In this document: positions 1 through 64,000 of the stretch, piece after piece
Position numbering within the stretch: the stretch's first letter is position 1
How the letters are laid out: the number at the start of each line of letters is the position of its first letter
Assembly: GCA_965227295.1 (NCBI GenBank)
Contig: OZ245742.1
Coordinates: forward strand, 3,712,001-3,776,000
Source of the DNA: Leptonemataceae bacterium
Lineage (GTDB): Bacteria > Spirochaetota > Leptospiria > Leptospirales > Leptonemataceae
Length of the DNA stretch: 64,000 nt
Reading direction: 5' to 3'
Program-made: the position numbers and the translations under genes
Notes under the pieces: model-generated
What the model saw: only the letters and a program-made list of their open reading frames with translations
What the model was told of the DNA's origin: nothing
Database searches by the model: none

Positions 1-1033
1 CCAGTCCACCGTCGCCGGCGTCATCCAGATCGCCGAAGTCACCGCCCGCGGCGGCTGCATCGGCATCTCCGCCAAAGTCGCCGAGATCGCCGAGACCGAA
101 GTCGTCGCCAGTGGCCTCGGCTGCCACCGTGGGGTCATCGCCGCTCTCACCGAGATCAAAGTCCGTATCGCCGAATGATTCGGCCGGCATATCGAATTCG
201 TCCCCGGTTTCCGTCGCCGTGTCCTCTTCGGCGGTTTCCCCGGGATCGCCCAGGTCTCCGCCGAGGTCGCCGAGGTCGAAGTCTTCATCGGTTGCCGGAG
301 TTCTTTCGTCCGGCGTATCGCCCAAAAGATCGCCGAAGTCTCCGGCGTCAGCGGCCGGGTCACCGACATCGTCCGGCTGGAAATCGTCGAGACCGAGGCT
401 CAGGTCGTCGGAATCCGCGGCGTCACCAGGTCCGGTGTCCGCGGTGTCCTCATCGCCGCCGAGGAGGTCGCCGAAGCCGCCGTCATCCAGGCCCAGATCG
501 CCGAGATCGCCGGCATTCATTGCATCCGCGCTTGCATCCTCTCCGTCCGGCGCATCGCCGCCTGGATCGCCGAGGTCACCGAGGTCAAAATCACCGGCGT
601 CTTCCGCATCGGGCGTAGCATCGTCGCCGCCGAGAGTCTGGCCGACGTCAAGGTCGGCAAGTTCGTCGACGTCGAAGCCTTCACCCTGAAGCAGGGAGGG
701 ATCCTGTTCATCGCCTGCGTCTCCGCCGAGATCCGCAAAGTCGCCGGGGTCGTCCGGGGCGTCGCCGCCGAGATCACCGAGATCCAGGCCGGGACCGCCA
801 GCAGCGTCGTCGGCGTCCGGTTCACCATCTTCCGGTAGCGTGGAATCAGCCATAAGCTGTTCCATATCGAACTCGGGCTCTTCCGGTTCCGGTTCGAATT
901 CGCGCATATCCGACTCGAACTGCTCCTGCATCGGCGCAAAGACACCGGAAGAGGGTTCTTGCGTGAGCGGTTCGATAAGTTCCTGGATCTGTTCCAGTTC
1001 TTCGGGTGTGTACTGCTGCCCTTCGTCGGCCAT
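1..1033 (-). CDS. Highly acidic, low-complexity protein N-terminus (partial, runs off the window); possibly a FlcA-like flagellar collar protein
   Basis: Not in the ORF track because it is truncated. Reads open from ATG at 1033: MADEGQQYTPEELEQIQELIEPL..., then many D(F/L)GDLG/DLGDL repeats. The FlcA link is from recollection only. Confidence 0.65.
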   Translation of the reverse strand, partial: MADEGQQYTPEELEQIQELIEPLTQEPSSGVFAPMQEQFESDMREFEPEPEEPEFDMEQLMADSTLPEDGEPDADDAAGGPGLDLGDLGGDAPDDPGDFADLGGDAGDEQDPSLLQGEGFDVDELADLDVGQTLGGDDATPDAEDAGDFDLGDLGDPGGDAPDGEDASADAMNAGDLGDLGLDDGGFGDLLGGDEDTADTGPGDAADSDDLSLGLDDFQPDDVGDPAADAGDFGDLLGDTPDERTPATDEDFDLGDLGGDLGDPGETAEEDTATETGDEFDMPAESFGDTDFDLGESGDDPTVAAEATGDDFGLGDLGDFGGDADAAAAGGDFGDLDDAGDGGL

Positions 1034-1111
1034 AGTGATGTGAGCTATTTTTGCGGGTGATCGAGAAAGTTGTTAATCGATAACGGTTAAATTATCGACA
1101 TAATGTCGTAG

Positions 1112-2017
1112 ATGGTTCGCGATCATTTCCCGTTTTCCGTCGGATTTGTAAGCCGACTTTTGCCGTCCGGCCTGGTATTTTTTCTGATTCTGGCCGCCGT
1201 TCCGGAGCCGCGCTTCGCCCAGACCGCCGAAGACGCCTCGGAATGGGCCGGGGCCTACAATTCCGAGGATGCCGGTCTGGAAGAACCCCTGGACACCGGG
1301 CGACGAAAACAGGTCTACACCCTTCAGAACATCGAGACCCTGCGGCGCGCCGTGCGCCCGCGCTACGTGCGGGTGCTGAATCCGCGTCACTACGCCTCCG
1401 GCGATTCGGGATACCGTTCCTATTTGCAAAAGGGCATTCTGTTTACTTACGCCAGCTATCGTTCCCGGCGAGTCTTCCTCTCCGGCGACTTCAGCAACTG
1501 GGGCAACATCCCCATGCGGCGCAACGAGATGGGTGTGTTTTACCACATCCTCCCGGTCCGCGAGCTCGAGGCCGGGCGAATCATCGAGGCTTATCGCTAC
1601 AAGTTCCTGGTGGACGGCATCTGGACCGCCGATCCCACCCATCCGAATACCGAAGACGACGGCCTGGGCGGCTCTCTCTCCGTCTACTATCTGGACGATA
1701 TCGATGTCAACCGTCTGGCGACCGTGCGCGTCTTGAAAGAACGCGAGCCCTCTTTCGAGCGGCTGGTGGAGTTTGCGATCTATCTGCCGGATGCGGAGAA
1801 CCTCTCGCTGGTGGGCGAGTTCAACAACTGGAATCCGGAGCACGATTTCATGACGAAGGGCGAGGATGGTGTCTTTCGTCTGCGAATGCGATTGCGTCCC
1901 GGCGGGTACGTGTATAAGTTTGTCGCTGACGGTAAATGGATTCTCGACAAATACAACGAAGAAACGCGGTACCACGAGATCCTGGGCGAACTCTGCTCCT
2001 TCCTCGAAATCGAGTAG
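1112..2017 (+). CDS. Exported protein with two CBM48/AMPK-beta-like glycogen-binding domains
   Basis: Signal-like N-terminus; two repeats, VFLSGDFSNW...YRYKFLVDGIW..DP and LVGEFNNW...YVYKFVADGKW. Confidence 0.85.
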   Translation: MVRDHFPFSVGFVSRLLPSGLVFFLILAAVPEPRFAQTAEDASEWAGAYNSEDAGLEEPLDTGRRKQVYTLQNIETLRRAVRPRYVRVLNPRHYASGDSGYRSYLQKGILFTYASYRSRRVFLSGDFSNWGNIPMRRNEMGVFYHILPVRELEAGRIIEAYRYKFLVDGIWTADPTHPNTEDDGLGGSLSVYYLDDIDVNRLATVRVLKEREPSFERLVEFAIYLPDAENLSLVGEFNNWNPEHDFMTKGEDGVFRLRMRLRPGGYVYKFVADGKWILDKYNEETRYHEILGELCSFLEIE

Positions 2018-3993
2018 CACTCGCCGCACTGCTGGCTCTGGCCCTGCCGGTCCAGGCGTTCGTCTCCCAGGATGCCCCGCTGGCCCAGACCCCCGAACCG
2101 CCGCCGGAGCAGACACCGGAACCGCCCGCCGAAAACGTCCATCCCCTGGACGGGCCCATTCACATCTCCGGGAGCTTCGGCGAGTACCGCAAGTTCGGTC
2201 GTTATCACCACGGTCTCGATTACAAGACGTTCAACCGTAACGGCTTGCCGGTACGGACGCCCTTCGACGGTTTCGTAGATCGTGTGCATGTCTCGGATCG
2301 TGGTTACGGCTTCGGTCTCTTTCTCACCGCGCCGGACGGAACACGCACCACCTACGGTCACCTCAACGATTTCGACTGCGATCAACCGGACCTGGAGCTT
2401 CTGCGCCGTGCGATGCGCCTGCTCACATTTCGTCGCGGCGTGATGGTGGGCATACCTCCGCGTTGGTTTCGCTTCAAAGCGGGAGACTGCATTGCCCGGA
2501 GCGGGGAGTCGGGCTCGGGGGCGCCGCACCTGCATTTCGAGGTTTTCCAGAACGGCCGGTTCATCGATCCGTTGTCGCTCCAGGGCCTGCACGTGGGGGA
2601 CCGCGAGGCCCCGCATCTGCTTAATCTGTACGTAGATCGCGCCGGTGGGGAGATACTCCGTTTCCCTGTGCGGCGCGTCGTGGAAGACCCGGAAACGAAA
2701 CCACAAGAACTCAGCGACCGTGACTTAGTGCGCGGCGGCACCGCAGTGGATGCCTCGCTGTCGCGGGGCGATCGACCGCCACCGGAGACCGTTCGTTACG
2801 AAATCGATTCCAATGCGGAAGACCTGCCGGAGCTCCGGGCCGGCGATCGCGTGCGGTTGCTGATCGGAGCTTATGATCGAATGGCGGCGCGAAATCGCAA
2901 TGGCGTGCGCCGGCTGAAGCTCGTCGTAGACGGCCGTGAAATCTATCGTCAGGACATCGACGCGCTGAGTCGCGGCGATCTCGTGCGATCCAGTACCGTC
3001 TACCATACGGCCCGGACGGTCATCGGCAACGAGTACGTGTATTTGTTGTACCGTGGGAGCGGCCGCTTCACGGCCGGGCAGCCCATCGAGGTTACCGTGA
3101 GCGATGCATCGGGCAACCAGGCGGTGCTGGACGTGCGCTTGCCGCTTTCCGGGGAATCCGGGCCGTCCCGGGAATCGCGCCGGGAAGAGAAACGCCTGCG
3201 GCCGGAGGTCCCGTTCCAGACCGTGCCGGCCGGCCGCACGACGAAGCTCCAGGCCGGCGACGCTGACGCCAGGATGGAAGTTCGCTTTGATGCGCGCAGC
3301 CTGCACGAGACCGGCGAAGCGCGCTTCTTTCGATTGAACGCGGCTCCGGAAAATACGCGCGGCCAGTTCACGCGCCCCGAGGAGGGCGTTTCCGGGGCAG
3401 GGAAACGCGCGGGCATTTACTCTCCGACGGGGCCGGTCTTTGTCCTCGAAGGGCGGGACCTGTTTTATCGCAGCGGGGCCTGGGCGACGGCCGAATTCCC
3501 GGACGTGCCGGAAGTCGACGGCCGCGTGGCGTTGTACGTTTATAATTATACTCTGGAACGATGGTTGCTCGTGGCCTTCCCATATCGCCGCCGTGCGACG
3601 ACCGACGATCGTCCCGGGCGTCTGTACTATCGTTTCAACATGCGTTACGAAGGACCCCTGGCGCAACTCCGCGACCACAGCCCGCCGCGGCTGCTGGACA
3701 AACCGCTCTGGGACGATCCGACGATCACCAACGAGCGCGGGACCGAGTTCGTGCGCGAGTACATGATCGCCGACGCGGGCAGCGGCTTCAGCAGGGCCGA
3801 CTCGCAGGTTCTGGTCGACGGCCGGCCGGTGCCGTTCGAGTACGTGCGCGACCGCGCGGTGATTCGTGTGGCGTTGCCGAAGTCCCTCGTGCCGCAGCAC
3901 GGGGTGGTGATCTCGGTGCGCGTGGGGGATCACGGCGGTAACACGGCGCCGTGGTTTTTCGATTTCCTCGAACCGCCCGCCGCGACGGATTGA
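1936..3993 (+). CDS. M23 family metallopeptidase (true start uncertain, probably nearer 2010)
   Basis: GSFGEYR..HHGLD, YGHL and SGSGAPHLHFE motifs. Confidence 0.85.
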   Translation: MDSRQIQRRNAVPRDPGRTLLLPRNRVALAALLALALPVQAFVSQDAPLAQTPEPPPEQTPEPPAENVHPLDGPIHISGSFGEYRKFGRYHHGLDYKTFNRNGLPVRTPFDGFVDRVHVSDRGYGFGLFLTAPDGTRTTYGHLNDFDCDQPDLELLRRAMRLLTFRRGVMVGIPPRWFRFKAGDCIARSGESGSGAPHLHFEVFQNGRFIDPLSLQGLHVGDREAPHLLNLYVDRAGGEILRFPVRRVVEDPETKPQELSDRDLVRGGTAVDASLSRGDRPPPETVRYEIDSNAEDLPELRAGDRVRLLIGAYDRMAARNRNGVRRLKLVVDGREIYRQDIDALSRGDLVRSSTVYHTARTVIGNEYVYLLYRGSGRFTAGQPIEVTVSDASGNQAVLDVRLPLSGESGPSRESRREEKRLRPEVPFQTVPAGRTTKLQAGDADARMEVRFDARSLHETGEARFFRLNAAPENTRGQFTRPEEGVSGAGKRAGIYSPTGPVFVLEGRDLFYRSGAWATAEFPDVPEVDGRVALYVYNYTLERWLLVAFPYRRRATTDDRPGRLYYRFNMRYEGPLAQLRDHSPPRLLDKPLWDDPTITNERGTEFVREYMIADAGSGFSRADSQVLVDGRPVPFEYVRDRAVIRVALPKSLVPQHGVVISVRVGDHGGNTAPWFFDFLEPPAATD

Positions 3994-4000
3994 ATGCACA

Positions 4001-4489
4001 GGCTTAATGTACACTGGCCTTAACTTACACCACGATTCGGGGCGTAAGCGAACGAATAAACGTTTCCGGTAGTTCAAGAGCCGTGTTTCGCGGCGTTTGC
4101 CGTTAGACACATAAGGTAAGTTGCGCAATGCTGAAGGGACTTTTTTTGCTACGGCTGAGCGGGAGTTGTGGATTTTCGTTTTGCTAAGTTAGTCCGCCTC
4201 GACCCGGACGTCGGTTTGCGGCTCAGTTACCGTAGCGATTCTTACGGCGAAGACGCCGTTCCGGTGCGCGCCCCACATTTCCCCGGCATGACCTCCGTGG
4301 TCGCCTGGAACCAGTTGTACCCATAAAAGGCTTAATGTACACTGGCCTTTACTTACACCACGATTCGGGGCGTGCGCAAACTACCCGTGTTGCGCAATGC
4401 TGAAGGGACTTTTTTTGCTACGGCTGAGCGGGAGTTGTGGATTTTCGTTTTGTTAAGGATGCTGCATTCGACCCGGACGCGGGTTTGCG
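4001..4489. repeat. Tandem imperfect duplication of a non-coding module
   Basis: 45-nt block at 4001-4045 and 4329-4373 (1 mismatch); about 69-nt block at 4120-4188 and 4389-4457 (1 mismatch); TCGACCCGGACG at 4199-4210 and 4468-4479. Confidence 0.9.
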
Positions 4490-4504
4490 ACTTCGTTGAG
4501 AAAC

Positions 4505-6553
4505 CTACGCCGGGTCCACCCAGGCGTCGTTGTCTTTCAGGAGTTGCACCAGTTCGGCGTCGGCCCGGTCGGAGGGCACGTTTGCTTTGACGATCTCTTT
4601 GCCCTTGTACAGATGAATGTGGCCGGGAGCCGCACCGACGTAGCCGAAGTCGGCGTCGGCCATCTCGCCGGGGCCGTTGACGATGCAGCCCATCACCGCG
4701 ATCTTTACGCCCTTGAGGTGGCCGGTCTTCGCCTTTATGCGTGCCGTGGTGCTTTGCAGATCGAAGAGGGTGCGCCCGCAGGATGGACACGAAATGAATT
4801 CCGTTTTCGACAACCGCATGCGCACGGCCTGAAGCAGGTCCAGGTTCAACGCGAGCAGTTCGTCCGGAGTCGCCGGTTCTTCCACAATCGTAAGCAGGCC
4901 GTCGCCGATACCGTCGAGCAGCAATGCCCCGCCGTGAATGGCGGCGTCGTAGACGGCGTCTTCCACGGTTGCGTGCGCACTGCGCAGCAGGATCGGGAAC
5001 AGATCCGCGCCGTGATCGCGATGTCGCGTTTGTAACGCAGCCGCTAAGATGCGCACGACGGCGGTCTGGCTGAGTCCGTCGCGGGCGTTCGTCGCGAGGC
5101 CGGCGGAGTAGACGACGTGAGCGGAAAGATCCTGCATGATCTTCTCCAGGCGCCCGACTTCGGCCGCATCGGCGTTCGTGAAGAGGAAGTTCAGGAACAG
5201 GGTGCGGTTCCCCACGGCGGTTCGAATCCCGGCGAGGGCCGTCTCATCCTGCGCATCCGCGAGATCTATGTCCAGTGCGATGCCCGCGTTCGCCGGAAAC
5301 TCCGCGGTTGATGCCGCATTCCGCGCGAAACCGAGGTCGATGATCCACGCGGCGTCGGGTTGCTCCGGCAACTGATCCGGCCGGCCTTTGACGTAAAACG
5401 CATCGGCGCCGCCGTCTTTCAGTAACTGCAACTGACCCGAGGTTACGGCGTGAGCGTTCACCGGCAACACGATCCGGTGCTGGTGCTTCGAGCCGAGATA
5501 CAACGGGCCGGTCTGCACGGCCTCGGAAAGAAAGCGTTCGTAGACGTAGGGGTTGACCGTTTCGTAAGCGGCGCGCGTTAGATGATCGGCCACCGCTACG
5601 GGCTGAGGCCCCGTGGTCGTACCCGGGGCGGAACGGGCGTGCATTTCGTTGTAGTACGCGGCGATGCGTCGTGCCGCGGGAATTTCGTACACCGCGTCCT
5701 CCGTAAGGGATACGCGAATCGTGTCGCCGATGCCGTCGTTGAGTAGCGCGCCGATGCCCACGGCGCTCTTGATGCGTCCGTCGCGGCCGTCGCCCGCCTC
5801 GGTGACGCCCAGGTGTAGCGGATAGTCGAAGCCTTCGATGTAGTAACGTTCGATCAGCAGACGGTAGGCCTGGATCATGACCTGCGGATTCGAGGCTTTC
5901 ATGGAAACGACGATGTCGTGAAAATCCTCGGCACGGGCGAACTGGATAAACTCGACGGCTGATTCCACCATGCCCTGGGGGGTATCGCCGAAGCGATTCA
6001 TGATGCGATCCGAAAGTGAGCCGTGGTTCGTGCCGATGCGCAGCGCACGGCCCAGTTCCTTCGCGCGGCGAACCAGGGGGCGAAACGTCTCGCGCACGCG
6101 CTCCAGTTCTTCGGCGTAGGCCGCGTCGCTGTATTCAAGGACTTTGAATTTCTTTTTGTCCGCGAAGTTGCCCGGATTGATGCGGACTTTCTCGACGTGT
6201 TCCACGGCGATGAGCGCGGCCTTCGGGGCAAAGTGGATGTCCGCCACCACCGGAAAATCGTAACCACGCTTGCGGAGTTCGGCTTTGATATTCGCGAGGT
6301 TCTCCGCGTCCTTCGGTCCCGGTGCGGTAATGCGCACGAGTTGCGAGCCGGCTTCGTAGAGCTCAATGGCCTCGCGGACCGTGGCTTCCGTGTTCATGGT
6401 GTCGGCGACGGTCATGCTCTGGAGGATGATGGGATTGTTCCCACCGACTTTCACGCCGCCGATGTTCACCTCGCGGCTTTGAAAGCGGCGGTAGACGAAC
6501 GGGGAGTCGATATAGCGGCCGGCGGGGCGAGACGCGGATGCAACCGGAGACAT
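4505..6553 (-). CDS. ispG: (E)-4-hydroxy-3-methylbut-2-enyl-diphosphate synthase (long form)
   Basis: QSMT, ADIHF, RINPGN, RIGTNHGSLS, HLGVTEAG, SCPSCGR and MGCIVNGPGE motifs. Confidence 0.97.
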   Translation of the reverse strand: MSPVASASRPAGRYIDSPFVYRRFQSREVNIGGVKVGGNNPIILQSMTVADTMNTEATVREAIELYEAGSQLVRITAPGPKDAENLANIKAELRKRGYDFPVVADIHFAPKAALIAVEHVEKVRINPGNFADKKKFKVLEYSDAAYAEELERVRETFRPLVRRAKELGRALRIGTNHGSLSDRIMNRFGDTPQGMVESAVEFIQFARAEDFHDIVVSMKASNPQVMIQAYRLLIERYYIEGFDYPLHLGVTEAGDGRDGRIKSAVGIGALLNDGIGDTIRVSLTEDAVYEIPAARRIAAYYNEMHARSAPGTTTGPQPVAVADHLTRAAYETVNPYVYERFLSEAVQTGPLYLGSKHQHRIVLPVNAHAVTSGQLQLLKDGGADAFYVKGRPDQLPEQPDAAWIIDLGFARNAASTAEFPANAGIALDIDLADAQDETALAGIRTAVGNRTLFLNFLFTNADAAEVGRLEKIMQDLSAHVVYSAGLATNARDGLSQTAVVRILAAALQTRHRDHGADLFPILLRSAHATVEDAVYDAAIHGGALLLDGIGDGLLTIVEEPATPDELLALNLDLLQAVRMRLSKTEFISCPSCGRTLFDLQSTTARIKAKTGHLKGVKIAVMGCIVNGPGEMADADFGYVGAAPGHIHLYKGKEIVKANVPSDRADAELVQLLKDNDAWVDPA

Positions 6554-6674
6554 ACTGCTAAATAAACGCGGGTTCATACGCAGACAACCAGAATCCTGCG
6601 GGCCCGCAGTCTTTTGGGAATATCCATTCACAATGTAATTGACTGCTGCCCGCCGATGAAAAGAGCATTAAGAC

Positions 6675-8456
6675 ATGGCTTTTTCCGTCCCCACCACATC
6701 CGTCCTGACTTCCAATGCCTCCCCGCACGCTCGCGGCGAGGAACTGGCGCCCAATCCCGCGCTCGAATCCTTCGATATCTCCAACTACACCGGCGTGCGC
6801 GGTACGAATTTTTACGATACCGATCCGCTGTTGCATCGGATTATTGCACGGCACTCCGGGGACTACGCGGGGGATCACCGCGACGCCATGACGCAGCACC
6901 TGAGTGATTTCGGCGCGCTCGTGGGTGACACCCTGGATCGGCTCATCGACGCCGCGCACAAAGAAGGCAAGTACGGCGACGTCGTGAAGTATGATCATAC
7001 CGGCAATCGCATCGACGAGGTTCGTTACTGCCCCGAACAAATGGAAGCGCGTCGTTTGAGTTACGAGGCCGGCCTGGTGAGTCTCGATCATTTCCCGGAC
7101 TGGAAGTACGACTACACGATGTTGCATCGCATGGCCATGGCTTACGTTTCGAATCAAAACGGGGAGGCCGGCATCAATTGCCCGCTCGCCATGACCGACG
7201 GCATGATCCGCGTGTTGAAGGCCCTGGGTACCGAGGAACAACAGCAAAAGTATCTGCCGATGGTGGCCGGCCCGGAGAGTACTTCGTACTTCATGGCGGG
7301 CCAGTACGTCACCGAGCGCGTCGGCGGATCGAACGTGGGGCAGAACCGGACCACCGCGCGCCGCCGGGAAGACGGCAAGTGGATCCTGAACGGCGAGAAG
7401 TGGTTCTGCTCGAACCCCGGCGATCTCTGGGTCACGACCGCGCGGATTCAAAACGAACGCGGCGAAGACACCAACAGCATCGGCATGTTCCTGGTCCCGC
7501 GCATCACCGACGAGGGCGAGCTGAACGGCTGCCACATCTTACGCAAGAAGGATATTATCGGTTCGCGGGGCAAGATCACGGTGGAGACGGTCTATCGGGA
7601 CCTGGTCGCCGAGGAACTCGGTCGCCCGGCCCACGGTCTCGCAAACATGATCAAGTACGTCATCAATACATCGCGCATTCACGTGGCCGTGGCGGCCATC
7701 GGTATGTCCCGCCGCGCGTTCATTGAGGGCCGTGCGTACGCGGGGCATCGCGAGGCCTACGGCAAGAAAGTCGTGGAGTTCCCGACGGTGCTACGGACCC
7801 TCGCGGAAATGCAGATCCTGCACAGCACGATCGTGTGGACCTGTTTCCGTAACTTTCTTTTACGTGATGCTACGGGCAGTGAGTTCGCGAAGGCCGCGGA
7901 TTTGCTCACGCCGCTTTTGAAATACGCGTCCACGACGCATGCGACCTGGATCACCCACGAGGCCATGATGCTTCACGGCGGCAACGGTATCCTGGGCGAC
8001 TTCAGCATCCTGCCGCGGCTCCACAACGACGCGATCATCAACGAAACCTGGGAGGGCACGCACAACATCATCGGCGAGCATACGCTCAAGGCCTTCGGTC
8101 GTCCTAAGGTACGCGAAGCATACTTTAAGATGCTCGACGAAAATGTCGCCGGCGCCGGTCCGGAGCTTGCGTCGGCCGTAGCATCTTACGAGCGGGAACG
8201 CAAACTTCTGGATCAGGCCCAGAAGAATCACGAGTGGGCGGAGATGAACCGGCTCTATGTCTGCGATTCATTGTACCACGCCTTTGCGATTTCGGAGTGG
8301 ATCGCCCAGGCGAAGTTGAACGACGACGAAGTCGAGGTGATGCGAGGTTTTGCGCTGGGCCTCGCCGAGATCGCTGAGCGGGGCCGCCTGGGTCCGACGC
8401 GGCCGGACGGGATCTTCGCGGACCTCGCGCTCATGCAGAAGATCGTCGAGTACTGA
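6675..8456 (+). CDS. Acyl-CoA dehydrogenase (AidB-like)
   Basis: CPLAMTDG, GQYVTERVGGS, NGEKWFCS, HGGNG and TWEGT motifs. Confidence 0.9.
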   Translation: MAFSVPTTSVLTSNASPHARGEELAPNPALESFDISNYTGVRGTNFYDTDPLLHRIIARHSGDYAGDHRDAMTQHLSDFGALVGDTLDRLIDAAHKEGKYGDVVKYDHTGNRIDEVRYCPEQMEARRLSYEAGLVSLDHFPDWKYDYTMLHRMAMAYVSNQNGEAGINCPLAMTDGMIRVLKALGTEEQQQKYLPMVAGPESTSYFMAGQYVTERVGGSNVGQNRTTARRREDGKWILNGEKWFCSNPGDLWVTTARIQNERGEDTNSIGMFLVPRITDEGELNGCHILRKKDIIGSRGKITVETVYRDLVAEELGRPAHGLANMIKYVINTSRIHVAVAAIGMSRRAFIEGRAYAGHREAYGKKVVEFPTVLRTLAEMQILHSTIVWTCFRNFLLRDATGSEFAKAADLLTPLLKYASTTHATWITHEAMMLHGGNGILGDFSILPRLHNDAIINETWEGTHNIIGEHTLKAFGRPKVREAYFKMLDENVAGAGPELASAVASYERERKLLDQAQKNHEWAEMNRLYVCDSLYHAFAISEWIAQAKLNDDEVEVMRGFALGLAEIAERGRLGPTRPDGIFADLALMQKIVEY

Positions 8457-8625
8457 GCAGTATGTGAAGCTTGAAGACTACATCGCCAGGCTAACGCCGG
8501 CAGAACGCATCCATGTTGCCGCACAACCAATCGGCCGACGCATTATTGCAGGCGAAGGTCATCGATGTGGGGCGATGCGGAGGATGTTGCCCGGGTTTAT
8601 GGAGCAGGAATAGATTTCTGCGCAA

Positions 8626-9183
8626 TTACCAGAGCACGGCTTCGATCGCATCCATGGATAGCGTTCCGAGTTGCCGTGAGTCCAGGGCGTCCCGGCGGTT
8701 GTCAGCCAACAGAAAGATCTCACCGTCTTTTACGATCAGCGGCCCGGCAAAGTCACGGCGGATGCCCGAAACCGCATCGCCCGGATACTCGATGCTCTTC
8801 TGAATCTGGCGCTCCCAATCGGCGGCGACGGGCTCGTTATTGATAAAGAGCTTTCGCGCATGGATCTGTACCTGTTCGCCGGGCAGACCGACTACGCGGC
8901 GGACCATCCATTGCTCGTCGTCGTTCGGATGGCGGATCAGCACGATCGCGCCGCGTTCGAGAGACGTGGCGCTGAAGATTCTCAGGAAATAGGCTTTGGA
9001 GCCGGCGGGCAGCGCCGGGGCCATATCGGCACTCGACAGGACCACCGGAAAGACCAGAAAGCCGTGGATGATCCAGCGCAGGACGGCGGCGAGCACCAGG
9101 CCGATGACGGCGCCCCGAATCCAGTCACCGGTACTCAGGCCTTCTTTCCTGGTGGGTACAAGATCTCGATCACGACGGACCAT
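8626..9183 (-). CDS. lepB: Signal peptidase I (S26)-like protein
   Basis: N-terminal TM; SSADMAPAL, VRRVVGLPGE and LADNRRDALDSR (the catalytic Lys position appears as Arg). Confidence 0.75.
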   Translation of the reverse strand: MVRRDRDLVPTRKEGLSTGDWIRGAVIGLVLAAVLRWIIHGFLVFPVVLSSADMAPALPAGSKAYFLRIFSATSLERGAIVLIRHPNDDEQWMVRRVVGLPGEQVQIHARKLFINNEPVAADWERQIQKSIEYPGDAVSGIRRDFAGPLIVKDGEIFLLADNRRDALDSRQLGTLSMDAIEAVLW

Positions 9184-9304
9184 ACGTAACAGAAGGGCGT
9201 GCGAGGCCGGGCGGGCCGTCAAGCAGAAGCTGTACGGTCTGATCGAGCCTGCCCCGGGAAAAACCGGTCGCTCCCAGGTCGGCACCGAAAATCATGTCCG
9301 CAGC

Positions 9305-10543
9305 GTGGCGGATTATCAGTACATCGACCGGCAGCATCAGCTCGACCTGGCAGTCACGTATCTGAGCGACAGCCCCGTCGTCGGGGTGGACACGGAGTCC
9401 TCGGGCTACTACACCTACTTCTCGGAGCTCTGCCTCATCCAGATCTCCGCCGGCAACCAGCACTACATCATCGATCCCCTGGCGCAGTTGAGTCTCAGCG
9501 GCCTGGGCGAGGTCTTCGCGAATCCGAACATCGTGAAGATCTTTCACTCCGCCGCCTCGGACATCGGCGAGCTGCATCGCGATCTCGGTTTTACGTTCAC
9601 GAATGTTTTCGACACCATGATCGCCTGTCGCATGCTCGGCCACGAGTCGTGTTCACTCCAGAGCCTGGTGAAGCAGTACATGAACATCGAGCTCGAAAAG
9701 AAAGAGCAGAAGTCGAACTGGAAGCGCCGTCCGCTCACCCGCTCGCAGTTGGATTACGCGCACCTGGATACGCTCTACCTCGCCGAACTCCGGGAGAAGC
9801 TCATCGCCCAACTGGAAGAGTTCGGGCTCATGGAAGAGGCCCGGGAAGAGTTCGACTGGATCGCCGCGCGTTCTGCGCTCAAGTCCGCGAACGAAGCGGA
9901 GGACCAGGCACCGCCGGAAGATGCGTGGACCCGGGTGCGCGGCGGCCTCGAACTTTCCCCCGAGGATCGCGGCATTCTGAAAGAACTCTACGCCGTGCGG
10001 GACCAGCGAGCACGCAAAGAAAACCTGGCGGCCTTCCGCCTGCTCACGAACGATGGCCTCATGCAGTTGTTGCGCGCGCGGCCGCGGAGCCTCGACGACC
10101 TCGGACGCCTGCGCGCTCTAAACCCCCGCATGGTAAAGAAGGACGGCCCGCGGATCCTCGCCGCCTTCGAGAATCCCACGCCCATCGCCGACGAGGACCT
10201 GCCCCGGCCGCCGGAATTGCAGCCGCATATCCGCCAGGTCCTGCGGCGTCTCAAGCGCTGGCGGGCACGCATCGCCGAGTACCGCGGCTTCGACACGGGC
10301 ATGATCATCAGCAATCGTTCGTTGATTGAGATCGCCGATCGCAAGCCGGAGAATCTGGAAGCCCTGGGCGAACTTGAGTTGATGACTGGGTGGAAGCTGA
10401 AAAACTACGGCGAGCACATCCTGAAAGTCGTGGACGGCAGCCACACCGGTGCATTGCCCGAGGGCCTGCCGCGTCTGCCGGAAGAGGTCCGCGAACAGAA
10501 GCAGGAGCGCCACAAGGCGGCTGGAAAGTCCCGACGGTCTTAG
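9305..10543 (+). CDS. rnd: Ribonuclease D (3'-5' exonuclease with HRDC domains)
   Basis: VGVDTES, LCLIQI, KIFHSA..D, FDT, SNWKRRPLT..QLDYA..D motifs; start set at GTG 9305. Confidence 0.9.
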   Translation: MADYQYIDRQHQLDLAVTYLSDSPVVGVDTESSGYYTYFSELCLIQISAGNQHYIIDPLAQLSLSGLGEVFANPNIVKIFHSAASDIGELHRDLGFTFTNVFDTMIACRMLGHESCSLQSLVKQYMNIELEKKEQKSNWKRRPLTRSQLDYAHLDTLYLAELREKLIAQLEEFGLMEEAREEFDWIAARSALKSANEAEDQAPPEDAWTRVRGGLELSPEDRGILKELYAVRDQRARKENLAAFRLLTNDGLMQLLRARPRSLDDLGRLRALNPRMVKKDGPRILAAFENPTPIADEDLPRPPELQPHIRQVLRRLKRWRARIAEYRGFDTGMIISNRSLIEIADRKPENLEALGELELMTGWKLKNYGEHILKVVDGSHTGALPEGLPRLPEEVREQKQERHKAAGKSRRS

Positions 10544-10592
10544 TTACATTATCCTCGATAACAGCACCGCATCACACAGGTACGGCATACTT

Positions 10593-11708
10593 ATGGCACG
10601 TGAACTGAAACTCAATCGATTGACTCTCATCAACATCGTTCTCGCGACTCTTTTGATCGGCGCGTTTTTGAGTCCGATCATCTACGGCGGATTTCGAGAC
10701 GCCTTCGTGGACCGCTACGTTCCTTCGGCGGAGCCGTTGACGGCCTCCCAGCAACGTGCGGCCCTGGACCTCCAGCAAGCCTACATTAACATCTTCGAGA
10801 AGGCGTCGCCTTCGGTGGTGTTCATTAAGACGAATGTGCTCGTGCGTTCGGGCTGGTGGATCGACGTCTACCGGCAACAGGAACAGGCGGGCTCCGGTTT
10901 CATCATCGACGAGGACGGCTACATCGTCACGAACAACCATGTCGTCGCCGGCGCGCGCAAGATCGAAGTCATCTTCAACGATAAGACCGTGGCCCAGGCG
11001 CGCGTCGTCGGCCGGGACGAATCCAGTGACGTGGCCTTGTTGCAACTGACCGGCTCCAACCACGATCTGGTGCCGGCCGTTCTCGGCGACTCGGACAAGG
11101 TCGAAGTCGGCCAACTGGCCTTTGCGTTGGGCGCACCCTTCGGCCTCGACCGTACGTTCACTGTCGGTACCATCTCCGCGAGCGGACGGCAGATCGACAA
11201 CTCACGCTACTCGCGCATTCAAACGGACGCGTCCATCAACCCGGGCAACTCGGGCGGCCCGCTGATCAACGTCTTCGGTGAGGTCGTGGGCATCAATCAG
11301 TCCATCTTTTCCACCAGCGGCGGCAACATGGGCATCGGCTTTGCCATTCCCATCAACGAGGCCATGGAGGTTGTGGCGCAACTCAAGCAGGAGAAACGCG
11401 TCATCGGCAAACCTACGCTGGGCGTGAACGTCGGCGTGCCGGCGAATACCCTGCGCGAAGAACTGGGCGTCGGCGAACGTGAGGGCGTGGTGGTCATCAA
11501 CGTGTTGCCGGGCTCGGCCGCCGAGGATGCGGGCCTGAAAGAGTACGACTTCATCCTCGAAGTCAACGGCAACGGCGTCAAAGAACCGCAGGACCTCATC
11601 AAGGAAGTGCAGCAGGCCGGCGTGGGCGGCGAGCTCTCGCTGCGATTGTTGCGCAAGGGCCAGGAGATTACGGTCAAGGCCACGGTGGGCGAGACCGTTT
11701 CGAATTAG
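10593..11708 (+). CDS. htrA: HtrA/DegP-like serine protease with PDZ domain
   Basis: GSGFII, TNNHVV, DVALL and QTDASINPGNSGGPL motifs; C-terminal PDZ. Confidence 0.93.
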   Translation: MARELKLNRLTLINIVLATLLIGAFLSPIIYGGFRDAFVDRYVPSAEPLTASQQRAALDLQQAYINIFEKASPSVVFIKTNVLVRSGWWIDVYRQQEQAGSGFIIDEDGYIVTNNHVVAGARKIEVIFNDKTVAQARVVGRDESSDVALLQLTGSNHDLVPAVLGDSDKVEVGQLAFALGAPFGLDRTFTVGTISASGRQIDNSRYSRIQTDASINPGNSGGPLINVFGEVVGINQSIFSTSGGNMGIGFAIPINEAMEVVAQLKQEKRVIGKPTLGVNVGVPANTLREELGVGEREGVVVINVLPGSAAEDAGLKEYDFILEVNGNGVKEPQDLIKEVQQAGVGGELSLRLLRKGQEITVKATVGETVSN

Positions 11709-11711
11709 CGC

Positions 11712-12545
11712 ATGGCCTCTCACGTACTGGGCGTCGATGTCGGGAACTCCAACACCGTCTTCGGTCTCTTTGAAGATTCCGAGGACGGTTACACCATACT
11801 GCATCACTGGCGGACGGTAACGCGTCGGGACCGCACTTCGGACGAGCTCGGCATTTTTCTGCTGGGTTTCCTCGAAAGCATGCGCATCGATCCGGCGTCC
11901 ATCAGCGGGGCGATCTATTCTTCGGTGGTGCCGTCGTTTAATCCGATCGTCGAACGCATGGTGCGCGAATACTTTCATTCCGAAGCGCTGCGCGTGGATC
12001 ACGACAGCCCGCTGCCCATCGCCGTGCACTACGAACGTCCCTTTGAAATCGGCGCGGACCGCCTGGTAAATGCCAGCGCCGCTGTGGCCCTCTACGGCGA
12101 ACCGGGGGCGCCGGCTGCAAACGGCAACGGTTCGCCGGACCTCATCTGCGTGGACCTGGGAACGGCGACGACGTTCTGCGTGATCCACGATGCCGCCTTC
12201 GTCGGCGGCAGCATTGCCCCCGGACTCAAGCTGGCCATGGAGACCCTGAGCAGTCGGGCGGCCCAGCTTCCGCCGATCGAGTTTCGTCGGCCGCCGTCGG
12301 GGGTCGTCGGCGACTCCACGATTCATGCCCTGCAGGCTGGTTTCTTCTTCGGCTGGCGGGGCCTGCTCCGGGAGATTGTCGAGGAGGTACGTCGTTCGCA
12401 GCCGGAGCGCTCCTATCGCGTCGTCGCCACGGGGGGGCTGTCCACGACGTTTCACGCCGAGGCGCCGGGTCTCTTTGATTTCGTGGATCCGCTGCTGACC
12501 TTGAGAGGCCTCCAGATCATCTACCGATTCCGGAAAAACGGTTAA
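11712..12545 (+). CDS. coaX: Type III pantothenate kinase
   Basis: DVGNSNT, GADR, VDLGTATT, GGSIAPG and VATGG motifs. Confidence 0.95.
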   Translation: MASHVLGVDVGNSNTVFGLFEDSEDGYTILHHWRTVTRRDRTSDELGIFLLGFLESMRIDPASISGAIYSSVVPSFNPIVERMVREYFHSEALRVDHDSPLPIAVHYERPFEIGADRLVNASAAVALYGEPGAPAANGNGSPDLICVDLGTATTFCVIHDAAFVGGSIAPGLKLAMETLSSRAAQLPPIEFRRPPSGVVGDSTIHALQAGFFFGWRGLLREIVEEVRRSQPERSYRVVATGGLSTTFHAEAPGLFDFVDPLLTLRGLQIIYRFRKNG

Positions 12546-12593
12546 CACCTCGGGACGGCGCGAGATCCTGGCCGGAACTCGCTGGAGCCGCGT

Positions 12594-12983
12594 TTGACGT
12601 ATCATCTGGTAAACTGGGGCATGACCGTCGCCGTCCTTTTCTTCGGAGTGGGCTACGCCTATCGCAAAAAAGACCTGCGATTGCACCGTCTGTTTATGGC
12701 TTCCGGAGTAGGCCTGACGCTGCTCGGCGCGCTCGTGCTGCTGGTTTCGGTCTATGTCATTCACGGCGGCGATCGCGAAGCGGCGGGCTTTCTGCCGGCG
12801 GCGCCGAACTGGGTGATCCTCACGCATCGCATCATTGCCTCGGTGACGTTTGTGACCATGTTCGTGATGGTCTGGTCCGGGGCCACGCGCCGTCGTTCAT
12901 TGCATGTGACCCTGCATCGCTGGTTCATCCCGCTCTATCTGGTGGTCTACGTCTCCGGGTTGATTGTGTTTAAGAACAATTGA
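12594..12983 (+). CDS. Small 4-TM membrane protein (DUF420-like)
   Basis: Hydrophobic helices with conserved His (LHRLFM, THRI, LHVTLH). Confidence 0.65.
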   Translation: MTYHLVNWGMTVAVLFFGVGYAYRKKDLRLHRLFMASGVGLTLLGALVLLVSVYVIHGGDREAAGFLPAAPNWVILTHRIIASVTFVTMFVMVWSGATRRRSLHVTLHRWFIPLYLVVYVSGLIVFKNN

Positions 12984-13008
12984 CGCTAAATATAACTTAA
13001 AGTAAAAC
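12980..13008 (+). promoter_or_regulatory. Possible sigma70 promoter for the tkt operon
   Basis: TTGACG-N17-TAAAAC in an AT-rich gap. Confidence 0.35.
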
Positions 13009-13023
13009 TTACGGAATTCCCTC

Positions 13024-13866
13024 ATGGCTAAAGCTCGCAAGAACCTCACCGACGATCAGATTGCCGAACAGGCCCTGGAAATTCGCCGCATGGTCATTCG
13101 CATGGTGCACGCGGCGAAGAGCGGGCACCCGGGCGGTCCCCTGGGCCTGGCGGACATCTTCGCGGTCCTCTACTTCGACGTACTGAACATCGATCCGAAG
13201 AAACCGCAGTGGAAGGAACGCGACCGCCTGCTGCTCTCCAACGGCCATGTCTCCGCCGTAAGATACGCCGCCATGAAGTTAGCGGGCTTTTTCCCGAAGC
13301 TGGACGTCATGAGTTTTCGCAAGCTCGGCTCTCCGTTTCAGGGTCACCCGTCCACGGGATACTTGCCGGAACTGGAGTCCTCCAGCGGTTCCCTGGGCCA
13401 GGGACTTTCTCAGGCCGTGGGCCTCAGCCTCGGCGCGCGCTATCAAAAAGAAAAGTACCGGGTCTACTGTTGCATTTCCGACGGCGAGTGCGGGGAGGGC
13501 ATGACCTGGGAAGCGGCCACCGCGGCCGTGCATCATCGCGCGCCGGTCATTGCTTTCATGGATCTCAACGGTATTCAGATCGACGGTTTTACGAAAGACG
13601 TCTGCGACCTGGGGGATCTCGGCAAGAAGTTCGCGTCGTTCGGCTGGCGTGTTACCGAGGCGGACGGGCATGACATCCCGGCCGTTCGCCAGCGATTTCA
13701 CGAGGCCGTAGCCGCCGGTCCCGATGCCGGACCGCAGATGATCCTGTTCCGCACGGTTCTGGGCAAAGGGGTTTCGTTCATGGAAGACCAGTTCGGCTGG
13801 CACGGCAAACCCCCGAACGACGAAGAGGCCGCCCAGGCCCTGCAAGAACTCGGCGCAAAACTCTAA
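13024..13866 (+). CDS. tkt: Transketolase, N-terminal (TPP-binding) subunit
   Basis: [34 protein letters not shown] and WHG motifs. Confidence 0.93.
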
Positions 13867-15288
13867 GTGCCATCCACCGGTGACGTTCTGCGTCGCTGTG
13901 CCGCGGCCGCCACATTACTGCTGATCTTTCTCGGTCCGGTTTTCGTGGATCGACCGGCCTGGCTCTATGCCGCGTTGATTGCGGCGTCGATCACCTGGTT
14001 CGTTTCCCTCCGTTTCGCATTCACCGAACATGCTGCGGCGCGTACCACGGGGCTCGCCATGATGGCCGTCCTTGTATGCGCGTTCGCGCCGCCGTTTTTT
14101 TCGGACGATTCGCTGCGTCACGTGCACGATGGTTTCTATCTTTTGCAGGGTGTCGACGTCTACGCGATCCCGCCGTCGCATCTGCCCCCCGTCCCGGGTC
14201 TCGACCGTTTGCCCAATCATCCCGATGTGGGCACGATCTATTTTCCGTTTACGCAGATGCAGGCCCTGGCCGGGGCCGCGCTTTCGCAGCGCTATGGTTT
14301 CTTCGGAATCTACGCGCTGATTTGTTCCGGGTTAATGTTTCTGAGTTTTCGATTCGCTTCGGCCGGGGAACGTCGCGCCCTGGCGCTGCTGTATGTCTCG
14401 CCGGCGTTTTTGATTTTTGCGGCGTCGCGCCATGCGGATGTGCAGGGCCTGCTGCTTGCGATAAACAGTTACCTTCTGTGGCGTCAGGCGCGGTGCTCCC
14501 GACGAAGATCCGTGCCGTTCGCCGCGGCGGCCGGGGCGTGTGCGGTCTTGTTGGTCGGACTGAAACCCGAGGGAGTGGTCTATCTCGTGTTTCTGGGCGG
14601 CCTCGTGCTGCTTGCGCTCCTTCAAGATCGCCGGGGCCTGCACGGCGTCGCGGCCTGGACGGCCGCCGCTTTGTTTGTAACTTTCGTTCAGTTGATCTTT
14701 GCGCTGGTATGGATGTTTCCCTCCGCCGAAGCCCTGGAGGCCTTCCTGAGTACCGCACGTTTTTTTACGGACTGGTTCATCGGCTACAATCCCATGGTCG
14801 ATCTTTTGTTGTGGTTCGCCGACCCGGGCCTTGAGCGGCCGTGGTATCTGGCGGTCTATCGTTTGATGGTGCTCGTCGCAGGCCTGGTTCTGTGTGTGAT
14901 CCTGCTGCTGCGCCGGATTCACCGTGCGCCGGTGTGGTTCGCGGGGAGGGGCCTGCCGATTGCGCTGCGAGGCTGGGCCCGGGAGGCGCTGCTCGTGGCG
15001 GTTGCCGCCGTGGTCCTCTCGAAGGGAGTCTGGCATCCCTGGTATTTTTTGTGGTTTGTGCCGGCTCTGGGGCTGCGTCGGAACTTTCGGGCTGGGGCCT
15101 GGCTCTGCGCCGGCCTGGTGCTCGCCTACGGGCCGGTCTTTTACCTGCGCCGGGACGGAGTCTGGGGCGGATGGGAAGTCTTTTACGTTCTCACGGCGGT
15201 GTGGATCATCCTGGCACTTTCGGAGCACCGGCTGTGGATTTTTGGGCGGGTTCTTGTTGACAAATTGGGGAGTACGCGTCCTTCTTAA
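13867..15288 (+). CDS. Polytopic membrane glycosyltransferase (GT-C/GT87-like)
   Basis: PFFSDD..R..DG, NHP...TIYFP and HPWYFLW motifs; multiple TMs. Confidence 0.7.
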   Translation: MPSTGDVLRRCAAAATLLLIFLGPVFVDRPAWLYAALIAASITWFVSLRFAFTEHAAARTTGLAMMAVLVCAFAPPFFSDDSLRHVHDGFYLLQGVDVYAIPPSHLPPVPGLDRLPNHPDVGTIYFPFTQMQALAGAALSQRYGFFGIYALICSGLMFLSFRFASAGERRALALLYVSPAFLIFAASRHADVQGLLLAINSYLLWRQARCSRRRSVPFAAAAGACAVLLVGLKPEGVVYLVFLGGLVLLALLQDRRGLHGVAAWTAAALFVTFVQLIFALVWMFPSAEALEAFLSTARFFTDWFIGYNPMVDLLLWFADPGLERPWYLAVYRLMVLVAGLVLCVILLLRRIHRAPVWFAGRGLPIALRGWAREALLVAVAAVVLSKGVWHPWYFLWFVPALGLRRNFRAGAWLCAGLVLAYGPVFYLRRDGVWGGWEVFYVLTAVWIILALSEHRLWIFGRVLVDKLGSTRPS

Positions 15289-15292
15289 GGGT

Positions 15293-16195
15293 ATGGCGGA
15301 TTCCGGACAGTCCGGCGGCAAGCGCGAGGAGATCGAATTTCTCCTGACCTGTCTCGTGGAGACCGAGGGCGCCGAGTCCCGCCAGCTCGTTCTGGAGCGT
15401 CTGCTGCAGTTGATTCCCGTGGGCCACCATCCGGGGCGGTTCATCGAAGCCGTGGGCGAGCCGTCGGTGCGGGTGCAGCTCCGCGAGCGTTACCAGCGTT
15501 TCCTCAACGAACTCAAACTCCGCCACGATCTCAAGCAGCTCATGGACGGCGCCCCGGAGCAAGGTTCCGGCGATGTGGACCTGGAACTGGGGGCGTTTCT
15601 GATCTCGCGCCTGGGGGACAACCCGGAGATCGTACCACAGGACCTCAGCGGTCGCCTGGACGATCTGGCCGTGCCGTTGCGCAACATGCTCACGGCCATT
15701 CCGGATCAGGAGCACGAGGAGCGTCTCCGGGTCTTCCGACGCTATCTCTTCGAAGAACGCGGTTTCCGCGGCAACTCCGAGAACTACTACGACCCGAAGA
15801 ACTCGTTTCTTACGGAAGTGGTGGACGGCGGTGCGGGCATTCCGGTCTCCCTTTCGGTATTGTGTCTGCTTCTGGCCCGGCGCGTGGGCCTGCCGCTCCA
15901 CGGTGTCAATCTGCCGGGGCACTTCATTCTTAAGTATCAGGCGCGGGATTTTACCATCTATATGGACCCGTTCAACGACGGGAATCTGCTGACGGAAAAC
16001 GACTGTCTGAATTTTCTGGTCCGACAGGGACTGGAGCCGTCGGTGGTGTATCTGGCGCGGGCCGGAGCGCTGACCATCCTCAAGCGGATGTATCGCAATC
16101 TCATCAACTATCATTCGGCCATCGGCAACTCGCGCATGGAAAAGATTCTCCGACAACACTTCAGCATCCTGGAAAGCCACTCCATTCGTTCATAA
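15293..16195 (+). CDS. SirB1/transglutaminase-like core domain protein
   Basis: GFRGN..NYYDPKNSFL..V...GIPVSLS, GVNLPGHF, DPFN.G and RMYRNL motifs. Confidence 0.85.
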   Translation: MADSGQSGGKREEIEFLLTCLVETEGAESRQLVLERLLQLIPVGHHPGRFIEAVGEPSVRVQLRERYQRFLNELKLRHDLKQLMDGAPEQGSGDVDLELGAFLISRLGDNPEIVPQDLSGRLDDLAVPLRNMLTAIPDQEHEERLRVFRRYLFEERGFRGNSENYYDPKNSFLTEVVDGGAGIPVSLSVLCLLLARRVGLPLHGVNLPGHFILKYQARDFTIYMDPFNDGNLLTENDCLNFLVRQGLEPSVVYLARAGALTILKRMYRNLINYHSAIGNSRMEKILRQHFSILESHSIRS

Positions 16196-16196
16196 C

Positions 16197-17192
16197 ATGC
16201 CGTCGATTTCCTCTCCTCTCACCAGGGCGGGACTGGTGCAACGATTCGATCGCAAGCTGGATCGCATCATCGGTGCCGATCTGCCCATCTTAAAAAAGAT
16301 CAAGAAGTTCGTCGTGAAAAGCGGCGGGAAACGCGTTCGCCCCATTACGCACTACTACGTGAGCCGCATTCTCGGTTACCAGGGCGGAGAGTGGGAGGAC
16401 GTCGGCGCCATCGGTGAACTCATCCACGCGGCTTCGTTGTTGCACGACGACGTCGTCGACGGGGCGAACATGCGGCGGGGCAAGCCCGCGGTGAACGCCC
16501 TGCACGGGAACAAAACGGCCATTCTGTCCGGCGACTTCCTGCTGGCCTGCGGTCTGGATCACCTGGGCACGCTCAGTCGTTCGAAGCAACTGCTCGGCGT
16601 GTTCACGCGGGTCATTCGGATGCTGTCCGTCGGTGAATTGCTGCAGATGGAATGGGAGCGGAACTTCAAGCTTCAGGAAAAGACTTACGACCGCATCATT
16701 CTCGGGAAGACCGGGGCGCTCTTCGGGGCCATGTCCGAAGCGGCCTATGTCCTCGCCGCGAAGTCCGAGGACGACATCGATCCCGCCGGGGTGGAGCGTT
16801 ACCGGGATTTCGGCGAACGTATGGGCCGGCTCTTCCAGGTGCGTGACGATTACCTCGATTACTTCGGTGACGCGTCTTCGAACGGCAAGGACCTCTTCCA
16901 GGATTTTCGCCGCGGCCTGGTTACCCGTCCCATCATCGTACTGCGTCAGGTAAGCACTGCCCGAGAACGGCGGCAACTGGCGCAGCTCTGGGATTCCGAC
17001 GAAAAGCGTTCTTCGAAAGAAGGCATCGAGTTCTTTCAGAGCCTGTCCGAAAAAAAGCACGTTCAGAAGAGGCTGGCCCGTGAAATCGAGGAAGAGGTGC
17101 ACGGCCTCATGCACTTCATGCGCACGCATCCCGGGAGTCCCTTCCGGGAAAAGGTCGTCGAGCACCTGAGTACCCTGCTCGTGCCACAATAG
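16197..17192 (+). CDS. Polyprenyl diphosphate synthase
   Basis: GGKRVRP, ASLLHDDVVD..RRG, KTG and FQVRDDYLD motifs. Confidence 0.93.
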   Translation: MPSISSPLTRAGLVQRFDRKLDRIIGADLPILKKIKKFVVKSGGKRVRPITHYYVSRILGYQGGEWEDVGAIGELIHAASLLHDDVVDGANMRRGKPAVNALHGNKTAILSGDFLLACGLDHLGTLSRSKQLLGVFTRVIRMLSVGELLQMEWERNFKLQEKTYDRIILGKTGALFGAMSEAAYVLAAKSEDDIDPAGVERYRDFGERMGRLFQVRDDYLDYFGDASSNGKDLFQDFRRGLVTRPIIVLRQVSTARERRQLAQLWDSDEKRSSKEGIEFFQSLSEKKHVQKRLAREIEEEVHGLMHFMRTHPGSPFREKVVEHLSTLLVPQ

Positions 17193-17224
17193 CGTAAGTC
17201 AAGGCCGGGCGTCCGGCGGCGCTT

Positions 17225-18592
17225 GTGCTTTACAGCGATTCCCCCGGCAAAATCCTGTCGTCCGTGTCCCGCGGTCCTCGCTATTACTTCTGGTTGCTAC
17301 TGCGTTTTGCCGCGGCCGGCGTGTTGATCTTCTTCGGCATAGAGCTCTTGCTGCGTACGCTTCAGCCGGCCTCGTTGGATTACTACCGCAAACTCAAGTT
17401 ATTGCACGTCTATCATCCGGAGTATCGCGTCGGCCTGGCCCCGGGCGCTTCTTATTACCTCAAACACAACACCGGTCTCTGGGAAGGACAGTTTACAATC
17501 AACTCCCTGGGATATCGCGGCAGCGCGGAGCCGGACGGTCGTCCCATCGTCGGCTGTCTGGGCGACAGTCTCGTGATGGGCTTCGGCGTGTCGGATGATC
17601 AGACCTTCTGTAGTCTGCTGGATGGGTTGGAGCTGGGCGGCTCGTCGCATCAGACGCAAAACCTGGGCGTGGATGCCTTCGGTTCGAAGGGTTACGCCGC
17701 GCGTTTCGCGGAGGCCGTGGAGAAGTTGCCGGAGCTGAAAATCGTGTTGTTGTTCGTATCCCCGAACGACTTTACGCTGCCGCAAGAATTACTGGATCGC
17801 GGCGTGTTGCCGGACGACGTCACCGACGCGGCCCGGGAAAAGAATCCCGGGCGCGAGGCCTTCTTTCGAGCGCAGTTCGAACTCACGCGCTATTCGGCGA
17901 CCCTGCATGCCGCGGCGGTGGCGCGTCAGCAGTTGATCATCCGCCGGGCCCTGTTTCAGAAGAGCGTACGCCGCGAGTTCGTGGAGGCCGGCATCATTCC
18001 CCATGTCCCGGAGATCGACGGCGACGTGCCCTACATCGGCTTCGGCAAATACATGGAGCGGTCGTTTTACAAACCGTCTCCGGAATCGGACTGCTCTAAT
18101 GTAATGCAGGATGATGTTAGCGAGTCGCCGGCCGCGCGGTGTCCGGAGCGCGTGCCGTCGCACATCATCTGCCTGGACCAGGAGCCCACGGCGGACGAGC
18201 CGCTGCCGGAGATTACCGCCGCGGCCTATGACCGCATGATTGATCTCGCGCGGAAGCACGGCGTGGTTCTGGTGCCGGTGTTTCTGCCCGTGCAGGTGGA
18301 GACACTGCACTGTTCGGCCCACGACAAGTACACCACGTTTTTCAATCATGCGCGGCGGGCGAAAGAGTACTTTCGTGAACGCGGCATTACCTCTCTGGAT
18401 CTGCGTGCTTATACGCACGAACTCTGCGGGATGGAGGATGCGTCGGTGGCAGGCGAAGCGCGGTCCTTCGGTGTGATGGATCACATCATTCCCGGCGACG
18501 GGCATTTGACCGTGCGCGGCAATCGTTGGGCCGCGCGGGCGTTGCGGATTGAGCTGCAGCGTATGGAGCGGCGTTTCACCGATGCTCTTTAA
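17225..18592 (+). CDS. SGNH/GDSL hydrolase-like protein (AlgJ/PatB-like partner of the MBOAT)
   Basis: INSLGYRG, LGDSLVMG, NLGV, PND and DGHL motifs. Confidence 0.8.
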   Translation: MLYSDSPGKILSSVSRGPRYYFWLLLRFAAAGVLIFFGIELLLRTLQPASLDYYRKLKLLHVYHPEYRVGLAPGASYYLKHNTGLWEGQFTINSLGYRGSAEPDGRPIVGCLGDSLVMGFGVSDDQTFCSLLDGLELGGSSHQTQNLGVDAFGSKGYAARFAEAVEKLPELKIVLLFVSPNDFTLPQELLDRGVLPDDVTDAAREKNPGREAFFRAQFELTRYSATLHAAAVARQQLIIRRALFQKSVRREFVEAGIIPHVPEIDGDVPYIGFGKYMERSFYKPSPESDCSNVMQDDVSESPAARCPERVPSHIICLDQEPTADEPLPEITAAAYDRMIDLARKHGVVLVPVFLPVQVETLHCSAHDKYTTFFNHARRAKEYFRERGITSLDLRAYTHELCGMEDASVAGEARSFGVMDHIIPGDGHLTVRGNRWAARALRIELQRMERRFTDAL

Positions 18593-20015
18593 CTCGCTGC
18601 ATTATTTTCTGTTCGCTCCGGCGGTGATCGCGATCTACTTCGTGCTGCCGGCGAAGGCCCAGCGCATCTGGTTGCTCGCGGTCAGCATGTACTTCTACGC
18701 GGTTTTTCGCGTACCGTTTACGCTGCTGCTGCTCTTTTCGATTATATGTACGCACTTTGCCGTGGTCATGATGGCCCGCTCGAAAGGCGATTCCGTCCGG
18801 CGCTTCTTTCTGTTCCTGGCCATCGCCGCGAACGCCTCGATCCTGTACTTCTTTAAGTTCATCGACTTTTCTTTCGATGTCTACAACCGGCTATTCTTTC
18901 TCGAGCCCTGCGACGACTGGTATGCCGATCCCACCGGCGTTGTGTTGCCCATGGGCATCTCCTTTTTTACGCTGCAGGCCATCGCCTATGCCGTGGACGT
19001 TTATCGCGGTACGATTCCGGCCGGCCGCAGTATTTTCAGCTTCTCGTTGTTCCTGAGTTTTTTTCCGCAGCTTGTTGCCGGTCCCATCATGCGCGCGAAG
19101 GACCTGCTGCACCAGTTCGGTGAGGAACATCGCTTCCAATTCGAGAACTTTCGCGCGGGCACTTCGCTCATCATCCTGGGCCTGTTCAAGAAAACCATCG
19201 TCGCCGATCCCGCCGGAACCATCGTCGATCCGATCTTCGCCGACCCGGGGCGTTTTTCCTGGGAGTATCTGTGGGTCGCCGTTTTCCTGCATGCGTTGCA
19301 AATCTACGGAGACTTCTCCGGTTACTCGGACATTGCCATCGGGACCGGGCGCATCATGGGCTTCCGTATTCCGGAGAACTTTCATCGCCCGTTCCTGGCG
19401 GTGGATATGGGAGACATGTGGCGACGCTGGCACATCAGTCTGTCCTCCTGGCTGCGGGACTACGTTTACATTCCGCTGGGCGGTGGTCGCGTTTCGCTCC
19501 CGCGCCAGTATTTCAACATCTTCACCACGATGTTTGTGAGCGGGATCTGGCACGGGGCGGGATTAAACTTCGTGCTCTGGGGATCCTTTCACGCCCTCGT
19601 GGTAGTGATCGAGCGCTTCATCCTTTCGTTCCCGCGCATCGGAGCCCTGTACAAAGACGGCCTGCCGCGGCCGATCAAGGTGTTCTATACGTTCGTGATG
19701 TTCTCGTTCGCGCTGTTTTTCTTCCGGGCGCGGGCGGTTCCGGGCATCGGCGATGCGGCGGACGTGGGCTGGATGATGGTGGGGCGCGCGCTGAGTTTTG
19801 CCGGCGGCGAGGGCCTCTACATCGCGCCGGGCATCCTGCTGCCCATATTCGTTCTGATGGGGGCGGAAATGATCCAGGAGAAACGCGAGGATTTTTTCCA
19901 GCCCATGCTGAAGAACAACTTCATCTTCTGGACCACGGCGGGCATCGTGCTCGGCTACTGCCTGTTGCTTTATTCGGTCACGGACAGTGCGCCGTTTGTG
20001 TACTTTCAGTTCTGA
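18582..20015 (+). CDS. MBOAT family O-acyltransferase (AlgI/DltB/PatA-like)
   Basis: MLFNS, LPMGISFFT, FFPQLVAGPI, DFSGYSD, WRRWHISLSSWLRDYVYIPLGG, WHGA and FVYFQF motifs. Confidence 0.95.
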   Translation: MLFNSLHYFLFAPAVIAIYFVLPAKAQRIWLLAVSMYFYAVFRVPFTLLLLFSIICTHFAVVMMARSKGDSVRRFFLFLAIAANASILYFFKFIDFSFDVYNRLFFLEPCDDWYADPTGVVLPMGISFFTLQAIAYAVDVYRGTIPAGRSIFSFSLFLSFFPQLVAGPIMRAKDLLHQFGEEHRFQFENFRAGTSLIILGLFKKTIVADPAGTIVDPIFADPGRFSWEYLWVAVFLHALQIYGDFSGYSDIAIGTGRIMGFRIPENFHRPFLAVDMGDMWRRWHISLSSWLRDYVYIPLGGGRVSLPRQYFNIFTTMFVSGIWHGAGLNFVLWGSFHALVVVIERFILSFPRIGALYKDGLPRPIKVFYTFVMFSFALFFFRARAVPGIGDAADVGWMMVGRALSFAGGEGLYIAPGILLPIFVLMGAEMIQEKREDFFQPMLKNNFIFWTTAGIVLGYCLLLYSVTDSAPFVYFQF

Positions 20016-20147
20016 GGTGATTCGGCCTATTGAAAGCAGACAGGACGAGCGTTGCCTGTCCGCGCTCACTCGACGACCGCCCTCCCATTCTTCCCCCTGG
20101 TCCCTCGGAGCCTCGGTGGTGAAATCGTTTTTTTCAGGACTGCTCAC

Positions 20148-20181
20148 AAAAAAACCGCCCACTTCAAAGAAGGGGCGGTTT
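20148..20181 (-). terminator. Intrinsic terminator for the small lipoprotein gene
   Basis: Hairpin AAACCGCCC..CTTC/GAAG GGGCGGTTT with an A7 run on the + strand (U-tract on the - strand). Confidence 0.75.
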
Positions 20182-20224
20182 CGTGTGCGATCTCAAAGAG
20201 ACCGCGTAGTTCGATGAACGAAAA

Positions 20225-20482
20225 TTAAAGGCCGAGGCCTTCTTTTGCAGAGTCAGCACCGGTGTTGACGGCTTTTTTCGCTTCGCCGGCTGCTTTGTCG
20301 ATCATTTCGTTGGCTTTGTCTTCTGCAGCGCCTTTCACATCTTCTGCAGCAGCTTTCGCCTCATCTTCGAGAGAGGTTTCTTCTTCCGGCGGGGGAGCGT
20401 CGTTTCCGCCCGGGCACAGCAGAGTGGTGAAAGACAGTGCGGCGAGCAGGGGAAGAATAAGGAATTTTTTCGACATTGGCAA
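20225..20482 (-). CDS. Small Ala/Lys/Glu-rich lipoprotein
   Basis: MSKKFLILPLLAALSFTTLLC signal with Cys, followed by a charged helical body. Confidence 0.7.
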   Translation of the reverse strand: MPMSKKFLILPLLAALSFTTLLCPGGNDAPPPEEETSLEDEAKAAAEDVKGAAEDKANEMIDKAAGEAKKAVNTGADSAKEGLGL

Positions 20483-20607
20483 TTGCCTCCGTAGTCACGT
20501 AGAAAAATTTTTATACAAAATTGGCCCCATTACAGGCACTTCAACCTTTTTTTTGTAACCGATGGTTTTTTGCATTTCCGGGCGTCCTTCGCGCCGGGGA
20601 AGAATAG

Positions 20608-20997
20608 TTACGGGGAGTTCGCGGAATCCGCAATTTCTTGCAGCCCGGCGCGTTCCAGAACGATCTCCGCGAGCTTTGCGTGCACGCCGAGTGGCGGCGT
20701 TACGTGAACCTGCACGCCGGAATGGGCCGCGGCGGCCTCCCTGGCGATGCGCGGGATGTCCTCGGTGGCATGGCGACCGGGGGACAGCATAAAGGGATGC
20801 ACGATGATTTCATCCGCGCCGTCGGCGACGCAGGCGGCCAGGCCGGCCGGAATATCCGGGGCGGCAAGTTCCATGTGGGCGATGTGGACAATCAGTCCGG
20901 GAGAAAGCTCGCGCACCAGGGTGGCGATCTCTTGCAGGGATTCGTTCGCCGCCGTACGCCGGGAGCCGTGGTCCACGATCAAAAGGGCACGGTTCAC
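20608..20997 (-). CDS. cbiX: Sirohydrochlorin chelatase (CbiX/SirB small form)
   Basis: LIVDHGSR, AHMELAAP, PFMLSPGRH..EDIP and PLG.H motifs. Confidence 0.88.
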   Translation of the reverse strand: MNRALLIVDHGSRRTAANESLQEIATLVRELSPGLIVHIAHMELAAPDIPAGLAACVADGADEIIVHPFMLSPGRHATEDIPRIAREAAAAHSGVQVHVTPPLGVHAKLAEIVLERAGLQEIADSANSP

Positions 20998-21365
20998 GAT
21001 TCATCCTCCGGGACGCACTCGCCGGTGAAGGCAAAACTTCCGGATTCCGACACGAACTGACGACCGCTCACTTTCAGCGTATAACGGCGGCCGGCCTCGA
21101 TGACACACAGGGCCGCCCCACCGTTGCGATAGGTGGTGTGGACAAACCGAATGATGTACTCCCCGGGAAGGAGCCGCAGTTCATCCGCCGGTCGGACACG
21201 GCGGGGCGGCGCATCATCCTGTAGCCGGAACTGGTAGCCCTGACTGCGCAGGACGCCGACCTCCGAGTCCGGACGATCGCCCTCGTAGTTCTTCCAGACC
21301 GAGGCACAGCCCGGGGGGAGCAGGAGAAAAAATACGAGGAGGAAGATCGATCGATGCAGGCTCAA
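20994..21365 (-). CDS. Hypothetical lipoprotein
   Basis: Hydrophobic N-terminus with LPPGC; operonic overlaps with both neighbours. Confidence 0.6.
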   Translation of the reverse strand: MSLHRSIFLLVFFLLLPPGCASVWKNYEGDRPDSEVGVLRSQGYQFRLQDDAPPRRVRPADELRLLPGEYIIRFVHTTYRNGGAALCVIEAGRRYTLKVSGRQFVSESGSFAFTGECVPEDES

Positions 21366-22354
21366 CGTCGCAGGACTCCTTCGAGAAAGATGCGCTGGGC
21401 CGCCGGTCCCGGATGCCCGTCCTCCGGTAGATATAACTCCGGATCGTCTGCGTGTCTATGAAAGTCCGGCGATACGTCGATGATCCGTGCGCCCCGGCGC
21501 CGGGCTTCGGCGACGTAACGATCTTTCAGCGGGTCCCGTTCGAGCGGCCGCCCGGTGCCGCGGTCGATCTCGGGATACTGGATGATGTAGAGCGGGATGT
21601 TGTGTTCTGCGAGCAGGGCGGTAAGCCTGCGCAGGGCGAGGAAGGTCGGATGATCGTCGGGAATTTCAGGATCCGCCGGTTCCCGTTCGTACTCGTTGCG
21701 CGCCGTAGCGCCGGTTCCGCGGCGCAGCAAAATCTTTACGGCGTTCCAGGTCATGCTGTGGCGTGAGAGTCGGAACTGCATGCGAAAGGCCAGCGCGCGT
21801 AACGGACTCGCCTGCAATTGCGCGTCGCGTACGTCATCGACGAAATCGGAGGCGCTGAGGATCCAGTAGGCGCGGTCCACTGTAGCCTCGCGGTCCTCCA
21901 GGCGGCGGCGTACTGAGGCCAGGATGCCGGCGGCGCCGAGGCTATCCACGGCCATGTTTTCGACGACGCATTCGTTCTCCGGCTGCCGGGAGAGCAGGCG
22001 CGCGAATGTCGCGTGATCGTCGACGCCGTAGCCCATGGACAGCGAATCCCCGATGATCCAGGTCGCACAGTCGACATAGGCGGCCAGGCCGACGCCGAAA
22101 CTCACCGCGCGGTCCGTTGCGTGATTCGTGGTGACGCGGTACGTGAAGCCGCCGCGAGGATGTTTGAATTCTATCTGTTGATCCGGGCAGAGCAGGATCA
22201 GCGCGGGATGTTCGGGATCGTCGACCAGGCAGTGCAGGCGCGCGTCATCGTAACGAAAGCGGAGTTCCGGCCAGGCGAACAGTCGCAACAGCACCTCGGC
22301 GGCAAGCAGCATCATGAGACCGGCGCTCGCAATCACGGCCAGGCGGCGCATCAT
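21362..22354 (-). CDS. SGNH/GDSL hydrolase-like protein
   Basis: AEVLLR TM, IGDSLSMGYG, NMAV and DGHP motifs; start set at ATG 22354. Confidence 0.75.
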   Translation of the reverse strand: MMRRLAVIASAGLMMLLAAEVLLRLFAWPELRFRYDDARLHCLVDDPEHPALILLCPDQQIEFKHPRGGFTYRVTTNHATDRAVSFGVGLAAYVDCATWIIGDSLSMGYGVDDHATFARLLSRQPENECVVENMAVDSLGAAGILASVRRRLEDREATVDRAYWILSASDFVDDVRDAQLQASPLRALAFRMQFRLSRHSMTWNAVKILLRRGTGATARNEYEREPADPEIPDDHPTFLALRRLTALLAEHNIPLYIIQYPEIDRGTGRPLERDPLKDRYVAEARRRGARIIDVSPDFHRHADDPELYLPEDGHPGPAAQRIFLEGVLRR

Positions 22355-23757
22355 GTTGCCTGTTCTTGCCTGTGTTGCGAAGATGCTGATGCGCCCAGGG
22401 TCCAACCCACCAGGGCCCAGAAGGGCAACAGGACCTCGTCGTCCTGCATGTAGCACTGGAACAATCCCGCCACAAGCAGGGCGACGACACCGAAGCGCCA
22501 CCAGCCGGCTTCTTCCCGCGCGAGCGCGGCGTGAATCAGGAGTCCGAAAAAGAGCAAATATGCGAGCAGACACAACGGACCGCCGATGGCCAGGAAATGC
22601 AGCATGTCGTTGTGGGCGTGTCCGCGCTGGGCCGTGGCGTAGGCGGTCCAGAGATGCGGCTGCTCGCGCGAGAACGTGATGATGTGCTCTTCGATGGATG
22701 AAGAGAAATTCCCGGCGCCCACCCCGGCGACGGGATGATCCGCGATTACGGTTAGCGTGCCGTTCCATACCAGCGTGCGCTGGAAATCCGTATGTTTGGC
22801 CCGGCCGAGCAGGGAACCCACGATCTTTTCGAAGCGATCGTGCACACCCGAGGACAGACGATCGGCGGCGAACAGGGCCATCACGGCCAGGAGCAGAATC
22901 GGGAGCAGGCGCAAGATCTTACGACCCCAGTGCGTGATGCCGAGCCAGTAGAGACCGACAAGCACGGCGATGAGCATGCCGAGGATTGCCGAGCGGCCGT
23001 TGTTCAGGAGAAAGACCAGCGCCGCCGCTCCGAGCAGCATGATCTTGCCGAGATGCTTCCATTGTAAGAGGGCCAGCGGTCGTTCGAGATAGACATGGAG
23101 CACGCGAAAGGTCAGAAACGGGAAGACCAGCATGAGCATGCCGCCGTAGGTGAGATGCGTGTTCGTGAGTCCGATGGGCATGTACACGTGCACGCCGCCG
23201 ACGGTGAGCAGATAGTGCTGGAAGCGCGCCGCCGCGGTGGCTTCCCAGCCGTGCTGGATGTGATACGGAAGTTTGTGCAATCGCCACTTGCTGAAGATTG
23301 AGATGACCCCCGCCACGACGAGAATGATCACCGCCGCGGTGAACCAGCGCGGAATATTTCGCCGGCCTTCCGGCGTGGACGCGTAGGCCGCGGTCCAGAA
23401 GGCCATGCCGAGGATGAAGACGTCTTTCAGTTCGGTCCGCCAGCCCCGGGCGAAGAACGCCGTGAAGCCGAGTTCGCCGGAGTTTGTGGCCGCGTTGTAA
23501 AGCAGGGCGAGGAGTTGCGCGACGTAGATGGCCACCGCGGCAATGAGCGCGGGATGGCGGAGCAGCGGCAACTCGGGCGCCTGCTCGCGCAATGCATCCG
23601 GGAGTTGCGGGCGTGTGACGGCCCACCAGGCCCAGCCGAGGAGGGCCAGAGCGAGGCCCGCCTGGGATATGCTGACCGACCAGGGGTAGGTGAGGATTGC
23701 CGTGGCGCCGCCGAAGATCGAGAGGCGGTAGGGAAATAGCTGCCAGCGACTGAGCAC
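22351..23757 (-). CDS. O-antigen ligase (Wzy_C) family membrane protein
   Basis: Multi-TM; NGRSA, R..VW......DHP..GVG.GNF and HAHND motifs. Confidence 0.85.
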   Translation of the reverse strand: MLSRWQLFPYRLSIFGGATAILTYPWSVSISQAGLALALLGWAWWAVTRPQLPDALREQAPELPLLRHPALIAAVAIYVAQLLALLYNAATNSGELGFTAFFARGWRTELKDVFILGMAFWTAAYASTPEGRRNIPRWFTAAVIILVVAGVISIFSKWRLHKLPYHIQHGWEATAAARFQHYLLTVGGVHVYMPIGLTNTHLTYGGMLMLVFPFLTFRVLHVYLERPLALLQWKHLGKIMLLGAAALVFLLNNGRSAILGMLIAVLVGLYWLGITHWGRKILRLLPILLLAVMALFAADRLSSGVHDRFEKIVGSLLGRAKHTDFQRTLVWNGTLTVIADHPVAGVGAGNFSSSIEEHIITFSREQPHLWTAYATAQRGHAHNDMLHFLAIGGPLCLLAYLLFFGLLIHAALAREEAGWWRFGVVALLVAGLFQCYMQDDEVLLPFWALVGWTLGASASSQHRQEQAT

Positions 23758-23957
23758 GGGGCCATCCTGGGGTGGCCGGGGAAGGTGTCAACTACCGAGG
23801 CGCCGAGGTCGCCGGGGATGAAAGCCGGAGGGCCGGTGCAAGCCCCCTTTAAATGATGCGTGCTTTCTTTTTCTGCTTGTACTTTTTCCGGCACGCGACA
23901 TAATTGCTTCAGGCATTCCTCGGTTCGACCGATGTCGTTGATAGAGGAATTTCTCGC

Positions 23958-24395
23958 ATGGCTCTATTCGACAACACGTCCACAATGCGCTCGCTGCAAA
24001 TGCTCGAAAAGGGTATGGATGCGGCGATGACCCGGCGCAAGGTGCTCGCCAACAACATCGCCAACGTGGATGTGCCGCACTTCAAACGCTCCGAGGTCAT
24101 CTTCGAGTCACAGCTCGCGCGCGCCGTCGACCACGAACGCTCCGTGAAGGCCGATCCCCTGGCCATGCGGACGAACCATCCGGCGCACTTCGAAACCCGG
24201 CGTCACGAGGACTGGCGCGACGTGGGGCCGCAGATTCATCAGGACTACCTCACCAGCATGCGCAACGACGGGAACAACGTCGACATCGAAGACGAGGTGG
24301 CGAAGCTCACCCGCAATCAACTGCATTACTCGCTGATGGTGGATCGGGTGGGGAGCTCGTTTCGCCTGCTGAACAGCGTCACGCGACTCGCGTAA
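23958..24395 (+). CDS. flgB: Flagellar basal-body rod protein FlgB
   Basis: ANNIANVDVPHFKR and RNDGNNVDIEDE motifs. Confidence 0.97.
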   Translation: MALFDNTSTMRSLQMLEKGMDAAMTRRKVLANNIANVDVPHFKRSEVIFESQLARAVDHERSVKADPLAMRTNHPAHFETRRHEDWRDVGPQIHQDYLTSMRNDGNNVDIEDEVAKLTRNQLHYSLMVDRVGSSFRLLNSVTRLA

Positions 24396-24412
24396 GTTAA
24401 GGACGGAATACC

Positions 24413-24874
24413 ATGGGAATGTTCGACGTAGTAAACATCGCCGCCACCGGGCTCTCGGCCCAGCGCCTGCGCCTGGATGTAATTTCGAATAACATCGCCA
24501 ACGTCACCACGACGCGCAACGCCCAGGGTGACGGCCCCTTTCGCCGCGACCGCGTGGTCATGACGCCGGTAAACCTTCGTAACGTATGGCGCTCTCCGGT
24601 CTATCCGCGGGGCCTTGAAACGGGCATGGGCCGCGGCGTCAAAGTGGAGCGCATCGAAAAGGACATGAGCGATTTTCGCCTGGTCTATGATCCTTCGCAT
24701 CCGGACGCGATCAAGATCGGCCCGAAGCAGGGCTACGTGCAGATGCCCAATGTGAACATCGTCGAAGAGATGACCGATATGATCTCGGCCTCACGGTCCT
24801 ACGAGGCGAATGCCCAGGTGATCATGGGCGCCAAGCAGATGTTCAACAAGACCCTGGAACTGGGGCGCGGCTAG
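24413..24874 (+). CDS. flgC: Flagellar basal-body rod protein FlgC
   Basis: GLSAQRLRLDVISNNIAN, YDPSHPDA and PNVNIVEEMTDMISASRSYEAN motifs. Confidence 0.97.
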   Translation: MGMFDVVNIAATGLSAQRLRLDVISNNIANVTTTRNAQGDGPFRRDRVVMTPVNLRNVWRSPVYPRGLETGMGRGVKVERIEKDMSDFRLVYDPSHPDAIKIGPKQGYVQMPNVNIVEEMTDMISASRSYEANAQVIMGAKQMFNKTLELGRG

Positions 24875-24948
24875 TTCTGGATAACATGTTAAAATAAAGG
24901 CGCCTGGCGCTTAATTATATAAAGAAATACACTCAGGAGTTCTACGAT

Positions 24949-25317
24949 ATGGAGATTTTCAGCACGAAAGGCGTCAGCTTTCCTAATGCCAATCCGAAGG
25001 TTTTCGGTGCGCAGGACCAGAATCACCTGGACATGCGGGTCAGCGATCCGCGGCACATGACGCCCGGTGTTCCGCCTGCCAACCCGGAGCGCGTACCGGA
25101 ATCTTTCGCTTCGATGCTCGGCGAATCCCTGCGCCGGGTCGAACAACTGGACGTGAACGCCAACAAACTCGCTGCCCAGGCCGTTTACGAGCCGGACTCG
25201 GTGGAGGCCCACGAGGTCGTGCTCGCCGCCGAGAAAGCGCGCTTCGCGATCAACTTCACGAAGACCATGGCGGACGGCTTTGTGCGCGCGTATCGTGACC
25301 TGACCAATCCGAGATAG
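24949..25317 (+). CDS. fliE: Flagellar hook-basal body protein FliE
   Basis: Follows flgC; SFASML, HEVVLAAEKA and VRAYRDL motifs. Confidence 0.85.
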   Translation: MEIFSTKGVSFPNANPKVFGAQDQNHLDMRVSDPRHMTPGVPPANPERVPESFASMLGESLRRVEQLDVNANKLAAQAVYEPDSVEAHEVVLAAEKARFAINFTKTMADGFVRAYRDLTNPR

Positions 25318-25332
25318 CTTCTAAGTTAAGTC

Positions 25333-25467
25333 TTACTCCGAGGACCGAGAATTCCGAGGGAAAGATGTTAGGGCGGGCGTTGTAGAACGTGTGTCGGCGG
25401 AAGAGTGCGTTCGATTGCTTTTTTCTGGCTCTAATTCTTCGCCTCGTTTCCTCGGTCCTCGGAGTGA
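25333..25467. repeat. Short element with 15-bp perfect terminal inverted repeats (MITE/REP-like)
   Basis: ACTCCGAGGACCGAG (25335-25349) and CTCGGTCCTCGGAGT (25451-25465). Confidence 0.7.
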
Positions 25468-25558
25468 AATTTTTTTCTTAACGAGACATAATTTTTTCCT
25501 TGTACTTTTGCCCTGGTAACTTAAGGTCCGGCCAACATAAAAACAGAGGCCGAAGACC

Positions 25559-27262
25559 ATGCCCGATTTTCTCACAAACATTTTGAATCAGCTCCAGGAA
25601 CTCTGGGGGAAACTCGACAACACCAAGAAGATAACCCTCGGCGCCGTAATTGCCGCCGTGATTGTTGCCTTCACCGCCATGGCGTCGTTTTCGTCCAAGC
25701 CGGCGAAAGTTCCGCTGTACGAAGACCTGAACGCTCAGGATTTCGGTTCGATCACGTCGGCGCTGCAGGCGATGGGTTACTCCTACTCTGCCTCCGGCAC
25801 CACGGCGATTTACGTAGAATCGGACGAGCGCCAGGAGATCATCACCAAACTCGCCCAGGATTCCCTGATTCCCGCCGGGGTGGAGGGTTACGAGATCTTC
25901 GACATGTCGCGCTGGGACGAGACGACGTTCGATAAGAACGTCAAGTTGCATCGCGCCATCAAAGGTTCGCTGGAAACGATGTTAATGACGCTGGACTTCG
26001 TGAAACGCGCGAATGTGAATCTGGCGATTCCGGAACGGAACAACTTCCTTACGGACAGCGAACCGGTGAAGGCGTCCGTTGTTCTCTCGCTGCAACCCGG
26101 TATCGAAAAGGTCAGCCGCCGACAGGTGATGGGCATTAAGAACCTGATCTATCGTTCGGTGCCGCGCCTGGAGCGGGATAACATCAGCATCACCGACGAA
26201 GGCGGCAAAGAGTTCGTGGAACCGGATGAGATTGATGAAGCGCAGCGCGAACTCGATCTCGTCGAACGCAAAAAGGAGTTCGAGTATCGCGAAGAACGTC
26301 GCTGGCGTGAAGAGATTCGCGGCCGGTTGCACGAGTTCTATCCGGAAGATCGCATCTCCATCATTCGCGTCGCCTTTACCGTAAACTGGGACGAGGTCGA
26401 AGAGAAACAACATCTCGTGGCGCCCGTCGAGAAAACGCCGGAGAATGCCGAGACCCCGTATCCGGACCGCGAGATTATGGAGGACGGAACGATCACCGTT
26501 TCGCGCAACCGTCGTCAGGAACGTTTCCGCGGCAACGGCTTCACCCCCGGCGGACCCACCGGTACCGAACAACAACTGCCGCCGGGTTATCGCGATCTCG
26601 ACTACCAGCGTTCCGAGTACGGAAACAACGACGTCATCGAAAACTTCGATTATAACCGCATCGAAAAAGAGATTACGCGTCAGCCCTGGGAAGAGCGTTC
26701 GCGCTCTATCGCGGTAGCCGTGGACGGCACCTGGACCCGGGGGATTCCGTATCAGAAAGAAGACGGCTCCTGGGCCTACGAACGCACCTACGAACCGCCG
26801 GCGCAGGAGGAACTGCAAACCCTGGAACGTTTGCTGAAGGCGTCCCTGTTGTTCAAAGGCGCGCGCGGCGACCAGATCGAAGTGCGTCACTTGAAGAAAG
26901 ACCGCTCGGCCGAGTTTGCCGCGGAAGATGAAGCACTGACCCGTGAGCGTTTTATCCGCACTCTGTTGATCGTCTCGGCGGTGGCTCTCGCGGCGATGAT
27001 CTTCGTCTACTTGCTGTATCGTGCCATCAAGAAGGAGATCGCCCGGCGGCGGCGTCTGCGCGAAGAAGAACTCGCGGCACAGCAACAGCTCATGCGCGAA
27101 GCGGCCCTGCGGGTCGCCGACGAGGGCGCGGCGGAAGTCGAACTCTCCGTGGACGAAAAGGCCCGGCGCGAGATGCTCGAAAACGCCATGAATCTGGCCC
27201 GGGAAAAACCCGATCAGGTGGCGAAGCTGATCCGCACCTGGTTGTCCTCGGACGAAACGTAA
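25559..27262 (+). CDS. fliF: Flagellar M-ring protein FliF
   Basis: Two TMs; GYEIFD, A.VNLAIP, ASVVL and RGDQIEV motifs; C-terminus PDQVAKLIRTWL. Confidence 0.96.
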   Translation: MPDFLTNILNQLQELWGKLDNTKKITLGAVIAAVIVAFTAMASFSSKPAKVPLYEDLNAQDFGSITSALQAMGYSYSASGTTAIYVESDERQEIITKLAQDSLIPAGVEGYEIFDMSRWDETTFDKNVKLHRAIKGSLETMLMTLDFVKRANVNLAIPERNNFLTDSEPVKASVVLSLQPGIEKVSRRQVMGIKNLIYRSVPRLERDNISITDEGGKEFVEPDEIDEAQRELDLVERKKEFEYREERRWREEIRGRLHEFYPEDRISIIRVAFTVNWDEVEEKQHLVAPVEKTPENAETPYPDREIMEDGTITVSRNRRQERFRGNGFTPGGPTGTEQQLPPGYRDLDYQRSEYGNNDVIENFDYNRIEKEITRQPWEERSRSIAVAVDGTWTRGIPYQKEDGSWAYERTYEPPAQEELQTLERLLKASLLFKGARGDQIEVRHLKKDRSAEFAAEDEALTRERFIRTLLIVSAVALAAMIFVYLLYRAIKKEIARRRRLREEELAAQQQLMREAALRVADEGAAEVELSVDEKARREMLENAMNLAREKPDQVAKLIRTWLSSDET

Positions 27263-27375
27263 ACTGTTAGCGGCCGCCGGTTAAAGAAATGCCACGGCGG
27301 CCGCCTTTGTTCTGATCCTCGTTCTGACGCCATTGGTCTTCGGCCGGCACAGTACGTAGGGAATGTGAGATCCTG

Positions 27376-27400
27376 GGGGGCAGCGATGCCCCCTTTTTTT
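27376..27400 (+). terminator. Intrinsic terminator downstream of fliF
   Basis: GGGGGCA-GCGA-TGCCCCC followed by T7. Confidence 0.8.
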
Positions 27401-27429
27401 CGTTGGGCGTCTTTGCGATCATACGAGTC

Positions 27430-28749
27430 ATGAACGTCCAGGAACAAATTCAGTTCGCCCGTTTCTTCGTAATCGAAGCGGCCGCAGAGATCGGAGCCGA
27501 CGTTCTGGCTTATCTGAATCGGGACGAAACCAAAGATCTAAAGCGTTGGTTGATGGATCGAACTCCGCCTTATCCGGAATTCAGGGAAGGTCTGCTCATC
27601 TGGTGGAACAAAGTGGCGCTGGAGGAATCGAACGCGATCGATCTTACCGCCGCGCTCGATCCGGAACTTCGACGGCGATTGTTTCCAGACACAAAGCCTG
27701 CGCTGCGCGAGCGACGAGACGATGGTCTCGCCGAACTCGGCCCATTGATTCAACAGCGTAACGCTCATCATCCCGGCGAACCAATTGAGGAACTGAGCGT
27801 CGACGAACGTGCGCGGCGGGAAATGTTTGAAAACTTTCTAGCGGCGTTTGTAGAGCAATCGGGGGCGGCGCTGGAACGTCTCGATCGGGCCGCGGCCGCG
27901 ATGAGCGCGGAATACCTGGAGAGGCAGGAGCGTCGCTTGCCCGCGCAGGACCTGCGCCTGGAGTTCTTGCGGGGAGTGGCCGCGCGTCTGGGCGTGGAGC
28001 AGACCGAACAACAGCGAAGTTTTGTTCGGGGATTGCATGATCGTGAAGTGCGACTTGTATTCGCGTACTTGAACCATTGCGATATCAGGCCAGCATCCAG
28101 GGGACTCTTGCGTTCCGGCGAGCGAAGCAAGGATGCCGTCCAAAGATTGCGCCGGGTGTATCGTCGCCTGTTCGCGGGGAGGCGCGCTTGCAGGCCGGTG
28201 CGGGAATGGGAGATAGGTTCGGAAGATGAGTATCGGCCGCTTGCGTTTGGCACGGGTAAGGACGGTGCTTTATACACGCTGGAAATTTTGCATGATGATC
28301 GGGCTGCTGTGAAGGGTATGATCGAGCGTTTGTCGCCCGATGGTGAGCGGGTCAGGGTTGTGCATATCGCCGGGACAGCGGAGAGGTATGCACAGGACTT
28401 ACGGGTTACGGAAGACGCCCTTCATATTCTATTTGGCCCGCGCGGATATCTGGATCACGGTGATGACGATGCGGAACCGGTATACTCGATCGCGCGACTG
28501 AGTCATGATGGCTCCTTCCTGGATGAGAAAATCCTTTCGGAGGATGAGAACATTCACTCTGGCATGGATCGGCTTGTGCCGGATGAGCTACAGTTTTATC
28601 GATCGTTCACGCCAATGCCCGAGCACTTGCATCGCCTGATGTTTCGCGACACCGACGGGCGCCGATTTAGCTTTGAGCGTTTTGTTGTGCGGGGCGATTT
28701 TCTGGCGGCAAGAATCGGCGGACGCATCCTGATCTACGCCCTGAAGTGA
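27430..28749 (+). CDS. Hypothetical protein: FliG-N-like N-terminus, FliF-C-like peptide and a beta-rich C-terminal region
   Basis: N-terminus aligns by eye with FliG residues ~10-65; ELSVDERARREMFEN is 13/15 identical to the local FliF peptide ELSVDEKARREMLEN. Confidence 0.7.
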   Translation: MNVQEQIQFARFFVIEAAAEIGADVLAYLNRDETKDLKRWLMDRTPPYPEFREGLLIWWNKVALEESNAIDLTAALDPELRRRLFPDTKPALRERRDDGLAELGPLIQQRNAHHPGEPIEELSVDERARREMFENFLAAFVEQSGAALERLDRAAAAMSAEYLERQERRLPAQDLRLEFLRGVAARLGVEQTEQQRSFVRGLHDREVRLVFAYLNHCDIRPASRGLLRSGERSKDAVQRLRRVYRRLFAGRRACRPVREWEIGSEDEYRPLAFGTGKDGALYTLEILHDDRAAVKGMIERLSPDGERVRVVHIAGTAERYAQDLRVTEDALHILFGPRGYLDHGDDDAEPVYSIARLSHDGSFLDEKILSEDENIHSGMDRLVPDELQFYRSFTPMPEHLHRLMFRDTDGRRFSFERFVVRGDFLAARIGGRILIYALK

Positions 28750-28757
28750 TGTATGCG

Positions 28758-29225
28758 TCATATCTCTTCCGGTTCCATGTACTCCGCATACGCATGCAGT
28801 CGATCTTCCAGCGGCCCCAGCAAATGCCGCCGCGCGTCTTCGATTTCTTCCGCGGTCCATTCGTTATCGCCGGCGTTCTGGATCTCATCGCGTTTGTTCA
28901 TCGATACGTTGCGCAGGATGATCTCACGTAGTTCCGGTGCCGCACCGAAACACGCCGCCGCGATTGTTCGGCCGTCCAGAGGGCGTAACAAATCCTGCAA
29001 TGTTCGTGCGTGAAGTTTTTGCAAGGCCGCAAAGGGTAAGCGAAAGAAAGTTAGCGATTTTGCGAGCGGCGCCGCGCTTTCCAGGAGACCCGCGAATTCC
29101 CGGGCGAGTTCCGGAGACAGCCGGCGCATTACATCATGGAGCACATCCGCCGCGGGTCGCGGGGAGGGCGGCTCGCCGAGATTTAACAGGGCTTCGATTT
29201 CTTCGGGGGAGAGGAATTCGGTCAC
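28758..29225 (-). CDS. Small protein: FliM/FliY-type N-terminal CheY-binding motif fused to a FliG C-terminal-like domain
   Basis: Begins MTEFLSPEEIEALL; the remainder aligns by eye with FliG-C (DPELAEE/SPELARE, IQRVLREVD/LQDLLRPLD, KIFKNMS/IILRNVS, DVED/EIED). Confidence 0.72.
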   Translation of the reverse strand: MTEFLSPEEIEALLNLGEPPSPRPAADVLHDVMRRLSPELAREFAGLLESAAPLAKSLTFFRLPFAALQKLHARTLQDLLRPLDGRTIAAACFGAAPELREIILRNVSMNKRDEIQNAGDNEWTAEEIEDARRHLLGPLEDRLHAYAEYMEPEEI

Positions 29226-29689
29226 GTATCACGTTTCCGCTGAATTTCCTGAAGCACGGCCACGTCCCACTGGTCGATCTCGCGCGATGTGGACTTGCTG
29301 CGAATCAAAGAGGCGATTCCCATGTACGGAATCATTACACCGTCGACTTCCTTTACAGCGCGATCCGCAAGTGCTTCTTCGTAGGTGACGTCCCATGCGC
29401 TGATCGCAACATCCACTTCAATTTCATCTGCGATCTTCAGGACAATGTGCTCTACGATGTCCTGCGCCAGGATCGGCTCCGGCAATTCCGGGAAAAGCTT
29501 TTCGAGCGCGGCCACCGTGCGCTTTAGATTTTCCGGGGTGTTTCGAATGAGAATATCGTAATCGTTCGTGGCCCGGACGTGGCCCTGGAGAGCGCAGGCA
29601 TAGGCGCCGGTGAACATATACTCTACTTCGTGGCTATTGAAAACAGTGGCCACGTCCGAGAGTGTGCGCCACGGATCATTCGGCGCCAT
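29222..29689 (-). CDS. Nucleotidyltransferase (AbiEii/DUF6036-like Pol-beta fold)
   Basis: GAYACALQGHVRATNDYDILI motif; LIRSK...R.ID..D motif. Confidence 0.8.
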   Translation of the reverse strand: MAPNDPWRTLSDVATVFNSHEVEYMFTGAYACALQGHVRATNDYDILIRNTPENLKRTVAALEKLFPELPEPILAQDIVEHIVLKIADEIEVDVAISAWDVTYEEALADRAVKEVDGVMIPYMGIASLIRSKSTSREIDQWDVAVLQEIQRKRDT

Positions 29690-29695
29690 GACGCC

Positions 29696-29884
29696 TCACA
29701 ACTCCCGGGCCGCGCGGGTGCGGACGAATTCGTCGTGTTCTTCCCAGGTGCGGAACTTGTAGACTCCGCGCGGCTTTTTGTACGGGCGGAGCCGTTCCAT
29801 CTCGGCGACCAAACGATGCATGCGCCGGTAGTTTTCGATGACGTTGTTTGGATCGGGGGCGTTGGGACCTGTAATCCGCTTCAC
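29696..29884 (-). CDS. Small protein upstream of the nucleotidyltransferase (putative TA partner)
   Basis: 62 aa with PRGVYKFRTWEE; 6-bp gap to the NTase gene. Confidence 0.6.
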   Translation of the reverse strand: MKRITGPNAPDPNNVIENYRRMHRLVAEMERLRPYKKPRGVYKFRTWEEHDEFVRTRAAREL

Positions 29885-30442
29885 GCATCTATCAGATGCG
29901 CGGAAATTTCGGTGTCAAGCTGAATCGGCGGGGCCCGCGTGTTGCGGATTGACAGGATTTGTAGTGCCGGCACACTTTTCGGCAGGATTTCCCCGGAATG
30001 GATGACGCGATGTTTGATCTCACTGCGGTACTGGTAAGCAGCCTGGCTGCGCTGACTTGCTTCCGGGTTTTCCGCGTGATCCATCGGATCCGGCGCCTGG
30101 TTCCTGTGGCCGTGCGCTGGTTCCGGCCGTCTTCGCTCTACGCGCGTCGGCATCGCTAATCGACCTGGTTCATCTTCCTCGGACTATCGCTGGCGTTGGC
30201 CGCGGCGGTGTTTTTGGTCGGTCTCGCATTGGAATGGTTCGTCGGTGATCGTAAGATTGTCGAGCGGCACTTCTGGACCTTCCTGCTCGCCGTGAGCGCG
30301 ACGCCGATTGCCTGGTATGCCTGGTTTGTGCGGGACCGCAACCGCTCAGAAGAGCTGAAGAACGACAGGTTCAAGAACATTCGCGAGAGTTTCTACAAGC
30401 TTCAGGAATGGGCGGTCAGTGACAACGAGGGGCAGGTGACCA

Positions 30443-32426
30443 GTGCGCCGGGCAAAGCCCGATGTTTCTGATAAGGTGAAAGTCCATATGAAGTAAAGTT
30501 TAGCGAACAACTTCTACCGAGTGTTGCGTGGAAGCGGGTAACCGCCACACGAAGCGTACACAGGGAAGCATGCAGGCCGTAGGGGAGTCCACACTCCCGG
30601 AAGCTGTTGAGCCTCGTAAAATGCCATAGATGCAGACGGTGACATCATTGGTCAGATGGAAACCAGCACAAAGGAATCGTTTTAGCGAGATTCTGGAGGT
30701 CTGTCGGGGTCGCTTGAGCGCGGCATGTATGCAGAGAAACATCGTGGAACCCGGGAGACCCCGTTGGTTCCTTCGACGATAGCGAAGGTAATTCTGACCG
30801 AATGAACAAGGAAGAATGATGATCAACGGGGAGTCGGATCAGCCCATAGTACTCAGAGGGCGGGAGAGCCGTCCACAGAATCGAATGAAACTCGAATGGA
30901 GTTTCGACGGGTTCGGTCTTCGCGTGCGATGCGCGATGATCGGGGAAGGGGCTGACGAAAGTACGCAGCTCGCAGAGTCAACATCAGCCGGACGGCAGGA
31001 TCGGAACAACTGATGCAAACCTCACTACGGGCAATAGCAAATAAAGCGAGGAGGAGTAAGAAACATCTGTTTCGTAATCTGTATGGGATGCTCAACCAGA
31101 TGAATCTCGAAGATTCGTTCGCAGGAATGAATCGCCGGGCGGCTCCGGGCGTGGACCGTGAAACGTTTCGCGACTACGAAGCGAACCTTACGGAAAATGT
31201 CGGGGATCTGGTGGAACGCTTAAAACAGAAACGATACCGAACAAAACTGATTCGCAGGGTCTTTATCCCGAAAGCGGACGGAAAACAACGTCCGCTTGGA
31301 TTGCCGGCCCTCGAAGACAAACTGGTACAAACATGCGCGACGCGTATCCTTGAAGCGATCTATGAGCAAGACTTCCTGTCGTGTTCGTATGGTTATCGGC
31401 CGAACACCGGTCCGCGTGAGGCTTCGAAGACTCTGAGTTCAACTTTGAGTCCGGGGAAGCTCGGCTGGATTGTGGAAGCCGACATCAAGGGTTTCTTCGA
31501 CAACATTGACCATGATTGGTTGATGCGAATGCTGGAGCAACGAATCGATGATCGGGCCTTTCTCGGTCTGATTCGCAAGTGGCTGAAAGCAGGCGTGCTG
31601 GAGGTAAACGGTCAGGTCTCGCGCCCGACCGCTGGTACTCCTCAAGGCGGCGTGATCAGTCCGGTTCTGGCGAACGTCTATCTTCATTACGTACTGGACC
31701 TCTGGTTCGAGAAAGTGGTGAAGAAGCACTGCAAGAGACCGGCCTATATGTGTCGATACGCGGACGATTTTGTTTGCGCCTTTGAATCCAAAGACGATGC
31801 GCTGAAATTCTATGCGACGCTTGGAAAACGTTTGCGAAAGTTTGGTCTGGAACTGGCGCCGGAAAAGTCAGGAGTGAAAAGTTTCGAGCGCCCGGGCTTC
31901 CGCGCGAAGTTCAATACCGGGCGTGAGGCGTTCGTATTTCTAGGCTTTGAATACCGCTGGGCTCGTTCTCGAAAGGGGTTCTGGTGGGTTCCGCGTCGCA
32001 CCGCTCCAAAGCGATTGCATGCGTCGATCCAGAATGTGAAGCAGTGGATTAAAGCGAATCGGCATCTACCCATGCGCAGGTTCTTCAATCTTCTGAACTC
32101 CCGGCTGCGTGGATACTATAACTATTATGGCGTCCAATGCAACTACAAGAGTATACGAAGCTTCTACTATCAGGTGGAAATGAATCTGTACAAGTGGCTC
32201 AATCGGCGCAGTCAGCGCCGGAGTCTGGACTGGCAGGGGCTGAGGGATCTGATGGCGCACTACCGGATCGAAAAACCGCGCATCATGGAACGACCAGTAT
32301 CTCAGTTGCGACTTACTCTGAATTGACTTTATGTGGAAGCGAGTGCTTTCGAAGAGCCCGGTGCGAGAATACCGCACGCCGGGATCTGTGCGGGGGCGGC
32401 CGGGCAACCGGCCGTTCTACCGCGAC
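30443..32426 (+). mobile_element. Group II intron (IIB-like), 1984 nt
   Basis: 5' GTGCG at 30443; domain V GAGCCCGGTGCGAGAATACCGCACGCCGGGATC near 32354; domain VI with a bulged A, ending ...CGCGAC; EBS1 TGGTCA (30649-30654) complementary to IBS1 TGACCA (30437-30442). Confidence 0.92.
31013..32326 (+). CDS. ltrA: Group II intron reverse transcriptase/maturase (no HNH endonuclease)
   Basis: APGVD, IPKADGKQRPLG, SYGYRP, DIKGFFDNI, GTPQGGVISP and RYADDF motifs; X domain LRGYYNYY; the protein ends without an En domain. Confidence 0.96.
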   Translation: MQTSLRAIANKARRSKKHLFRNLYGMLNQMNLEDSFAGMNRRAAPGVDRETFRDYEANLTENVGDLVERLKQKRYRTKLIRRVFIPKADGKQRPLGLPALEDKLVQTCATRILEAIYEQDFLSCSYGYRPNTGPREASKTLSSTLSPGKLGWIVEADIKGFFDNIDHDWLMRMLEQRIDDRAFLGLIRKWLKAGVLEVNGQVSRPTAGTPQGGVISPVLANVYLHYVLDLWFEKVVKKHCKRPAYMCRYADDFVCAFESKDDALKFYATLGKRLRKFGLELAPEKSGVKSFERPGFRAKFNTGREAFVFLGFEYRWARSRKGFWWVPRRTAPKRLHASIQNVKQWIKANRHLPMRRFFNLLNSRLRGYYNYYGVQCNYKSIRSFYYQVEMNLYKWLNRRSQRRSLDWQGLRDLMAHYRIEKPRIMERPVSQLRLTLN

Positions 32427-32836
32427 CGGCGCTCTTTCAACTCCGCGACTACCTGGTGATGGATCGGGGGCTGATTCCGGAGGATCTGAAAGAATATCGC
32501 AGGCAGTTCGCGAAGATGGCGCGGGAGTTTTTTGCGGTGATTCTGAAAGATCGGGCGATTTATGATCGGAATTATCGTTTGTGGGAGGAGGCGAATGGGA
32601 TCGGGGTCGGGAAACGTGCGGGGAGCGGCGCGTCCGGGAACCCGGAAGGCAACGATCTTTCGATCGTCCACATGGATAAGATCAGCGAGGCGTCGGTTTC
32701 GCTTTCGCATGAGGATCATTATCTGCTCCAGGCGTTTCGCGGGCAGCGGCTGGTGGACGTGCCGAAGAGCGCGCCGTTTCGGGCGATGGAGCGCATTGTC
32801 CGGGAGAACGGCGTGGCGATCGGCGATTTGCGCGAG

Positions 32837-32876
32837 GCGGAGTTGCAGCACGCGGAGTTGCAGCACGCGGAGTTGC
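32837..32876 (+). repeat. 15-bp tandem repeat encoding pentapeptide units
   Basis: GCGGAGTTGCAGCAC twice, plus a partial third copy. Confidence 0.85.
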
Positions 32877-33001
32877 CGGAAGCGCGGCTGGGCGTTCGCG
32901 TAGCGACGCGGACGACACCCGCCCCGGCCGATACACGCAAAAATCATCGTCCCACAAAATATTGATTGACCATGCGTATTTTTTGATGCAATCATTCATG
33001 A

Positions 33002-35149
33002 ATGTTCCGGCAAGAAACACTTTTGATACTATGTTGTCTGTTCCTCCAGTTCTTCTTTATGAATTGCGGCGGGGTCGGTATTTTCGATCCTCTGGAAGCC
33101 CGTCCTGTGGGCGACCTCCATTCATCCACATCGAGGGACTTGAAGCCCGCGTCGCCTAAAGCCGTAAGTAAGGACAGGCTCACTGACGTCCCCTATTCGT
33201 CAGTGGTCCGAATGGAATTTGCTTTTGGAGCCGGAGAGTACAGTTGTTCCGGTACTTTGATCGAAGGTGCCGACGGAGATACCTATCTCCTGACAGCCAC
33301 TCACTGCCTTTTTGATCCCCATTCCAAGAACTGGCTGAATGAAGTGGTCATCTGTGTCGCCGCTTATAGCCGGACCGGGTGCAAAGGGGGGAGGTTCGTT
33401 CGGCCGATTGAGTACGTTTCTATTTTTACGAATGCTCAGCGTTCCGAAGATACCTATCCAGTGCCTCCAAACCACCGTCCCGAAATGGAAGTGTACGATC
33501 AGGCCATTGTTAAACTCAAGCAATCTCCGCAAGCCCGGGCACTGCGGCCTCTATTCGGGCTGAACCTGGACCAACCACAGATTCGAATGTTAGGTTATCC
33601 CGATGGCGATGATTTTCATGCCGGGACCATGTACGAGATTCAAACCAACCTGGTTTTTGCCATCGATGAAGAAAGGCAGGCGCTCCTCAGTCAACCCGCC
33701 TTCGCCGAGGGGGCGAGTGGCGGCCCCTGGATCTATCGTGATTCGAAGGGTGCTCATCGAGTGGTCGGGTTGCTCAGCAGCGGTATTCCCGGCGAAGGCG
33801 AGACCTACGAAATTTCCGGCATCTTCGGTGATAATCAAGAGCTTCTCTATGAATGCGCTACCGGAGGCCAGGGCGCGCCGTGTAAGCCGCAGCGCAGAGG
33901 CGATGGTAAGATTACACAGATGAACGATTACACGATCCAGGAGACCGGCTATTCTGTGGGAGGATCCATGATCTACCTCCAAAACGGCAGCATGGCTGTT
34001 CTTGCGGTGCGCCGGGCTCAACGGGCCTGCACGGGAAAATCCTACTCAGGATCCGGAGTCGAGCTTTCTTTTTTGCGCATCGACGATATGCCGGCGACAA
34101 TGCAGCGGCAATGCTTTGATCTCGGCAGGTGGTCCGGCCGGGATGCAAGCGATATGTTAGTCGCCAGGCTGGAAGCCGCGGACGCTTCGGAGAACTATTA
34201 CCTGATCACTGCCAACGGGACTAACGACAATCGAATCCGCCTGCACACCTTTGCCATACAGGATACGGGCCTGGTTCCTCTGGAAGAGAAGATCTGGGAT
34301 GCCGGTGAGATAGACAAGAACGTCCGTCTCCTGCAGACCGCGAACGGTTTCGCCTTCTTACGCCGCCGAAAAGGTAAGTTGTACCTGAAATCCTGGGATC
34401 TTTCATTGGAAGGGAAACTCAAGGAAGGAAAACCGAAAGCTCTCACAGGACCGAAAACAACAGCCTTCGACGCGATAGCTCTGACGGCTCCGGCACCGCC
34501 GGAAATCGGATCCTCTTTCATCAAACCTCAGGTCCTGGTGGCCGCCGTCATTGGTGGAAAGATAGAACTCTTGAGTTACTTGCTCCATGATGGGACCTGG
34601 GTCAATGGTCCTCAGTTGAAGACCGGCATTGTGGCGGAGGAGGCCCCACGGCTCGTGCAGATGGACAACGGTATGATCGCCCTCGGCTTCCTCGGGAAAG
34701 ACAGACAGGCTGCCTTTGAACTCCTTCGGGTTGACTATCGTACCTGGAATGCCGGGCACTATTTTCTCGAACGCGTCGAGGACAGTCGAACCAATGTCGT
34801 GCGTGGTTCCAAAGTGCTACAGGGGCCGGGTCTGGCGGACCTCGGCAACGGCATCCTCGGCGTTGCCGTGGCCTTGACAGACCGCACACTGCTGAACACG
34901 TTTGCCATACCTGCCCACTCGGTTCCGAGCCCTCGGAAATTAGGGGAGGCGAACATGCCGGCCTGGAACGAGTCGAACATTACGCCGCTGTACTTCGGTT
35001 CTCCTGCTCGCCCGGAGGCTACGACGATTGCTGTGGTCTATTTCGATAAGAGCAGCGGCTCCACCGACTTTCGCCTGCGTACCCTGTCGGTAGAGGGCGC
35101 GTCCGGTGTGCGTATGGATACCATCAGCTACCATTACATGTACCGCTGA
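33002..35149 (+). CDS. Trypsin-like (S1) serine protease lipoprotein with a large C-terminal beta-rich domain
   Basis: Lipoprotein-like signal (FFFMNC); CSGTLI, LTATHC, YDQAIVKL and GASGGPW motifs; lower GC than the backbone. Confidence 0.8.
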   Translation: MFRQETLLILCCLFLQFFFMNCGGVGIFDPLEARPVGDLHSSTSRDLKPASPKAVSKDRLTDVPYSSVVRMEFAFGAGEYSCSGTLIEGADGDTYLLTATHCLFDPHSKNWLNEVVICVAAYSRTGCKGGRFVRPIEYVSIFTNAQRSEDTYPVPPNHRPEMEVYDQAIVKLKQSPQARALRPLFGLNLDQPQIRMLGYPDGDDFHAGTMYEIQTNLVFAIDEERQALLSQPAFAEGASGGPWIYRDSKGAHRVVGLLSSGIPGEGETYEISGIFGDNQELLYECATGGQGAPCKPQRRGDGKITQMNDYTIQETGYSVGGSMIYLQNGSMAVLAVRRAQRACTGKSYSGSGVELSFLRIDDMPATMQRQCFDLGRWSGRDASDMLVARLEAADASENYYLITANGTNDNRIRLHTFAIQDTGLVPLEEKIWDAGEIDKNVRLLQTANGFAFLRRRKGKLYLKSWDLSLEGKLKEGKPKALTGPKTTAFDAIALTAPAPPEIGSSFIKPQVLVAAVIGGKIELLSYLLHDGTWVNGPQLKTGIVAEEAPRLVQMDNGMIALGFLGKDRQAAFELLRVDYRTWNAGHYFLERVEDSRTNVVRGSKVLQGPGLADLGNGILGVAVALTDRTLLNTFAIPAHSVPSPRKLGEANMPAWNESNITPLYFGSPARPEATTIAVVYFDKSSGSTDFRLRTLSVEGASGVRMDTISYHYMYR

Positions 35150-35289
35150 GGCGCGGCCCATCATCCAGCATGATTTTTCATCTTGCGCGCCGCGATCCAC
35201 CCTGATAATCTCGGCTGCACGGGAAATTCTGGACTCCCGCCGCGTTTCTGCCGATACTAAACGAAGCGGCAATTCGCCTGCATCCGCCT

Positions 35290-36306
35290 ATGCTCCAGTC
35301 GAAAAAACAGCAGCTCTCCGGTCGCCAGAAGGCGGCGATCTTCCTCGTGACCCTCGGTCCGGAGATCGCTTCCGAGATCTTCAAGCACCTGCGCGAGGAC
35401 GAGGTCGAGACGCTCACTTTCGAAATGGCGCGGATCGATAAGATCACGCCGGAGGACAAAGAGTCGGTCCTGGTTGAGTTCAACGAACTCATGATGGCCC
35501 AGGAGTTCATCACGACGGGCGGTATCGATTACGCCCGGGAAGTTCTGGAACGCGCCCTCGGTACTCAGAAGGCGATCGACATCATCAACCGCCTCACGTC
35601 GTCGCTCCAGGTCCGGCCGTTCGACTTCATTCGCCGCACGGACCCGCAGCATCTTTTGAACTTTATCCAGAACGAGCACCCGCAAACCATCGCTCTGATT
35701 CTCTGTTACCTCGAACCCCAGAAGGCCGCGCTCATTCTTTCGTCGTTGCCGCACCAGATCCAGGCCGACGTCGCCAAGCGCATCGCCACGATGGAACGCG
35801 TTTCGCCGGACGTTCTGCGCGAAGTCGAACGCGTTCTTGAACGCAAGCTCTCCACGCTCGCTTCGGAAGATTATACGACGGCGGGTGGTATCGACGCGGT
35901 GGTCGAGGTTCTGAACCTCGTAGACCGCGGCACGGAAAAGACCATCATCGAGGCGCTGGAAGAGGAAGACCCGGAACTCGCCGAAGAAATCAAAAAGAAG
36001 ATGTTTGTCTTCGAAGACATCGTCCTGCTCGACGACCGTGCCATTCAGCGGGTCCTCCGCGAGGTCGACAACCAGGAACTCGCGAAGGCCCTCAAGTCGG
36101 TCGACGCCGAGGTCCAGGAAAAGATCTTCAAGAACATGTCCAAACGCGCGGCCGCGTTGCTCCGCGAGGACATGGACTTCATGGGTCCGGTGCGTTTGAA
36201 AGACGTCGAGGACTGCCAGCAGAAGATTGTGAACATCATCCGCAAGCTGGAAGATGCCGGCGAGATCGTCGTCGCGCGTCACGGGGAAGAAGAGCTGGTG
36301 GTTTGA
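35290..36306 (+). CDS. fliG: Flagellar motor switch protein FliG
   Basis: GRQKAAI, GGIDYA, EHPQ, GGIDAV, MFVFED, NMSKRAA and GPVRLKDVE motifs. Confidence 0.98.
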   Translation: MLQSKKQQLSGRQKAAIFLVTLGPEIASEIFKHLREDEVETLTFEMARIDKITPEDKESVLVEFNELMMAQEFITTGGIDYAREVLERALGTQKAIDIINRLTSSLQVRPFDFIRRTDPQHLLNFIQNEHPQTIALILCYLEPQKAALILSSLPHQIQADVAKRIATMERVSPDVLREVERVLERKLSTLASEDYTTAGGIDAVVEVLNLVDRGTEKTIIEALEEEDPELAEEIKKKMFVFEDIVLLDDRAIQRVLREVDNQELAKALKSVDAEVQEKIFKNMSKRAAALLREDMDFMGPVRLKDVEDCQQKIVNIIRKLEDAGEIVVARHGEEELVV

Positions 36307-36337
36307 TTCGGCGTTTGCCCGGTCATTCGAAGCACAA

Positions 36338-36538
36338 ATGGCTACGATCGAAGAAATCAAGGAAGCCATAGCGGCGCTTCCGCAATCAGAACAGCAGCGT
36401 CTCCGCGATTGGTTCGTCGAGCGAGACAGTGAGTCCTGGGATCGCAAGATCGAAGATGATGCCGCGTCCGGCCGACTGGACGCTCTTGCGGACGCGGCAT
36501 TGCGCGATCACGAGACCGGACGTTCGACCAAACTGTGA
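36338..36538 (+). CDS. Small putative antitoxin (type usually upstream of a RelE/ParE-like toxin)
   Basis: MATIEEIKEAIAALP...WDRKIEDDAASGRLDALA..AL pattern. Confidence 0.65.
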   Translation: MATIEEIKEAIAALPQSEQQRLRDWFVERDSESWDRKIEDDAASGRLDALADAALRDHETGRSTKL

Positions 36539-36596
36539 GACAGTTCATATCTCGGGGTTAAGACGGGGCATTTGACGCAGAAGACTGCGGATCACC

Positions 36597-37679
36597 ATGT
36601 ACCGATACAACCCAGACAAAAACGAACTAACCGAAGTCGAAGCAACGACGTTCGCCGAGAACGGCCTGGTGGAACGAGGCCACATCGAAGAGTGGGTCCG
36701 CAAGAATCCGACGATACTTGACGAAAGCCTGCTCATCATCGCCCAGGAGTACGACGGCTTCGAGAAAGAAGGCCGCCTCGATCTCCTCGCCGTGCATTCA
36801 GAGGGCGATCTCGTCGTCATCGAACTCAAGCGGGACGCATCCGGCTCGCAGGTCGATTTCCAGGCGATGAAGTACTGCTCGTACTGTGCCACGCTGACGC
36901 CGAAGGATATCGTCGAGATCTATCAGGAGTACATCAAAAAATTCGACCTGAAACAGAACGCCCTCGAAACGCTGATGGCGCATGTCGAGGCGGAATCGGA
37001 GGAGAGCCTGAACGAAGTCCTGAATCGTTCGCAGAAAATCATCCTGGCCGGGCGACAGTTCGACGATCGCATCCTGTCGGTGGCCGCCTGGCTATGCCGG
37101 AACAATATCGATATCCGCTGCATCGAGATCCGGCCGTACAAACACGGCTCCGGCGACATACTCATCGATATCAATCAGCTTATCCCGACTCGCACGCTCG
37201 AAGACTTTGCCGTTCGCCGGGCGACGCCGTCCGGGCGGAGCGGGGATATCCAGCAGCCGCCGGAGATTCTTGCGTTCTTTCGTTCGATAGTGACGATGCT
37301 GCGGGATAAGGGCTACCGGGCGACGCCGTCGAATCGCAGACCGCAGTGTGCGGTGGCGTCCGGTGTGTCGGGCTCCATCCTGTTCAAGCTGTACTATCGC
37401 AAGCGGCGAAAGCTTTTCGAGTTCGAGGTCGAATGCAAGGACGGCAGCCTGAAAGAAAAACTCTTTGCGGCGTATGACAAACACAGCAAAGAGATTGCGG
37501 ATCTTACGGGCTTGCAGTTCGAGAAGAGCGACGGTCAGTTTAACGCAGGCTGGTCCAGGCTGACGGCCGCTCGTGATGCGGAAGAGCGGCGGACGCTGGA
37601 TGATCATCTGGAACCGATCGGTGCAAGCTTTCTCGCCATGGTGGAGAAGTTCCGGGAGATTTTTCAAGACGAGCTTTGA
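36597..37679 (+). CDS. NucS/DUF91-like PD-(D/E)xK endonuclease domain protein
   Basis: ERGHIEEW, IIAQE, RLDLLA...LVVIELKR and QAMKY motifs. Confidence 0.8.
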   Translation: MYRYNPDKNELTEVEATTFAENGLVERGHIEEWVRKNPTILDESLLIIAQEYDGFEKEGRLDLLAVHSEGDLVVIELKRDASGSQVDFQAMKYCSYCATLTPKDIVEIYQEYIKKFDLKQNALETLMAHVEAESEESLNEVLNRSQKIILAGRQFDDRILSVAAWLCRNNIDIRCIEIRPYKHGSGDILIDINQLIPTRTLEDFAVRRATPSGRSGDIQQPPEILAFFRSIVTMLRDKGYRATPSNRRPQCAVASGVSGSILFKLYYRKRRKLFEFEVECKDGSLKEKLFAAYDKHSKEIADLTGLQFEKSDGQFNAGWSRLTAARDAEERRTLDDHLEPIGASFLAMVEKFREIFQDEL

Positions 37680-37694
37680 ACTGGAAGGGCGCTC

Positions 37695-37964
37695 ATGACG
37701 TTCGTTCCCTTAACACAAGAAGAGGTCCAGAGTCTTGAGTCAGAAATCGACGACTATTTTCTTTTCCAGCCTATACTGAATGAACTCAATGCACCACTAC
37801 TAATCCACAGGATTGAAACGGGAATCTGGAATTCACGGCTTGAGTCTGTAGCTTTCGATACTGAGAATTTTGCCCGGGAACGCACGGCTACTGGAAAACT
37901 GATTCGGGCCTATGACTGGCTGCGCTTTTTCGATCCTCAGCGATACTCGTGTTTAATGCGATAG
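37695..37964 (+). CDS. Hypothetical protein (low GC)
   Basis: 89-aa ORF with a GGAAGG RBS-like sequence upstream. Confidence 0.45.
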   Translation: MTFVPLTQEEVQSLESEIDDYFLFQPILNELNAPLLIHRIETGIWNSRLESVAFDTENFARERTATGKLIRAYDWLRFFDPQRYSCLMR

Positions 37965-37985
37965 TTCCTATGAAATAAGTATGGC

Positions 37986-39095
37986 TCACCCGGCGTGAGA
38001 ATACCAACTCGCTATAAAACTGAATTGTCTTTTCTGATTCAGAATTGGATCTTTCACTACAAACGTGGGCAGTGGGATTGTGACTCCGAAGTGTTCTTTC
38101 AACATGTCTGTGGCTATGCCGATTGGCAGCTTCGTGCGCTCGTGCGTGACTCCCCTGCCAATGTCAATCTCACCCTCCTCACTTACCCATCCCTTAACGG
38201 CATTTTGTAGCTCCACGAATTGTCGCTTAGCTTCCAGGGCACCCTTGGCCGTAGCTTCAGCCAAACATCGATGAATGGAATGAAGCCATTGCCGAAAAAC
38301 TGTGGCATTCCTTGTATTCTTTACTTCGATCATAGCCTGGATCAACGATATTTTTTCTCTGCGTGCAGTGAGAAAAATGAACTCTTCCAGTCGAGGGAGA
38401 AGTAACTCAGAGCTGACTAATTCATGCATTGATTCAAGTAGTATTTTATCGGATTCGTCCTGAACCATCTGAAGACAATCGATAAGGATGGTACGCTGTC
38501 GTTCTGCCAATTGATCCAGGAGTTGATCCTTTGATGGGCTCAAGAAAAGCGGAGCATTGAGCAGACCTGCGAGTGTTATGTAAAACAGGAGTCGGGGTAA
38601 CGTAGGGCCTGTGTCAGCCAGGGTTGAAATAGCGAGAGCACTCTGTTGGAAGAGCGTATCATGGTAGTTCTCATAATCGCTTGTCGTAGGAAGGTCATCC
38701 CTCTGCTGGATTTCTTTTTCCAGGTTCTTGTACAGAGGATTATCGGCAATCATGTGGGTCTGGTATGCAGCGGAGTTATATACACTCTGAGGAAACTCAA
38801 CGGTTCTGATTGGTAGTGGTTGAGAAGGCAGTTCTCCATTGAGAGAGCTGGCGGCGACATGATCGATTACCAGAGTGTCATAGGCGATCATTCGACTCAG
38901 AAGTTTGACTGCATGTCTGATGGCTGGACGATTGCGAAATTCTGTTCTCATTGCCATATACACGGGTTCTGTTCGAATTGGTGTCCCCAGAAAATCACGG
39001 TGCTTCATGAGTTCTGAGATGGATGTTACATCTACGAAGGCGAAGTTCTGGTCAGGCGTAAGGCTTTGAAACTCAATTGTGGCGTTATTGATCAT
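37986..39095 (-). CDS. Hypothetical protein (low GC, likely horizontally acquired)
   Basis: 369-aa ORF in an AT-richer segment; no motif recognised. Confidence 0.7.
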   Translation of the reverse strand: MINNATIEFQSLTPDQNFAFVDVTSISELMKHRDFLGTPIRTEPVYMAMRTEFRNRPAIRHAVKLLSRMIAYDTLVIDHVAASSLNGELPSQPLPIRTVEFPQSVYNSAAYQTHMIADNPLYKNLEKEIQQRDDLPTTSDYENYHDTLFQQSALAISTLADTGPTLPRLLFYITLAGLLNAPLFLSPSKDQLLDQLAERQRTILIDCLQMVQDESDKILLESMHELVSSELLLPRLEEFIFLTARREKISLIQAMIEVKNTRNATVFRQWLHSIHRCLAEATAKGALEAKRQFVELQNAVKGWVSEEGEIDIGRGVTHERTKLPIGIATDMLKEHFGVTIPLPTFVVKDPILNQKRQFSFIASWYSHAG

Positions 39096-39238
39096 TTTAT
39101 GATGTTCTGATGGCTCCGTGGTTTGTCAATTCAGTTAGCCCGGGTCGCCGACGACCAGAGGTTAGCACGGGCTCTAACTTCCCATTTCAGGCACAATTGA
39201 GCAGTGAACCTCCTCTCACCGTCCACACTGATCCCACA

Positions 39239-42142
39239 TCACCCCGTCGCTCCCAACCCCACTGCCACACTTTCAATCGTCGATACCACCAGCTTACGAA
39301 TCTGATCCATCTCTTCCTCGGACGCGTCCGCTTCTTCCAGGTCCCGATAACGTCGGAGCAATTGCGTCTGCAACAGACCCAGGCTGTCCACCCAGGGTTG
39401 TTTGAGGAGGCGGGCCGCGAGCAGGTTCGGGAAGTTGCGCCGGTAGAAATCCGCCGGGTCGCTGCCGATGCCGTGCAGGAGGTTCGCCTCGCAAGTCGCG
39501 AACTCCGTGCGGATCCGTTCGAAAATGAACTGCGCGCCGTCTTGATCCCGGGCCAGGCCGGCATAGAGTTCGCCGATGTTTAAGTTCGTCTGAGCAAGAG
39601 CTAACGCGCTGTTCTGTAAAATCGCTCGAAAAAAATTCCAGTCCGCGTACATGCGCTTCACAAAGTCTTCGCCTCCCGGTACCTCGCCGCTCAGGTCGCT
39701 CAGTCCCTGGCCGAGACCGAACCAGCCCGGCAGCATTTGCCGTGACTGAAACCAGCGAAAGACCCAGGGAATGGCGCGCAGGTCGGCCACGGTTCGCATG
39801 GCGCGCCGTCGTCCCGGCCGCGAACCGATCTTCACCAGTTCCACCTCGCGCGGCGTCGCGTCCTCGAAGTACGCCACAAAGCGCGGTTCTTCGTGAATGA
39901 GATTGCGATACGTCGCGCCGGCGTGTTCGGCCAGGCGTGCCGCGGCGGCGAGGAACTCTTCCGGCGGTTCCGGATCGGGGCGCGCGTTCTTGTCCACGGC
40001 GGCGCTGACGATGGTCTCCAGGTGCATGTCCGCGATTTCTTCGACGACGTAGTAGCGTGACAGGACCTCGCCCTGTTCGGTCAGGTCGTAACCGCTGCGT
40101 GCGGCATCGGGCGGCAGCGAGTAGGCGGCGTGACGGCTGGATGCGCCGCCCCGGCCGATGGAACCGCCGCGGCCGTAAAAGAAGCGCACGTTCTGGTTTG
40201 CGCGGCGTCCGAGGGCCAGCAGCCGTTTCTGCGCCAGGTAGATCAGCCAGTTGCTGGTAAAGTAACCGCCGTCCTTGTTGCTGTCCGAAAAACCCAGCAT
40301 AACGATTTGCCGGCGTCCCCGGGCTTCAAGCTGCGCCTGGCAGGCCGGGTCGGCAAACACGGTCTCCATAATGTCGCTGCTGCGTTCGAGGTCGTCGATC
40401 GTTTCAAACAACGGAATGATGTCCAGGGCGCTGTGCCAAACGCCGTCCAGGTTCTGATAAAACAGGCCGGCGCTTTTCAAGAGCAAGAGCGCGTGCAGGA
40501 CGTCCTCGGGACGGGAGGTCATGGTGAGAATCAGATTCGTGGTGCAGTGCGGGCCGACGAACTCGTGCGCCCGGCGCACCGCGGCGAGCATCTCGTAGAT
40601 TCGTTTCACAAACTTCCAGTCATCAAAAGTTTTGAAAAATCGCTCACCCGTTTCGCTGTCCAGCGTCAGGCGCCGGAGATCCACCGCCTTCGGATCCAGA
40701 ATTTCCCGGCTCAACAGCTCGCGGTACGCCGGATCGCCGTCGTTCGCGGGACCGCTTTCCCCGGGATCGATATCGTGGCCGGCCGCGCGCAGGGCGAGCC
40801 GCGCCGCCCGGGCAATGTGCACACTGTCCTCGCGCAGATCGAGGGAGGCCAGGTGAAAGCCGAACATGGACAAACGATCGCGCAGCGGGCGGATGCGCTC
40901 CTCCGCGGTACTCTCGAAGCCGTTGCGACGCAGGGCGGCGTCCAGCACGGCCAGGTCCGCATCGGCTTCTTCCATGTAACGATACGCAAACAGCTCGTGC
41001 CCGGATTCTCCGCCCAGACGATACTGCCGGGCCCGTTCGCATTTGCGCGACATCAGTTCGATCTTCAAACGAAAGGGTTCGCGCTGGACGAAACGCAGCA
41101 GCGGATCCGGATCCAGGCCGGCCTGCTCCATGGCCGTTAGATCATCCCGAACAGAAGTTAATAGATCCCGCGCGTCGAGATCCGGCGTCCACGCGAGACT
41201 CAGCATGGGACTGGTTTTGTTCAGGGCCTTCCCGAAGAGTTCCAGGGCCGCATCGCGCTGCAGGTCCACGGCGCGCTCGTAGACGCCGGCATTCACGAAG
41301 GGGTTGCCGTCCATATCGCCGCCGACCCAGCTACCGAACCGGAGCAGGGGCCGTTCCAGGCCGGCCGGCGATCGATCAAAGACGCGCTGAAACTCGGCGC
41401 GGACCTGTGCCGCCAGGCGCGGCCCCGCATCGTAGACGGTATTGCGAAAGTAGCCGATGACCTGGCGAACTTCGTCCAGCACCTCGGGTTTTTCCACGCG
41501 GCCGAAGCGGGTGGCCGCGGCGACGTTCAGTCGTTCCCGAACGCTCCGCACCAGTTGTGCAAAGTGCGTCTCGTCCGTGGCGTTGTACAGTTCTTTGAGC
41601 AGCGCGTACATTTCCCGTCGACCCTCGAGGATGATGCTGCGAAAGATGTTGGTCGGATGCGCCGTGGCCACGAGGCGAATCTGTACGCGCTGGAGAATGG
41701 CTCCGATTTCTTCGGCGGAGACCCCGTCGTCTCGCAGGGCGGCGATGGTGCGGCCCATGCCCATGCCTTCGGCGGCGAAACGCTGTCGTTGGTGCAGTCC
41801 TTCGGCAAGACTCAGGAGTGACAGCAGCATGCGGTAGGCCGTGGTGACGGCTTCCATGCGGGCAGGATCTTCGCCCACGGCTCGTAGAAAACTTGCGCGA
41901 CCGTCCTCGGTGAGCGTGTCCGCTCTCCCGCCGGAAGCCACCAGACGTTGTAACTCTACCCCCTCCCGTTCCCGGAGGATATCGAAGAATAATGTAAGCA
42001 AGAAACGAACCGTACGCGCGAGCGCCGGGCTAATGGATTCGGCTTCTTTTATGAAATGGAGGGACGGGTCCTCATCGTCGAGGTCCAGGCCGGTCAGGAG
42101 TTGTTCGGTGTAACGATCGAAGAGCGAGTTTCCGGCAGGCAT
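39239..42142 (-). CDS. ppc: Phosphoenolpyruvate carboxylase
   Basis: TAHPT, GSWVGGDMDGNP, LDLREDS, PLFETIDDL, VMLGFSDSNKDGG, GRGGSIGRGG, TEQGE, LRAIPWVF and terminal TG motifs. Confidence 0.96.
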   Translation of the reverse strand: MPAGNSLFDRYTEQLLTGLDLDDEDPSLHFIKEAESISPALARTVRFLLTLFFDILREREGVELQRLVASGGRADTLTEDGRASFLRAVGEDPARMEAVTTAYRMLLSLLSLAEGLHQRQRFAAEGMGMGRTIAALRDDGVSAEEIGAILQRVQIRLVATAHPTNIFRSIILEGRREMYALLKELYNATDETHFAQLVRSVRERLNVAAATRFGRVEKPEVLDEVRQVIGYFRNTVYDAGPRLAAQVRAEFQRVFDRSPAGLERPLLRFGSWVGGDMDGNPFVNAGVYERAVDLQRDAALELFGKALNKTSPMLSLAWTPDLDARDLLTSVRDDLTAMEQAGLDPDPLLRFVQREPFRLKIELMSRKCERARQYRLGGESGHELFAYRYMEEADADLAVLDAALRRNGFESTAEERIRPLRDRLSMFGFHLASLDLREDSVHIARAARLALRAAGHDIDPGESGPANDGDPAYRELLSREILDPKAVDLRRLTLDSETGERFFKTFDDWKFVKRIYEMLAAVRRAHEFVGPHCTTNLILTMTSRPEDVLHALLLLKSAGLFYQNLDGVWHSALDIIPLFETIDDLERSSDIMETVFADPACQAQLEARGRRQIVMLGFSDSNKDGGYFTSNWLIYLAQKRLLALGRRANQNVRFFYGRGGSIGRGGASSRHAAYSLPPDAARSGYDLTEQGEVLSRYYVVEEIADMHLETIVSAAVDKNARPDPEPPEEFLAAAARLAEHAGATYRNLIHEEPRFVAYFEDATPREVELVKIGSRPGRRRAMRTVADLRAIPWVFRWFQSRQMLPGWFGLGQGLSDLSGEVPGGEDFVKRMYADWNFFRAILQNSALALAQTNLNIGELYAGLARDQDGAQFIFERIRTEFATCEANLLHGIGSDPADFYRRNFPNLLAARLLKQPWVDSLGLLQTQLLRRYRDLEEADASEEEMDQIRKLVVSTIESVAVGLGATG

Positions 42143-42252
42143 GTTTGTTTTGCGCCTGTGCAACGGTGCGTGTCAAGGAAGAGAAAGGCCGGTCCGGACC
42201 AAAGCCATCGAAGATTCAGCGAATTTCGACGGAGCCGTCACCGGATCGTCAC

Positions 42253-43053
42253 TCACTCGCGTGCCATCATCAACACGCCGTGTTGTGTCTTCGCGATCAC
42301 ACTGTTCTTTTGAAACGACGACATCGCCTCGGCCATGTCCGTGTCACTGATTCGACTCATGGACGCCACCGCGTTCACCAGATAGAAGGCCTGGCCTTCG
42401 ATGCGAAAGGTGAGCACGTTGTCCTTTACGCCGGCAACGATTCGTCGCCGGCTCAGTTTTTTCAAAGCTGCGTCCGCATGACCGACGGCCTCGTACGGTT
42501 GCCGGACAAGATCGATGCGACGCAGGCCCAGAGACTCTGCCGTCAATTCTTCGACGATCAGCTTCTTGTTGAACTGACTGAAGCGCGCGTGCATGTCGAT
42601 CTGCGCTAAGAGTTGATCAATTTCACTTTGGGCGATCTCGCGTTCGTCGGGCCCCATGATGCCGCCGGTGTTGCGGACGATCAATTCACGAATGCGCTGA
42701 ACGATCTGCTGGTTTTGCGCAATCGTGCCTTCGACGTGGCGCAGATAATTACGAAAGTCGGCCGCATTCATGGACTCGCGGCGCAGCCCGCGCACCAGGC
42801 TGTCCATTTGTTCGGCGACGGCCAGGCCCGCCGGGTCGAGGCCCGCGGACGTGATGCGCTCGCCCGAAGCCAACTGGCCGGCGGTTTGATCGAGGCCGGC
42901 GTTGCGCAGGCGGCTCTGCCGTAGAATGAACTGTTGCGTGCCTTTGCGAAGCACGTAGAAGTTTGCGCCGGACGGCTGGAAGAGGGACTGGGCGCTCAGT
43001 GCGGAAGAGGCGAGGGAGCTGAGCAGCAACGTTAGTAACAGGATGCGATTCAT
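42253..43053 (-). CDS. Flagellin-like protein with an apparent N-terminal Sec signal peptide
   Basis: LASGERITSAGLDPAGLAVA, QRIREL, EIDQL, QFN and SRISDTDMAE motifs; N-terminus MNRILLLTLLLSSLASSALSA. Confidence 0.85.
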   Translation of the reverse strand: MNRILLLTLLLSSLASSALSAQSLFQPSGANFYVLRKGTQQFILRQSRLRNAGLDQTAGQLASGERITSAGLDPAGLAVAEQMDSLVRGLRRESMNAADFRNYLRHVEGTIAQNQQIVQRIRELIVRNTGGIMGPDEREIAQSEIDQLLAQIDMHARFSQFNKKLIVEELTAESLGLRRIDLVRQPYEAVGHADAALKKLSRRRIVAGVKDNVLTFRIEGQAFYLVNAVASMSRISDTDMAEAMSSFQKNSVIAKTQHGVLMMARE

Positions 43054-43082
43054 GATTTACACTATATCTATATCTGTCGATC

Positions 43083-43886
43083 TCACTTCCGGCACGCGAT
43101 GCGCAGCGTACCCACCTGCAATTCCTCGGCCGGCAACTCGCGAAAACGCGTTGCCAGTCGTTCTGATGCCGGCGGTGACTGTTTGATGAGAGCATCCTCC
43201 GTGTTCGTAACGGAAAAGCCTGCGTCCTCGAATGCACGGACATAGTCCGATCGCCGCGCCCGGTTTAAATGAAAGCCGCCCCGCGGATTCAGCCAGGCAT
43301 TCCAGGTCCCGTCGGAGTACGCCAAAAAGCGGTACGGATCCGAGAACGCGCCGTGGTCTTTCAGGTCGATGCTATGGCAGGATATCCCGCCGTCTGCCAG
43401 CAGCGCATACGTGCGCCGAATCACCCCGGCATAATCCTTAACATGCTCCAGGCAGGAGTTACTGACGACCAGATCCGGCCGGGGTTCTACGGAGGTCGTA
43501 TCCATTTTCAGGAGGTCCGCCTGGTAAATCGAAAGGCCGTCCGCGAGCTGGTTCTCATCCAGGCCGAGTTCCCGGGCGAGGGCGCCGAGTTCGTTGAGCT
43601 GCTCCTGTTTCGAAGCGGCGTAGAGGTCCACCATGCTCACGTGTTTCGCGCCGGCGGCGAGAAAGAAACACGCCATGTAGGCCACGCGCCCGGAGCCGAT
43701 TTCCAGGACATGACGATCGGCCAGGTCGATGCCGAAAGACGTGAAGATGCTCTGGTAGTACTCAAAGACTCTTCGGGCATGCGCCACGGAGCCGGCGCTA
43801 CGGCCGCGCAGAGAGTCCGCGAGATAAAACAGACGCGGCGGAACCCAGTGTCGCACCAACGCGCGGGGAAGATCCAGAAACGACAT
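43083..43886 (-). CDS. Class I SAM-dependent methyltransferase
   Basis: VLEIGSG, DLVVSNSCLEHV, HSIDLKDH and LNRAR motifs. Confidence 0.85.
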   Translation of the reverse strand: MSFLDLPRALVRHWVPPRLFYLADSLRGRSAGSVAHARRVFEYYQSIFTSFGIDLADRHVLEIGSGRVAYMACFFLAAGAKHVSMVDLYAASKQEQLNELGALARELGLDENQLADGLSIYQADLLKMDTTSVEPRPDLVVSNSCLEHVKDYAGVIRRTYALLADGGISCHSIDLKDHGAFSDPYRFLAYSDGTWNAWLNPRGGFHLNRARRSDYVRAFEDAGFSVTNTEDALIKQSPPASERLATRFRELPAEELQVGTLRIACRK

Positions 43887-44012
43887 CCCCGGAAGATTCC
43901 GCGCGACGCCGGCCCATGTCGATGAATTTTCCCGGTCGAAGACGGCCGTGCCCATGGAAAAAAAATTCGTCCATATGCGCGATCTTACGTTACACAGGGC
44001 AGGAGGAACCTG

Positions 44013-44456
44013 ATGCAAATCGAAGCGTTCGAATATACCCTGGCCGCGATGCCTGACGAAGCAGTGCGCCTGCTGTTACCGGATCATCGGGCGGTGCCGG
44101 GTAATTATCATTTGACCGAGGTCAGTCGGGAAGAGCGGCATACGGTGGACTGTGGTCGCGGGGTGAGTGCGGGCGGTCGCAGCGTCGTCGTACAAATTCT
44201 TGCGGGCAACGACGGAGAACCCATGAAGGCGGCGGCCATGAGCCGCATCTTTACGGAAAGCCGGAAGCTATTGGGGCAGGAAAGCTTGACCGGTGAATTG
44301 TTTTTTGAGTATGATGCGGGCGTGCTCGGTCGATATCGTGTAGGCGAAGTGTTGTCCCGGACCGACGGCCTCGCGGTGCTCCTGGAACCGTTGCATGCAG
44401 CCTGTCGGCCCGCGGAACGCATGCGCCGGAGCGGCGGCGGGCGTTGTTGTGCTTAA
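44013..44456 (+). CDS. DUF6428-like protein (metal/arsenic-resistance associated)
   Basis: VP..YHLTEV, VDCG, FEY, AC and terminal CC motifs. Confidence 0.7.
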   Translation: MQIEAFEYTLAAMPDEAVRLLLPDHRAVPGNYHLTEVSREERHTVDCGRGVSAGGRSVVVQILAGNDGEPMKAAAMSRIFTESRKLLGQESLTGELFFEYDAGVLGRYRVGEVLSRTDGLAVLLEPLHAACRPAERMRRSGGGRCCA

Positions 44457-45017
44457 ATGAGTGCGAAGATCGAACAGGCCTTTCGTGAACTACGGGAACC
44501 GCTGCTGCGTTTCGCGCGGCGGCGGTTGCGAAACGAAGAGGACGCGCTGGACATTGTGCAGGGTATCTTCCTGCGCCTGGCCGCGCAGCCGGAATTGCCG
44601 CCGGCCGGAGAACTGAGCGCGTACCTGTATCGCTCCGTCCGCAACGCGCTCATCGATCACGCCCGCCGGCGCGGTCCACAGGAAATCCCGTTTCAAGAGG
44701 ACGCCACGCCGACATCGGAAAATGAAGAACACACCATCCACGCGGAAATCGAAACGTGTCTGCGCGGCTTCGTAGATGCGCTGCCGCCGGAGGACCGGGA
44801 GTGGATTCGTGCCGTCTATCTCCGGGGTCGTTCGCAACGCGAATTGGCCGAAGAACAGCAAGTGCCGTACTCCAGTGCGAAGTCCCGCGTACAACGAGCC
44901 CGGGACCGCCTGCGCGCGGAGTTCCTGCGTTGCTGTCAGTTACAGTACGATGCGGGAGGCGCCGTCGCCGGCATGCGCGCGAACGCAAACGGTTGCCGTG
45001 ATTGCAGTCCTGGTTAA
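44457..45017 (+). CDS. ECF sigma factor (SigZ-like)
   Basis: DIVQGIFL, YLYRSVRNALIDH, SQRELA and AKSRVQRAR...CC motifs. Confidence 0.88.
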   Translation: MSAKIEQAFRELREPLLRFARRRLRNEEDALDIVQGIFLRLAAQPELPPAGELSAYLYRSVRNALIDHARRRGPQEIPFQEDATPTSENEEHTIHAEIETCLRGFVDALPPEDREWIRAVYLRGRSQRELAEEQQVPYSSAKSRVQRARDRLRAEFLRCCQLQYDAGGAVAGMRANANGCRDCSPG

Positions 45018-45162
45018 ACGATGCCGGCTTCTTTGTTTTCCGCCCGCAAGAGATTGGGAGCCGTGCTCCGGGTAAATGCGCATCAGCTCATAAAATAGAT
45101 CGCGGTCCAGAAAGATCAACATGGCATTGCGATCCAGGGTCCGTGCGGTTGTCCCCCATATA

Positions 45163-45216
45163 CCATATACCCCTATAAGGTATATGGATTGACAGCCATG
45201 CGGAAGGTCTTATACT
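45163..45216 (+). promoter_or_regulatory. CsoR/RcnR-type operator palindrome adjoining a sigma70 promoter
   Basis: CCATATACC-N7-GGTATATGG (45163-45187), then TTGACA (45189-45194), N16, TATACT (45211-45216). Confidence 0.7.
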
Positions 45217-45223
45217 GTCCGGC

Positions 45224-45952
45224 ATGCCGACCGTCAGCATCGCCGTCGTCCTGTATGAGGGGTTCACCGCCCTGGACGCCGTGGGTCCGTACGAAGTGTT
45301 GTCGCAGGGCCCGGGGGTGGATCTGCGCTTCGTCGCCGAGCGCAAAGGCCTGGTGCGCACCGATACCGGGCATTTAAGCGTACAGGTCGACCATGACTTC
45401 GATGATGTCCCCCGGCCCGATGTCCTGCTGGTGCCCGGCTCCACCATCAGCTTCCTTCGCGAAGCTCGCAATCCGGCCATGCTGGAGTACGTGCGGCGGG
45501 CCCATGAACACACGCGGCATACGGTTTCGATTTGCACGGGTTCCCTTATCCTGGCGGCGGCCGGGATCTTGAAAGACCTGGAGGCCACGTCGCACTGGTA
45601 TCCGCGGCAACTGTTGTCCGCTTACGGAGCGAAGCCGGTGGACCGCCGCATCGTGGATCACGGGAAGATCATCACCGCGGCCGGGGTTTCCGCGGGCATC
45701 GACGCCGGGCTGCATCTCATGCGCAACCTCTGGAACGATCGCGAGGCCCGGCTCGCGCAGCTGATGATCGAATACGATCCGGAGCCGCCGTTCCCCGACG
45801 GCGGAAACGCGGGCACCGTGGATGCGGGCATCCTGCGTCGGGCGAAGCGTCGCCTGGAATGGGCATCTGTCGCCTGGCTGCGCAGACACGGCGAGTCGGT
45901 GGTCGGCTCGTTATGGCGCTACCTGGAACTCAATCTACGTTCGATCTTTTAA
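45224..45952 (+). CDS. DJ-1/PfpI family protein
   Basis: [35 protein letters not shown] and EYDPEPPF motifs. Confidence 0.92.
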
Positions 45953-45971
45953 CTTACACTCAGAATACATT

Positions 45972-48152
45972 ATGAACACAACCACGGAAACACCCACCAT
46001 CTACACCTGCCCCATGCACCCCGAGATCGAACAGGAAGGGCCCGGTGATTGCCCGAAGTGCGGCATGGCCCTGGAGCCGAAGGGTCTCCCCGTCGACTCC
46101 GGGGACGCAACTGCGGGCGACGATCCGGAACTTGTCGATATGCGCCGTCGTTTTTACGGCGGCCTCGTCTTTACGGTTCCGCTTTTCATCCTGTCTATGG
46201 GTGAGATGATTCCCGGCGTCGACTGGAAACGATGGTTCGGCCTCGCGCCGCCACTGGCGCTGTACATTCAGTTTGCTCTGGCCACGCCGGTGGTGGTGTG
46301 GTCCGGCCTGCCGTTCTTCGTGCGCGCCTGGCGTTCCGTGTTAAATGTCAGTCCGAACATGTTTACATTGATCGGACTCGGAACCGGTGTCGCTTATGCA
46401 TATAGTGCGGTGGCGGTGTTGCGTCCCGATCTGTTCCCGCCGGAGCTGCATACCCATCACGGCCTTGTTCCGGTTTATTTTGAATCGGCCGGTGTCATCG
46501 TGGTCCTCGTCTTGCTCGGCCAGGTCCTCGAACTGCGCGCCCGGGCGCAGACGGGGGATGCATTGCGTTCCTTGCTGGACCTGCGGCCGACTACGGCACG
46601 CAAGCTGACGGACTGCGGTCACGAACACGATGTGCCGGTCGCGGACATCCAGGCAGGCGATCGATTGCGCGTGCGTCCCGGCGAAAGCATTCCCGTGGAC
46701 GGCACGCTGGAAGAAGGATCGAGCAGCGTCGACGAGTCCATGATTACCGGGGAACCCGTGCCCGTAGAAAAACAGGTTGGAGATACCGTGTCCGGCGGCA
46801 CGGTGAACGGGAACGGCTCGTTCGTGATGATTGCCGAGCGCGTCGGCGGGGACACGTTGCTCTCGCGCATCGTGGAGATGGTGGCCGAGGCCCGTCGGAG
46901 CCGGGCGCCGATCCAGCGCGTCGCGGACCTGGTTTCCGCGTACTTCGTGCCGGCCGTCGTCGCTGTCGCCGTTCTCGCTTTCATTGTATGGCTTGTGGTG
47001 GGGCCGGAGCCGCGCTTCGCGTATGCGTTGCTTGCGGCGGTGAGTGTCTTGATCATCGCCTGTCCGTGCGCCCTGGGTCTCGCCACGCCCATTTCGATTA
47101 TGGTGGGCACCGGTCGGGGAGCGCACGCCGGGGTACTTGTCCGCGACGCGGCCAGCCTGGAAAGTTTTGAACGCATCGATACCATCGTCGTCGACAAGAC
47201 GGGTACGCTCACTGAAGGCCGGCCGCGCGTCGATTCGGTAACGATTGCTAACAGTCAGTCAAAAGAATTCAGCGAAAAGGACGCCGCCGGCCTGGCGGCA
47301 GCCCTGGAGCGAGGCAGTGAGCATCCCCTGGCCGCGGCCATTCTGGAGTACGCGGAGCCGACCGGCAGGGTGCGGGACTTTGCCGCGCATACGGGCAAGG
47401 GCGTCTCCGGCGTTCTGGAAGGCGAGGGTAAGGATCGTCGTCTGGCGTTGGGCAATGAGGCATTGTTCGAAGATCGTGCGATGATGATTCCCGATGATCT
47501 CGCTGAATGCGCGCGGGAACTGCGCGGGAAGGGACGGACCGTGGTCTTTCTCGGAGTAGACGAACAGGTCGTCGCGATCCTGGCCGTCGTCGATCCGATC
47601 AAAGAAAGCACCCCCGAGGCGCTGAGGGCCCTCCGGGACCTGGGCGTGCGCATCCTCATGTTGACGGGGGACAGCGAGGGCACGGCCCGGGCCGTGGGCC
47701 GGGAACTGGGCTTCGACGACGAGGACGTACATGCCGGCGTGTTGCCGGAGGATAAGGCCCGCATCGTGAAGGACTTACAGAGTGCGGGAGCCCTGGTTGC
47801 CATGGCCGGGGACGGCGTCAACGATGCCCCGGCCCTGAGCGCCGCCACCGTCGGCATCGCCATGGGCAGCGGAACCGACGTGGCCATCGAGTCGGCCGGC
47901 ATTACGTTGCTCAAGGGGGATCTACGCGGCATTGTGCGCGCGCGGAAGTTGAGCGATGCGGTCATGCGCAACATACGCCAGAATCTGTTCTTTGCGTTCG
48001 TTTACAACGGTCTCGGCGTTCCCCTGGCGGCGGGCGTATTGTATCCGATCTTCGGACTGCTGCTGAGCCCCATGATCGCCGCGGCGGCCATGAGTTTCAG
48101 TTCGGTGTCGGTCATTGCGAACGCCCTGCGGCTGCGCGGCGTCGATCTTTAA
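45972..48152 (+). CDS. copA: Cu(I)-translocating P1B-type ATPase
   Basis: YTCPMHP..CPKCGM, TGE, CPCALG, DKTGT, SEHPL, GDGVND, YN and MxxSS motifs. Confidence 0.96.
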
Positions 48153-48164
48153 CTCTCTGTAATG

Positions 48165-50423
48165 TTAACTTAAGCGCTCGACGAGTTCGTGCATGTATCT
48201 ACGAAATTGATCCGGACGAATGGGCTTCGTTAGAAAATCGTCCATGCCGGCGGCCAGGCAGAGTTCCCGGTCTTCATTCATGGCGTTGGCGGTCAGCGCC
48301 ACGATGTAGGGTTGTTTTTCATGGGTTGCGGAGCGTTCCCTGCGAATGCGGCGCGTGGCGTCCAGGCCGTCCATCTCCGGCATTTGCACGTCCATGAAGA
48401 TCACGTCCGGTTGCAGTTCTGCATCCAGGCGCAGCGCTTCGAGGCCGTTCTCCGCCGTGCGGGCGCGATAGCCCAGCTTACGTAAGTACGCCAGAAAGAG
48501 CATTTGACCGTCGGGATTATCCTCGGCGATGAGAATCGACAGCGGATTCCGATCCGCGAGGACCATGCTTTCTCTGCCGGCCTGTCCGTCGGCGGTCTCG
48601 CCGGACTCCGGTTCGAAGAGGTTGTGCAGGGCCTCGAAGAGCGCACGCATGCGGATGGGTTTTTGGAGGACATGTTCGAAGAGCTCTTTCGTGTCCGCGA
48701 TCTTACGGACTTCGGTGCCCATGGACGGCACCAGGATCATCGGCGGGGCCGGATCCAACAGGCGCCGGATTTCCCGCGCGGAGTCGATCCCGTCCGTCCC
48801 CGGCATCTGCATATCCAGCAGTATCGCGTCGGGTCGGCTGTCCTTTAAGTACAGGACGGCTTCTTTCAGGTCGGCGGCCAGTTGGACATGCACGGCCCAC
48901 TGGGTGATGAGCCGTCGCAAAATATCACGGTTGATATGATTGTCGTCGACGACCAGGACGTGCCGACCTTCAAAGCCGATCAGATCACCGACGCTCTCCT
49001 CGCTGCCGCGCTGGAGCGGAACAACGAAGGTAAACGTGGAGCCCCGGCCGGCCTCGCTTTCCGCGCTGAGATCCCCGCCCATGATTATTGCCAGGCGCCG
49101 ACTGATGGCCAGGCCGAGCCCTGTGCCGCCGTGGGTCCGGGAAGTGGAGGCGTCGCCCTGGCGAAAGGCGGAGAAGATGCGATCCAGACGATCTGCCGGT
49201 ACGCCCATCCCGCTGTCCCGCACGGAGCAGGCGAGCACGATGGACTCCGGCGACGCCTCCCAGGTTTCCGCGCGCACCAGGATTTCGCCGGAGTTCGTAA
49301 ACTTCACCGCGTTGCTGATTAGATTGTGAAGGATCTGACCGAAGCGCAGGGAATCACCGCGCACGCGCAAAGGAACCTCCGGAGTAATATCCACCAGCAA
49401 AGCTATGTCCTTCTGCGCTGCCTTTAAGGAAAAAGTGGCCGCCGCGTCGGCAATGGCATCGTGCAGGTCGAACTCCTGTTCGGCGAGTTCCATCATGCCG
49501 GCTTCGATCTTGGAGTAGTCGAGGATGTCGTTCAGCAACGCCAGCAGATGATCGCCGTTGCGACGAACCACGGAAGCGAAGTCGCGTTGCTCCCGGTCCA
49601 GCGGGGTTTCGAGCAGCAGCCCGGTCATGCCGATGATGCCGTTTAAGGGCGTGCGAATTTCGTGGCTCATATTCGCGAGGAACTCGGACTTGGATCGATC
49701 CGCGCGGCGGGCCCGGCGGACCGCGTTTCGCGCGCGGACCACCAACTCGACGATCTCTTCGGCGAAGCGCATCATCCGCCGGTGGTTTGGATACCAGAGA
49801 AACGCGATCAACAGCAAGACGGCAATGAGAATGCTCAGCGCGGCGGCGCCGAGAACCATGTTCAGGCGATCGATGATGTGTTCGAGGCGCTCGTCGAACG
49901 AGAGGACGATGGCATCCATGATTCGCAAGAAGGTGTCCTGGCTTTCCAGGATATCGGCGAGATCGTTGGAATTGCTTCGGCCCCGGGCGAGGATGGACTC
50001 CGCGCCGGCAAGGAGGCCGGCGTGGTGCGGATCGGCGCGGGAGAACAAGACGCGAATGTGCGCGACGCCAGGTTCGGCCGGTAGCGCCGGAATCTCGAAG
50101 GCCGGATCGCCGAACTGGAGGGCCTGATGAACCTGGCGGAAGTTTGCGGTGGCCACTTGCAATGCGCGGAGCAATCGTTCACGATCCGTCGCCGGCCCGG
50201 GCAGGCTTAGCCGCGTGCTGAGATGGGTGATGCGCTGGCTGAGCATGCGCTGCCGTCCGGCCAGGTTGATGACCCGGGACTGGCTCTGGGCCCGGAGGAT
50301 CAGGTGACGGCTCCAGAAGACCTCAACCCCGAGAATCAACGCCACGAGGAGCGGCGTCATCCAGAGCGCGGCGTAGCTGCGGCCCAGGCGTCGCAGGAGA
50401 AGTTTCGGGTGAAAGGGCTGCAT
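48165..50423 (-). CDS. Hybrid sensor histidine kinase with a NarX/PilJ-like sensor and two receiver domains
   Basis: [33 protein letters not shown] and GTGLGL motifs; REC domains LLDMQMP and FMDVQMP. Confidence 0.93.
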
Positions 50424-50514
50424 GAACGTCCCGCGAAGATCCCGGACGCGGCGGTTGTGCTGGACAGCCGGGCCGGGAGCCGTAAGAAAGGATTACTCTC
50501 AGGAGATTGCATAC

Positions 50515-50898
50515 ATGAAAAGTTATTTGATGGTTTTCGGCGGAATTTTCGGAACCCTTCTGGCCGGCCTGGTTGGAATTTACCTGACGCCCCTGTTCGT
50601 CGCCCTGGCAGCGGGAGCCGGATTTTGGTACATCCTCGCAGTATTTTTTCTCGGTCTCGCATTACTCGGCCTCTTCGGGGTGCCGTTCTATACAACGATT
50701 AACTATCTGGAACCGGAGAACCCCCTGAACGGCATCACGTCTATCATCGCCATCGCGTCCGGTGCCGTCGTCGTCCTTGCGTCTCTGTTGGCTCTGATCT
50801 TTGCTTTCGGTCTGCTGCCGTTCATTACGATCCTGGGCGGCGCCCTGGTAATTGTCAGCGGATTGCTCCAGGGAGAATTTGTGGAGTGGTTTGAGTAA
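50515..50898 (+). CDS. Small hydrophobic membrane protein
   Basis: About four TM segments; AGGAG RBS upstream. Confidence 0.65.
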   Translation: MKSYLMVFGGIFGTLLAGLVGIYLTPLFVALAAGAGFWYILAVFFLGLALLGLFGVPFYTTINYLEPENPLNGITSIIAIASGAVVVLASLLALIFAFGLLPFITILGGALVIVSGLLQGEFVEWFE

Positions 50899-50929
50899 AC
50901 GTCCCTGAGTACCCTGGTATACGGTCGGA

Positions 50930-51880
50930 ATGCAAATTAAACTATGGGGTGTGCGCGGGAGTCTTCCGACTCCCATGAGTCGCGAAGAGTACCACTCGAA
51001 GCTTTTGCACGCGCTGGCGTTTGCGAAAGACGAGTGGGGGCGGGACTCTGCGATCGAGGTGGGTGCGCTCATCGACGCCATGCACCCCGGCAATAAGTCC
51101 ATCATCGGTGGTGAGACGACCTGCGTGGAAGTCCTCCATGAAGGCGTGGAACTGATCCTCGATCTCGGAACCGGCGCCCGTCGCCTCGGTCGGGACATGA
51201 TGGAGCGCGGTCACCGCGGAGACATTCACATTCTGCTTACGCATACGCACTGGGATCACATCCAGGGCTGGCCGCACTTTGAACCGGCCTCCCAGGAAGA
51301 TAATACCGTTCACTTTTACTCGTGCCTGGAAGATCTCGAAGAGCGCCTCACGCGCCAGCAGCATTCGGAGCACGCGCCCGTATCGTTTCCCGATACGCCG
51401 TGTAACAAGCAGTTTCATTACATCCCGCCGGGCGAAACGTTTCAGATCGGTCCGTACAACATTACCACGCAACCCCTGATTCATCCCGGCGGATCCATCT
51501 CCTACAAAATCAAAGCCGGCGGCAAGGTCTTCGTTTTCGCCACGGACACCGAGTTTTACGGACCCGAAATCCACGAGCGTATGAAGGAGTACCATCGCTT
51601 TTTCAGCAACGCCGATCTTCTGGTAATGGACGCTCAGTATTCCTTAGAGGAAGCCGAGCAACGCAAGGGCTGGGGCCACACGGCTATGACGATCGCGGTG
51701 GACTGTTCCATTTACTGGGGCGTGAAAGAACTCGTGCTCACTCACCACGAACCGGCCCACCAGGACGATACCATCTGGAAACTCTTCGACGAGGCGTCGG
51801 AGTACCTCACCGAATTTTCGAGCCAGCACCCCGGTTTGAACATCTACACCGCCAAAGAAGGCGATACCTACGAGTTGTGA
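50930..51880 (+). CDS. MBL-fold metallo-hydrolase
   Basis: WGVRGS, DLGTG, THTHWDHIQG, HPG, TDTE, DAQY, GWGH and HHEP motifs. Confidence 0.9.
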   Translation: MQIKLWGVRGSLPTPMSREEYHSKLLHALAFAKDEWGRDSAIEVGALIDAMHPGNKSIIGGETTCVEVLHEGVELILDLGTGARRLGRDMMERGHRGDIHILLTHTHWDHIQGWPHFEPASQEDNTVHFYSCLEDLEERLTRQQHSEHAPVSFPDTPCNKQFHYIPPGETFQIGPYNITTQPLIHPGGSISYKIKAGGKVFVFATDTEFYGPEIHERMKEYHRFFSNADLLVMDAQYSLEEAEQRKGWGHTAMTIAVDCSIYWGVKELVLTHHEPAHQDDTIWKLFDEASEYLTEFSSQHPGLNIYTAKEGDTYEL

Positions 51881-52014
51881 GTATCGCTCTCTTGATTCAC
51901 TAAGCCGGCGAATTCACAGCTCTTCGCGTCAGCGATGCGCAAGGTCGCGAAGCGAGGAGCTGGCTAAAAAGTCGCGGGCGGCGACGTCGCTAAAAAGGGT
52001 GTTGCCTGCGAACT

Positions 52015-52145
52015 TGCAGCTCTTCGCGCCAGGGATTGTAAGGGTTGCGCCGTCAGGCGCAAGTCCGAAGCGCAGCGGAGGACCGAAGGCGAAGCCGGAG
52101 CCCTGGAAAGCCCGGTCGCCGCCGAAGGCGGCGAGGCGCCCAAGA
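52015..52145 (+). repeat. ~130-bp hairpin-rich interspersed repeat, copy A
   Basis: GCGCCAGGGATTG...GGAAAGCCCGGTCGCC...GGCGCCC; matches the reverse complement of 53245-53374. Confidence 0.85.
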
Positions 52146-52218
52146 AAACATTACAATTTCACCAAGATTTTTAGTTAAAAGACCGATACTCTAACTTTAT
52201 ATGAAGCAATATTTGTAA

Positions 52219-52341
52219 GGGCGTTCCCCTCGCTGCGCTCGGGGCGCGCTTTGCGGGGAGGCTCCGCCTACGGCTGCGGTCCTCCGCGCTACGCGCTCCG
52301 GACTGGCGCTTCGCGCCACCCCTCCAATCGCTAACGCAAGA
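52219..52341 (-). repeat. Same repeat family, diverged copy B (inverted)
   Basis: GGGCG...CGGTCCTCCGC...CTCCGGAC...CCAATCGCTAACGC parallels copy C. Confidence 0.75.
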
Positions 52342-52439
52342 ATTGATAGGTCGCGGCCGTATTCCAATCCCCGGGCGGCATTTTTGTCAGCCCCCGAAGG
52401 CGAAACTGGAGCCTGTAGGGGAACGGCAAGAGAAGGACT

Positions 52440-53168
52440 TCACTTCCACGTATCCGCGTACTCGCCGCCGGGATAGCGCAGGTCCACGAGATCCGAAACA
52501 ATCAGCAAATTATCGAACGACAGGGCGACGTCGCCGGGTTTGCTTTTGGGATGCGAACGAATCAGCAGGCCGACGAACCGGTGTTCGCGGCGGCGTTCGA
52601 CGTTGCGTTGCATCTTCTGCAAACTTACGGGTAACGTGAGATCCAGGCGGCGCCAGCCGTGCCACAATAGATCGCCGGCCGGCACGCGGACCTCTTTGCC
52701 CTCGGCGGTTTCGAAGAGTAGTTCCAGTTTATCTCGATACATCGAAGAACGAACCCACAGCGACGCGCGAAACAATCGGCCGGGAATCATCACCGGCTCC
52801 GAAACTTCCAGGCGGTAGTGCTGGCGGCCCGGGACCTCGAACGAGGTATGCACGAACAACGTCTGCTCGCCCACGGCGTTGGTGTTCGCATGTTTCGTAA
52901 CGACCTCGAGTTCGCGCGCGAAGGCCGCTTCGTCCGGGCGCTGATAAATGTAGCGCACGTCCGACAGCATGGTGGAGTTCATCTTCGGTTCGTAGACGCG
53001 GCGGTTTTCGAAGAGGTCCACCGGATACAATCGATACCGGCCGGCGTAACTTTCGATGAGTTGGTCCAGGACTTCCACGCGTCCCTGCGCGTCGTACGGG
53101 GCGGGCAGATCGCGGGCGAATACGGCGCTCGTTAAGAAGAGCGCGCAGATCAACACAAGCCGTCGCAT
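52440..53168 (-). CDS. FlaA-like flagellar filament sheath protein (divergent paralogue)
   Basis: Signal peptide; IPG....SLWV, G.L.W.GW..L, FD.L...D and terminal G.EY.D.W pattern. Confidence 0.7.
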   Translation of the reverse strand: MRRLVLICALFLTSAVFARDLPAPYDAQGRVEVLDQLIESYAGRYRLYPVDLFENRRVYEPKMNSTMLSDVRYIYQRPDEAAFARELEVVTKHANTNAVGEQTLFVHTSFEVPGRQHYRLEVSEPVMIPGRLFRASLWVRSSMYRDKLELLFETAEGKEVRVPAGDLLWHGWRRLDLTLPVSLQKMQRNVERRREHRFVGLLIRSHPKSKPGDVALSFDNLLIVSDLVDLRYPGGEYADTWK

Positions 53169-53220
53169 TATATTAGAATAACGGCAAAAAGCGAAGGATG
53201 CCTGAGAGGATGATGCAGGC

Positions 53221-54132
53221 TCAGGGGTTTCTTTTGCGCTTCTTTTTTGGGCGTCTCGCCGCTGCGCGGCGACCGGGCTTTCCAGGACTCCGCCTTCGGC
53301 TTCGGTCCTCCGCTTCGCTCCGGACTTGCGGCTTCGCCGCAATCCTTCCAATCCCTGACGCGGAAGAGTTTGCATCATCCGCTTCCTTTTCGAACAACGC
53401 GAACAGATCACCCTTACACGACTGTTTCACTTCCGCAAGCACCGCCTCGAATTCCGCTGACGCGAACTCGGCCCCGGGCTGCGGCGGTGATACGCATTCC
53501 ACCGTTTCGTCGCCGAGCTGGAAGCGCAGCGCGTAGGCGTGCAGGTAGGCCCGATCTTCCTGCCTGGCGACATCGTAACGTCCGTACTGGCCGTCGCCCA
53601 GGATCGGCGCGGCGAGCGACTTCATGGCGACCCGGAGTTGATGCGTGCGGCCGGTCTTCGGATGCAATACGTAGAGCCGGAGACCCGGCCGGCGCCCGGG
53701 AATGCCGTAGCTTAAGAAACGTGTAATTGCCGGATTGTTCGTGCTGCGCGCGAGAATCCAGGCGCCGCCGCGACCGCGGATCATGTCGCCGACGATCTTG
53801 CCCTGTTTCTTTTTCGGACTCCGATCCGAGATTGCGAGGTAGATCTTGCGCACACGGCCGTGGCGAAACTCGTTGCCGAGCAGGTTGGCGTTCTTGCGTC
53901 CGCGCGCAAACACCAACAGACCGGAAGTTACGCGATCGAGGCGATGCACCGGGAAGAGTCGCGGGCCGGCGGGAATTTCGCCGGCCTCTTCCATCGCACG
54001 GAGAATCTGCACGAGGCCGCTCTCCTGTTCCTGGCCGTGAAAGGCCACGCCGGGTTCCTTGTGCACGACCAGGTAGTCGTCCGTGTTTTGAACGAGACGC
54101 AGCGGCCGGGGATTCGTATCGCCGCCGGCCAT
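53221..54132 (-). CDS. RluA-family pseudouridine synthase
   Basis: HRLDRVTSGL, TGRTHQLRV, PILGD..Y and YLHA motifs. Confidence 0.93.
   Translation of the reverse strand: MAGGDTNPRPLRLVQNTDDYLVVHKEPGVAFHGQEQESGLVQILRAMEEAGEIPAGPRLFPVHRLDRVTSGLLVFARGRKNANLLGNEFRHGRVRKIYLAISDRSPKKKQGKIVGDMIRGRGGAWILARSTNNPAITRFLSYGIPGRRPGLRLYVLHPKTGRTHQLRVAMKSLAAPILGDGQYGRYDVARQEDRAYLHAYALRFQLGDETVECVSPPQPGAEFASAEFEAVLAEVKQSCKGDLFALFEKEADDANSSASGIGRIAAKPQVRSEAEDRSRRRSPGKPGRRAAARRPKKKRKRNP
53245..53374 (-). repeat. Same repeat family, copy C, inside the 3' end of the pseudouridine synthase ORF
   Basis: Reverse complement aligns with 52015-52145. Confidence 0.85.
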
Positions 54133-54136
54133 AGAC

Positions 54137-55609
54137 TCAGAGGACGTTGGCTTCGAGCTTTTCGCGTTCGATCTTCAGCTTGTACTTGTCCGAAAGTTTG
54201 CTCTGGATTTCCTGAACGGCCTGCTGGCGGACCTGACCTTCCAGCATGTTGCGGATGTTGTCGCGAACTTCGCCGAAGCTTTTGCCCTTGTAGCGCGTTT
54301 GCCGGCCGATCTCGTACTGCTGCCGGACCTGGGCGTCATCGATATTGATTTCCGGCATGTTGGCTTCGTAGTAAGACTGCGCCAGGGCTTCGCTGCGCTG
54401 CAGGTCCAGGACAAACTCGTACTCGTCGGAGGATGCAATGTTTTCAAAGCCGCTTTCGCCTTTCAGGAGAGTCGTCGCGACGATGACCGAGTTGGTGATC
54501 TGAATTTTCTCGGACAGGCTGACCCCTTCGGCGTATTCACCAAGCACCTCATCCAGGTCGCCGATCGTGAAGACATCATCGCCGACCTTGAAGAGCCCGG
54601 TCTCCGCGGTGTAGTCCTCCGGCTGCGGCGGGGTCTGCGGTTGCGCGGCCGGCAGAATCTCCAGATTTTTCTCTTCGCGTAACGCGTTGAGTTTCGATGT
54701 CAGCAGGCCGCGGCCTTCGTTGCGCCGCAGATGGTCGGCCTGCTGCTGCGCCAGTTGTTCAATGCGCGCTTCGTCCAGGCGAATGCGGTCCAGGGATGAA
54801 CGCTCTTCTTCCGGTAATTCCGCGCGGTACCGTTCTAAGATGCGCATGGTCTTACGATGATAGTCTTCGAAGATGGAGGTGAGGGAGTCCAGGGACCGAT
54901 TGTATGCCTTCGTCTTCCGGATGATCCACAGCGCGTCCGGCGTGCGCGTTAGAATGAAAGTCCCCGCTTCCGTTTCTTTGAGCGGACGGGTTAGGAACGC
55001 CGTCTGGTTCATGCGGCACTCGGTGCACTGCGGATCCAGGTAACCGCCGATCCAGCGGTAGCGTGCATGCTCGGAACGCTCGCGGATGAAGTCTTCGACG
55101 GCGCGTTGATCGTCTTTGATCTTGTTTAATTGAGCAACCAGGTCTTCGGCCTCGGCCAGGCGTTCGTTCGGATCGCTGCCGTCGCTGCCCGGGCGTTTGG
55201 CGGAAAGCCACAGGAATTGCATGTCGTAGAATTCGATCTCGTGATCGTCGGCCCCGCGCTGCAGCTTGAGATTGTACGCCATGAGTTTGGCCTGGCGTTC
55301 GGAAATGACCAGGCGGCGTTTTACCGCATCGGATTGGGCCAGGTTCTCGTCGCCTTCGGCCTCGGCGGCGGCAAGTTTCATCATGGCGAAGTTACTCAAT
55401 AGTTGGTTTTGTTGATCGATGGTGGCCTGTTGTTCGGCGTCCGCACCGAAGATCATTTCAAACATGAGTCGCATTTCGCCGCGGGTGATTTGCCCGCCTT
55501 CGTAGGTGGCGAGGACCTCTCCGCTGCGCCCGCAGGCGGATGTGAAACTCACGGCCATGAGTACGCATGCGCAGACGCTCAGTAGATTTGTGGAACGGAA
55601 GAATTGCAT
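54137..55609 (-). CDS. SurA/PrsA-like (peptidyl-prolyl isomerase-related) lipoprotein
   Basis: Lipobox TSAC; VLATYEGGQIT and GGYL motifs; C-terminal F.EVRDNI...L. Confidence 0.6.
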   Translation of the reverse strand: MQFFRSTNLLSVCACVLMAVSFTSACGRSGEVLATYEGGQITRGEMRLMFEMIFGADAEQQATIDQQNQLLSNFAMMKLAAAEAEGDENLAQSDAVKRRLVISERQAKLMAYNLKLQRGADDHEIEFYDMQFLWLSAKRPGSDGSDPNERLAEAEDLVAQLNKIKDDQRAVEDFIRERSEHARYRWIGGYLDPQCTECRMNQTAFLTRPLKETEAGTFILTRTPDALWIIRKTKAYNRSLDSLTSIFEDYHRKTMRILERYRAELPEEERSSLDRIRLDEARIEQLAQQQADHLRRNEGRGLLTSKLNALREEKNLEILPAAQPQTPPQPEDYTAETGLFKVGDDVFTIGDLDEVLGEYAEGVSLSEKIQITNSVIVATTLLKGESGFENIASSDEYEFVLDLQRSEALAQSYYEANMPEINIDDAQVRQQYEIGRQTRYKGKSFGEVRDNIRNMLEGQVRQQAVQEIQSKLSDKYKLKIEREKLEANVL

Positions 55610-55681
55610 GCGTCAAGGAGCCGGTCCGGGGGAGCCCGGTAAACCGTTTTTGCATGCTCTGGCAGCGGGCTGCCTCGGTGT

Positions 55682-56218
55682 TCAGCCCTGATCGAAAGTG
55701 AAAGGAAAGTCTTCGTCCTGGGTCTTTTGTTTCGAAGCCGTGTTCGCCGCCTTTGTCGGTGTCTCAGGAGGACTCGAGTGCGTGGCCGGTTCCCGGGAAT
55801 TTGCGGACGGTTTTGACGCAGCCGGGCGGCGCGGTTTCTCCGAGGCCTGCTCGGATTTCTCCGCGGCCGGCGCTTCCGTCTTCGCGGAACCTTTATTTTT
55901 CGAGGAGGAAGAAGGCAGAATGATTTCCGGTTCCGGGCCCGACGCGGCCTGCCTGCGCGGGCTCGGTTGCGGGGCGGGGGATTCGGCATCATCGCCGGCA
56001 AAGTCGGCCGCCAGGTTCTTCGGCGGATTGTGAATGACCTGAGAGAGTAGCGTGTTCTGTAATTGTTTGAGACGAATCGTCTCCTCCTGGAGCGACTCGC
56101 GCAGTCGGCTGCTGTACTCGCGGTCTTCCTGCAACGTGGAGCGCAGCGTGCGGATCTCGTCGAGGTCGCGCTCAATGCGTTCCATGCGGTTCAGGAGATG
56201 GATGGCCTTTAACTTCAC
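55682..56218 (-). CDS. Hypothetical protein (coiled-coil N-terminus, disordered tail)
   Basis: Heptad-like N-terminus; P/S/A-rich C-terminus. Confidence 0.65.
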   Translation of the reverse strand: MKLKAIHLLNRMERIERDLDEIRTLRSTLQEDREYSSRLRESLQEETIRLKQLQNTLLSQVIHNPPKNLAADFAGDDAESPAPQPSPRRQAASGPEPEIILPSSSSKNKGSAKTEAPAAEKSEQASEKPRRPAASKPSANSREPATHSSPPETPTKAANTASKQKTQDEDFPFTFDQG

Positions 56219-56330
56219 ATCTTTGTTTCGGCCGTTTTACAAAGACTGTCAAGCCTGAAAATATCGCTTGAAATCTGCTGTCTGGTGACTGCACTGTCAT
56301 ACTTTCGCGGTTCCGCGAAATTCTTCCTGC

Positions 56331-57110
56331 ATGAGCGCTGTTCGCAAGTTTGTCTCCATTCAGAAAGCGCCGGCGGCCTCCGAACCGTTCAACGTGGCGC
56401 GAAAAATCTACCACGCCTTCGGCCTGGTGATTCCGCTGGTCGTGTACTTCGACGCCTTTGCGTTCTTCGCTCCCGGGCGCGAACATCTGACGCGGGAAAT
56501 TTGCATCGTCCTGCTCGCCGCGGGAATTCTGCTCATGCTGTGCGTCGACACGTTGCGTTTTCAGTTGAAACCGCTGAACCGCCTGTTCGTCAACGTTGTC
56601 GGATCTTTACTGAAAGAAGAAGAGAAGAAACGTTACAACGCCACGATTCCGTACTTCACGGCCTGCCTCCTGCTGCTCTGGTTTTTCTCCGACGTTACGG
56701 CGACCCTCGCGTGCATCTTCTTAATGGTGGGGGATCCCTTCGCGGCTTACGTCGGCGGCCATTACGGCCGGGTACGTTTCTGGAACGGTAAATCCCTGGA
56801 AGGCCTGCTGGCCTTTATGGGGGCCGGTTTCATCGGCAGCATCCTCTTTCTCGCCGTACATCTTGCGTTGGCCGGAGACGCGGCCGGGCCGTTCGCGCTG
56901 AACACCCAGGCGGCGCCGGTCATCGTGCTCGCCGGCCTCGGCTGCGCGGCCCTGGCAGAGTTTCTATCGATCGTGGCGCTGCGCGGCCTCTTCGACGATA
57001 ACCTCATCGTGCCGCTGTTCGGCGCCGGCGGCATGGCGCTCTGTGCCCTCGTCATGAACGACGTCGATGTGATGCAGCTCTACTTCGATTCCACCGGGCT
57101 CTTCGCCTGA
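56331..57110 (+). CDS. Diacylglycerol/polyprenol (phytol/dolichol) kinase family membrane protein
   Basis: RKIYH, GDPFAAYVG..YG, KSLEG and DDNL.VP motifs. Confidence 0.85.
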   Translation: MSAVRKFVSIQKAPAASEPFNVARKIYHAFGLVIPLVVYFDAFAFFAPGREHLTREICIVLLAAGILLMLCVDTLRFQLKPLNRLFVNVVGSLLKEEEKKRYNATIPYFTACLLLLWFFSDVTATLACIFLMVGDPFAAYVGGHYGRVRFWNGKSLEGLLAFMGAGFIGSILFLAVHLALAGDAAGPFALNTQAAPVIVLAGLGCAALAEFLSIVALRGLFDDNLIVPLFGAGGMALCALVMNDVDVMQLYFDSTGLFA

Positions 57111-57126
57111 GTCTTTCTTCGACCGC

Positions 57127-58242
57127 ATGTCTTTCTTTCGATTGAATCTGCGCATCCTGGACCGCTACATCGGCGGCGAGTTCGTGAAATCCTTCGGCTT
57201 CGCGCTGATCGCGTTCTCGACGATCTTTCTCGCGTACGAAGCTTACGATCTAAGCCGCATTGAATCCGAGCAGCCGCAGATCCACGCGTATCTCTATCTA
57301 CTTTTTTCCGCGCCGCGCATCGTGCTGCTCATTCTGCCCGCGGCTTTGATGTTCGGAGTATGTTTCACCGTCGCTCAGTTCACGGTCTCTCGCGAGATGG
57401 TGGCGATCTTCAGTGCCGGCGGTTCCTTTTACAGGGCCATTGCTCCGTTGCTCGTGGTGAGTCTCATCACGTCTCTCGCCCAGTTCGTATTCAACGACTT
57501 CCTGGTAACGCCGGCCAACGAGGCGGCCAACGAACAGGAAGAGATCTTACGCAAGGGCACGCGCTCGGCCTCGGTAAAGGGCCTGGTGTTTCAAAAGAAC
57601 ATGCGCGGTCGTGAGGGCTATTACTTCATCTATTACTTCAATCGTGAGAAGCAGGAGATCTTCGGCGGCTTCAACTATCTCAGGGTATCCGAAGAAGGCA
57701 CGCCGCTGCGCATGTGGCAGGCCGACCGCGCCGTCTATCGCGCCGAGAACAACGACTGGGTGCTTTATAACGGGCGCGTCTTGATCTTCGGTAGCGATCT
57801 GCGCGTGCAGGAGATTCGGGTCTTTGACGAAACGGATCTCAAGTTACCGGACAGCCTGGATTTCTTCGCGAACCCCGGGCGCAATCCGAACGAGATGAAC
57901 GTCTTTGAGTTGCTCGGGGAGATTGATCGTTTGCGGGACTTCGGTTTTAACACGGTACCGTACGAAGTGCAGTTCCATTCGAACCTTTCGTTTCCTTTCA
58001 TGTGTTTGATCTTAACGATCGTCGGTTCTATTGCCGGGGCCACCGGCAACCATCGCAGCGGCGGTCCTTTGATTCGCGCCATCGTGCTTTCCACCATCGC
58101 CATGTTCGTCTATTATCTTACGTTCAGTATTACGGAAGGTCTCGGGCAGAGCGGCATCGTGCATCCGGCGCTCGCGAGCTGGGGCCCTACCGGTTTCTTT
58201 CTGGCCGCGGCGATGTTTATGGTCTGGCGGTATCGTAAGTGA
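57127..58242 (+). CDS. LptF/LptG family LPS export permease
   Basis: ILDRYI, EMVAIFSAG and P.LASW motifs; 6 TMs with a periplasmic beta domain. Confidence 0.9.
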   Translation: MSFFRLNLRILDRYIGGEFVKSFGFALIAFSTIFLAYEAYDLSRIESEQPQIHAYLYLLFSAPRIVLLILPAALMFGVCFTVAQFTVSREMVAIFSAGGSFYRAIAPLLVVSLITSLAQFVFNDFLVTPANEAANEQEEILRKGTRSASVKGLVFQKNMRGREGYYFIYYFNREKQEIFGGFNYLRVSEEGTPLRMWQADRAVYRAENNDWVLYNGRVLIFGSDLRVQEIRVFDETDLKLPDSLDFFANPGRNPNEMNVFELLGEIDRLRDFGFNTVPYEVQFHSNLSFPFMCLILTIVGSIAGATGNHRSGGPLIRAIVLSTIAMFVYYLTFSITEGLGQSGIVHPALASWGPTGFFLAAAMFMVWRYRK

Positions 58243-58715
58243 GTAAGGCCCGCGCGGATTTGCCGCGCATCTTTCGATTCTTCGACGAGGCGGAACGTTG
58301 CGAGATGTATCTGCGGGGCCGCTGGTCCGGCGAGGGTACGCACGCGATCGCCGGTTATCCCGCCGATCGTCGCATGAACCTGAGTATCGACTGCGGATCC
58401 GGCCGCGCGACGACGCGCTGGTCCGGTCGGGATCCGGGGCGGGGGCTTCTTGCCAGAGTACGCGGCTGGTTTGCGAAGCGCAGCGCGCAGGAACGACGCC
58501 TGGAAGTGAAGAATAATGCCGCTCCGCCGGCGAGTCGGCGGGAAGGCGTTTTTGATTTAGGCGTCGGCGAGTACGATACGGACTTCGCACGCTTAACCAT
58601 GGATGAGTTTGAGTTAACGCTACAGGTGCTGGAAAACGTGCGGGTGCACGCGGTGCTCCGGGAGCGCAGCGGCTACGGCATTCATTTTACGGGCGTGCTG
58701 CGGAAAATACGGTAG
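58239..58715 (+). CDS. Hypothetical protein
   Basis: Start overlaps the lptF/G stop. Confidence 0.5.
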   Translation: MSKARADLPRIFRFFDEAERCEMYLRGRWSGEGTHAIAGYPADRRMNLSIDCGSGRATTRWSGRDPGRGLLARVRGWFAKRSAQERRLEVKNNAAPPASRREGVFDLGVGEYDTDFARLTMDEFELTLQVLENVRVHAVLRERSGYGIHFTGVLRKIR

Positions 58716-58731
58716 CAGTCGCCGGAACGAC

Positions 58732-59826
58732 TCAATCCGTATGCGGCATGTTGTAGATCTCGGTGGACTCTTTCTCCGCGAGTTCCATTTGCAGTTTCGT
58801 ATACACCTGCCGCGCCGTAATCCAGTTGAGACAGGCGAGATCGCCGCGGCGGCAGGCGCGGTCCCCGGTAATCGAACACGGGCGGCAACTGAGATCCTTC
58901 GGCGCAACTTCGATGATCGTATTCTCCGGCTGGCCGTAGGGACCGAAGCCGGAAAAGTAGTGCGTGGCGCCCCAGATCGAAAGCACCTTCTTGCCGAGTA
59001 AAGCCGCCAGGTGCATGTTGAAAGCGTCCATCGAGATCATGATGTCCATTTTTAAGATGAGCGCCATTTCTCCTTCCAGCGGTAGTTCGCCGGCCACCAG
59101 AACCGTGTTCGGAAACTTCGCCCGCATTTCGCGGAGACGGCGGATTTCTTTCTCCCCGCCGCCGAAGAGAAAGACCGTCGCGTTCATGTTGCGATGAATG
59201 AGGCTCAGGAGTTCATGGGTGTGTACCGGCGGCCAGGTTTTCTGAGGGGTGCCCGCAAACGGGGCGATGCCGATCCAGGTGTTGCGTTTGTTCTCCGTGT
59301 TGGATCGCAACCGAAACTCCTTCGCGAGGGCCCGGCACTGGGTGTCGGGATTGATGAACGGCCCGGAGCCGGCCGGCTTTGCGTGCAGGCCGGCGCGCTC
59401 GAATACGTGCATATAGCGCTCAATGACGTGGGGCAGGGGCTTCAGGATCTTGTTACGCGGCCGCGTGTGCAGGCGCTTCTCCCGCTGACCTTTGACGATC
59501 GACGCAAACTTAATCCCGGAGAAACCTAAGAAAAACTTTAGAAAACGCGAGCGAAAGGTCGCCTGAAGATCGATGCCGTGGGTGTACGGGCCGAGCTTGA
59601 GCAGTTCGCGATAAAGCCGGTAGAGACCGTAGAGACCGCGGTACTCGCGATCCAGGTCCACGCCGATGACTTCGACTCCGGGAATGTTATGAAAAAAGGC
59701 TTCGAATTCTTTGCGCGTCACCAGAATGACATGCAGATTGGAATAATCGCGAGCGAGGGCGTCGAGCACCGGCGCCAGGAGGGCGACGTCACCGAGCTTT
59801 GTGAATCGCAGTACGAGAAGACGCAT
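58732..59826 (-). CDS. Glycosyltransferase family 9 (heptosyltransferase-like)
   Basis: RFTKLGDV, KTWP, D...MHLAA, WGAT and CRPCS motifs. Confidence 0.9.
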   Translation of the reverse strand: MRLLVLRFTKLGDVALLAPVLDALARDYSNLHVILVTRKEFEAFFHNIPGVEVIGVDLDREYRGLYGLYRLYRELLKLGPYTHGIDLQATFRSRFLKFFLGFSGIKFASIVKGQREKRLHTRPRNKILKPLPHVIERYMHVFERAGLHAKPAGSGPFINPDTQCRALAKEFRLRSNTENKRNTWIGIAPFAGTPQKTWPPVHTHELLSLIHRNMNATVFLFGGGEKEIRRLREMRAKFPNTVLVAGELPLEGEMALILKMDIMISMDAFNMHLAALLGKKVLSIWGATHYFSGFGPYGQPENTIIEVAPKDLSCRPCSITGDRACRRGDLACLNWITARQVYTKLQMELAEKESTEIYNMPHTD

Positions 59827-59832
59827 TCGAGC

Positions 59833-60456
59833 TCAAAAACCGGAAGCTCCGGTCTTGTTGTACAACACGGGGTTCAACTGCTCGTCGTTGTACATTTTCA
59901 TTTGACGGTATACTTTCATATATCGTCGACCGGAGCGTATGTCCTCAATGAGTTCGTCCAGGCAACGACTCAGATCGCGGCGTTGTTCCAGGAGGACCTC
60001 CAGTGACGAGCGGCTGCGTTCAATGTGGTCGATGTCCACGTCCTCGCGCTCGGTCTGCTGCTGCCAGTGATAGACCTTCAACGCCAGGATCGACAGGCGG
60101 TCAATGAGCCAGGCCGGAGTCTCGGAGTTCAGCCGGGCGTCCGGTCGCCGCGGAGCGCCGAGGAACCAGTGGAGGAACCAGTCGTCGATGCGCTCGACGG
60201 TATCGGTGCGACGCTGGTTGGAGGCGTCGATGCGCCGCTTCAACTGCATGATGGTTTCGCCGGAGAGCTCCGGATGGCGAATCTCATCCTCTAAGTGCCA
60301 CTGCACCGTATCGATCCAGTTCTTGTGATACAGCAACCACTCGATGCTGCCGCCCTGTTCGGCGAAGGGATTGCGTTCCGGCTGGTCGACGTTGTCAGAA
60401 ACGTGATAGTCCGCGATGCAGCGATCGAAGATGGAATTACACAGGGCCGCGTCCAT
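59833..60456 (-). CDS. DUF4254 domain protein
   Basis: QWHLEDEIR, KRRIDASNQRRTD.VE.ID, ETPAWLIDRLSIL.LK and KMYND..LNP motifs. Confidence 0.85.
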   Translation of the reverse strand: MDAALCNSIFDRCIADYHVSDNVDQPERNPFAEQGGSIEWLLYHKNWIDTVQWHLEDEIRHPELSGETIMQLKRRIDASNQRRTDTVERIDDWFLHWFLGAPRRPDARLNSETPAWLIDRLSILALKVYHWQQQTEREDVDIDHIERSRSSLEVLLEQRRDLSRCLDELIEDIRSGRRYMKVYRQMKMYNDEQLNPVLYNKTGASGF

Positions 60457-60615
60457 GAATTAGATTCAGTAAAAATGTAACATAGCTCTACCAACAAGAA
60501 CAAAACGCTCTCTCCGGGGACGCTTCGCAACCGTCGCGGGATTCTGGCATGATAATTGCTTCCGAAACTGCTGAAAACCCATGTTCCTCCCGGGAGCACG
60601 GGTCGTGGGAAAGAC

Positions 60616-61257
60616 ATGAACCCTACCAGCAAATCGATCTACTCTCGGGCCCGAAGCGACGAAAAGCACCATCGACTGGACATCACCATTCAAGAAGAAG
60701 CGCCCGGACTCCGCATGAAAATCGACGCTGAGATGAATGAGGTGGGCGTCCTGTTCCGTCTCTGCGCCGTGCTGTACTCGTACGGCTGGAACATCCGTTC
60801 CGCTCGCATTCATTCCCCGGATGAGAAGCGGATCAGCGACGAATTTCACATCATTCCCGGGGAGGACCCCGCGGTCATGGATGAGGAGTCCGTGCGCAAT
60901 CTCATCGACGATCTGGAGCGCCTGCTTTTCGCCGGTGTGTCCGTGTTGGAGTTCCTGACCGAGCGGCAGGCCCGGGTGCCGCGTTACTCCCAGGAGGCCG
61001 CGGGCGGCAAGGTCAGCCTCAAGACCGGGCCGAAAAAGCGTACTTACATAGAAGTTACCGGCCCGGACCAGCGCGGCCTCCTGCTGTCGCTTTCCCAGGC
61101 CTTCTACTTGATGGACATTAACATTTTCGAGGCGGAGATCGAAACGACGAAGGAAGGAGGCATTCGCAACACCTTCTACGTGGACCCCGGCGACGCCCGC
61201 TTCCAGAGCCCGGAGTTTCAGCGCCGGCTCTGTGAAGAATTGCAAATGCTCTACTGA
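60616..61257 (+). CDS. Tandem ACT-domain protein resembling the GlnD C-terminus
   Basis: GVLFRL...WNIRSARI...DEF and TYIEV.GPDQRGLL...INI..A.I.T...NTFYV motifs. Confidence 0.75.
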   Translation: MNPTSKSIYSRARSDEKHHRLDITIQEEAPGLRMKIDAEMNEVGVLFRLCAVLYSYGWNIRSARIHSPDEKRISDEFHIIPGEDPAVMDEESVRNLIDDLERLLFAGVSVLEFLTERQARVPRYSQEAAGGKVSLKTGPKKRTYIEVTGPDQRGLLLSLSQAFYLMDINIFEAEIETTKEGGIRNTFYVDPGDARFQSPEFQRRLCEELQMLY

Positions 61258-61281
61258 GCACCGTTCATTCGTGTGATCCTG

Positions 61282-62109
61282 TCAGGATGATTCGCCGGAG
61301 AGTTCCCGGCTGCGCTCCGCCGCCCGCTCTACAGCCCGCATCACAGCGCCGTGAAAGCCCGCATCCTCCAGCTCCGCCAGGCCGGCAATGGTTGTGCCCC
61401 CGGGCGAGGTGACGCGGTTCCGCCACTCATCGGGATGCTCTCCCGTGGAGCGCAGCAGTTCGGCCGCCCCCGCCACCGTGGCCCGGGCCAGTTCCAGAGC
61501 AGAATCGTAGGGCAGGCCGGCCAGGACCCCTCCCTCCGCCAGGGCCTGAATAAAGGCGAACACGTAGGCCGGACCGGACCCGGAGAGGCCGGTCACGGCG
61601 TGCATGAGCTGCTCCGACTTCAACCGGACGACGCTGCCCGTGGGCGAGAAAATCCTCTCGGTGAGTCCAAATAATTCGTCGTTCTCGCAAAAAATTCCAC
61701 AGACACCAGCGCCGACTAAAGCTGAAATATTAGGCATTACGCGCGAAATTTGTAAGTTTTGCCTGGCGCCTTCGTTAAGATGCTCTGGAAATGAGCGCCG
61801 TAGTGTATCCGTGCTCAGGCCGGCCGCGATGGAGACATATTTTTTTCCCCCGCTCAATTCACCCAGGGCCGCCGCCATATCCTGGGGTTTGACAGCCAGG
61901 ATCAAAATATCCGCGGCCCGTTCCAGTTCCGCGGCGGAGCGTACGAAGTTGATGCCGTCGCCGAGTTCCGCGCGAACGGCTTCCACCGCGCCGGGTGCCG
62001 GATCAAAGGCTGACATGGTTTGCCCGGGATGTTCACGCAGAATGCCCCCGGCGATGGAGCGTCCCATCTTACCGATGCCGAGAAAGCCGATGTGCGGTAG
62101 CGATTCCAT
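61282..62109 (-). CDS. proC: Pyrroline-5-carboxylate reductase
   Basis: GFLGIGKMG, LAVKPQ, SIAAG, RVMPN, SGSGPAY and VTSPGGTT motifs. Confidence 0.96.
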   Translation of the reverse strand: MESLPHIGFLGIGKMGRSIAGGILREHPGQTMSAFDPAPGAVEAVRAELGDGINFVRSAAELERAADILILAVKPQDMAAALGELSGGKKYVSIAAGLSTDTLRRSFPEHLNEGARQNLQISRVMPNISALVGAGVCGIFCENDELFGLTERIFSPTGSVVRLKSEQLMHAVTGLSGSGPAYVFAFIQALAEGGVLAGLPYDSALELARATVAGAAELLRSTGEHPDEWRNRVTSPGGTTIAGLAELEDAGFHGAVMRAVERAAERSRELSGESS

Positions 62110-62226
62110 ATGAGCCTCCAACATGGAGGTTCTAAGCCACGCGACAATCGAATTCCCGCAAGTCCGGTGCTGTCGGTCGCTAAAAAAAGGAATTGTCATT
62201 CCGCGGCCGGTGTGGGAGAATCATGT

Positions 62227-62580
62227 ATGGCAAATGAACAACAGTACACCACGCTGAAAGACTTCTGGCCGTTTTATCTGCGAGAGCATTCCGATTCCGT
62301 GAACCGTGGTTTTCATTACGTCGGCAGCACGCTGGTGCTCGGCATCATTGCCGCGGCGATCTACTTCGCGAATGCCTGGCTGCTGTTGCTGTGTCCGGTG
62401 GCCGGTTACGGTTTTGCCTGGGTGGGGCACTTCTTCATTGAGAAGAACCGTCCGGCGACGTTTACGTATCCCGTCTGGTCGCTCATCTCCGACTGGATCA
62501 TGTACGGTTGCTTTCTCACGGGACGCATCGGCAAAGAGTTGCGAAAAGCCGGAGCGACGAAAGAAAGCGTCGCGGCCTGA
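62227..62580 (+). CDS. DUF962/Mpo1-like membrane protein
   Basis: FWPFYLREH...NR..H and AWVGHFFIEKNRPATF.YP motifs. Confidence 0.9.
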   Translation: MANEQQYTTLKDFWPFYLREHSDSVNRGFHYVGSTLVLGIIAAAIYFANAWLLLLCPVAGYGFAWVGHFFIEKNRPATFTYPVWSLISDWIMYGCFLTGRIGKELRKAGATKESVAA

Positions 62581-62982
62581 TCACTCTGACAGATAATCTC
62601 CGCTGTCGATGAGCCGTGCGTCCGCCGGCAGCGGGTGATTGTACAGATACACCCAGGCCCGCACGATCGTTCCGTCGCTCCGACGAACCTCGCGTTGTTC
62701 GCGCACGTACTCCGCCGGCTCCGGGAACTCCGGGCCGGCCTCCTCGTAACGATCCAGGGCACGTAAGAACTCCTCGCGTTCCCGTACAATCCTGTACACC
62801 TCGCCGCGGACCACGTCGTCCTCGGTCGCGGATTCCAGGACACCCGGGTACCAGTCGATGGCGTAGAGCTTTCCCTGGAACGTTGCGGGGCCTGCGTCTT
62901 CACAGCACCGCTCAATCCAGGCATGCATGCTATGATTGGCCGCGCGGCGCAGGGATCCGTAGACGAACAGGTACTCGTTCAT
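62581..62982 (-). CDS. Gamma-glutamylcyclotransferase (AIG2-like)
   Basis: LFVYGSLR, YPG, VRGEVY, LDRYEE and AWVY motifs. Confidence 0.9.
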   Translation of the reverse strand: MNEYLFVYGSLRRAANHSMHAWIERCCEDAGPATFQGKLYAIDWYPGVLESATEDDVVRGEVYRIVREREEFLRALDRYEEAGPEFPEPAEYVREQREVRRSDGTIVRAWVYLYNHPLPADARLIDSGDYLSE

Positions 62983-64000
62983 GCATCGACTTTCAGCTTC
63001 GCCGCGCGCCGATGACGTTGAACCGCAAGCTGGATGAGTTCGTCCAGCAGGTCCGGGAGCGGCAGGCCGCTCAGTTCCCAGAGCTTCGGGTACATGCTGA
63101 TGTGCGTGAACCCGGGCATGGTGTTGACTTCGTTTACGTAGATGGTGCCGTTCGGCGTTAAGAACATATCGACGCGAGTTAAGCCTTCCAGGCACAACGC
63201 CCGGTACGTACGAATGGACATCTCCCGGGCCAGTTCCACCTCGGCCGCACTGAGTTTCGCCGGCAATTCCAGGGCGGCGCCGCTCTCGTCCAAATACTTC
63301 GCGTCGTACGAGTAGAAGCCGCCCGCTTTCGGGATGATCTCGCCGATCACCTGCGACGCCCGCGGCTCTTCGTTGCCGAGCACGGCGCATTCAATCTCCC
63401 GGCCGACGATGGCTTCTTCGAGGACGACCTTATCGTCGTAGAGCAGGGCCTCGGTTACGGCCGCGCGTACGGCGGCCGCGTCTTCGGCGCGGGACACACC
63501 CACCGAAGACCCCATGTTCGCCGGCTTCACATAGACCGGTGTGCCGAGTTCTTTTATGATTTCCTGGAACTCATCGTCGCCGAGCTGTTCGGCCTCACCG
63601 CGCTGATAGACGCGAAAGCGTGCGTTGGGAATGCCGGCGTCGCGAAAGAGACGTTTCATGACGTCCTTATCCATGCCCACGGAACTGCCCAGGGTATCCG
63701 GGCCGGTGTAGGGCACATCCAGGAGCTTGAGCAATCCCTGAAGGCTGCCGTCCTCGCCGAAGGGGCCGTGGAGTACGGGGACGACCGCGTCGATTTCCAG
63801 GCTGCGTCCGTCGTCGCGAAAAAAGAGCGCATTCCGACCGCTGCCGGGGCTGAAGCCCAGCTCGCGACCGCCGGCCGGATTCAGTTCCGGGAGTTGGCGG
63901 CCTTCCCGATCCACAATGATCGCTTCCGGTTGTTCCGCCGCGAACCAGCGCCCGGTCTTATCGATGCCCACGGGGACGACGTCGTACCGCGAGCGATCCA
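62979..64000 (-). CDS. ddl: D-alanine--D-alanine ligase (5' end outside the window)
   Basis: LHGPFGEDG, MDK, KPANMGSSVG, GREIE, YSYDAKY and NEVNTMPGFT..SMYP motifs. Confidence 0.96.
   Translation of the reverse strand, partial: DRSRYDVVPVGIDKTGRWFAAEQPEAIIVDREGRQLPELNPAGGRELGFSPGSGRNALFFRDDGRSLEIDAVVPVLHGPFGEDGSLQGLLKLLDVPYTGPDTLGSSVGMDKDVMKRLFRDAGIPNARFRVYQRGEAEQLGDDEFQEIIKELGTPVYVKPANMGSSVGVSRAEDAAAVRAAVTEALLYDDKVVLEEAIVGREIECAVLGNEEPRASQVIGEIIPKAGGFYSYDAKYLDESGAALELPAKLSAAEVELAREMSIRTYRALCLEGLTRVDMFLTPNGTIYVNEVNTMPGFTHISMYPKLWELSGLPLPDLLDELIQLAVQRHRRAAKLKVDA

Follow-up and report, generated by a model that had tools for sequence, protein, structure and literature searches.

A near-exact copy of the first helix of the FliG-binding tail of FliF is present in a second protein encoded close downstream of fliF. 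The copy, ELSVDERARREMFEN, occupies aa 121–135 (27790–27834, forward strand) of ORF X, an orphan open reading frame on the forward strand, and is identical at 13 of 15 residues to the original block, ELSVDEKARREMLEN, in fliF (27140–27184, forward strand). All positions are those of the window, i.e., the whole stretch of 64,000 nucleotides that was analysed. The resemblance exceeds chance and has been kept at the protein level. Our favoured reading, to which we assign a probability of roughly 35%, is that ORF X is a diverged chimera derived from FliG and FliF, a real gene unique to this lineage, with a FliF-like helix that would target the conserved N domain of FliG.

The fliF gene itself (25559–27262, forward strand) is recognized by the Pfam model YscJ_FliF at 8.8e-44, and its block is nearly invariant in 30/30 relatives. 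In 7 of the 30 FliF orthologues an Arg variant is found, to which the ORF X block is identical at 14/15 residues. The FliF 15-mer was scanned against its own genome, i.e., 25,957 stop-to-stop frames no shorter than 100 aa (5,377,725 residues), and matches of at least 10/15 occurred at two places only, FliF itself and ORF X. When all 425 15-mers of ORF X were compared with the same frames, the block gave the best non-self match; the unrelated maximum was 11/15, reached by two 15-mers. By hhalign, the FliF-tail profile aligned to aa 114–141 of ORF X (27769–27852) over 28 columns, with an E-value of 3.4e-7 and a probability of 93%. A sequence-only reading of this DNA had reported the 13/15 identity, and both the count and its interpretation as a genuine copy of the first FliG-binding helix of FliF are borne out by the background scan and the profile E-value.

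The joint between the FliF tail and FliG-N attaches the C ring to the MS ring and fixes the ratio of the two at 1:1. The FliF stretch can be aligned with the T. maritima FliF tail from the crystal structure with FliG-N (PDB 5TDY, chain A), and the hydrophobic positions of the block (Met, Leu/Phe, Phe/Leu) are kept in the alignments with both the FliF orthologues and 5TDY. FliF-C is described as a pair of helices that bind FliG-N and co-fold with it (PMC8956890, PMC7355467). By alignment, the block corresponds to the FliG-binding part of FliF. The second helix of the tail, with its Trp (LIRTWL), is not copied, as had been noted before: the ORF X sequence past the block is unrelated. The block is internal in ORF X (aa 121–135 of 439), unlike its C-terminal position, after a transmembrane helix, in the membrane MS-ring protein. 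With aa 100–170 of ORF X as query against 41 other genomes of the family, the top-ranked rows of 38 were FliF-sized frames, and no non-FliF protein carrying the block was present among the matches listed.

Comparison of the coding DNA reproduced the codon pattern described earlier: seven codons are the same, six are synonymous (Leu, Ser TCC/AGC, Val, Ala, Arg and Glu) and two lead to replacements; in all, the two stretches differ at 12 of 45 bases. As had been proposed, this is not a recent DNA duplication: in comparisons with 30 fliF genes the block has only 24–34 of its 45 bases in common with each, and its Ser codon is AGC in ORF X versus TCN in 30/30 fliF genes. When 12 random base changes were simulated (n = 50,000), at least 13 residues were kept in three cases. 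The proposal that conservation has acted at the protein level therefore stands insofar as 13 residues are kept despite 12/45 base changes, but the synonymous differences do not demonstrate selection on ORF X, because a captured piece of diverged fliF from an unsampled relative would look alike.

Such a capture is the core of an alternative that we hold to be nearly as likely as the FliG/FliF chimera, namely that ORF X is a functionless mosaic. Recombination at the fliF–fliG junction would have brought a piece of the fliF 3' end of an unsampled relative in frame into an ORF of the island; the piece would have diverged beforehand, while purifying selection acted on FliF; the peptide would be a fossil, and the FliG-like signals described below would be noise or relics. 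Divergence among fliF orthologues would produce the synonymous pattern just as well, given the 24–34/45 bases that these have in common with the block. The edges of the block are also sharp, since the 60 bases flanking it are 15–21/60 identical to fliF, which is the random level. Moreover, GC3 is host-like (0.73–0.75) at aa 121–200, compared with 0.50–0.67 in the remaining windows of the ORF, a local rise that fits a mosaic origin. Against this, AGC is used for the Ser in none of the 30 sampled fliF genes, a fragment is rarely captured in frame midway through a long ORF, and junk would not be expected to stay open for 473 codons and to show coding periodicity on either side of the block. A mosaic would further require two extra coincidences, the colinear FliG-like stretch and the switch-like neighbour ORF Y.

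ORF X is held in an insertion of about 8 kb (27263–35289), delimited by the similarity to two same-genus genomes, which extends up to the stop codon of fliF and is found again from the start codon of fliG onwards. Canonical fliG (35290–36306, forward strand; Pfam FliG_N, 1.1e-38) is consequently 8 kb away from fliF. The insertion is absent from both same-genus genomes, in which fliF and fliG are separated by about 1.1 kb and 0.43 kb. With gaps of 0.43, 1.1 and 8 kb the junction is a variable spot, or insertion hot spot, in the clade, and this variability within the genus also counts in favour of the mosaic. GC3 in the insertion is 0.59–0.71, versus a genome median of 0.76 and 0.73–0.80 in the flanking flagellar genes. 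The island ends are marked neither by flanking direct repeats nor by a tRNA. A recent tandem duplication of the host fliF–fliG junction was considered and ruled out, as DNA similarity to fliG is only at background and GC3 is unlike that of the host flagellar genes. As part of the favoured chimera reading, and with the same tentativeness, the insertion would be horizontally acquired foreign DNA that carried ORF X with it.

The ORF list confirmed the position given for ORF X in the sequence-only reading, from the ATG at 27430 to 28749 with the stop codon included, encoding 439 aa. The open frame of 473 codons has 59% GC (0.69/0.42/0.60 at codon positions 1/2/3), and its own frame has the top coding score over most of the length, including both ends, with a dip at aa 181–240. 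Contigs from two sequencing runs agree over 25500–30469 with zero differences. By the length of the open frame, the coding score of its own frame and the agreement of the two runs, ORF X looks coding. Upstream, a terminator-like hairpin (27375–27404, forward strand; eight pairs, six of them G-C, then TTTTTTT) is located 26 bases 5' of the ATG, and a search of the forward strand upstream of ORF X for a sigma-70-like promoter found none. This close terminator, the missing promoter match and the orphan status of the ORF are in keeping with the mosaic. The protein-language-model recognition value of ORF X was 2291, slightly below the mark met by 91 of 100 known-family proteins.

That value, just short of the mark, together with the weak coding score at aa 181–240 and the absence of homologues and families, would also suit a chance resemblance, or a spurious ORF rather than a gene. 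We consider this very improbable: the 13/15 match is far beyond the genome background and lies in the adjacent gene, the profile E-value is 3.4e-7, the own frame scores best for coding at both ends, and we estimate from base composition that chance would yield an open frame of this length about 0.04 times per genome.

ORF X is a strict orphan. An exhaustive phmmer search of 1.84 billion representative proteins returned the self-match only, and a word-indexed search of 5.8 billion proteins returned the query alone, as did phmmer at E 10 within its own genome; homologues were found in 0 of 40 related genomes. There were zero matches to families in Pfam, NCBIfam, PADLOC and PHROGs, and zero to PDB sequences at E 10. 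Even at E 10, ORF X was unmatched by the FliF models of Pfam and NCBIfam, with no YscJ_FliF domain, and, whole or in pieces, by the FliG models (Pfam FliG_N, FliG_M and FliG_C, and NCBIfam TIGR00207); the five places at which Pfam FliG_M matched the genome were all outside ORF X. Whole ORF X gave zero usable matches in the ESM Atlas. Its aa 1–170 gave unnamed helical clusters and clusters of a NACHT N-terminal helical domain at 0.92, which amounts to no more than a lead; clusters of FliG were absent. Because ORF X stands alone, as one sequence for which no relatives were found, the case for it consists of one 15-residue block and weak profile signals.

These profile signals come from two stretches, one on each side of the block. 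The first, aa 8–63 (27451–27618, forward strand), weakly resembles FliG-N or a FliG-type ARM-like stretch and was aligned by hhalign to FliG 13–68. An N-terminal alignment to FliG-N had been proposed by eye, and its register was reproduced, but the likeness is weak (BLASTP E 0.15; hhalign P 0.015–0.017) and its score was equalled by 3/150 shuffles and 3/200 real protein segments. At the DNA level, the codons of aa 8–63 have 41% base identity to fliG, while the best windows of 12 unrelated genes give 41–45%. An alternative register to FliG 205–301 (P 0.0045) indicates that the likeness of aa 8–63 is unspecific to the N domain.

The second stretch, aa 160–251 (27907–28182, forward strand), has a remote likeness by hhalign to the N–M linker and middle domain of FliG (FliG 96–190). 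Against an order-level FliG profile it scored 27.1 (P 0.0015), a value reached by 0/234 real segments and 0/234 shuffles. With full-length ORF X as query, the same register scored 27.9, which was reached by 0/95, 0/58 and 0/54 controls. Across all controls with this first profile, none of 675 reached the observed score, the closest local shuffle giving 26.8 versus 27.9. An independent phylum-level profile reproduced the register with a lower score of 21.5 (P 0.014; reached by 2/163 real segments and 0/163 shuffles), and hmmsearch, in one comparison of ORF X with FliG, found two colinear pieces at E 0.027. The EHPQR motif of FliG binds FliM. In the register of aa 160–251, 10 of 36 conserved FliG columns are kept; EHPQR is lost, with only the His of EHPQ kept and the motif Arg replaced by Gly, and one Gly is left of the FliG Gly-Gly pair. 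Outside the block, the identity of ORF X to FliG does not exceed about 25%. A second stretch that is colinear with FliG, absent from the sequence-only reading, fits a FliG-derived scaffold, and FliG ancestry of the ORF X scaffold is suggested by these comparisons.

The order of the parts (N-like, FliF-like helix, linker/M-like) is colinear with FliG, and the helix is located where helices 5–6 of FliG-N would be. This arrangement would suit a module that complements itself, the first option of the sequence-only reading, whose second was a competitor for FliG binding: the FliF-like helix would fold in cis onto the FliG-N-like helices of ORF X, giving a single-chain FliG-N/FliF-C domain independent of FliF, while the FliG-M-like part would stack into or cap the C ring and bring the C-terminal domain along. 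FliF–FliG fusions are known to assemble (PMC10941966, PMC6079021, PMC7355467). We nevertheless judge such a module unlikely. The likeness to FliG-N is weak, the FliM-binding EHPQR is lost, and a diverged N part of its own would not be expected to hold the peptide at 13–14/15 identity to FliF. Structure prediction gave it no confident model, as both models are below pLDDT 50: AlphaFold2 without an alignment gave a pLDDT of 36.5 for full-length ORF X and 47.8 for aa 1–175, both too poor for a fold search. For the complex of FliG 1–105 (36-row alignment) with ORF X 108–170 the score was 0.02, versus a mark of 0.32, a value that weighs neither for nor against binding. The C-terminal part (aa 252–439, 28183–28746, forward strand) is assigned to no family, with zero matches in Pfam, NCBIfam, PADLOC and PHROGs; the torque-generating FliG_C domain was absent from its hhalign lists and from its Pfam results, and when the C-terminal half was compared by hhalign with FliM, with FliN and with the chimeric switch proteins found in relatives, no likeness was detected. 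The sequence-only reading had taken this half for an unrelated beta-rich domain, which stays a putative assignment given that the only model covering it has a pLDDT of 36.5.

Convergent to ORF X within the island is ORF Y (28758–29225, reverse strand), which encodes 155 aa with an N-terminal LSPEEIEALL motif and a FliG_C-like domain, supported by Pfam FliG_C (3.9e-8; 34 bits versus a cut-off of 23.3) and by hhalign to FliG 196–316 (E 3e-8). The motif pattern occurs in four frames only of the genome, and no related loci were confirmed in the genome contigs. From these matches, ORF Y appears to be a FliM-type N-terminal motif joined to a FliG_C domain. Three FliG paralogues are encoded in the genome itself, as is a small membrane protein whose tail is FliF-like; in relatives of the family, FliG N and M domains are fused to FliM-like parts (L115, 528 aa; L116, 661 aa), and small one-helix membrane proteins, here called mini-FliF, carry a FliF-like two-helix tail. 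The chimeric switch proteins and mini-FliF proteins of relatives indicate that rotor parts have been reshuffled in this clade, and together with ORF Y they form a context that speaks for the chimera. ORF X showed no kinship to L115 or L116 (BLASTP, E 0.5), nor to the 327-aa divergent FliG encoded directly after fliF in a sister family (hhalign, P 0.49). It is conceivable, with still lower probability than the self-complementing module, that the island is a two-gene set mimicking the switch, the FliF-peptide copy of ORF X and the FliM-type CheY-binding motif and FliG_C of ORF Y being decoys from mobile DNA that brake, remodel or hijack motility.

Under the favoured reading of ORF X as a FliG/FliF-derived chimera, the scaffold would be a very diverged FliG-like protein, N-domain-like at aa 8–63 and linker/middle-like at aa 160–251, holding between these stretches the near-exact copy of FliF helix 1, the peptide that co-folds with FliG-N. 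The FliF-like helix, with a replacement second helix, would dock on the N domain of canonical FliG, where ORF X would either compete with FliF or sit beside it. The outcome would be that the C-terminal domain is brought to the rotor, or that FliG is kept off the MS ring. Binding to FliG, binding in trans and an effect on motility are what we infer from these comparisons. The block is 87–93% identical to FliF while the remainder of ORF X is far from FliG, and canonical FliG is highly conserved (99% identity within the genus, about 86% within the order), a combination that favours canonical FliG-N as the probable partner. ORF X may thus dock on the motor or interfere with it. As a soluble protein with this helix, it would lend itself to probing or inhibiting rotor assembly, and would show how mobile DNA can tune or disable motility through peptide mimicry. 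Even as a fossil, ORF X documents the reshuffling of rotor parts in this clade.

Searches of the literature returned nothing relevant on a natural FliF-side mimic, or on FliG-directed inhibitors from phages or islands, and we know of no peptide-mimic motor modulators of this type. The closest known counterpart is the FliF tail bound to FliG-N, seen in 5TDY and in 5WUJ, the H. pylori FliF tail co-folded with FliG-N: the 15-residue block of ORF X corresponds to helix 1 of this tail. In ORF X, however, the block is inside a soluble protein of 439 aa, whereas the FliF tail ends a membrane MS-ring protein; helix 2 with its conserved Trp (L-x-R-T-W-L) is replaced, and YscJ_FliF is absent. The mini-FliF proteins of relatives differ in the opposite way, since their tails keep both helices and the Trp, yet are less FliF-like in helix 1 than ORF X. 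FliG has known paralogues in spirochaetes, such as FliG1 and FliG2 of Borrelia. With FliG and these paralogues ORF X shares weak colinear likeness in the N and linker/middle parts, and its gene adjoins fliF; it differs in that it matches no FliG model and is devoid of EHPQR, the Gly-Gly pair and FliG_C, and it is also unlike the 327-aa FliG of the sister family. The FliF–FliG fusions of Salmonella and Vibrio likewise have FliF-tail and FliG-like sequence on one polypeptide; they consist of full-length FliF followed by full-length FliG and build working rings (PMC6079021, PMC10941966, PMC7355467), whereas ORF X has one FliF helix only, within a degenerate FliG-like frame. A further comparison can be made with accessory proteins acting on FliG, the EpsE clutch and the YcgR brake. 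To our knowledge, neither carries a copy of a FliF peptide, nor is the FliF-binding site of FliG-N their target. What ORF X has in common with them is the proposed action on the rotor, via FliG, of a protein that is not a structural component.

ORF X (27430-28749, + strand; 439 aa) carries at residues 121-135 a copy of part of the FliG-binding tail of FliF. The sequence-only reading had placed this 15-residue block at 27790-27834 and its counterpart in fliF at 27140-27184, and both positions hold, with identity at 13/15 residues. In a scan of the genome's 25,957 frames of 100 aa or longer (5.38 million residues in all), the FliF 15-mer reached 10 or more identities in two places only, FliF itself and ORF X; when all 425 15-mers of ORF X were compared, none had a better non-self match genome-wide than the block, unrelated matches reaching a maximum of 11/15. 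ORF X aligned over 28 columns to a profile built from 25 different FliF tails (E 3.4e-7, probability 93%). The peptide observation is real and beyond chance. The pattern ELS[VIL]DE[KR][AY]RRE[ML]LEN is present in 30/30 FliF orthologues, and seven of the 30 have an Arg variant of the block that is 14/15 identical to ORF X. Chain A of 5TDY, the Thermotoga maritima FliF tail crystallised with FliG-N, aligns with the corresponding stretch of FliF, and published accounts describe FliF-C as a pair of helices that fold together with FliG-N (PMC8956890; PMC7355467). Helix 1 of this pair is what ORF X copies; it lacks helix 2, which has the conserved Trp, as had been noted. Residues 100-170, used as query against 41 other genomes of the family, gave matches in 38, the top-ranked of them in FliF-sized frames, and in this search the block was not found in proteins other than FliF.

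The codon comparison was also borne out: of the 15 codons, seven match exactly, six differ synonymously (Ser TCC/AGC among them) and two change the residue, so that 12/45 bases differ. When 12 random base changes were made to the fliF block, at least 13 residues were kept in 3/50,000 simulations, and hence constraint at the protein level acted on the block as its bases diverged. The proposed conservation at the protein level stands to this extent, but the constraint need not have acted within ORF X. Each of 30 fliF genes has 24-34/45 bases in common with the ORF X block, so a fragment acquired from some unsampled fliF would have a similar appearance. The serine codon, TCN in all 30 fliF genes and AGC in ORF X, speaks for an independent history of the block. 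Identity over the 60 flanking bases is at random level (15-21/60), and the edges of the block are thus sharp.

The proposed alignment of the ORF X N-terminus with FliG was reproduced in register (residues 8-63 to FliG 13-68), but it is weak (BLASTP E 0.15; hhalign P 0.015-0.017), and its score was equalled by 3/150 shuffles and 3/200 real segments. Base identity between this stretch and FliG is ordinary, a rival register runs to FliG 205-301, and FliG-type ARM-like is a better description of the stretch than FliG-N. That ORF X is a self-complemented module, its N-terminal part holding its own FliF-like peptide, is a reading that we rank third and consider improbable.

Likeness to FliG was also detected, unexpectedly, in the middle of the protein. 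Against an order-level profile of 46 full-length FliG paralogues, ORF X scored 27.9, with residues 159-332 aligned to FliG 95-246; this score was reached by 0/95 real 439-aa segments (max 20.7), 0/58 global shuffles (max 20.9) and 0/54 local shuffles (max 26.8). Residues 150-260 alone scored 27.1 (P 0.0015; 160-251 to FliG 96-190), a value reached by 0/234 real segments and 0/234 shuffles. Without filters, hmmsearch (E 0.027 for a single comparison) returned two colinear pieces, 13-38 to profile 18-43 and 158-183 to 94-117. An independent profile, built from 26 FliG orthologues of other orders, kept the register (195-217 to FliG 122-144), with a score lowered to 21.5 (P 0.014), reached by 2/163 real segments and 0/163 shuffles; profiles of single paralogue classes gave P 0.015-0.2. 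The middle register is identical at 10/36 conserved FliG columns and keeps His alone of EHPQR, and ORF X was not found by Pfam FliG_M. Judged from sequence, these data are suggestive of a FliG ancestry for ORF X, which we somewhat favour; the likeness falls short of placing it in the FliG family.

ORF X occupies an open frame of 473 codons, with GC of 0.69/0.42/0.60 by codon position. In sliding windows its frame outscores the others as coding, apart from residues 181-240, where the signal is weak; Logan contigs from two runs of a single study span 25500-30469 with zero differences. No sigma-70-like promoter was seen upstream on the + strand; the absence of a Shine-Dalgarno says little, since it is weak in most genes here. 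Searches for homologues (word-indexed; exhaustive, over 1.84 billion representatives; 40 relatives; own genome) returned the query alone, Pfam, NCBIfam, PADLOC and PHROGs gave no match, and both single-sequence AlphaFold runs stayed below pLDDT 50. A chance or non-gene origin, which would fit this orphan status and would leave the coding signal and the block to coincidence, is very improbable and ranked last of the named readings. GC3 peaks at 0.73-0.75 over residues 121-200, which hints at a mosaic origin. That ORF X is a functionless mosaic is the second-ranked reading, close behind the first and less probable than not; the GC3 peak and sharp block edges sit well with it.

In the window, flgB (23904-24395) is followed by flgC, fliE and fliF (25559-27262; Pfam YscJ_FliF 8.8e-44), and canonical fliG starts at 35290 (Pfam FliG_N 1.1e-38); fliF and fliG are thus not adjacent, ~8 kb lying between them. 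Besides ORF X, this interval contains a minus-strand run of a 62-aa ORF, a 155-aa ORF whose nucleotidyltransferase-like match is weak, and ORF Y; a 210-aa ORF; a group II intron (30440-32427; Rfam RF02005 at 30479-30720; reverse transcriptase/maturase at 31013-32326, TIGR04416 7e-109); and a 715-aa trypsin-like protein (33002-35149, + strand; N-terminal Trypsin_2 6.3e-6) whose long C-terminal part has no family match. The last also gave a weak LmuA-like PADLOC match (1.9e-5). Contig depth over the intron is ~3x that of its flanks, so it is multicopy in the genome, and a contig joint bypasses 30437-32755. Relative to two same-genus genomes, DNA similarity stops at the fliF stop and restarts at the fliG start; their gaps are ~1.1 kb, holding on the opposite strand an acetyltransferase-like ORF of 183 aa (L002:3381-3932, -), and ~0.43 kb. 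GC3 is 0.59-0.71 in the inserted genes, 0.73-0.80 in the flanking flagellar genes and 0.76 at the genome median. Because of the similarity break, the smaller gaps and GC3, the insertion is foreign and, among the genomes searched, specific to this one; across the genus, insertions recur in this gap. Two hairpins lie 3' of the fliF stop (27271-27404), the first, by eye, a G+C-rich 10-bp stem (27271-27305) and the second terminator-like with a T run (27375-27404), directly before the ORF X start codon; in this strain, fliG, 8 kb downstream, would then depend on a promoter of its own.

ORF X is an orphan chimera that combines a single strong element derived from FliF with weak FliG-like ones, and it sits on mobile DNA inside a flagellar operon. 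The first-ranked reading, at a probability of roughly 0.35, is a putative rotor-directed protein whose FliF-like helix would target canonical FliG-N; the probability not assigned to named readings belongs to functions not thought of.

The convergent neighbour, ORF Y (28758-29225, - strand; 155 aa), is the last of the three minus-strand genes, and its GTG start overlaps the preceding gene's stop. It has a FliG_C domain (Pfam 3.9e-8; hhalign E 3e-8 to FliG 196-316) and an N-terminal LSPEEIEALL, which we take to be a CheY-binding motif. The pattern occurs near the N-terminus of four frames only in the genome (FliM, two frames starting LSQ[DE]EIDALL, and ORF Y), a count that is descriptive only, the pattern having been composed after ORF Y was seen. 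Two relatives of ORF Y, P0003 (72% identical) and a protein of genome G013 (33% identical), both have the motif.

Rotor parts are reshuffled in this clade. The genome has three FliG paralogues. Small 'mini-FliF' proteins, each with a single transmembrane helix and a two-helix tail that resembles FliF's and keeps the Trp, could be partners of the extra paralogues; they were seen in this genome and several relatives (G000:C1:2591593-2591985, outside the window; L007, L008), away from flagellar genes. An accessory pair of this genome, also outside the window (G000:C1:679468-681494; L012, L105), places a FliM-like ORF in a 291-aa frame beside a 425-aa frame that FliG_M matches at 55 bits. In eight genomes of the sister family (e.g. 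L095-L102, L069, L070), the gene directly 3' of fliF encodes a FliG paralogue of 327 aa with 25-28% identity to canonical FliG, which is itself encoded elsewhere and is 85-86% identical to FliG here. Two chimeras join FliG N+M to FliM-like parts: a 528-aa protein of a same-genus genome (L115:1213-2799, -; 219-kb contig) fuses them to a FliM-like C-terminal part, and a 661-aa protein of another genus (L116:1868-3853, -), adjoining a FliM-like gene, starts with a FliM-type LSQGEIDSLL and ends with FliG N+M.

Follow-up and report, generated by a model that had tools for sequence, protein, structure and literature searches.

A putative accessory island between fliF and fliG of a Leptonemataceae-like spirochete encodes a candidate FliG-C mimic with an EIDAL-type peptide

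Results

An 8-kb island lies between fliF and an intact fliG

The window, a stretch of 64,000 nucleotides from a Leptonemataceae bacterium, contains fliF and an intact fliG parted by an island of 8,027 nt (27263-35289), the first two genes of which are referred to here as ORF A and ORF B. The MS-ring protein gene fliF (25559-27262, + strand; TIGR00206, 324 bits; Pfam YscJ_FliF and YscJ_FliF_C) was the last conserved gene ahead of the island and its product shared 72.6% identity with FliF of comparison locus L002. A terminator-like hairpin with a trailing T run (27375-27394, + strand; 8 pairs, 6 of them G-C, by consensus scan) lies between fliF and ORF A (27430-28749, + strand), which encodes 439 aa from its ATG in the list of open reading frames. 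In ORF B (28758-29225, - strand; 155 aa) an EIDAL-type peptide leads through a proline-rich linker to a FliG_C domain that has diverged. The two ORFs are convergent, with their stop codons 8 nt apart. Beyond the island, canonical fliG (35290-36306, + strand; TIGR00207, 493.7 bits) encodes the N, M and C domains, and its product was 94% identical to FliG of both L001 and L002. This layout agrees with a preliminary description of the locus, in which fliF and a terminator preceded a convergent pair of ORFs, and ORF B was an extra component beside fliG.

The island holds at least six further features beyond ORF A and ORF B. A small 62-aa gene (29696-29884, - strand) opens a minus-strand operon and ends 6 nt ahead of the start of a nucleotidyltransferase-like gene (29222-29689, - strand), for which plasmid homologues were found by tblastn. 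A group II intron (30479-32426, + strand) was delimited by Rfam RF02005 (130.7 bits, 30479-30720) and RF00029 (33.9 bits, 32352-32426, under the gathering score of 40), and encloses a reverse transcriptase/maturase ORF (31013-32326, + strand) with Pfam RVT_1 and GIIM domains. The final island gene (33002-35149, + strand), which ends 140 nt before fliG, encodes a trypsin-like protein of 715 aa. Its Pfam matches were both slightly under the cut-off (Trypsin_2, 27.4 bits against 27.6; Trypsin, 19.7 against 20.6) and PADLOC matched it to LmuA (1.9e-05). The GC3 of island genes was 0.59-0.76 versus 0.73-0.79 for flagellar genes; excluding the 62-aa gene and the ORF at 32333, the island genes fell within 0.59-0.65. 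The island was flanked by neither direct nor inverted repeats of at least 8 nt, and no integrase domain was found by Pfam among the scanned island ORFs. Directly after fliG, PADLOC reported a PDC-S11 candidate defence gene. Many confident genes of the window were missing an upstream Shine-Dalgarno sequence.

We compared this arrangement with 80 fliG loci from other genomes. A same-strand fliF match was located upstream of fliG in 64 of them, and in the 51 loci where the match reached the end of FliF the intervening gap was 5-468 nt. For the closest relatives with a fliF match, L002 and L003, this gap was 468 and 150 nt, respectively. Neither ORF A, ORF B nor any other island gene was detected by tblastn in the 80 loci. 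Twelve loci (L005-L016), representing Leptospira, Leptospiraceae/Leptospirales and one Spirochaetia MAG, had no fliF within 10 kb upstream of fliG, so adjacency of fliF and fliG is not universal within the order, and the inference that the island was inserted rests on L002 and L003.

ORF B joins a FliM/FliY-type peptide to a diverged FliG_C domain

Residues 62-136 of ORF B (28818-29042, - strand) matched PF01706 FliG_C at 34.0 bits (cut-off 23.3), and a phmmer search of the PDB returned Thermotoga maritima FliG (6.1e-07). A profile built from the two known sequences of the ORF B family matched the FliG C-domain in 79/80 loci. In the structural model of ORF B, residues 61-140 had a pLDDT of 77-92, and the best 16 Foldseek matches listed from the PDB were all FliG (TM 0.83, rmsd 1.9 Å over 86 columns for 1qc7_B; TM 0.79 for 8ucs_H), a fold match that leans to FliG because 31 of the 33 rows in the model alignment were FliG C-termini. 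No viral structure matched the model in Foldseek at E ≤ 0.001. The resemblance to a FliG C-terminal domain in the preliminary description was thus confirmed by profile, PDB and fold matches. ORF B is not a full-length FliG (17.1 bits on TIGR00207, cut-off 226.7), with no Pfam match to FliG_N or FliG_M, nor were FliM (PF02154), CheC-like or SpoA (PF01052) domains found in it by Pfam at E ≤ 1. This bears out the view of ORF B as a signal-input peptide plus a FliG-C-like domain that dispenses with FliG-N, FliG-M and the FliM core.

The peptide itself (LSPEEIEALL, residues 5-14; 29184-29213, - strand) differs from the EIDAL consensus by P in place of Q7 and E in place of D11. Ten instances of the pattern LS..EI[DE]ALL were counted among 2.94 million six-frame residues. 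In nine, the host ORF lies downstream of fliG and the motif begins 4-37 residues past the stop codon that precedes it; the four of these ORFs that were tested proved to be FliM or FliY. The tenth is ORF B. When ORF B, E. coli FliM and the FliM/FliY of the loci were aligned, L5, S6, E9, I10, L13 and L14 were invariant. In addition, the N-terminus of ORF B matched that of a FliY by BLASTP (E 2e-05). The FliM-N-type motif had been proposed from inspection, and the census and the identity of its other tested carriers uphold it. EIDAL peptides bind CheY (PMC6946799), and are described as necessary and sufficient for binding FlhG (bioRxiv 10.1101/2022.04.21.489128). No gene for CheY or FlhG was found within the window.

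Conservation of the FliG_C domain was uneven. We take K264 and R297 of E. coli FliG to be stator-contact charges. In a MAFFT alignment K264, R281, D288, D289 and R297 of E. coli FliG corresponded to F93, N110, N117, A118 and T124 of ORF B, and in the alternative HMMER alignment ORF B kept at most two of the five, these being at most a D/E pair. Contact between the stator and FliG at R281 and D288-D289 of the E. coli protein is described in PMC12505986. Judged from these alignments, the stator-contact charges appear mostly lost, and the 'output module' assigned to ORF B in the preliminary description is not supported.

A word-index search for relatives of ORF B recovered a single homologue, P0003 (72% identity, 124 aa), on a 3.7-kb contig, which brings the known family to two members. 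Both proteins carry the motif at the exact N-terminus. Identity was 82% over residues 1-95 and 38% over residues 96-121. None of 115 contig matches to peptide patterns of ORF B was confirmed, and neither ORF A nor ORF B had a tblastn match in the phage and plasmid collections. As a gene, ORF B is real and rare.

ORF A contains a FliF-tail-like helix within an orphan frame

Residues 121-137 of ORF A (27790-27840, + strand) were identical to FliF residues 528-544 at 13/17 positions. The corresponding bases agreed at 34/51 positions, with different codons used for 6 of the 13 identical residues. On a FliF-C profile ORF A scored 9.8 bits (E 0.035 across 598 segments), a score reached by none of 5,000 shuffles and none of 7,468 natural segments outside the fliF position. 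When all segments of the window were searched with ORF A by BLASTP, FliF was the only match (E 0.023). The pattern of the first FliF tail helix, ELS[VIL][DE]ExARxx[ML]xEN, is present in ORF A. The second helix, P[ED]DVAxLIRTWL, which is conserved more strongly than any other part of the 50 FliF tails compared, is absent. Taken on sequence, the helix-1 copy is beyond chance and was probably derived from the 3' end of fliF. The FliF-C peptide noted in the preliminary description therefore stands as a non-random match, but only over profile positions 18-37 of 60.

The FliG-N-like start attributed to ORF A was not confirmed. Although residues 8-63 (27451-27618, + strand) aligned in register with residues 13-68 of FliG when compared with 26 FliG N-termini, the hhalign probability was 9.4% (E 0.0034), and FliG_N (PF14842) gave no Pfam match at E ≤ 1. 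A custom FliG-N profile scored ORF A at 4.1 bits (E 1.9), against 3.6 for the next-ranked segment, and this score was equalled by 10/5,000 shuffles and by 35 natural non-FliG segments. Among the 598 window segments ORF A ranked top for FliF-C and was the best non-FliG segment for FliG-N. By these sequence scores the FliG-N likeness is not significant and appears to lie within noise, and with the second FliF helix also absent the proposed 'anchoring module' is not supported.

ORF A was otherwise an orphan. A word-index search and phmmer against 1.84 billion representative proteins recovered only ORF A itself; no match was obtained in Pfam, NCBIfam, PDB, PADLOC or PHROGs, and no usable match in the ESM Atlas. 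A gene antisense to ORF A was considered and rejected, as the codon-aligned frame scores lower and is interrupted, leaving ORFs of only 77 and 101 aa. Of the two genes proposed as rotor mimics, ORF A has no homologues elsewhere, while ORF B has profile and fold similarity to FliG.

ORF B is the last gene of a minus-strand operon of three

The minus-strand operon runs from the small gene through the nucleotidyltransferase to ORF B, and the stop codon of the nucleotidyltransferase overlaps the start of ORF B by 4 nt (GTGA). ORF A, on the opposite strand, does not share its transcript. By tblastn, the nucleotidyltransferase found plasmid genes annotated 'nucleotidyltransferase', and the pair of small gene and nucleotidyltransferase recurs on an IncP conjugative plasmid. 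A PxGxYxFxxxEE stretch is common to the 62-aa gene and to the small gene upstream of the homologue on this plasmid, from Azospira. Within the window the nucleotidyltransferase call was weak (Pfam E 0.03; nothing in the PDB under E 0.16), and the Azospira plasmid homologue matched DUF6036 and AbiEii at sub-threshold scores. None of the three operon genes was matched by PADLOC.

Discussion

The explanation that best accounts for the locus as a whole, and which we hold to be somewhat probable, is that a lineage-specific accessory island splits the flgB-flgC-fliE-fliF-fliG operon of a Leptonemataceae-like spirochete, with ORF B a mimic that does not generate torque, ORF A an orphan, and no demonstrated system between them. 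As parts of this same explanation, and with equal strength, the FliG_C of ORF B would have conserved its first (ARM-C) part and degenerated in its torque-generating part, and ORF B would be coupled in translation to a small-protein/nucleotidyltransferase pair of a type known from plasmid DNA as well. What ORF B binds and does we infer throughout: phospho-CheY or FlhG may address it through the EIDAL peptide, and ORF B, as a FliG-C mimic that is soluble or docked at the periphery, might titrate or redirect the switch signal. Because it is without the stator-contact charges, FliG-N and FliG-M, ORF B would be capable of neither rotor assembly nor torque generation. The two ORFs are neighbours, and a two-gene rotor-mimic system is unproven. 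A neighbours-only reading leaves unexplained the coincidence of three rotor-derived pieces lying next to one another where fliF meets fliG.

Both ORFs could instead be debris, i.e. non-functional relics or chance chimeras of flagellar fragments shuffled as accessory DNA built up, which we regard as unlikely. The orphan status of ORF A is what such an origin would leave, as is its coding score of 0.14 per codon compared to 0.22-0.60 in 28/29 reference genes. That score is nonetheless the highest of its six frames and level with those of the reverse transcriptase (0.14) and the trypsin-like gene (0.15), both of which are Pfam-supported. A 439-codon frame without a stop is also very improbable in the absence of selection (chance ~1e-7, by arithmetic from base composition). 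The AF2 model of ORF A had no confident fold (pLDDT 36.6), weak evidence for debris as it was made from a single sequence without an alignment. The codon differences at 6 of the 13 FliF-like residues are as expected if the peptide was selected. For ORF B, fast divergence of the C-terminal third and a homologue that ends at 124 aa would suit decay, as would the intron and plasmid-type module in the surroundings, but the close similarity to P0003 over residues 1-95 and the exactly N-terminal motif in both speak against it.

Less likely again is a joint rotor-mimic module in which ORF A serves as anchor or decoy and ORF B as a CheY-addressed FliG-C, together modulating or clutching the motor. This is the 'pair' or 'system' of the preliminary description, and it draws on the FliF-tail helix of ORF A, which is beyond chance, on the combination of EIDAL and FliG_C in ORF B, and on the abutment of both genes at the fliF-fliG junction. 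The N-terminus of ORF A, aligned in register and outscored for FliG-N by no other non-FliG segment in the window, adds to this, and only 10/5,000 shuffles equal its score, but 35 natural non-FliG segments do so too. The genes are however convergent, with ORF B in another operon; homologues number zero for ORF A and one for ORF B; and 0/80 related loci have either. The absence of the conserved second FliF helix from ORF A and the loss of most stator-contact charges from ORF B likewise weigh against joint action. A still more speculative version, to which we assign a slightly lower probability, is that the island, mobile or accessory in nature, came to land at the fliF-fliG junction and supplies a two-protein rotor-mimic kit made from three switch pieces, by which accessory DNA would brake, uncouple or re-programme periplasmic flagellar motors. 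ORF A would then pair a very diverged FliG-N-like domain with the FliF-tail helix, and could sit on FliF tails, fill FliG-N grooves or be satisfied internally, alongside a torque-less FliG-C in ORF B addressed by CheY-P or FlhG. It is very unlikely that ORF B is the third part of a nucleotidyltransferase module, maybe toxin-antitoxin- or defence-like, with EIDAL and FliG_C as its sensor or targeting domain: the tight three-gene operon with its 4-nt overlap, the recurrence of the pair on an IncP plasmid with weak DUF6036 and AbiEii matches, and the PDC-S11 candidate just past fliG would fit, but PADLOC was blank for all three genes, the gene that follows the pair on the Azospira plasmid has no FliG_C likeness, and the nucleotidyltransferase assignment is itself weak.

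Returning to the split operon with ORF B as a mimic, binding of phospho-CheY or FlhG by ORF B would make it a natural graft of the switch input peptide onto the rotor output domain. If true, this would offer a handle on FliG-C packing at the C-ring and on how spirochetes bias motors at both poles, and would give a first function to the widespread, unstudied short proteins that consist of FliG_C only. The locus also indicates that fliG can stay intact when a core flagellar operon is split and a terminator is left behind fliF, which raises the question of how fliG is expressed. Were the two-protein kit to be real, motor control of an undescribed kind would follow, with rotor modules recombinable into soluble regulators. 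Should the ORFs prove inert, the locus would be an ordinary hotspot for accessory DNA.

Comparison with known systems

Several known proteins resemble ORF B or ORF A in part. Stand-alone, uncharacterised short proteins with PF01706 only share the size class and single FliG_C domain of ORF B. An Atlas feature search pointed to clusters whose proteins measure 155-167 aa and carry PF01706 in 94-100% of cases (score 0.82, to be taken as a lead only), and a Leptospira interrogans gene annotated as FliG C-terminal domain-containing is given as slightly upregulated in PMC13066512. Compared by description, these proteins differ in that their descriptions include no EIDAL peptide, and the word-index search gave no close homology to ORF B. 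In FliM and FliY, EIDAL occupies the extreme N-terminus as it does in ORF B, the nearest being the FliY type that continues with GEP; there it leads into a FliM or CheC-like domain and SpoA domains, whereas in ORF B FliG_C comes next. The C-terminal tail of FliF co-folds with FliG-N (PMC6946799), and residues 121-137 of ORF A match the first helix of that tail. Unlike FliF, ORF A lacks the ring-building domains and the second helix, and the stretch is internal and not C-terminal.

Extra FliG-type proteins beside a canonical FliG also occur in other spirochetes. FliG1 and FliG2 of Borrelia burgdorferi are full-length FliG paralogues, whereas ORF B has the C-terminal domain only, plus the EIDAL peptide. 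The Borrelia pair is discussed in connection with asymmetric behaviour of the poles (review PMC7225975). A Treponemataceae MAG (L050:11011-12669) likewise encodes an accessory FliG_C protein beside fliG (FliG_C 8.9e-69 over four stretches, Pfam), the sole such case among the 80 loci. Compared with ORF B, this protein is much longer (552 aa, four domains), has no starting EIDAL and is encoded on the fliG strand, downstream of that gene.

An accessory block separates fliF from fliG

The window is, by its sequence, spirochete DNA; among its products is a FlaA sheath protein (Pfam FlaA), and its FliG shares 94% identity with that of two MAGs (L001 and L002, labelled Leptonemataceae and Spirochaetaceae). 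The flagellar genes flgB (23904–24395), flgC (24413–24874), fliE (24949–25317) and fliF (25559–27262) are followed by a terminator-like hairpin 3' of fliF (27375–27394), ORF A (27430–28749, +), ORF B (28758–29225, −), a nucleotidyltransferase-like gene (29222–29689, −), a 62-aa gene (29696–29884, −), a group II intron, an ORF whose start overlaps the intron end (32333–32965) and a trypsin-like gene (33002–35149). An intact fliG lies where the preliminary description had it and has three domains (35290–36306); the coordinates and convergent orientation it gave for ORF A and ORF B were also right, with 8 nt between their stop codons. The two ORFs are only the opening portion of an 8,027-nt block separating fliF and fliG.

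We compared this arrangement with 80 fliG loci from species-representative genomes. A same-strand upstream fliF match was present in 64/80, and the fliF–fliG gap was 5–468 nt in the 51 loci whose match reaches the FliF end. Apparent gaps of 345–1071 nt in 13 loci, including Clostridia/Bacillota and one MAG labelled Betaproteobacteria, are uninformative because the fliF match stops early. The closest relatives with a fliF match had gaps of 468 nt (L002) and 150 nt (L003), and DNA alignment identified flgC–fliF and fliG as conserved blocks. Judged against these two closest relatives, L002 and L003, the 8,027-nt block is best read as inserted DNA. Adjacency of fliF and fliG is not universal in the order, since in 12 loci (L005–L016; Leptospira, Leptospiraceae/Leptospirales and one Spirochaetia MAG) the 10 kb upstream of the fliG that best matched the window's contained no fliF; unlike in these, the two genes abut in most of the remaining loci from spirochetes and Firmicutes. 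No fliF was present in the 2.1 kb upstream of fliG in L004, and the upstream DNA of L001, L027 and L028 was too short to judge adjacency.

In tblastn (E ≤ 1e-3), the 80 loci gave no match to either ORF, to the nucleotidyltransferase or the 62-aa gene, to the reverse transcriptase (RT) or the trypsin-like protein, or to the genes after fliG. GC3 was 0.59–0.76 in island genes versus 0.73–0.79 in flagellar genes; apart from the 62-aa gene (0.76) and the ORF at 32333 (0.71), no island gene exceeded 0.65. No repeats were found at the island flanks, nor any integrase domain in the island ORFs scanned.

The island leaves the hairpin at 27375–27394 after fliF and now holds fliF and fliG 8 kb apart; the trypsin-like gene, on the fliG strand, stops 140 nt before fliG (gap 35150–35289). 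Given this hairpin and the inserted 8 kb, fliG would now have to be transcribed from inside the island.

The group II intron was delimited by Rfam matches RF02005 (130.7 bits, 30479–30720) and RF00029 (33.9 bits, below the gathering score of 40, 32352–32426), with an RT/maturase ORF at 31013–32326. It begins 18 nt past a terminator-like hairpin (30449–30461), a position at which class C introns of bacteria usually land. The first ~100 nt of the 32333 ORF are intron domain V/VI, and three tandem 15-nt copies (32825–32884) encode a repeated AELQH-like peptide inside it. At 90% identity the 715-aa trypsin-like protein is a singleton. The trypsin-like domain at its N-terminus falls just short of the Pfam cut-offs, the protein matches PADLOC LmuA weakly (1.9e-05), and a long stretch towards the C-terminus has no assignment. 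Two accessory genes also lie directly 3' of fliG (36254–37679), where L003 and L001 have housekeeping genes instead, and thus accessory DNA occurs on both sides of fliG. The first is a 94-aa ORF overlapping the fliG end, more likely with an internal start at about 36338; the second (360 aa) matches the PADLOC candidate defence family PDC-S11 (5.8e-122).

ORF B joins a docking motif to a FliG_C domain

The FliG-C-like domain claimed for ORF B was borne out. Residues 62–136 matched Pfam FliG_C (34.0 bits, cut-off 23.3), and phmmer against PDB sequences retrieved Thermotoga maritima FliG (6.1e-07), with residues 31–136 aligning to its ARM-C and C-terminal part. A two-sequence ORF B profile detected the FliG C-terminal domain in 79/80 loci. 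The AF2 model reached pLDDT 77–92 over residues 61–140; in a fold search of the PDB the best 16 matches listed were all FliG, and the model superposed on 1qc7_B with TM 0.83 (rmsd 1.9 Å, 86 columns), although it is biased to the FliG fold because 31/33 alignment rows were FliG C-termini. Profile searches found no FliG_N, FliG_M, FliM or SpoA domain, in agreement with the proposal that ORF B lacks FliG-M and the FliM core. Among the 80 loci, the only extra FliG_C ORF was in a Treponemataceae MAG (L050:11011–12669), encoding, 15 nt past fliG, a 552-aa protein that consists of a tandem array of four FliG_C domains (four Pfam stretches, 8.9e-69).

The FliM-N-type motif was equally upheld. ORF B begins MTEFLSPEEIEALLNLGEPP, which keeps the invariant L, S, E, I, L and L in alignment with E. 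coli FliM and the FliM/FliY of the loci, with Q changed to P and D to E; BLASTP against one FliY N-terminus gave E 2e-05. As a control, LS..EI[DE]ALL was counted in six frames of the 80 loci and the window (2.94 million residues). Nine of its 10 matches fell in ORFs downstream of fliG, 4–37 residues past the preceding stop codon, and the tenth was ORF B. The 30 matches to a looser pattern all lay 44 residues or fewer from an ORF start, and the four motif ORFs tested were all FliM or FliY by Pfam. The EIDAL motif binds CheY (PMC6946799) and is both necessary and sufficient for binding FlhG (bioRxiv 10.1101/2022.04.21.489128).

The proposed repackaging of the output (stator-contact) module did not hold. 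When E. coli FliG was aligned to ORF B, the charged stator-contact positions K264, R281, D288, D289 and R297 corresponded to F93, N110, N117, A118 and T124. Of these, R281 and D288–D289 are stator contacts according to PMC12505986. An alternative HMMER alignment kept the acidic pair at most and required a four-residue deletion in the helix. The replacement of these residues argues that the output module is not preserved.

ORF B is linked to a plasmid-type gene pair

The sole ORF B homologue found (P0003, 124 aa, on a 3.7-kb contig) was 72% identical overall, with 82% identity over residues 1–95 (EIDAL, linker, ARM-C) versus 38% over residues 96–121, and terminates earlier. This pattern suggests selection on the docking peptide and on the domain's first half.

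The start of ORF B (GTG) and the stop of the nucleotidyltransferase-like gene (TGA) overlap by 4 nt (GTGA), and the latter gene begins 6 nt past the 62-aa gene. Its product matches plasmid genes annotated 'nucleotidyltransferase', including a homologue on the Azospira IncP plasmid pAZI09 (L083:2250–2992; 29.6% identity over 90% of the query) that has sub-threshold DUF6036 and AbiEii matches. There, too, a small gene precedes the homologue and shares a PxGxYxFxxxEE stretch with the 62-aa gene. The overlap, the spacing and the Azospira pair indicate that the probable transcription partner of ORF B is not ORF A but a module that also occurs on plasmids. Neither PADLOC nor PHROGs gave a match for ORF B or these two genes. 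The small gene–nucleotidyltransferase pair, which recurs on this conjugative plasmid, is possibly a two-gene module yet to be described.

ORF A is an orphan with a partial FliF-like helix

ORF A retrieved only itself in a word-index search of 5.8 billion clusters and in phmmer against 1.84 billion representatives, and nothing in Pfam, NCBIfam, PDB sequences, PADLOC, PHROGs or Atlas; its AF2 model, built without an alignment, was uninformative (pLDDT 36.6). By our own arithmetic from base composition, the chance of 439 stop-free codons is ~1e-7. Its frame had the top codon score of its six (0.14 per codon), similar to Pfam-supported island genes (RT 0.14, trypsin-like 0.15) and under 28/29 reference genes (0.22–0.60). 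ORF A probably is, or until recently was, a true gene. Antisense frames at 25982–27085 (367 aa, opposite fliF), 35257–36447 (396 aa, opposite fliG), 1073–2116, 2725–4128 and 11202–12827 (all −) were rejected as shadows, the opposite frame scoring much higher; in a genome with 57% G+C, the length of an ORF therefore says little by itself.

The FliF-C peptide attributed to ORF A stood as part of a helix. Residues 121–137 were identical to FliF 528–544 at 13/17 positions, whilst the DNA matched at 34/51 bases and 6/13 identical residues used other codons, a pattern that speaks for selection acting on the peptide rather than for recent duplication. A profile built from 51 FliF tails scored ORF A at 9.8 bits (E 0.035 among 598 window segments), the next segment reaching 3.1 bits. 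None of 5,000 shuffles reached this score (maximum 8.0); 64/7,468 natural segments from the loci did. Of these, 59 exceeded 30 bits, and the remaining five sat immediately upstream of fliG, at the place of the FliF coding sequence. The match spans only profile positions 18–37 of 60, and P[ED]DVAxLIRTWL, the most conserved part of the FliF tail, is absent.

The claimed FliG-N-like start fared worse. ORF A had no Pfam FliG_N match, and our own FliG-N profile gave 4.1 bits versus 3.6 for the next segment, and 10/5,000 shuffles as well as 35 natural segments other than FliG scored as high as ORF A; hhalign returned a probability of 9.4% (E 0.0034), in register (8–63 against 13–68). The score is about what chance would give among roughly 600 segments, and the likeness is weak. 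ORF A nonetheless ranks first for both profiles, a result we cannot dismiss.

Reading of ORF B and comparison with known proteins

The original observation is thus partly confirmed, fully for ORF B and for a partial FliF helix only in ORF A, and its interpretation partly supported. A two-gene system of ORF A and ORF B is not supported, given the operon structure, the co-occurrence data and ORF A's lack of relatives, and keeps a low probability. ORF B would most likely act as a CheY-P- or FlhG-addressed FliG-C mimic that makes no torque. No description of an EIDAL–FliG_C fusion was found in the literature searched. Nearest to ORF B by features, as a lead only, are Atlas clusters of short 'FliG C-terminal domain-containing proteins' (score 0.82); among FliG_C-only proteins, ORF B is a genuine and apparently new form in which an EIDAL peptide is fused to FliG_C.

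Follow-up and report, generated by a model that had tools for sequence, protein, structure and literature searches.

A Small Protein with a FliM-Type N-Terminal Peptide on a FliG_C-Like Module: A Candidate Accessory of the Flagellar Motor

The 155-aa Gene and Its Genomic Context

Throughout this study, the window denotes the whole stretch of DNA that was analyzed, 64 kb in length. On its minus strand, an ORF at 28758..29225 (stop codon at 28758..28760) encodes P0001, a protein of 155 aa in which an EIDAL peptide is followed by a FliG_C-like module. The ORF list, a Pfam FliG_C match, a public protein entry, and the GC content at the three codon positions all bear on this assignment. An earlier note on the same DNA had listed this ORF without its strand; the translation quoted there is exact, and the strand is minus.

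The start codon is a GTG (29223..29225, minus), read directly from the sequence and sharing 4 nt (GTGA) with the TGA stop of the preceding ORF. Since an in-frame stop lies two codons 5' of it, this GTG is the only start that can include the EIDAL motif, the later candidate starts being V28 and M33. Public protein records at NCBI and ENA contain exactly these 155 aa, which means that the depositor's annotation begins at this GTG as well. GC content by codon position in the 155-aa frame is 0.70/0.43/0.63, a coding pattern, and the overlapping plus-strand ORF at 28753..29013 has no such coding-type GC distribution. The 155-aa gene is genuine.

The gene is convergent with a flgB-flgC-fliE-fliF operon (23904..27262, plus), which was identified by the Pfam models Flg_bb_rod, Flg_bbr_C, FliE, YscJ_FliF, and YscJ_FliF_C. 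Just past fliF, a consensus scan revealed a strong, terminator-like GC-rich hairpin with a T-run (27375..27394, plus); its stem has 8 pairs, 6 of them GC, and leads into TTTTTTT. In E. coli (our comparison locus L002) fliF is followed by fliG-fliH-fliI, whereas the fliF of the window is not. The 155-aa gene does not lie beside fliF in the operon, but 1.5 kb downstream on the opposite strand, past the hairpin and an unrelated ORF of 448 aa.

This 448-aa ORF (27403..28749, plus; annotated in a form of 439 aa, P0015) occupies the place where fliG would follow fliF. That it could be a disguised FliG_N or part of a split FliG was considered and rejected, as it has no Pfam or NCBIfam match and its BLASTP comparison with a true FliG was not significant. 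The ORF is an orphan: no PDB sequence match was obtained at E<=10, no match in the Atlas, and no homologue except itself in 5.8 billion clusters. Its single-sequence AlphaFold model (pLDDT 36.6) was unusable. Residues 130-146 of the ORF are identical at 13 of 17 positions to residues 528-544 of the 567-residue FliF (E 2e-4). This FliF stretch may lie in the FliG-binding region, and the 448-aa ORF could be a mimic of the FliF tail. A DNA repeat search around the gene gave no recent duplication that would explain either the FliF-like peptide or the 155-aa gene.

On the other side, the 155-aa gene is preceded by an ORF of likewise 155 aa (29222..29689, minus), which has a weak, below-cut-off Pfam match to a nucleotidyltransferase family (E 0.03) and no NCBIfam family above cut-off (best E 0.11). 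Both genes are probably co-transcribed and translationally coupled. A 62-aa ORF lies still further upstream on the same strand and, together with the upstream 155-aa ORF, spans 29222..29884 (minus). PADLOC returned no match for the 155-aa gene or its neighbours. Among the window ORFs scanned, none was seen to encode cheY, fliM, fliG, or motA, nor flhG or flhF. Further motility-related genes are a short flagellin of 266 aa (42253..43053, minus) and a FlaA-like protein of the spirochaete filament sheath family (52440..53411, minus; E 2.9e-10). A DUF4254 gene is found at 59833..60456, and the three together hint at a relative of the spirochaetes with sheathed or periplasmic flagella.

The surroundings of the gene differ in composition from the core genes, with GC3 values of 0.59-0.65 in the ORFs from 27.4 to about 32.3 kb versus 0.73-0.80 in core genes. 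A group II intron (30479..32326, plus) lies 1.2 kb from the cluster that contains the 155-aa gene. It consists of an Rfam RF02005 match (D1-D4; 30479-30720, 130.7 bits) and an RT/maturase ORF (31013..32326). Overall, compositional anomalies are seen at 27400..33000 and 37500..39000; in the latter, total GC falls to 0.47 (37.5-39 kb) over a 369-aa ORF that could not be annotated. The DNA that separates the flagellar operon from the PEP carboxylase gene has the look of a variable region.

The FliG_C-Like Module

The search against Pfam suggested in the earlier note found FliG_C (PF01706) in residues 62-136 of the 155-aa protein, covering profile positions 18-94 of 108 with 34 bits (E 3.9e-8) and thus lying above the gathering cut-off of 23.3 bits. 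The same model scored above its cut-off in all ten related proteins scanned.

Homology to FliG extends further towards the N-terminus. Residues 28-61 (29043..29144, minus) form ARM_C-like helices, as judged from the comparison of the family profile with T. maritima FliG and from helices modelled at residues 25-35, 38-51, and 53-57. Positions 25-148 of the family profile matched residues 81-204 of the T. maritima FliG structure 4fhr_B with an E-value of 6.8e-26, and 1lkv_X was matched as well (E about 7e-26). It follows from these matches that everything past the linker is homologous to FliG, from the end of the M-C linker to the C-terminus, i.e., ARM_C plus the helical bundle. The FliG_C homology claimed in the earlier note is therefore real, but its extent was drawn too small, since ARM_C belongs to it.

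Residues 62-147 (28785..29042, minus) constitute the C-terminal helical bundle of FliG, based on a pLDDT of about 90, Foldseek matches, and residue mapping. The AlphaFold model, computed from a 14-row alignment, has a mean pLDDT of 78.6 and about 90 in its core. All top Foldseek matches in the PDB are FliG structures: the isolated C-terminal domain 1qc7 was superimposed with a TM-score of 0.83 and an rmsd of 1.8 Å over 86 columns, and 8ucs_H, a FliG_C bound to the MotAB stator, with a TM-score of 0.79. Two conserved residues of the core, Q77 and N106, do not vary in either the family or the true FliGs. The module thus has the fold of the FliG C-terminal domain.

Pfam gave no match to FliG_N or FliG_M in the 155-aa protein, and the FliG equivalog model TIGR00207 scored it at 17.1 bits against a cut-off of 226.7. 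For the residues involved in torque generation, we combined a BLASTP mapping to E. coli K-12 FliG with a table of alignment columns. K264, R281, D288/D289, and R297 are what we take to be the charged residues of E. coli FliG that face MotA. K264 corresponds to F93 and R281 to N110 in the window protein. The column equivalent to K264 is uncharged in all seven small proteins of the family and Lys in the four FliG-type rows, whereas Arg is kept at the R281 column in four of the seven, with Asn in the window protein. None of the seven has the Pro of the Gly-Pro turn that follows the torque helix. In the model, the helix itself (residues 109-118) is recharged and about one turn shorter than that of FliG. 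The MFXF hinge is degenerate in the window protein (RLPF), its first Phe being replaced. The mapping of K264 and R281, the lost Pro, and the shortened helix confirm the altered charged torque helix described in the earlier note. Because FliG_N and FliG_M are absent and the stator-facing charges are largely lost, the 155-aa protein is not a FliG; and with these charges gone, its module should not transmit torque.

The N-Terminal Peptide and the Linker

Residues 3-15 (EFLSPEEIEALLN; 29181..29219, minus) make up a FliM-type N-terminal EIDAL peptide, an assignment that draws on identity to FliM, conservation, a FliM model, and helix prediction. Eight of the twelve residues 4-15 are identical to residues 5-16 of E. 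coli K-12 FliM, and the two stretches lie equally far from their N-termini. Across all six reading frames of the whole window, the pattern LS..EI[DE][AG]LL occurs a single time, at the 155-aa gene. The AlphaFold model places residues 7-15 in an isolated helix.

Positions 1-22 of the FliM equivalog model TIGR01397 matched residues 3-24 of the family member P0004 (E 0.027) and residues 3-25 of P0007 (E 0.0079). These matches concern two of the seven small family members, and their weakness is what one would expect of a 22-residue segment; the TIGR01397 scan reported no peptide match in the window protein. Queried with phmmer against the PDB sequences, the first 30 residues retrieved only a designed TPR repeat (E 0.34), an uninformative match. 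When residues 1-45 were modelled together with CheY of E. coli in place of the organism's own, in a run without controls, the complex scored 0.01 with a mark of 0.32, which counts neither for nor against CheY binding.

The peptide is followed by a Pro-rich flexible linker (residues 16-27; 29145..29180, minus) of low identity, variable length, and low pLDDT. In the AlphaFold model, residues 16-24 have no secondary structure and pLDDT values of 56-66. Alignment with FliM, Pfam, and the model thus agree with the order of parts given in the earlier note, i.e., a FliM-type N-terminal motif, a Pro-rich linker, and a FliG_C-like domain. A FliM body, consisting of a CheC-like middle domain and a C-terminal SpoA domain, was found neither by Pfam nor by NCBIfam in the 155-aa protein.

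Distribution and Phylogeny of the Family

One HMMER pass with the single window sequence over 1.84 billion representatives (E<=1e-3) returned nine proteins: the window protein, six other small proteins of 124-178 aa, and two ordinary FliGs. P0010 and P0011 were the only additions from a word-indexed profile search. The family clusters hold 1-4 members each, and the peptide-bearing clade is very rare, with six clusters among the 1.84 billion representatives.

The pattern M..E.LS.EEI[DE][AG]LL starts six of the seven small proteins, P0008 lacking the peptide. The same architecture, which the earlier note proposed to seek in other genomes, is kept in relatives that are only 33-35% identical, and this conservation makes a functional peptide much more likely. 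Across five lineages with overall identities of 29-49%, pairwise identity amounts to 80% (96/120) within the peptide (positions 3-14) and to 32% (450/1397) in the rest of the protein; the linker, variable in length, reaches 18%. Constraint on the protein is thus strongest, by a wide margin, in the peptide.

In a maximum-likelihood tree (12 rows, midpoint root, two long branches), the six proteins that carry the peptide group together in one clade (support 97/96), apart from the C-termini of true FliGs, P0008, P0010, and P0011. P0008, a metagenomic protein of 151 aa outside this clade, is a stand-alone FliG_C with weak N-terminal matches to FliG_M, FliG_N, and MgtE_N. Free FliG_C modules thus exist with and without the peptide. 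As a lead only, the Atlas (score 0.82) points to stand-alone clusters of "FliG C-terminal domain-containing" proteins of 155-167 aa in Bdellovibrionota and Pseudomonadota. In Leptospira, one stand-alone FliG_C paralogue is annotated in a table of PMC13066512.

A profile search of genome contigs proposed 122 candidate stretches, one of which was confirmed. This locus, L001, comes from a Candidatus Lindowbacteria MAG, where it lies on a contig of 4.7 kb, and here the peptide likewise begins at the first start codon past a stop. Its neighbours encode the C-terminus of PheT, a cytochrome c assembly protein, an inositol monophosphatase, and a zinc-ribbon protein; no flagellar or chemotaxis genes are among the neighbours on this contig. 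Of the two loci compared, a flagellar context is therefore found only in the window, and the context is not conserved.

A different combination is given by P0010, a metagenomic protein of 265 aa found on three contigs. Its residues 18-100 are a segment of the MotA cytoplasmic loop (positions 64-146 of 259 of the MotA model, E 1.4e-9), its residues 146-165 an internal EIDAL peptide that is matched by the N-termini of the FliM and FliY models, and its FliG_C is canonical (E 3e-26) with the torque-helix charges retained. By its sequence, P0010 would in effect reproduce the two faces of the rotor-stator interface in soluble form, with a peptide of the CheY-docking type linking them. In the tree it groups with the true FliGs, outside the clade of the window protein, and the juxtaposition of peptide and FliG_C probably arose separately in P0010 for this reason. 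To judge from these sequences, a docking peptide directly before FliG_C seems to have arisen twice, which strengthens the view that the combination is functional.

Proposed Function and Alternative Explanations

What the peptide binds, where the FliG_C-like module docks, and how the motor would respond are matters that we infer. From its sequence, the peptide would be a docking handle for CheY-P, our first choice, or for FlhG. Tentatively, we favor the reading that the 155-aa protein is a soluble motor accessory, a possibility that we take seriously while placing it a little short of probable. Its peptide would capture CheY-P and would be tethered by the linker of about 12 residues to the FliG_C module. 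The module would dock without torque on the usual partner of a FliG_C, be it the ARM_M of a neighbouring FliG, the middle domain of FliM, or the MotA loop; that it stacks into the FliG ring, as the earlier note suggested, is a hypothesis. The chemotaxis signal would then be buffered, or carried to the rotor/stator interface, by a subunit unable to transmit torque, and the outcome would be a signal-addressed sink, brake, or adaptor. Several observations argue against such a motor accessory. The TIGR01397 matches are weak and confined to two of seven members, and a similar string, LSxEE[IV]E.L, occurs inside the FliG_N of true FliGs, so that the peptide could be derived from FliG. The surroundings of L001 are non-flagellar, the window gene appears to be coupled to an unrelated ORF, and it lies in a lower-GC3 stretch beside a group II intron. 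The family is tiny, and its importance may be marginal.

Passages of PMC6946799 describe the binding of CheY to the N-terminal EIDAL motif of FliM and a sporadic occurrence of the motif in FliN/FliY. CheY-P is not the sole candidate ligand of the peptide, as the same motif of FliM is reported, in the part of bioRxiv 10.1101/2022.04.21.489128 that concerns it, to be necessary and sufficient for FlhG binding in Shewanella. The peptide might accordingly serve to bind FlhG, a MinD-like ATPase governing flagellar number and place, instead of CheY-P, and the protein might serve C-ring assembly or number control, e.g., by delivering or titrating FlhG at FliG. All sequence evidence on the peptide fits FlhG equally well, and FlhG interacts with FliG, FliM, and FliN/FliY according to passages of PMC12826062. 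On the other hand, the scanned ORFs of the window include no flhG or flhF, and in FliM the two ligands are not mutually exclusive; we regard FlhG as the actual ligand as rather unlikely. The string could also be unrelated to any ligand. The protein would then be a FliG_C paralogue or decoy, and the string the FliG_N helix LSxEE[IV]E.L left behind by an internal deletion in FliG, with a role in folding or self-association. The true FliGs P0006 and P0009 indeed carry LSPDEVEALL and LTPEEIEAL in their FliG_N, both of which MAFFT aligned with the peptide, and the stand-alone FliG_C clusters of other phyla as well as the paralogue annotated in Leptospira would fit such an origin. Nevertheless, the string stands at the extreme N-terminus and is followed by a disordered, unconserved linker, which is the context of FliM and not that of a helix in a folded domain. 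It is matched by the FliM model, at model positions 1-22, and not by the FliG model; the continuation ...ALL[THS]AI in P0004, P0005, and P0007 matches the FliM/FliY-type segment of P0010; and a conservation of 80% is hard to explain for a relic. We therefore consider a relic of FliG_N to be distinctly unlikely.

The genomic surroundings suggest still another explanation, namely a horizontally moving modulator of motility in a variable genome island, e.g., a decoy directed against the motor or chemotaxis of a host, which would not be a core part of the flagellum of the organism itself. The lowered GC3, the nearby intron, and the hairpin that closes the flagellar operon before the island are in line with this, as is the sporadic, very sparse occurrence of the family with its unconserved neighbours. 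Against it, a tblastn search with the 155-aa protein came back empty from both 50,697 phage records and 72,556 plasmid records, the gene has no PADLOC match, and neither an integrase nor a phage gene was noticed next to it. An island-borne modulator of this kind strikes us as very improbable.

Returning to the motor accessory addressed by CheY-P, its novelty would lie in the combination. In a full-text literature library with few subscription-journal papers, no description of an EIDAL peptide on a FliG_C-like protein was found. Stand-alone FliG_C proteins have already been annotated elsewhere; the rare pairing of the peptide with FliG_C may be a way of motor regulation not yet described. To our knowledge, the routes by which a chemotaxis signal reaches the motor pass via FliM, FliY, or FliN. 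The soluble brakes and clutches described so far respond to c-di-GMP or to developmental programmes. A CheY-docking peptide on a torque-dead, stator-facing rotor domain suggests other wiring, in which the phosphorelay could address the rotor-stator interface via a diffusible subunit. In a bolder and, in our estimate, fairly unlikely generalization, a free FliG_C with a CheY-docking peptide would represent an unrecognised class of regulators, soluble rotor mimics addressed by chemotaxis and acting where rotor and stator meet (as a brake, a clutch, or an in-trans receptor of CheY-P), invented at least twice, in the clade of the window protein and in P0010. If this were true, in a spirochaete-related organism such a factor could help to set different motor behaviour at the two cell ends. 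If the peptide binds FlhG instead, a new link between the control of flagellar number and FliG would emerge.

Comparison with Known Systems

With FliM and FliY, where phosphorylated CheY docks on it, the 155-aa protein shares the EIDAL motif, its place at the extreme N-terminus, and the flexible linker that follows. In contrast to these proteins, which carry the peptide on a CheC-like middle domain and a SpoA domain, it carries the peptide on a FliG_C-like domain. The passages of PMC6946799 on the motif place it in FliM and sporadically in FliN/FliY, with FliG-like proteins unmentioned there.

ARM_C and the C-terminal helical bundle are common to FliG and the 155-aa protein, in sequence and in predicted fold. 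FliG, however, is a protein of about 330 aa with the three domains N, M, and C, whereas the window protein, with its 155 aa, is devoid of the FliF-binding FliG_N and the FliM-binding FliG_M. Conversely, FliG has no EIDAL-type peptide at the place where the 155-aa protein has its N-terminal peptide. P0010 resembles the window protein in that an EIDAL peptide directly precedes FliG_C in a protein that is not a FliG. The two differ in the position of the peptide, which is internal and behind a MotA loop in P0010 and N-terminal in the window protein, and in the charges of FliG_C, which are altered in the latter.

Soluble brakes and clutches working where FliG meets MotA are also known, namely PilZ proteins of the YcgR type and EpsE, and their signals are c-di-GMP or biofilm gene expression. 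Although they have no relation in sequence or fold to the 155-aa protein and are not addressed via a CheY-docking peptide, the logic that we propose is alike, i.e., a small cytoplasmic protein that is addressed by a signal and would act at the rotor-stator interface.

Follow-up and report, generated by a model that had tools for sequence, protein, structure and literature searches.

The window analysed here, a stretch of 64,000 nucleotides from contig OZ245742.1 of a Leptonemataceae bacterium, encodes what its sequence indicates to be a conserved flagellin-family paralogue with a Sec-type leader, and we lean towards the view that Sec carries this flagellin paralogue into the periplasm, where it probably acts on the flagellum from the outside. 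Flagellins in the textbook sense have no signal peptide and leave the cell by the flagellar type III channel, and their terminal D0 helices serve in export, FliS binding, polymerisation and the formation of the inner tube. That a flagellin fold might be sent to the periplasm by Sec had been suggested in a preliminary description of this DNA, and the in silico evidence supports the suggestion, as the leader is kept among orthologues and protein conservation extends upstream of an internal GTG codon. What the in silico analysis establishes is membership of the flagellin family, a conserved leader, purifying selection, the fold and the distribution, as set out below.

Gene coordinates and domain architecture

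The gene occupies positions 42253..43053 of the minus strand, stop codon included, as defined by the list of open reading frames, Pfam and 20 close relatives; it starts with ATG and its product has 266 amino acids. Residues 48-164 (42562..42912, minus strand) match Flagellin_N (PF00669, E 8.2e-16) with 58.8 bits, above the Pfam gathering cut-off of 26.6, and correspond to profile positions 15-131 of 139, so that the first ~14 profile positions are uncovered; this part holds the N-terminal D1 helices, which are modelled with pLDDT above 90. The match to Flagellin_C (PF00700) is partial, covering residues 193-264 (42262..42477, minus strand) and profile positions 4-73 of 86 with the final ~13 positions uncovered, and its 20.4 bits remain under the Pfam cut-off of 23; from the model and the FlaB alignment, it contains the C-terminal D1 helix and a shortened D0 helix at 240-257. 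All of the flagellin N and C motifs quoted in the preliminary description were found in the 266-residue protein, namely LASGERI (61-67), DPAGLAVA (73-80), QRIREL (119-124) and SRISDTDMAE (233-242). When the 25 listed NCBIfam flagellin and FlgL models were applied, no cut-off was reached, the top score being 83.9 bits against 352 for flagellin Hag, and the Pfam search gave no match of the protein to the FlaA domain (PF04620) at E<=1.

The genome itself, a single contig of 5.94 Mb, has six Flagellin_N matches, which comprise four FlaB genes, one FlgL-like gene and the gene described here, and it also has FliS and four FlaA-family genes. Its FlaB proteins are 281-282 residues long, start with MIINHN or MVINHN, end with ...RPQSVLQLLR and share 33-36% identity with the window protein. 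Aligned with them, the window protein shows deletions of ~29 and ~8 residues at the FlaB D1 insertion, which agrees with the near-absence of a variable domain noted earlier; its C-terminal end was likewise read correctly as ...GVLMMARE without a terminal helix, there being no counterpart of RPQSVLQLLR.

The Sec-type leader and the translation start

Codons 1-21 (42991..43053, minus strand) encode a predicted Sec/signal peptidase I signal peptide, MNRILLLTLLLSSLASSALSA, recognised by its hydrophobicity and n-h-c layout in comparison with FlaB controls. The layout, MNR / ILLLTLLLSSLASS / ALSA|QS, fits the feature pattern of Sec and signal peptidase I substrates, with a single basic residue, 18 consecutive uncharged residues and A-L-S-A ahead of Q22, and the Kyte-Doolittle mean of its best 10 residues reaches 2.50, whereas the four FlaB controls of the same genome give 0.78-1.04. 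From the A-x-A pattern we propose cleavage after A21. Residues 1-40 hold no cysteine at all, so that there is no lipobox and the protein does not qualify as a lipoprotein processed by signal peptidase II. Taken together, Sec export and cleavage of the window protein are considered highly probable.

The leader is followed by a clade-specific N-terminal segment, QSLFQPSGANFYVLRKGTQQFILR (codons 22-45, 42919..42990, minus strand), which is recognised by its conserved motif and for which AlphaFold2 predicts three short beta strands. Its consensus in the clade is [GS][FY]LFxPxG[AS]NFx[VI]YxRGxxxFI[LI]xQ, with P27 kept in 43 of 44 clade sequences and G38 in 32 of 44. When the register is counted back by hand and ungapped from the LASG/LSSG motif, FlaB residue 1 falls opposite residue 32, so the leader plus ~10 residues would be an addition ahead of a remodelled N-terminus and not a substitution. 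The leader had been described as replacing the MxINxN start of flagellins; it is indeed present and MxINxN is indeed absent, but the leader precedes a conserved, remodelled segment instead of standing in for the lost start.

The gene was also compared with its closest orthologue, at locus L007, which is 77% identical in the mature part. Between the two, 7 nucleotides differ in codons 22-33, all of them in third position and all synonymous, and over codons 22-47 the differences at codon positions 1, 2 and 3 number 2, 1 and 16. Since the changes 5' of the GTG at codon 34 are only synonymous, this region is translated and subject to purifying selection. A start at that GTG (near 42954) had been named as the observation that would overturn the Sec reading, and it is contradicted by the protein conservation upstream. 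The in-frame GTG, the sub-threshold Flagellin_C score and the failure to reach any curated NCBIfam cut-off are what could speak for an ordinary type III flagellin with a miscalled start or for a decaying FlaB duplicate. A start at V34 would still give neither an MxINxN start nor a terminal helix, and the frame is open, with the gene single-copy in 24 other sampled genomes, which argues against decay; we regard this explanation as very improbable indeed. A gene-call artefact is contradicted by P27 in 43 of 44 sequences and by the synonymous-only change relative to L007.

No Shine-Dalgarno sequence was seen before the ATG of the window gene, whereas the FlaB genes of the genome have GGAGG ribosome-binding sites. 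The consensus scan for promoters, which found 2 sites against 0.7 expected in shuffles, gave a promoter-like site, TCGACA-17-AATCAT (43052..43080, minus strand), that runs into the start codon and is a weak lead as the promoter of the gene. At four orthologous loci (L016, L020, L021 and L023), -35/17/-10-like boxes such as TTGAAA-17-TATATT end 6-7 nt before the ATG, and such boxes near the ATG suggest leaderless mRNAs for some orthologues. The sigma-28 motif TAAA-N14-16-CGAxA was found upstream of none of 18 clade genes and equally of none of the four FlaB controls.

Conservation and phylogeny of the clade

A word-indexed protein search returned 25 proteins at E<=1e-3 among 4807 candidates. 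Twenty of them (P0002-P0021) are close relatives of 192-297 amino acids with E values from 7.7e-133 to 2.5e-44 and identities of 44-82%, and the next matches are ordinary flagellins at E 5e-11 or worse. In a profile search of 1.84 billion representatives the two groups separated again: clade members matched without a break from profile position ~5, with 186-407 bits, while ordinary flagellins scored at most 163 bits in two stretches from position ~47. At the 50% level some 20 representatives belong to the clade, to which 33 genomic loci of uncultured Spirochaetota can be added, and identity among its members ranges from 27 to 85%.

A search of genome contigs gave 183 stretches encoding relatives, and among the best 80 of the 183, which were examined, 17 loci (L007-L023), with identities of 37-74%, are matched from the N-terminal region onwards and the rest are FlaB genes. 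These 17 come from metagenome-assembled genomes (MAGs) labelled Spirochaetota, Leptospirales, Spirochaetaceae or Sediminispirochaeta, and in one case just "bacterium". Whether homologues keep the signal peptide had been put forward as a check, and they do: a leader is present in 17/17 loci, with a basic start, a best 10-residue Kyte-Doolittle mean of 2.2-4.1 (FlaB, 0.78-1.04) and mostly small residues just before the conserved segment, and it is visible in 15 of 16 further loci, the sixteenth having a masked stretch. The leader sequences vary among orthologues while the leader character is kept. Among 21 database proteins, the annotated start falls inside the leader in four (P0004, P0008, P0014 and P0015), and one over-extended protein (P0012) has the leader internally; the locus matching P0004, which is L007, has the full leader. 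The short C-terminus is also common to the clade.

These leaders bear on the possibility that the signal is an uncleaved anchor, by which a flagellin-like domain would be tethered to the inner membrane and face the periplasm. The h-region is long, with its 18 uncharged residues, and in some orthologues the small-residue pattern at the proposed site is less clear, as an anchor might have it. Most leaders, however, end with small residues at -3 and -1 (ALSA, ALAA, VLGA, LNA, TNA and others), the conserved segment behind the leader is polar, as in Sec substrates that undergo cleavage, and the leader length of ~20-30 residues is typical of cleaved signals, and we therefore hold an anchor to be quite improbable and a cleaved signal peptide to be the better reading.

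The phylogenetic analysis was a quick tree by maximum likelihood with 84 rows (32 clade members, 39 FlaB proteins thinned to under 80% identity and 13 others), in which the clade forms one branch with an SH-aLRT support of 99 and a stem of 0.58. The clade groups with a single long-branch protein of unknown origin, and the two are the sister of the spirochete FlaB group (joint support 95; root uncertain). The ESM Atlas returned flagellin clusters only; the nearest counts 116 members, most of them from Spirochaetota, and shows Flagellin_C in 17%.

Two further proteins from these searches deserve mention in their own right. P0044 (272 aa) has a hydrophobic N-terminal extension ahead of a complete MVVNVN...VLLGQ flagellin, and is either a miscalled start or an intermediate between FlaB and the Sec-type clade. 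P0041 (1101 aa) has two flagellin N/C sets in one chain together with an HExxH-containing insert, resembling flagellinolysin, and may have arisen by tandem fusion or as an artefact of assembly.

Predicted structure of the mature protein

Both the precursor and the mature protein were modelled with AlphaFold2 from the 44-sequence clade alignment. In the precursor model (mean pLDDT 74.4) the leader forms a helix (4-17) and is followed by strands 22-25, 32-37 and 40-45; the D1 helices (74-129, 135-158 and 186-236) exceed a pLDDT of 90, and residues 247-266 make up a disordered tail. The mature model (mean pLDDT 80.4) places strands at precursor residues 23-25, 32-37 and 40-45 with pLDDT 61-67; residues 46-63 come next as a helix, then the D1 helices, and 240-257 form the C-terminal helix, beyond which the last 8 residues are disordered. 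The helix at codons 46-63 (42865..42918, minus strand; residues 25-42 of the mature model) is identified as the retained distal part of the N-terminal D0 helix, corresponding to FlaB residues ~15-32 in the hand-counted register. In the model, helices 46-63 and 240-257 would form a D0 coiled coil of about half the usual length, and a beta element at 23-45 is predicted, with moderate-to-low confidence (pLDDT about 56-67), in place of the first turns of the N-terminal D0 helix. The D0 region had been called degenerate; its ends are altered as stated, although in the models it keeps a coiled coil of roughly half length and has the beta element in addition.

Beyond AlphaFold2, the beta element is supported by the conserved proline and glycine and by a pattern of aromatic and beta-branched residues. 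A hydrophobic-moment test of strand against helix favoured the strand in 28 of 44 sequences for the hairpin and in 13 of 44 for the second strand, and because this result is weak and mixed, the beta element rests mainly on the AlphaFold2 models.

Among known structures, the top Foldseek match was the FlaB of Leptospira biflexa core filaments (9lrz, E 4e-9, 30% identity, TM 0.61); there were 39 matches at E<=1e-3, and the rows listed were all flagellin entries. VIA-align gave a Z of 18 over ~228 residues against filament flagellins, and D1 alone superimposed on 4nx9 and 5gy2 with an rmsd of 1.1-1.2 A over 137-139 residues, which places the modelled domain in the flagellin D1 fold. A three-copy complex prediction of the mature protein (22-266), run without controls, gave no answer, at a score of 0.00 with the mark at 0.42, and counts neither for nor against self-association. 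The median pI is 7.6, compared with 7.0 for FlaB, and no consistent charge difference was seen.

Distribution and genomic context

To describe the distribution, 400 other genomes were drawn as an even sample of the phylum and searched at a threshold of 1e-40, which left out the FlaB proteins of the own genome. The gene was found in 24 of the 400, in one copy each, and the carriers belong to families f35 (13), f15 (3 of 11), f27 (2 of 8), f53 (3), f50 (2) and f12 (1 of 17). In the three most heavily sampled families of this draw it was not found (f2, 0/75; f17, 0/38; f19, 0/50). Among 40 relatives, only one genome, from the same genus, carries the gene; it was not found in 23 of 24 same-family genomes, including one same-genus genome that is 93% complete, and no match was obtained in 16 genomes of the neighbouring family. 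That so many same-family genomes gave no match means that spirochete motility as such does not depend on the gene. Between 5 and 9 Flagellin_N matches occur in each of the 25 carriers checked, representing several canonical flagellins and a FlgL-like gene. In one of them (G174), an extra short Flagellin_N match (C8:54667-54972, profile 36-137, 267-aa frame, 71.6 bits) lies beside the clade gene and may be a second divergent paralogue.

In the window, a class I methyltransferase gene (43083-44018) lies on the same strand 29 bp upstream, and PEP carboxylase is encoded at 39239-42163. Nine kb away, at 52440-53411 on the minus strand, there is a FlaA-family sheath gene (PF04620, E 2.9e-10), one of the four in the genome. 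Two DNA sequencing runs from one study contain the stretch with the gene, and a look for RNA runs that cover it found none. No conserved neighbourhood emerged across the 31 orthologue loci scanned, and the methyltransferase and PEP carboxylase are not kept as neighbours. In the same-genus genome G001 (C2:3664500-3670500, L090), PEP carboxylase has other neighbours and no copy of the gene is present, and in G002 the gene lies in yet another context; these differing contexts indicate that the gene was moved, gained or lost within the genus. At five loci (L012, L013, L092, L094 and L095) there is a shared order of DUF4015 glycosyl hydrolase, sulfatase and Sec-type flagellin, followed in L013 and L095 by a PLD-like protein; the DUF4015-sulfatase synteny appears to be lineage-specific and without an obvious functional link.

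Flagellar neighbours occur at 2 of the 31 orthologue loci, which is about chance level, and the other 29 are without them. At L007, FliG is one gene away from the orthologue. The locus L011 (4757-8804, plus strand), from a Leptospirales MAG, encodes FliI, FliJ, an SLT lytic transglycosylase, a 198-aa coiled-coil protein and then the orthologue, all on the same strand, and alone among the orthologue loci scanned has the look of a flagellar operon.

The general lack of flagellar neighbours raises the main rival to our reading, a periplasmic job that is not flagellar, in which the D1 scaffold would be reused, for example, as a self-assembling polymer or scaffold held by beta strands or as a binder of an envelope component. 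This rival draws on the 29 of 31 loci without flagellar genes nearby and on the patchy distribution, with the gene missing even from a same-genus genome; the conserved N-terminal motif and the beta-prone C-terminal tail, neither known from flagellins, and the long stem branch (0.58), which implies a change of constraint, point the same way. The gene is nevertheless found only in Spirochaetota and always with several canonical flagellins, many flagellin-conserved D1 positions are kept, and one locus (L011) is in line with FliI-FliJ. We consider a non-flagellar role rather unlikely on this evidence, while association of the protein with the flagellum, taken by itself, seems evenly balanced. Given that the carriers are spirochetes with several FlaB proteins and periplasmic flagella, an accessory role at the flagellum is the most likely one.

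Discussion

We propose the following mechanism for a periplasmic flagellin paralogue acting on the flagellum. The signal peptide (1-21) would carry the protein across the inner membrane by Sec, and signal peptidase I would free a periplasmic protein of ~245 residues. The mature protein would consist of a complete D1, a half-length D0 coiled coil and an N-terminal beta element at the site where flagellins have the start of D0 and the type III signal. With its Sec leader, non-helical segment and cut C-terminal helix, it would be without the flagellin elements for type III export, FliS binding and the inner tube, and for these reasons it could neither reach the filament as a core subunit by way of the flagellar channel nor complete the inner tube. 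The D1 surface and the new N-terminal element might instead bind the filament lattice, the sheath or the tip. A bolder idea, which we think unlikely, is that a flagellin lineage has left the type III pathway and assembles from the periplasm, either as a filament or ribbon of its own made through the beta strands or by insertion at the tip or into the lattice, where it would set length or shape; if true, this would be the first case of a flagellin-fold protein building or editing a filament that it did not reach through the channel of that filament.

In this conserved and selected family, the flagellin D1 has been kept while the export route was swapped and D0 was remodelled. The family is confined to spirochetes, whose periplasmic flagella lie within reach of a Sec-exported protein. 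The clade plainly derives from flagellins, yet it lacks several of their defining traits, namely the terminal helix, a signal-less N-terminus and scores that reach the curated cut-offs. A search of full-text literature found, in the portions covered, no account of a flagellin-family protein bearing a Sec signal, and the occurrence of the family in uncultured lineages and the failure to find it in the three most-sampled families may explain this lack of mention. If binding to the filament is true, the protein would represent a new class of component for the periplasmic flagellum, a structure whose known make-up continues to change, as sheath proteins reported in 2026 in the published accounts covered illustrate. 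If it does not bind the filament, it would clearly exemplify the reuse of a flagellin domain for a different end.

Comparison with known flagellar proteins

Salmonella F41 is a laboratory proteolytic fragment of flagellin that consists of D1 with missing or shortened D0 ends. The window protein likewise has a D1 domain whose D0 ends are missing or shortened, but it is the product of a natural, conserved gene and has a new N-terminal element and a signal peptide. FlgL, a type III substrate without a signal peptide, has flagellin-like D0-D1 helices, and the window protein resembles it with a structural Z of 11-13 and a partial match to TIGR02550; the 67.3 bits of this match are far under the equivalog cut-off of 127.2, and a FlgL-like gene (424-aa frame) exists in the genome besides the one described here.

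The closest likeness is to FlaB, exemplified by that of Leptospira biflexa (PDB 9lrz and 9lry), with which the window protein shares the fold, the family, the small build of D0 and D1 without outer domains, and the motifs LxSGxRI, DPxGLAV, QRIRxL and SRIxDxDMAxE. It differs from FlaB by the Sec-type leader, by a conserved beta-prone segment in exchange for the first ~14 D0 residues (MIINHN...), by the loss of the last ~10 residues (RPQSVLQLLR) and of the ~29 and ~8 D1-insertion residues, and by the place of its clade on a long separate branch, with Flagellin_C under the cut-off. FlaB is described, in the published sources covered, as lacking a signal peptide and as reaching the filament core through the flagellar type III system, whereas FlaA and other sheath proteins have Sec signals and assemble from the periplasm. 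The Sec-type signal and the predicted periplasmic route of the window protein are shared, as far as these sources describe them, with FlaA (PF04620), with FcpA and FcpB of Leptospira and with FlaL1 and FlaL2 of Treponema denticola, and sheath proteins occur in the same organisms as the Sec-type flagellin. Their folds are unrelated to it, FlaA being beta-rich and FlaL1 a HEAT repeat protein in the same accounts; a flagellin fold is not described there for FlaA, FcpA, FcpB, FlaL1 or FlaL2, and the filament structures and proteomes within the literature covered list no sheath protein with a flagellin fold. Since no flagellin-fold sheath component is described in these sources, the role proposed here is, within them, without precedent. 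The window protein thus combines, in one chain, the fold of the core flagellin with the predicted route of the sheath proteins.
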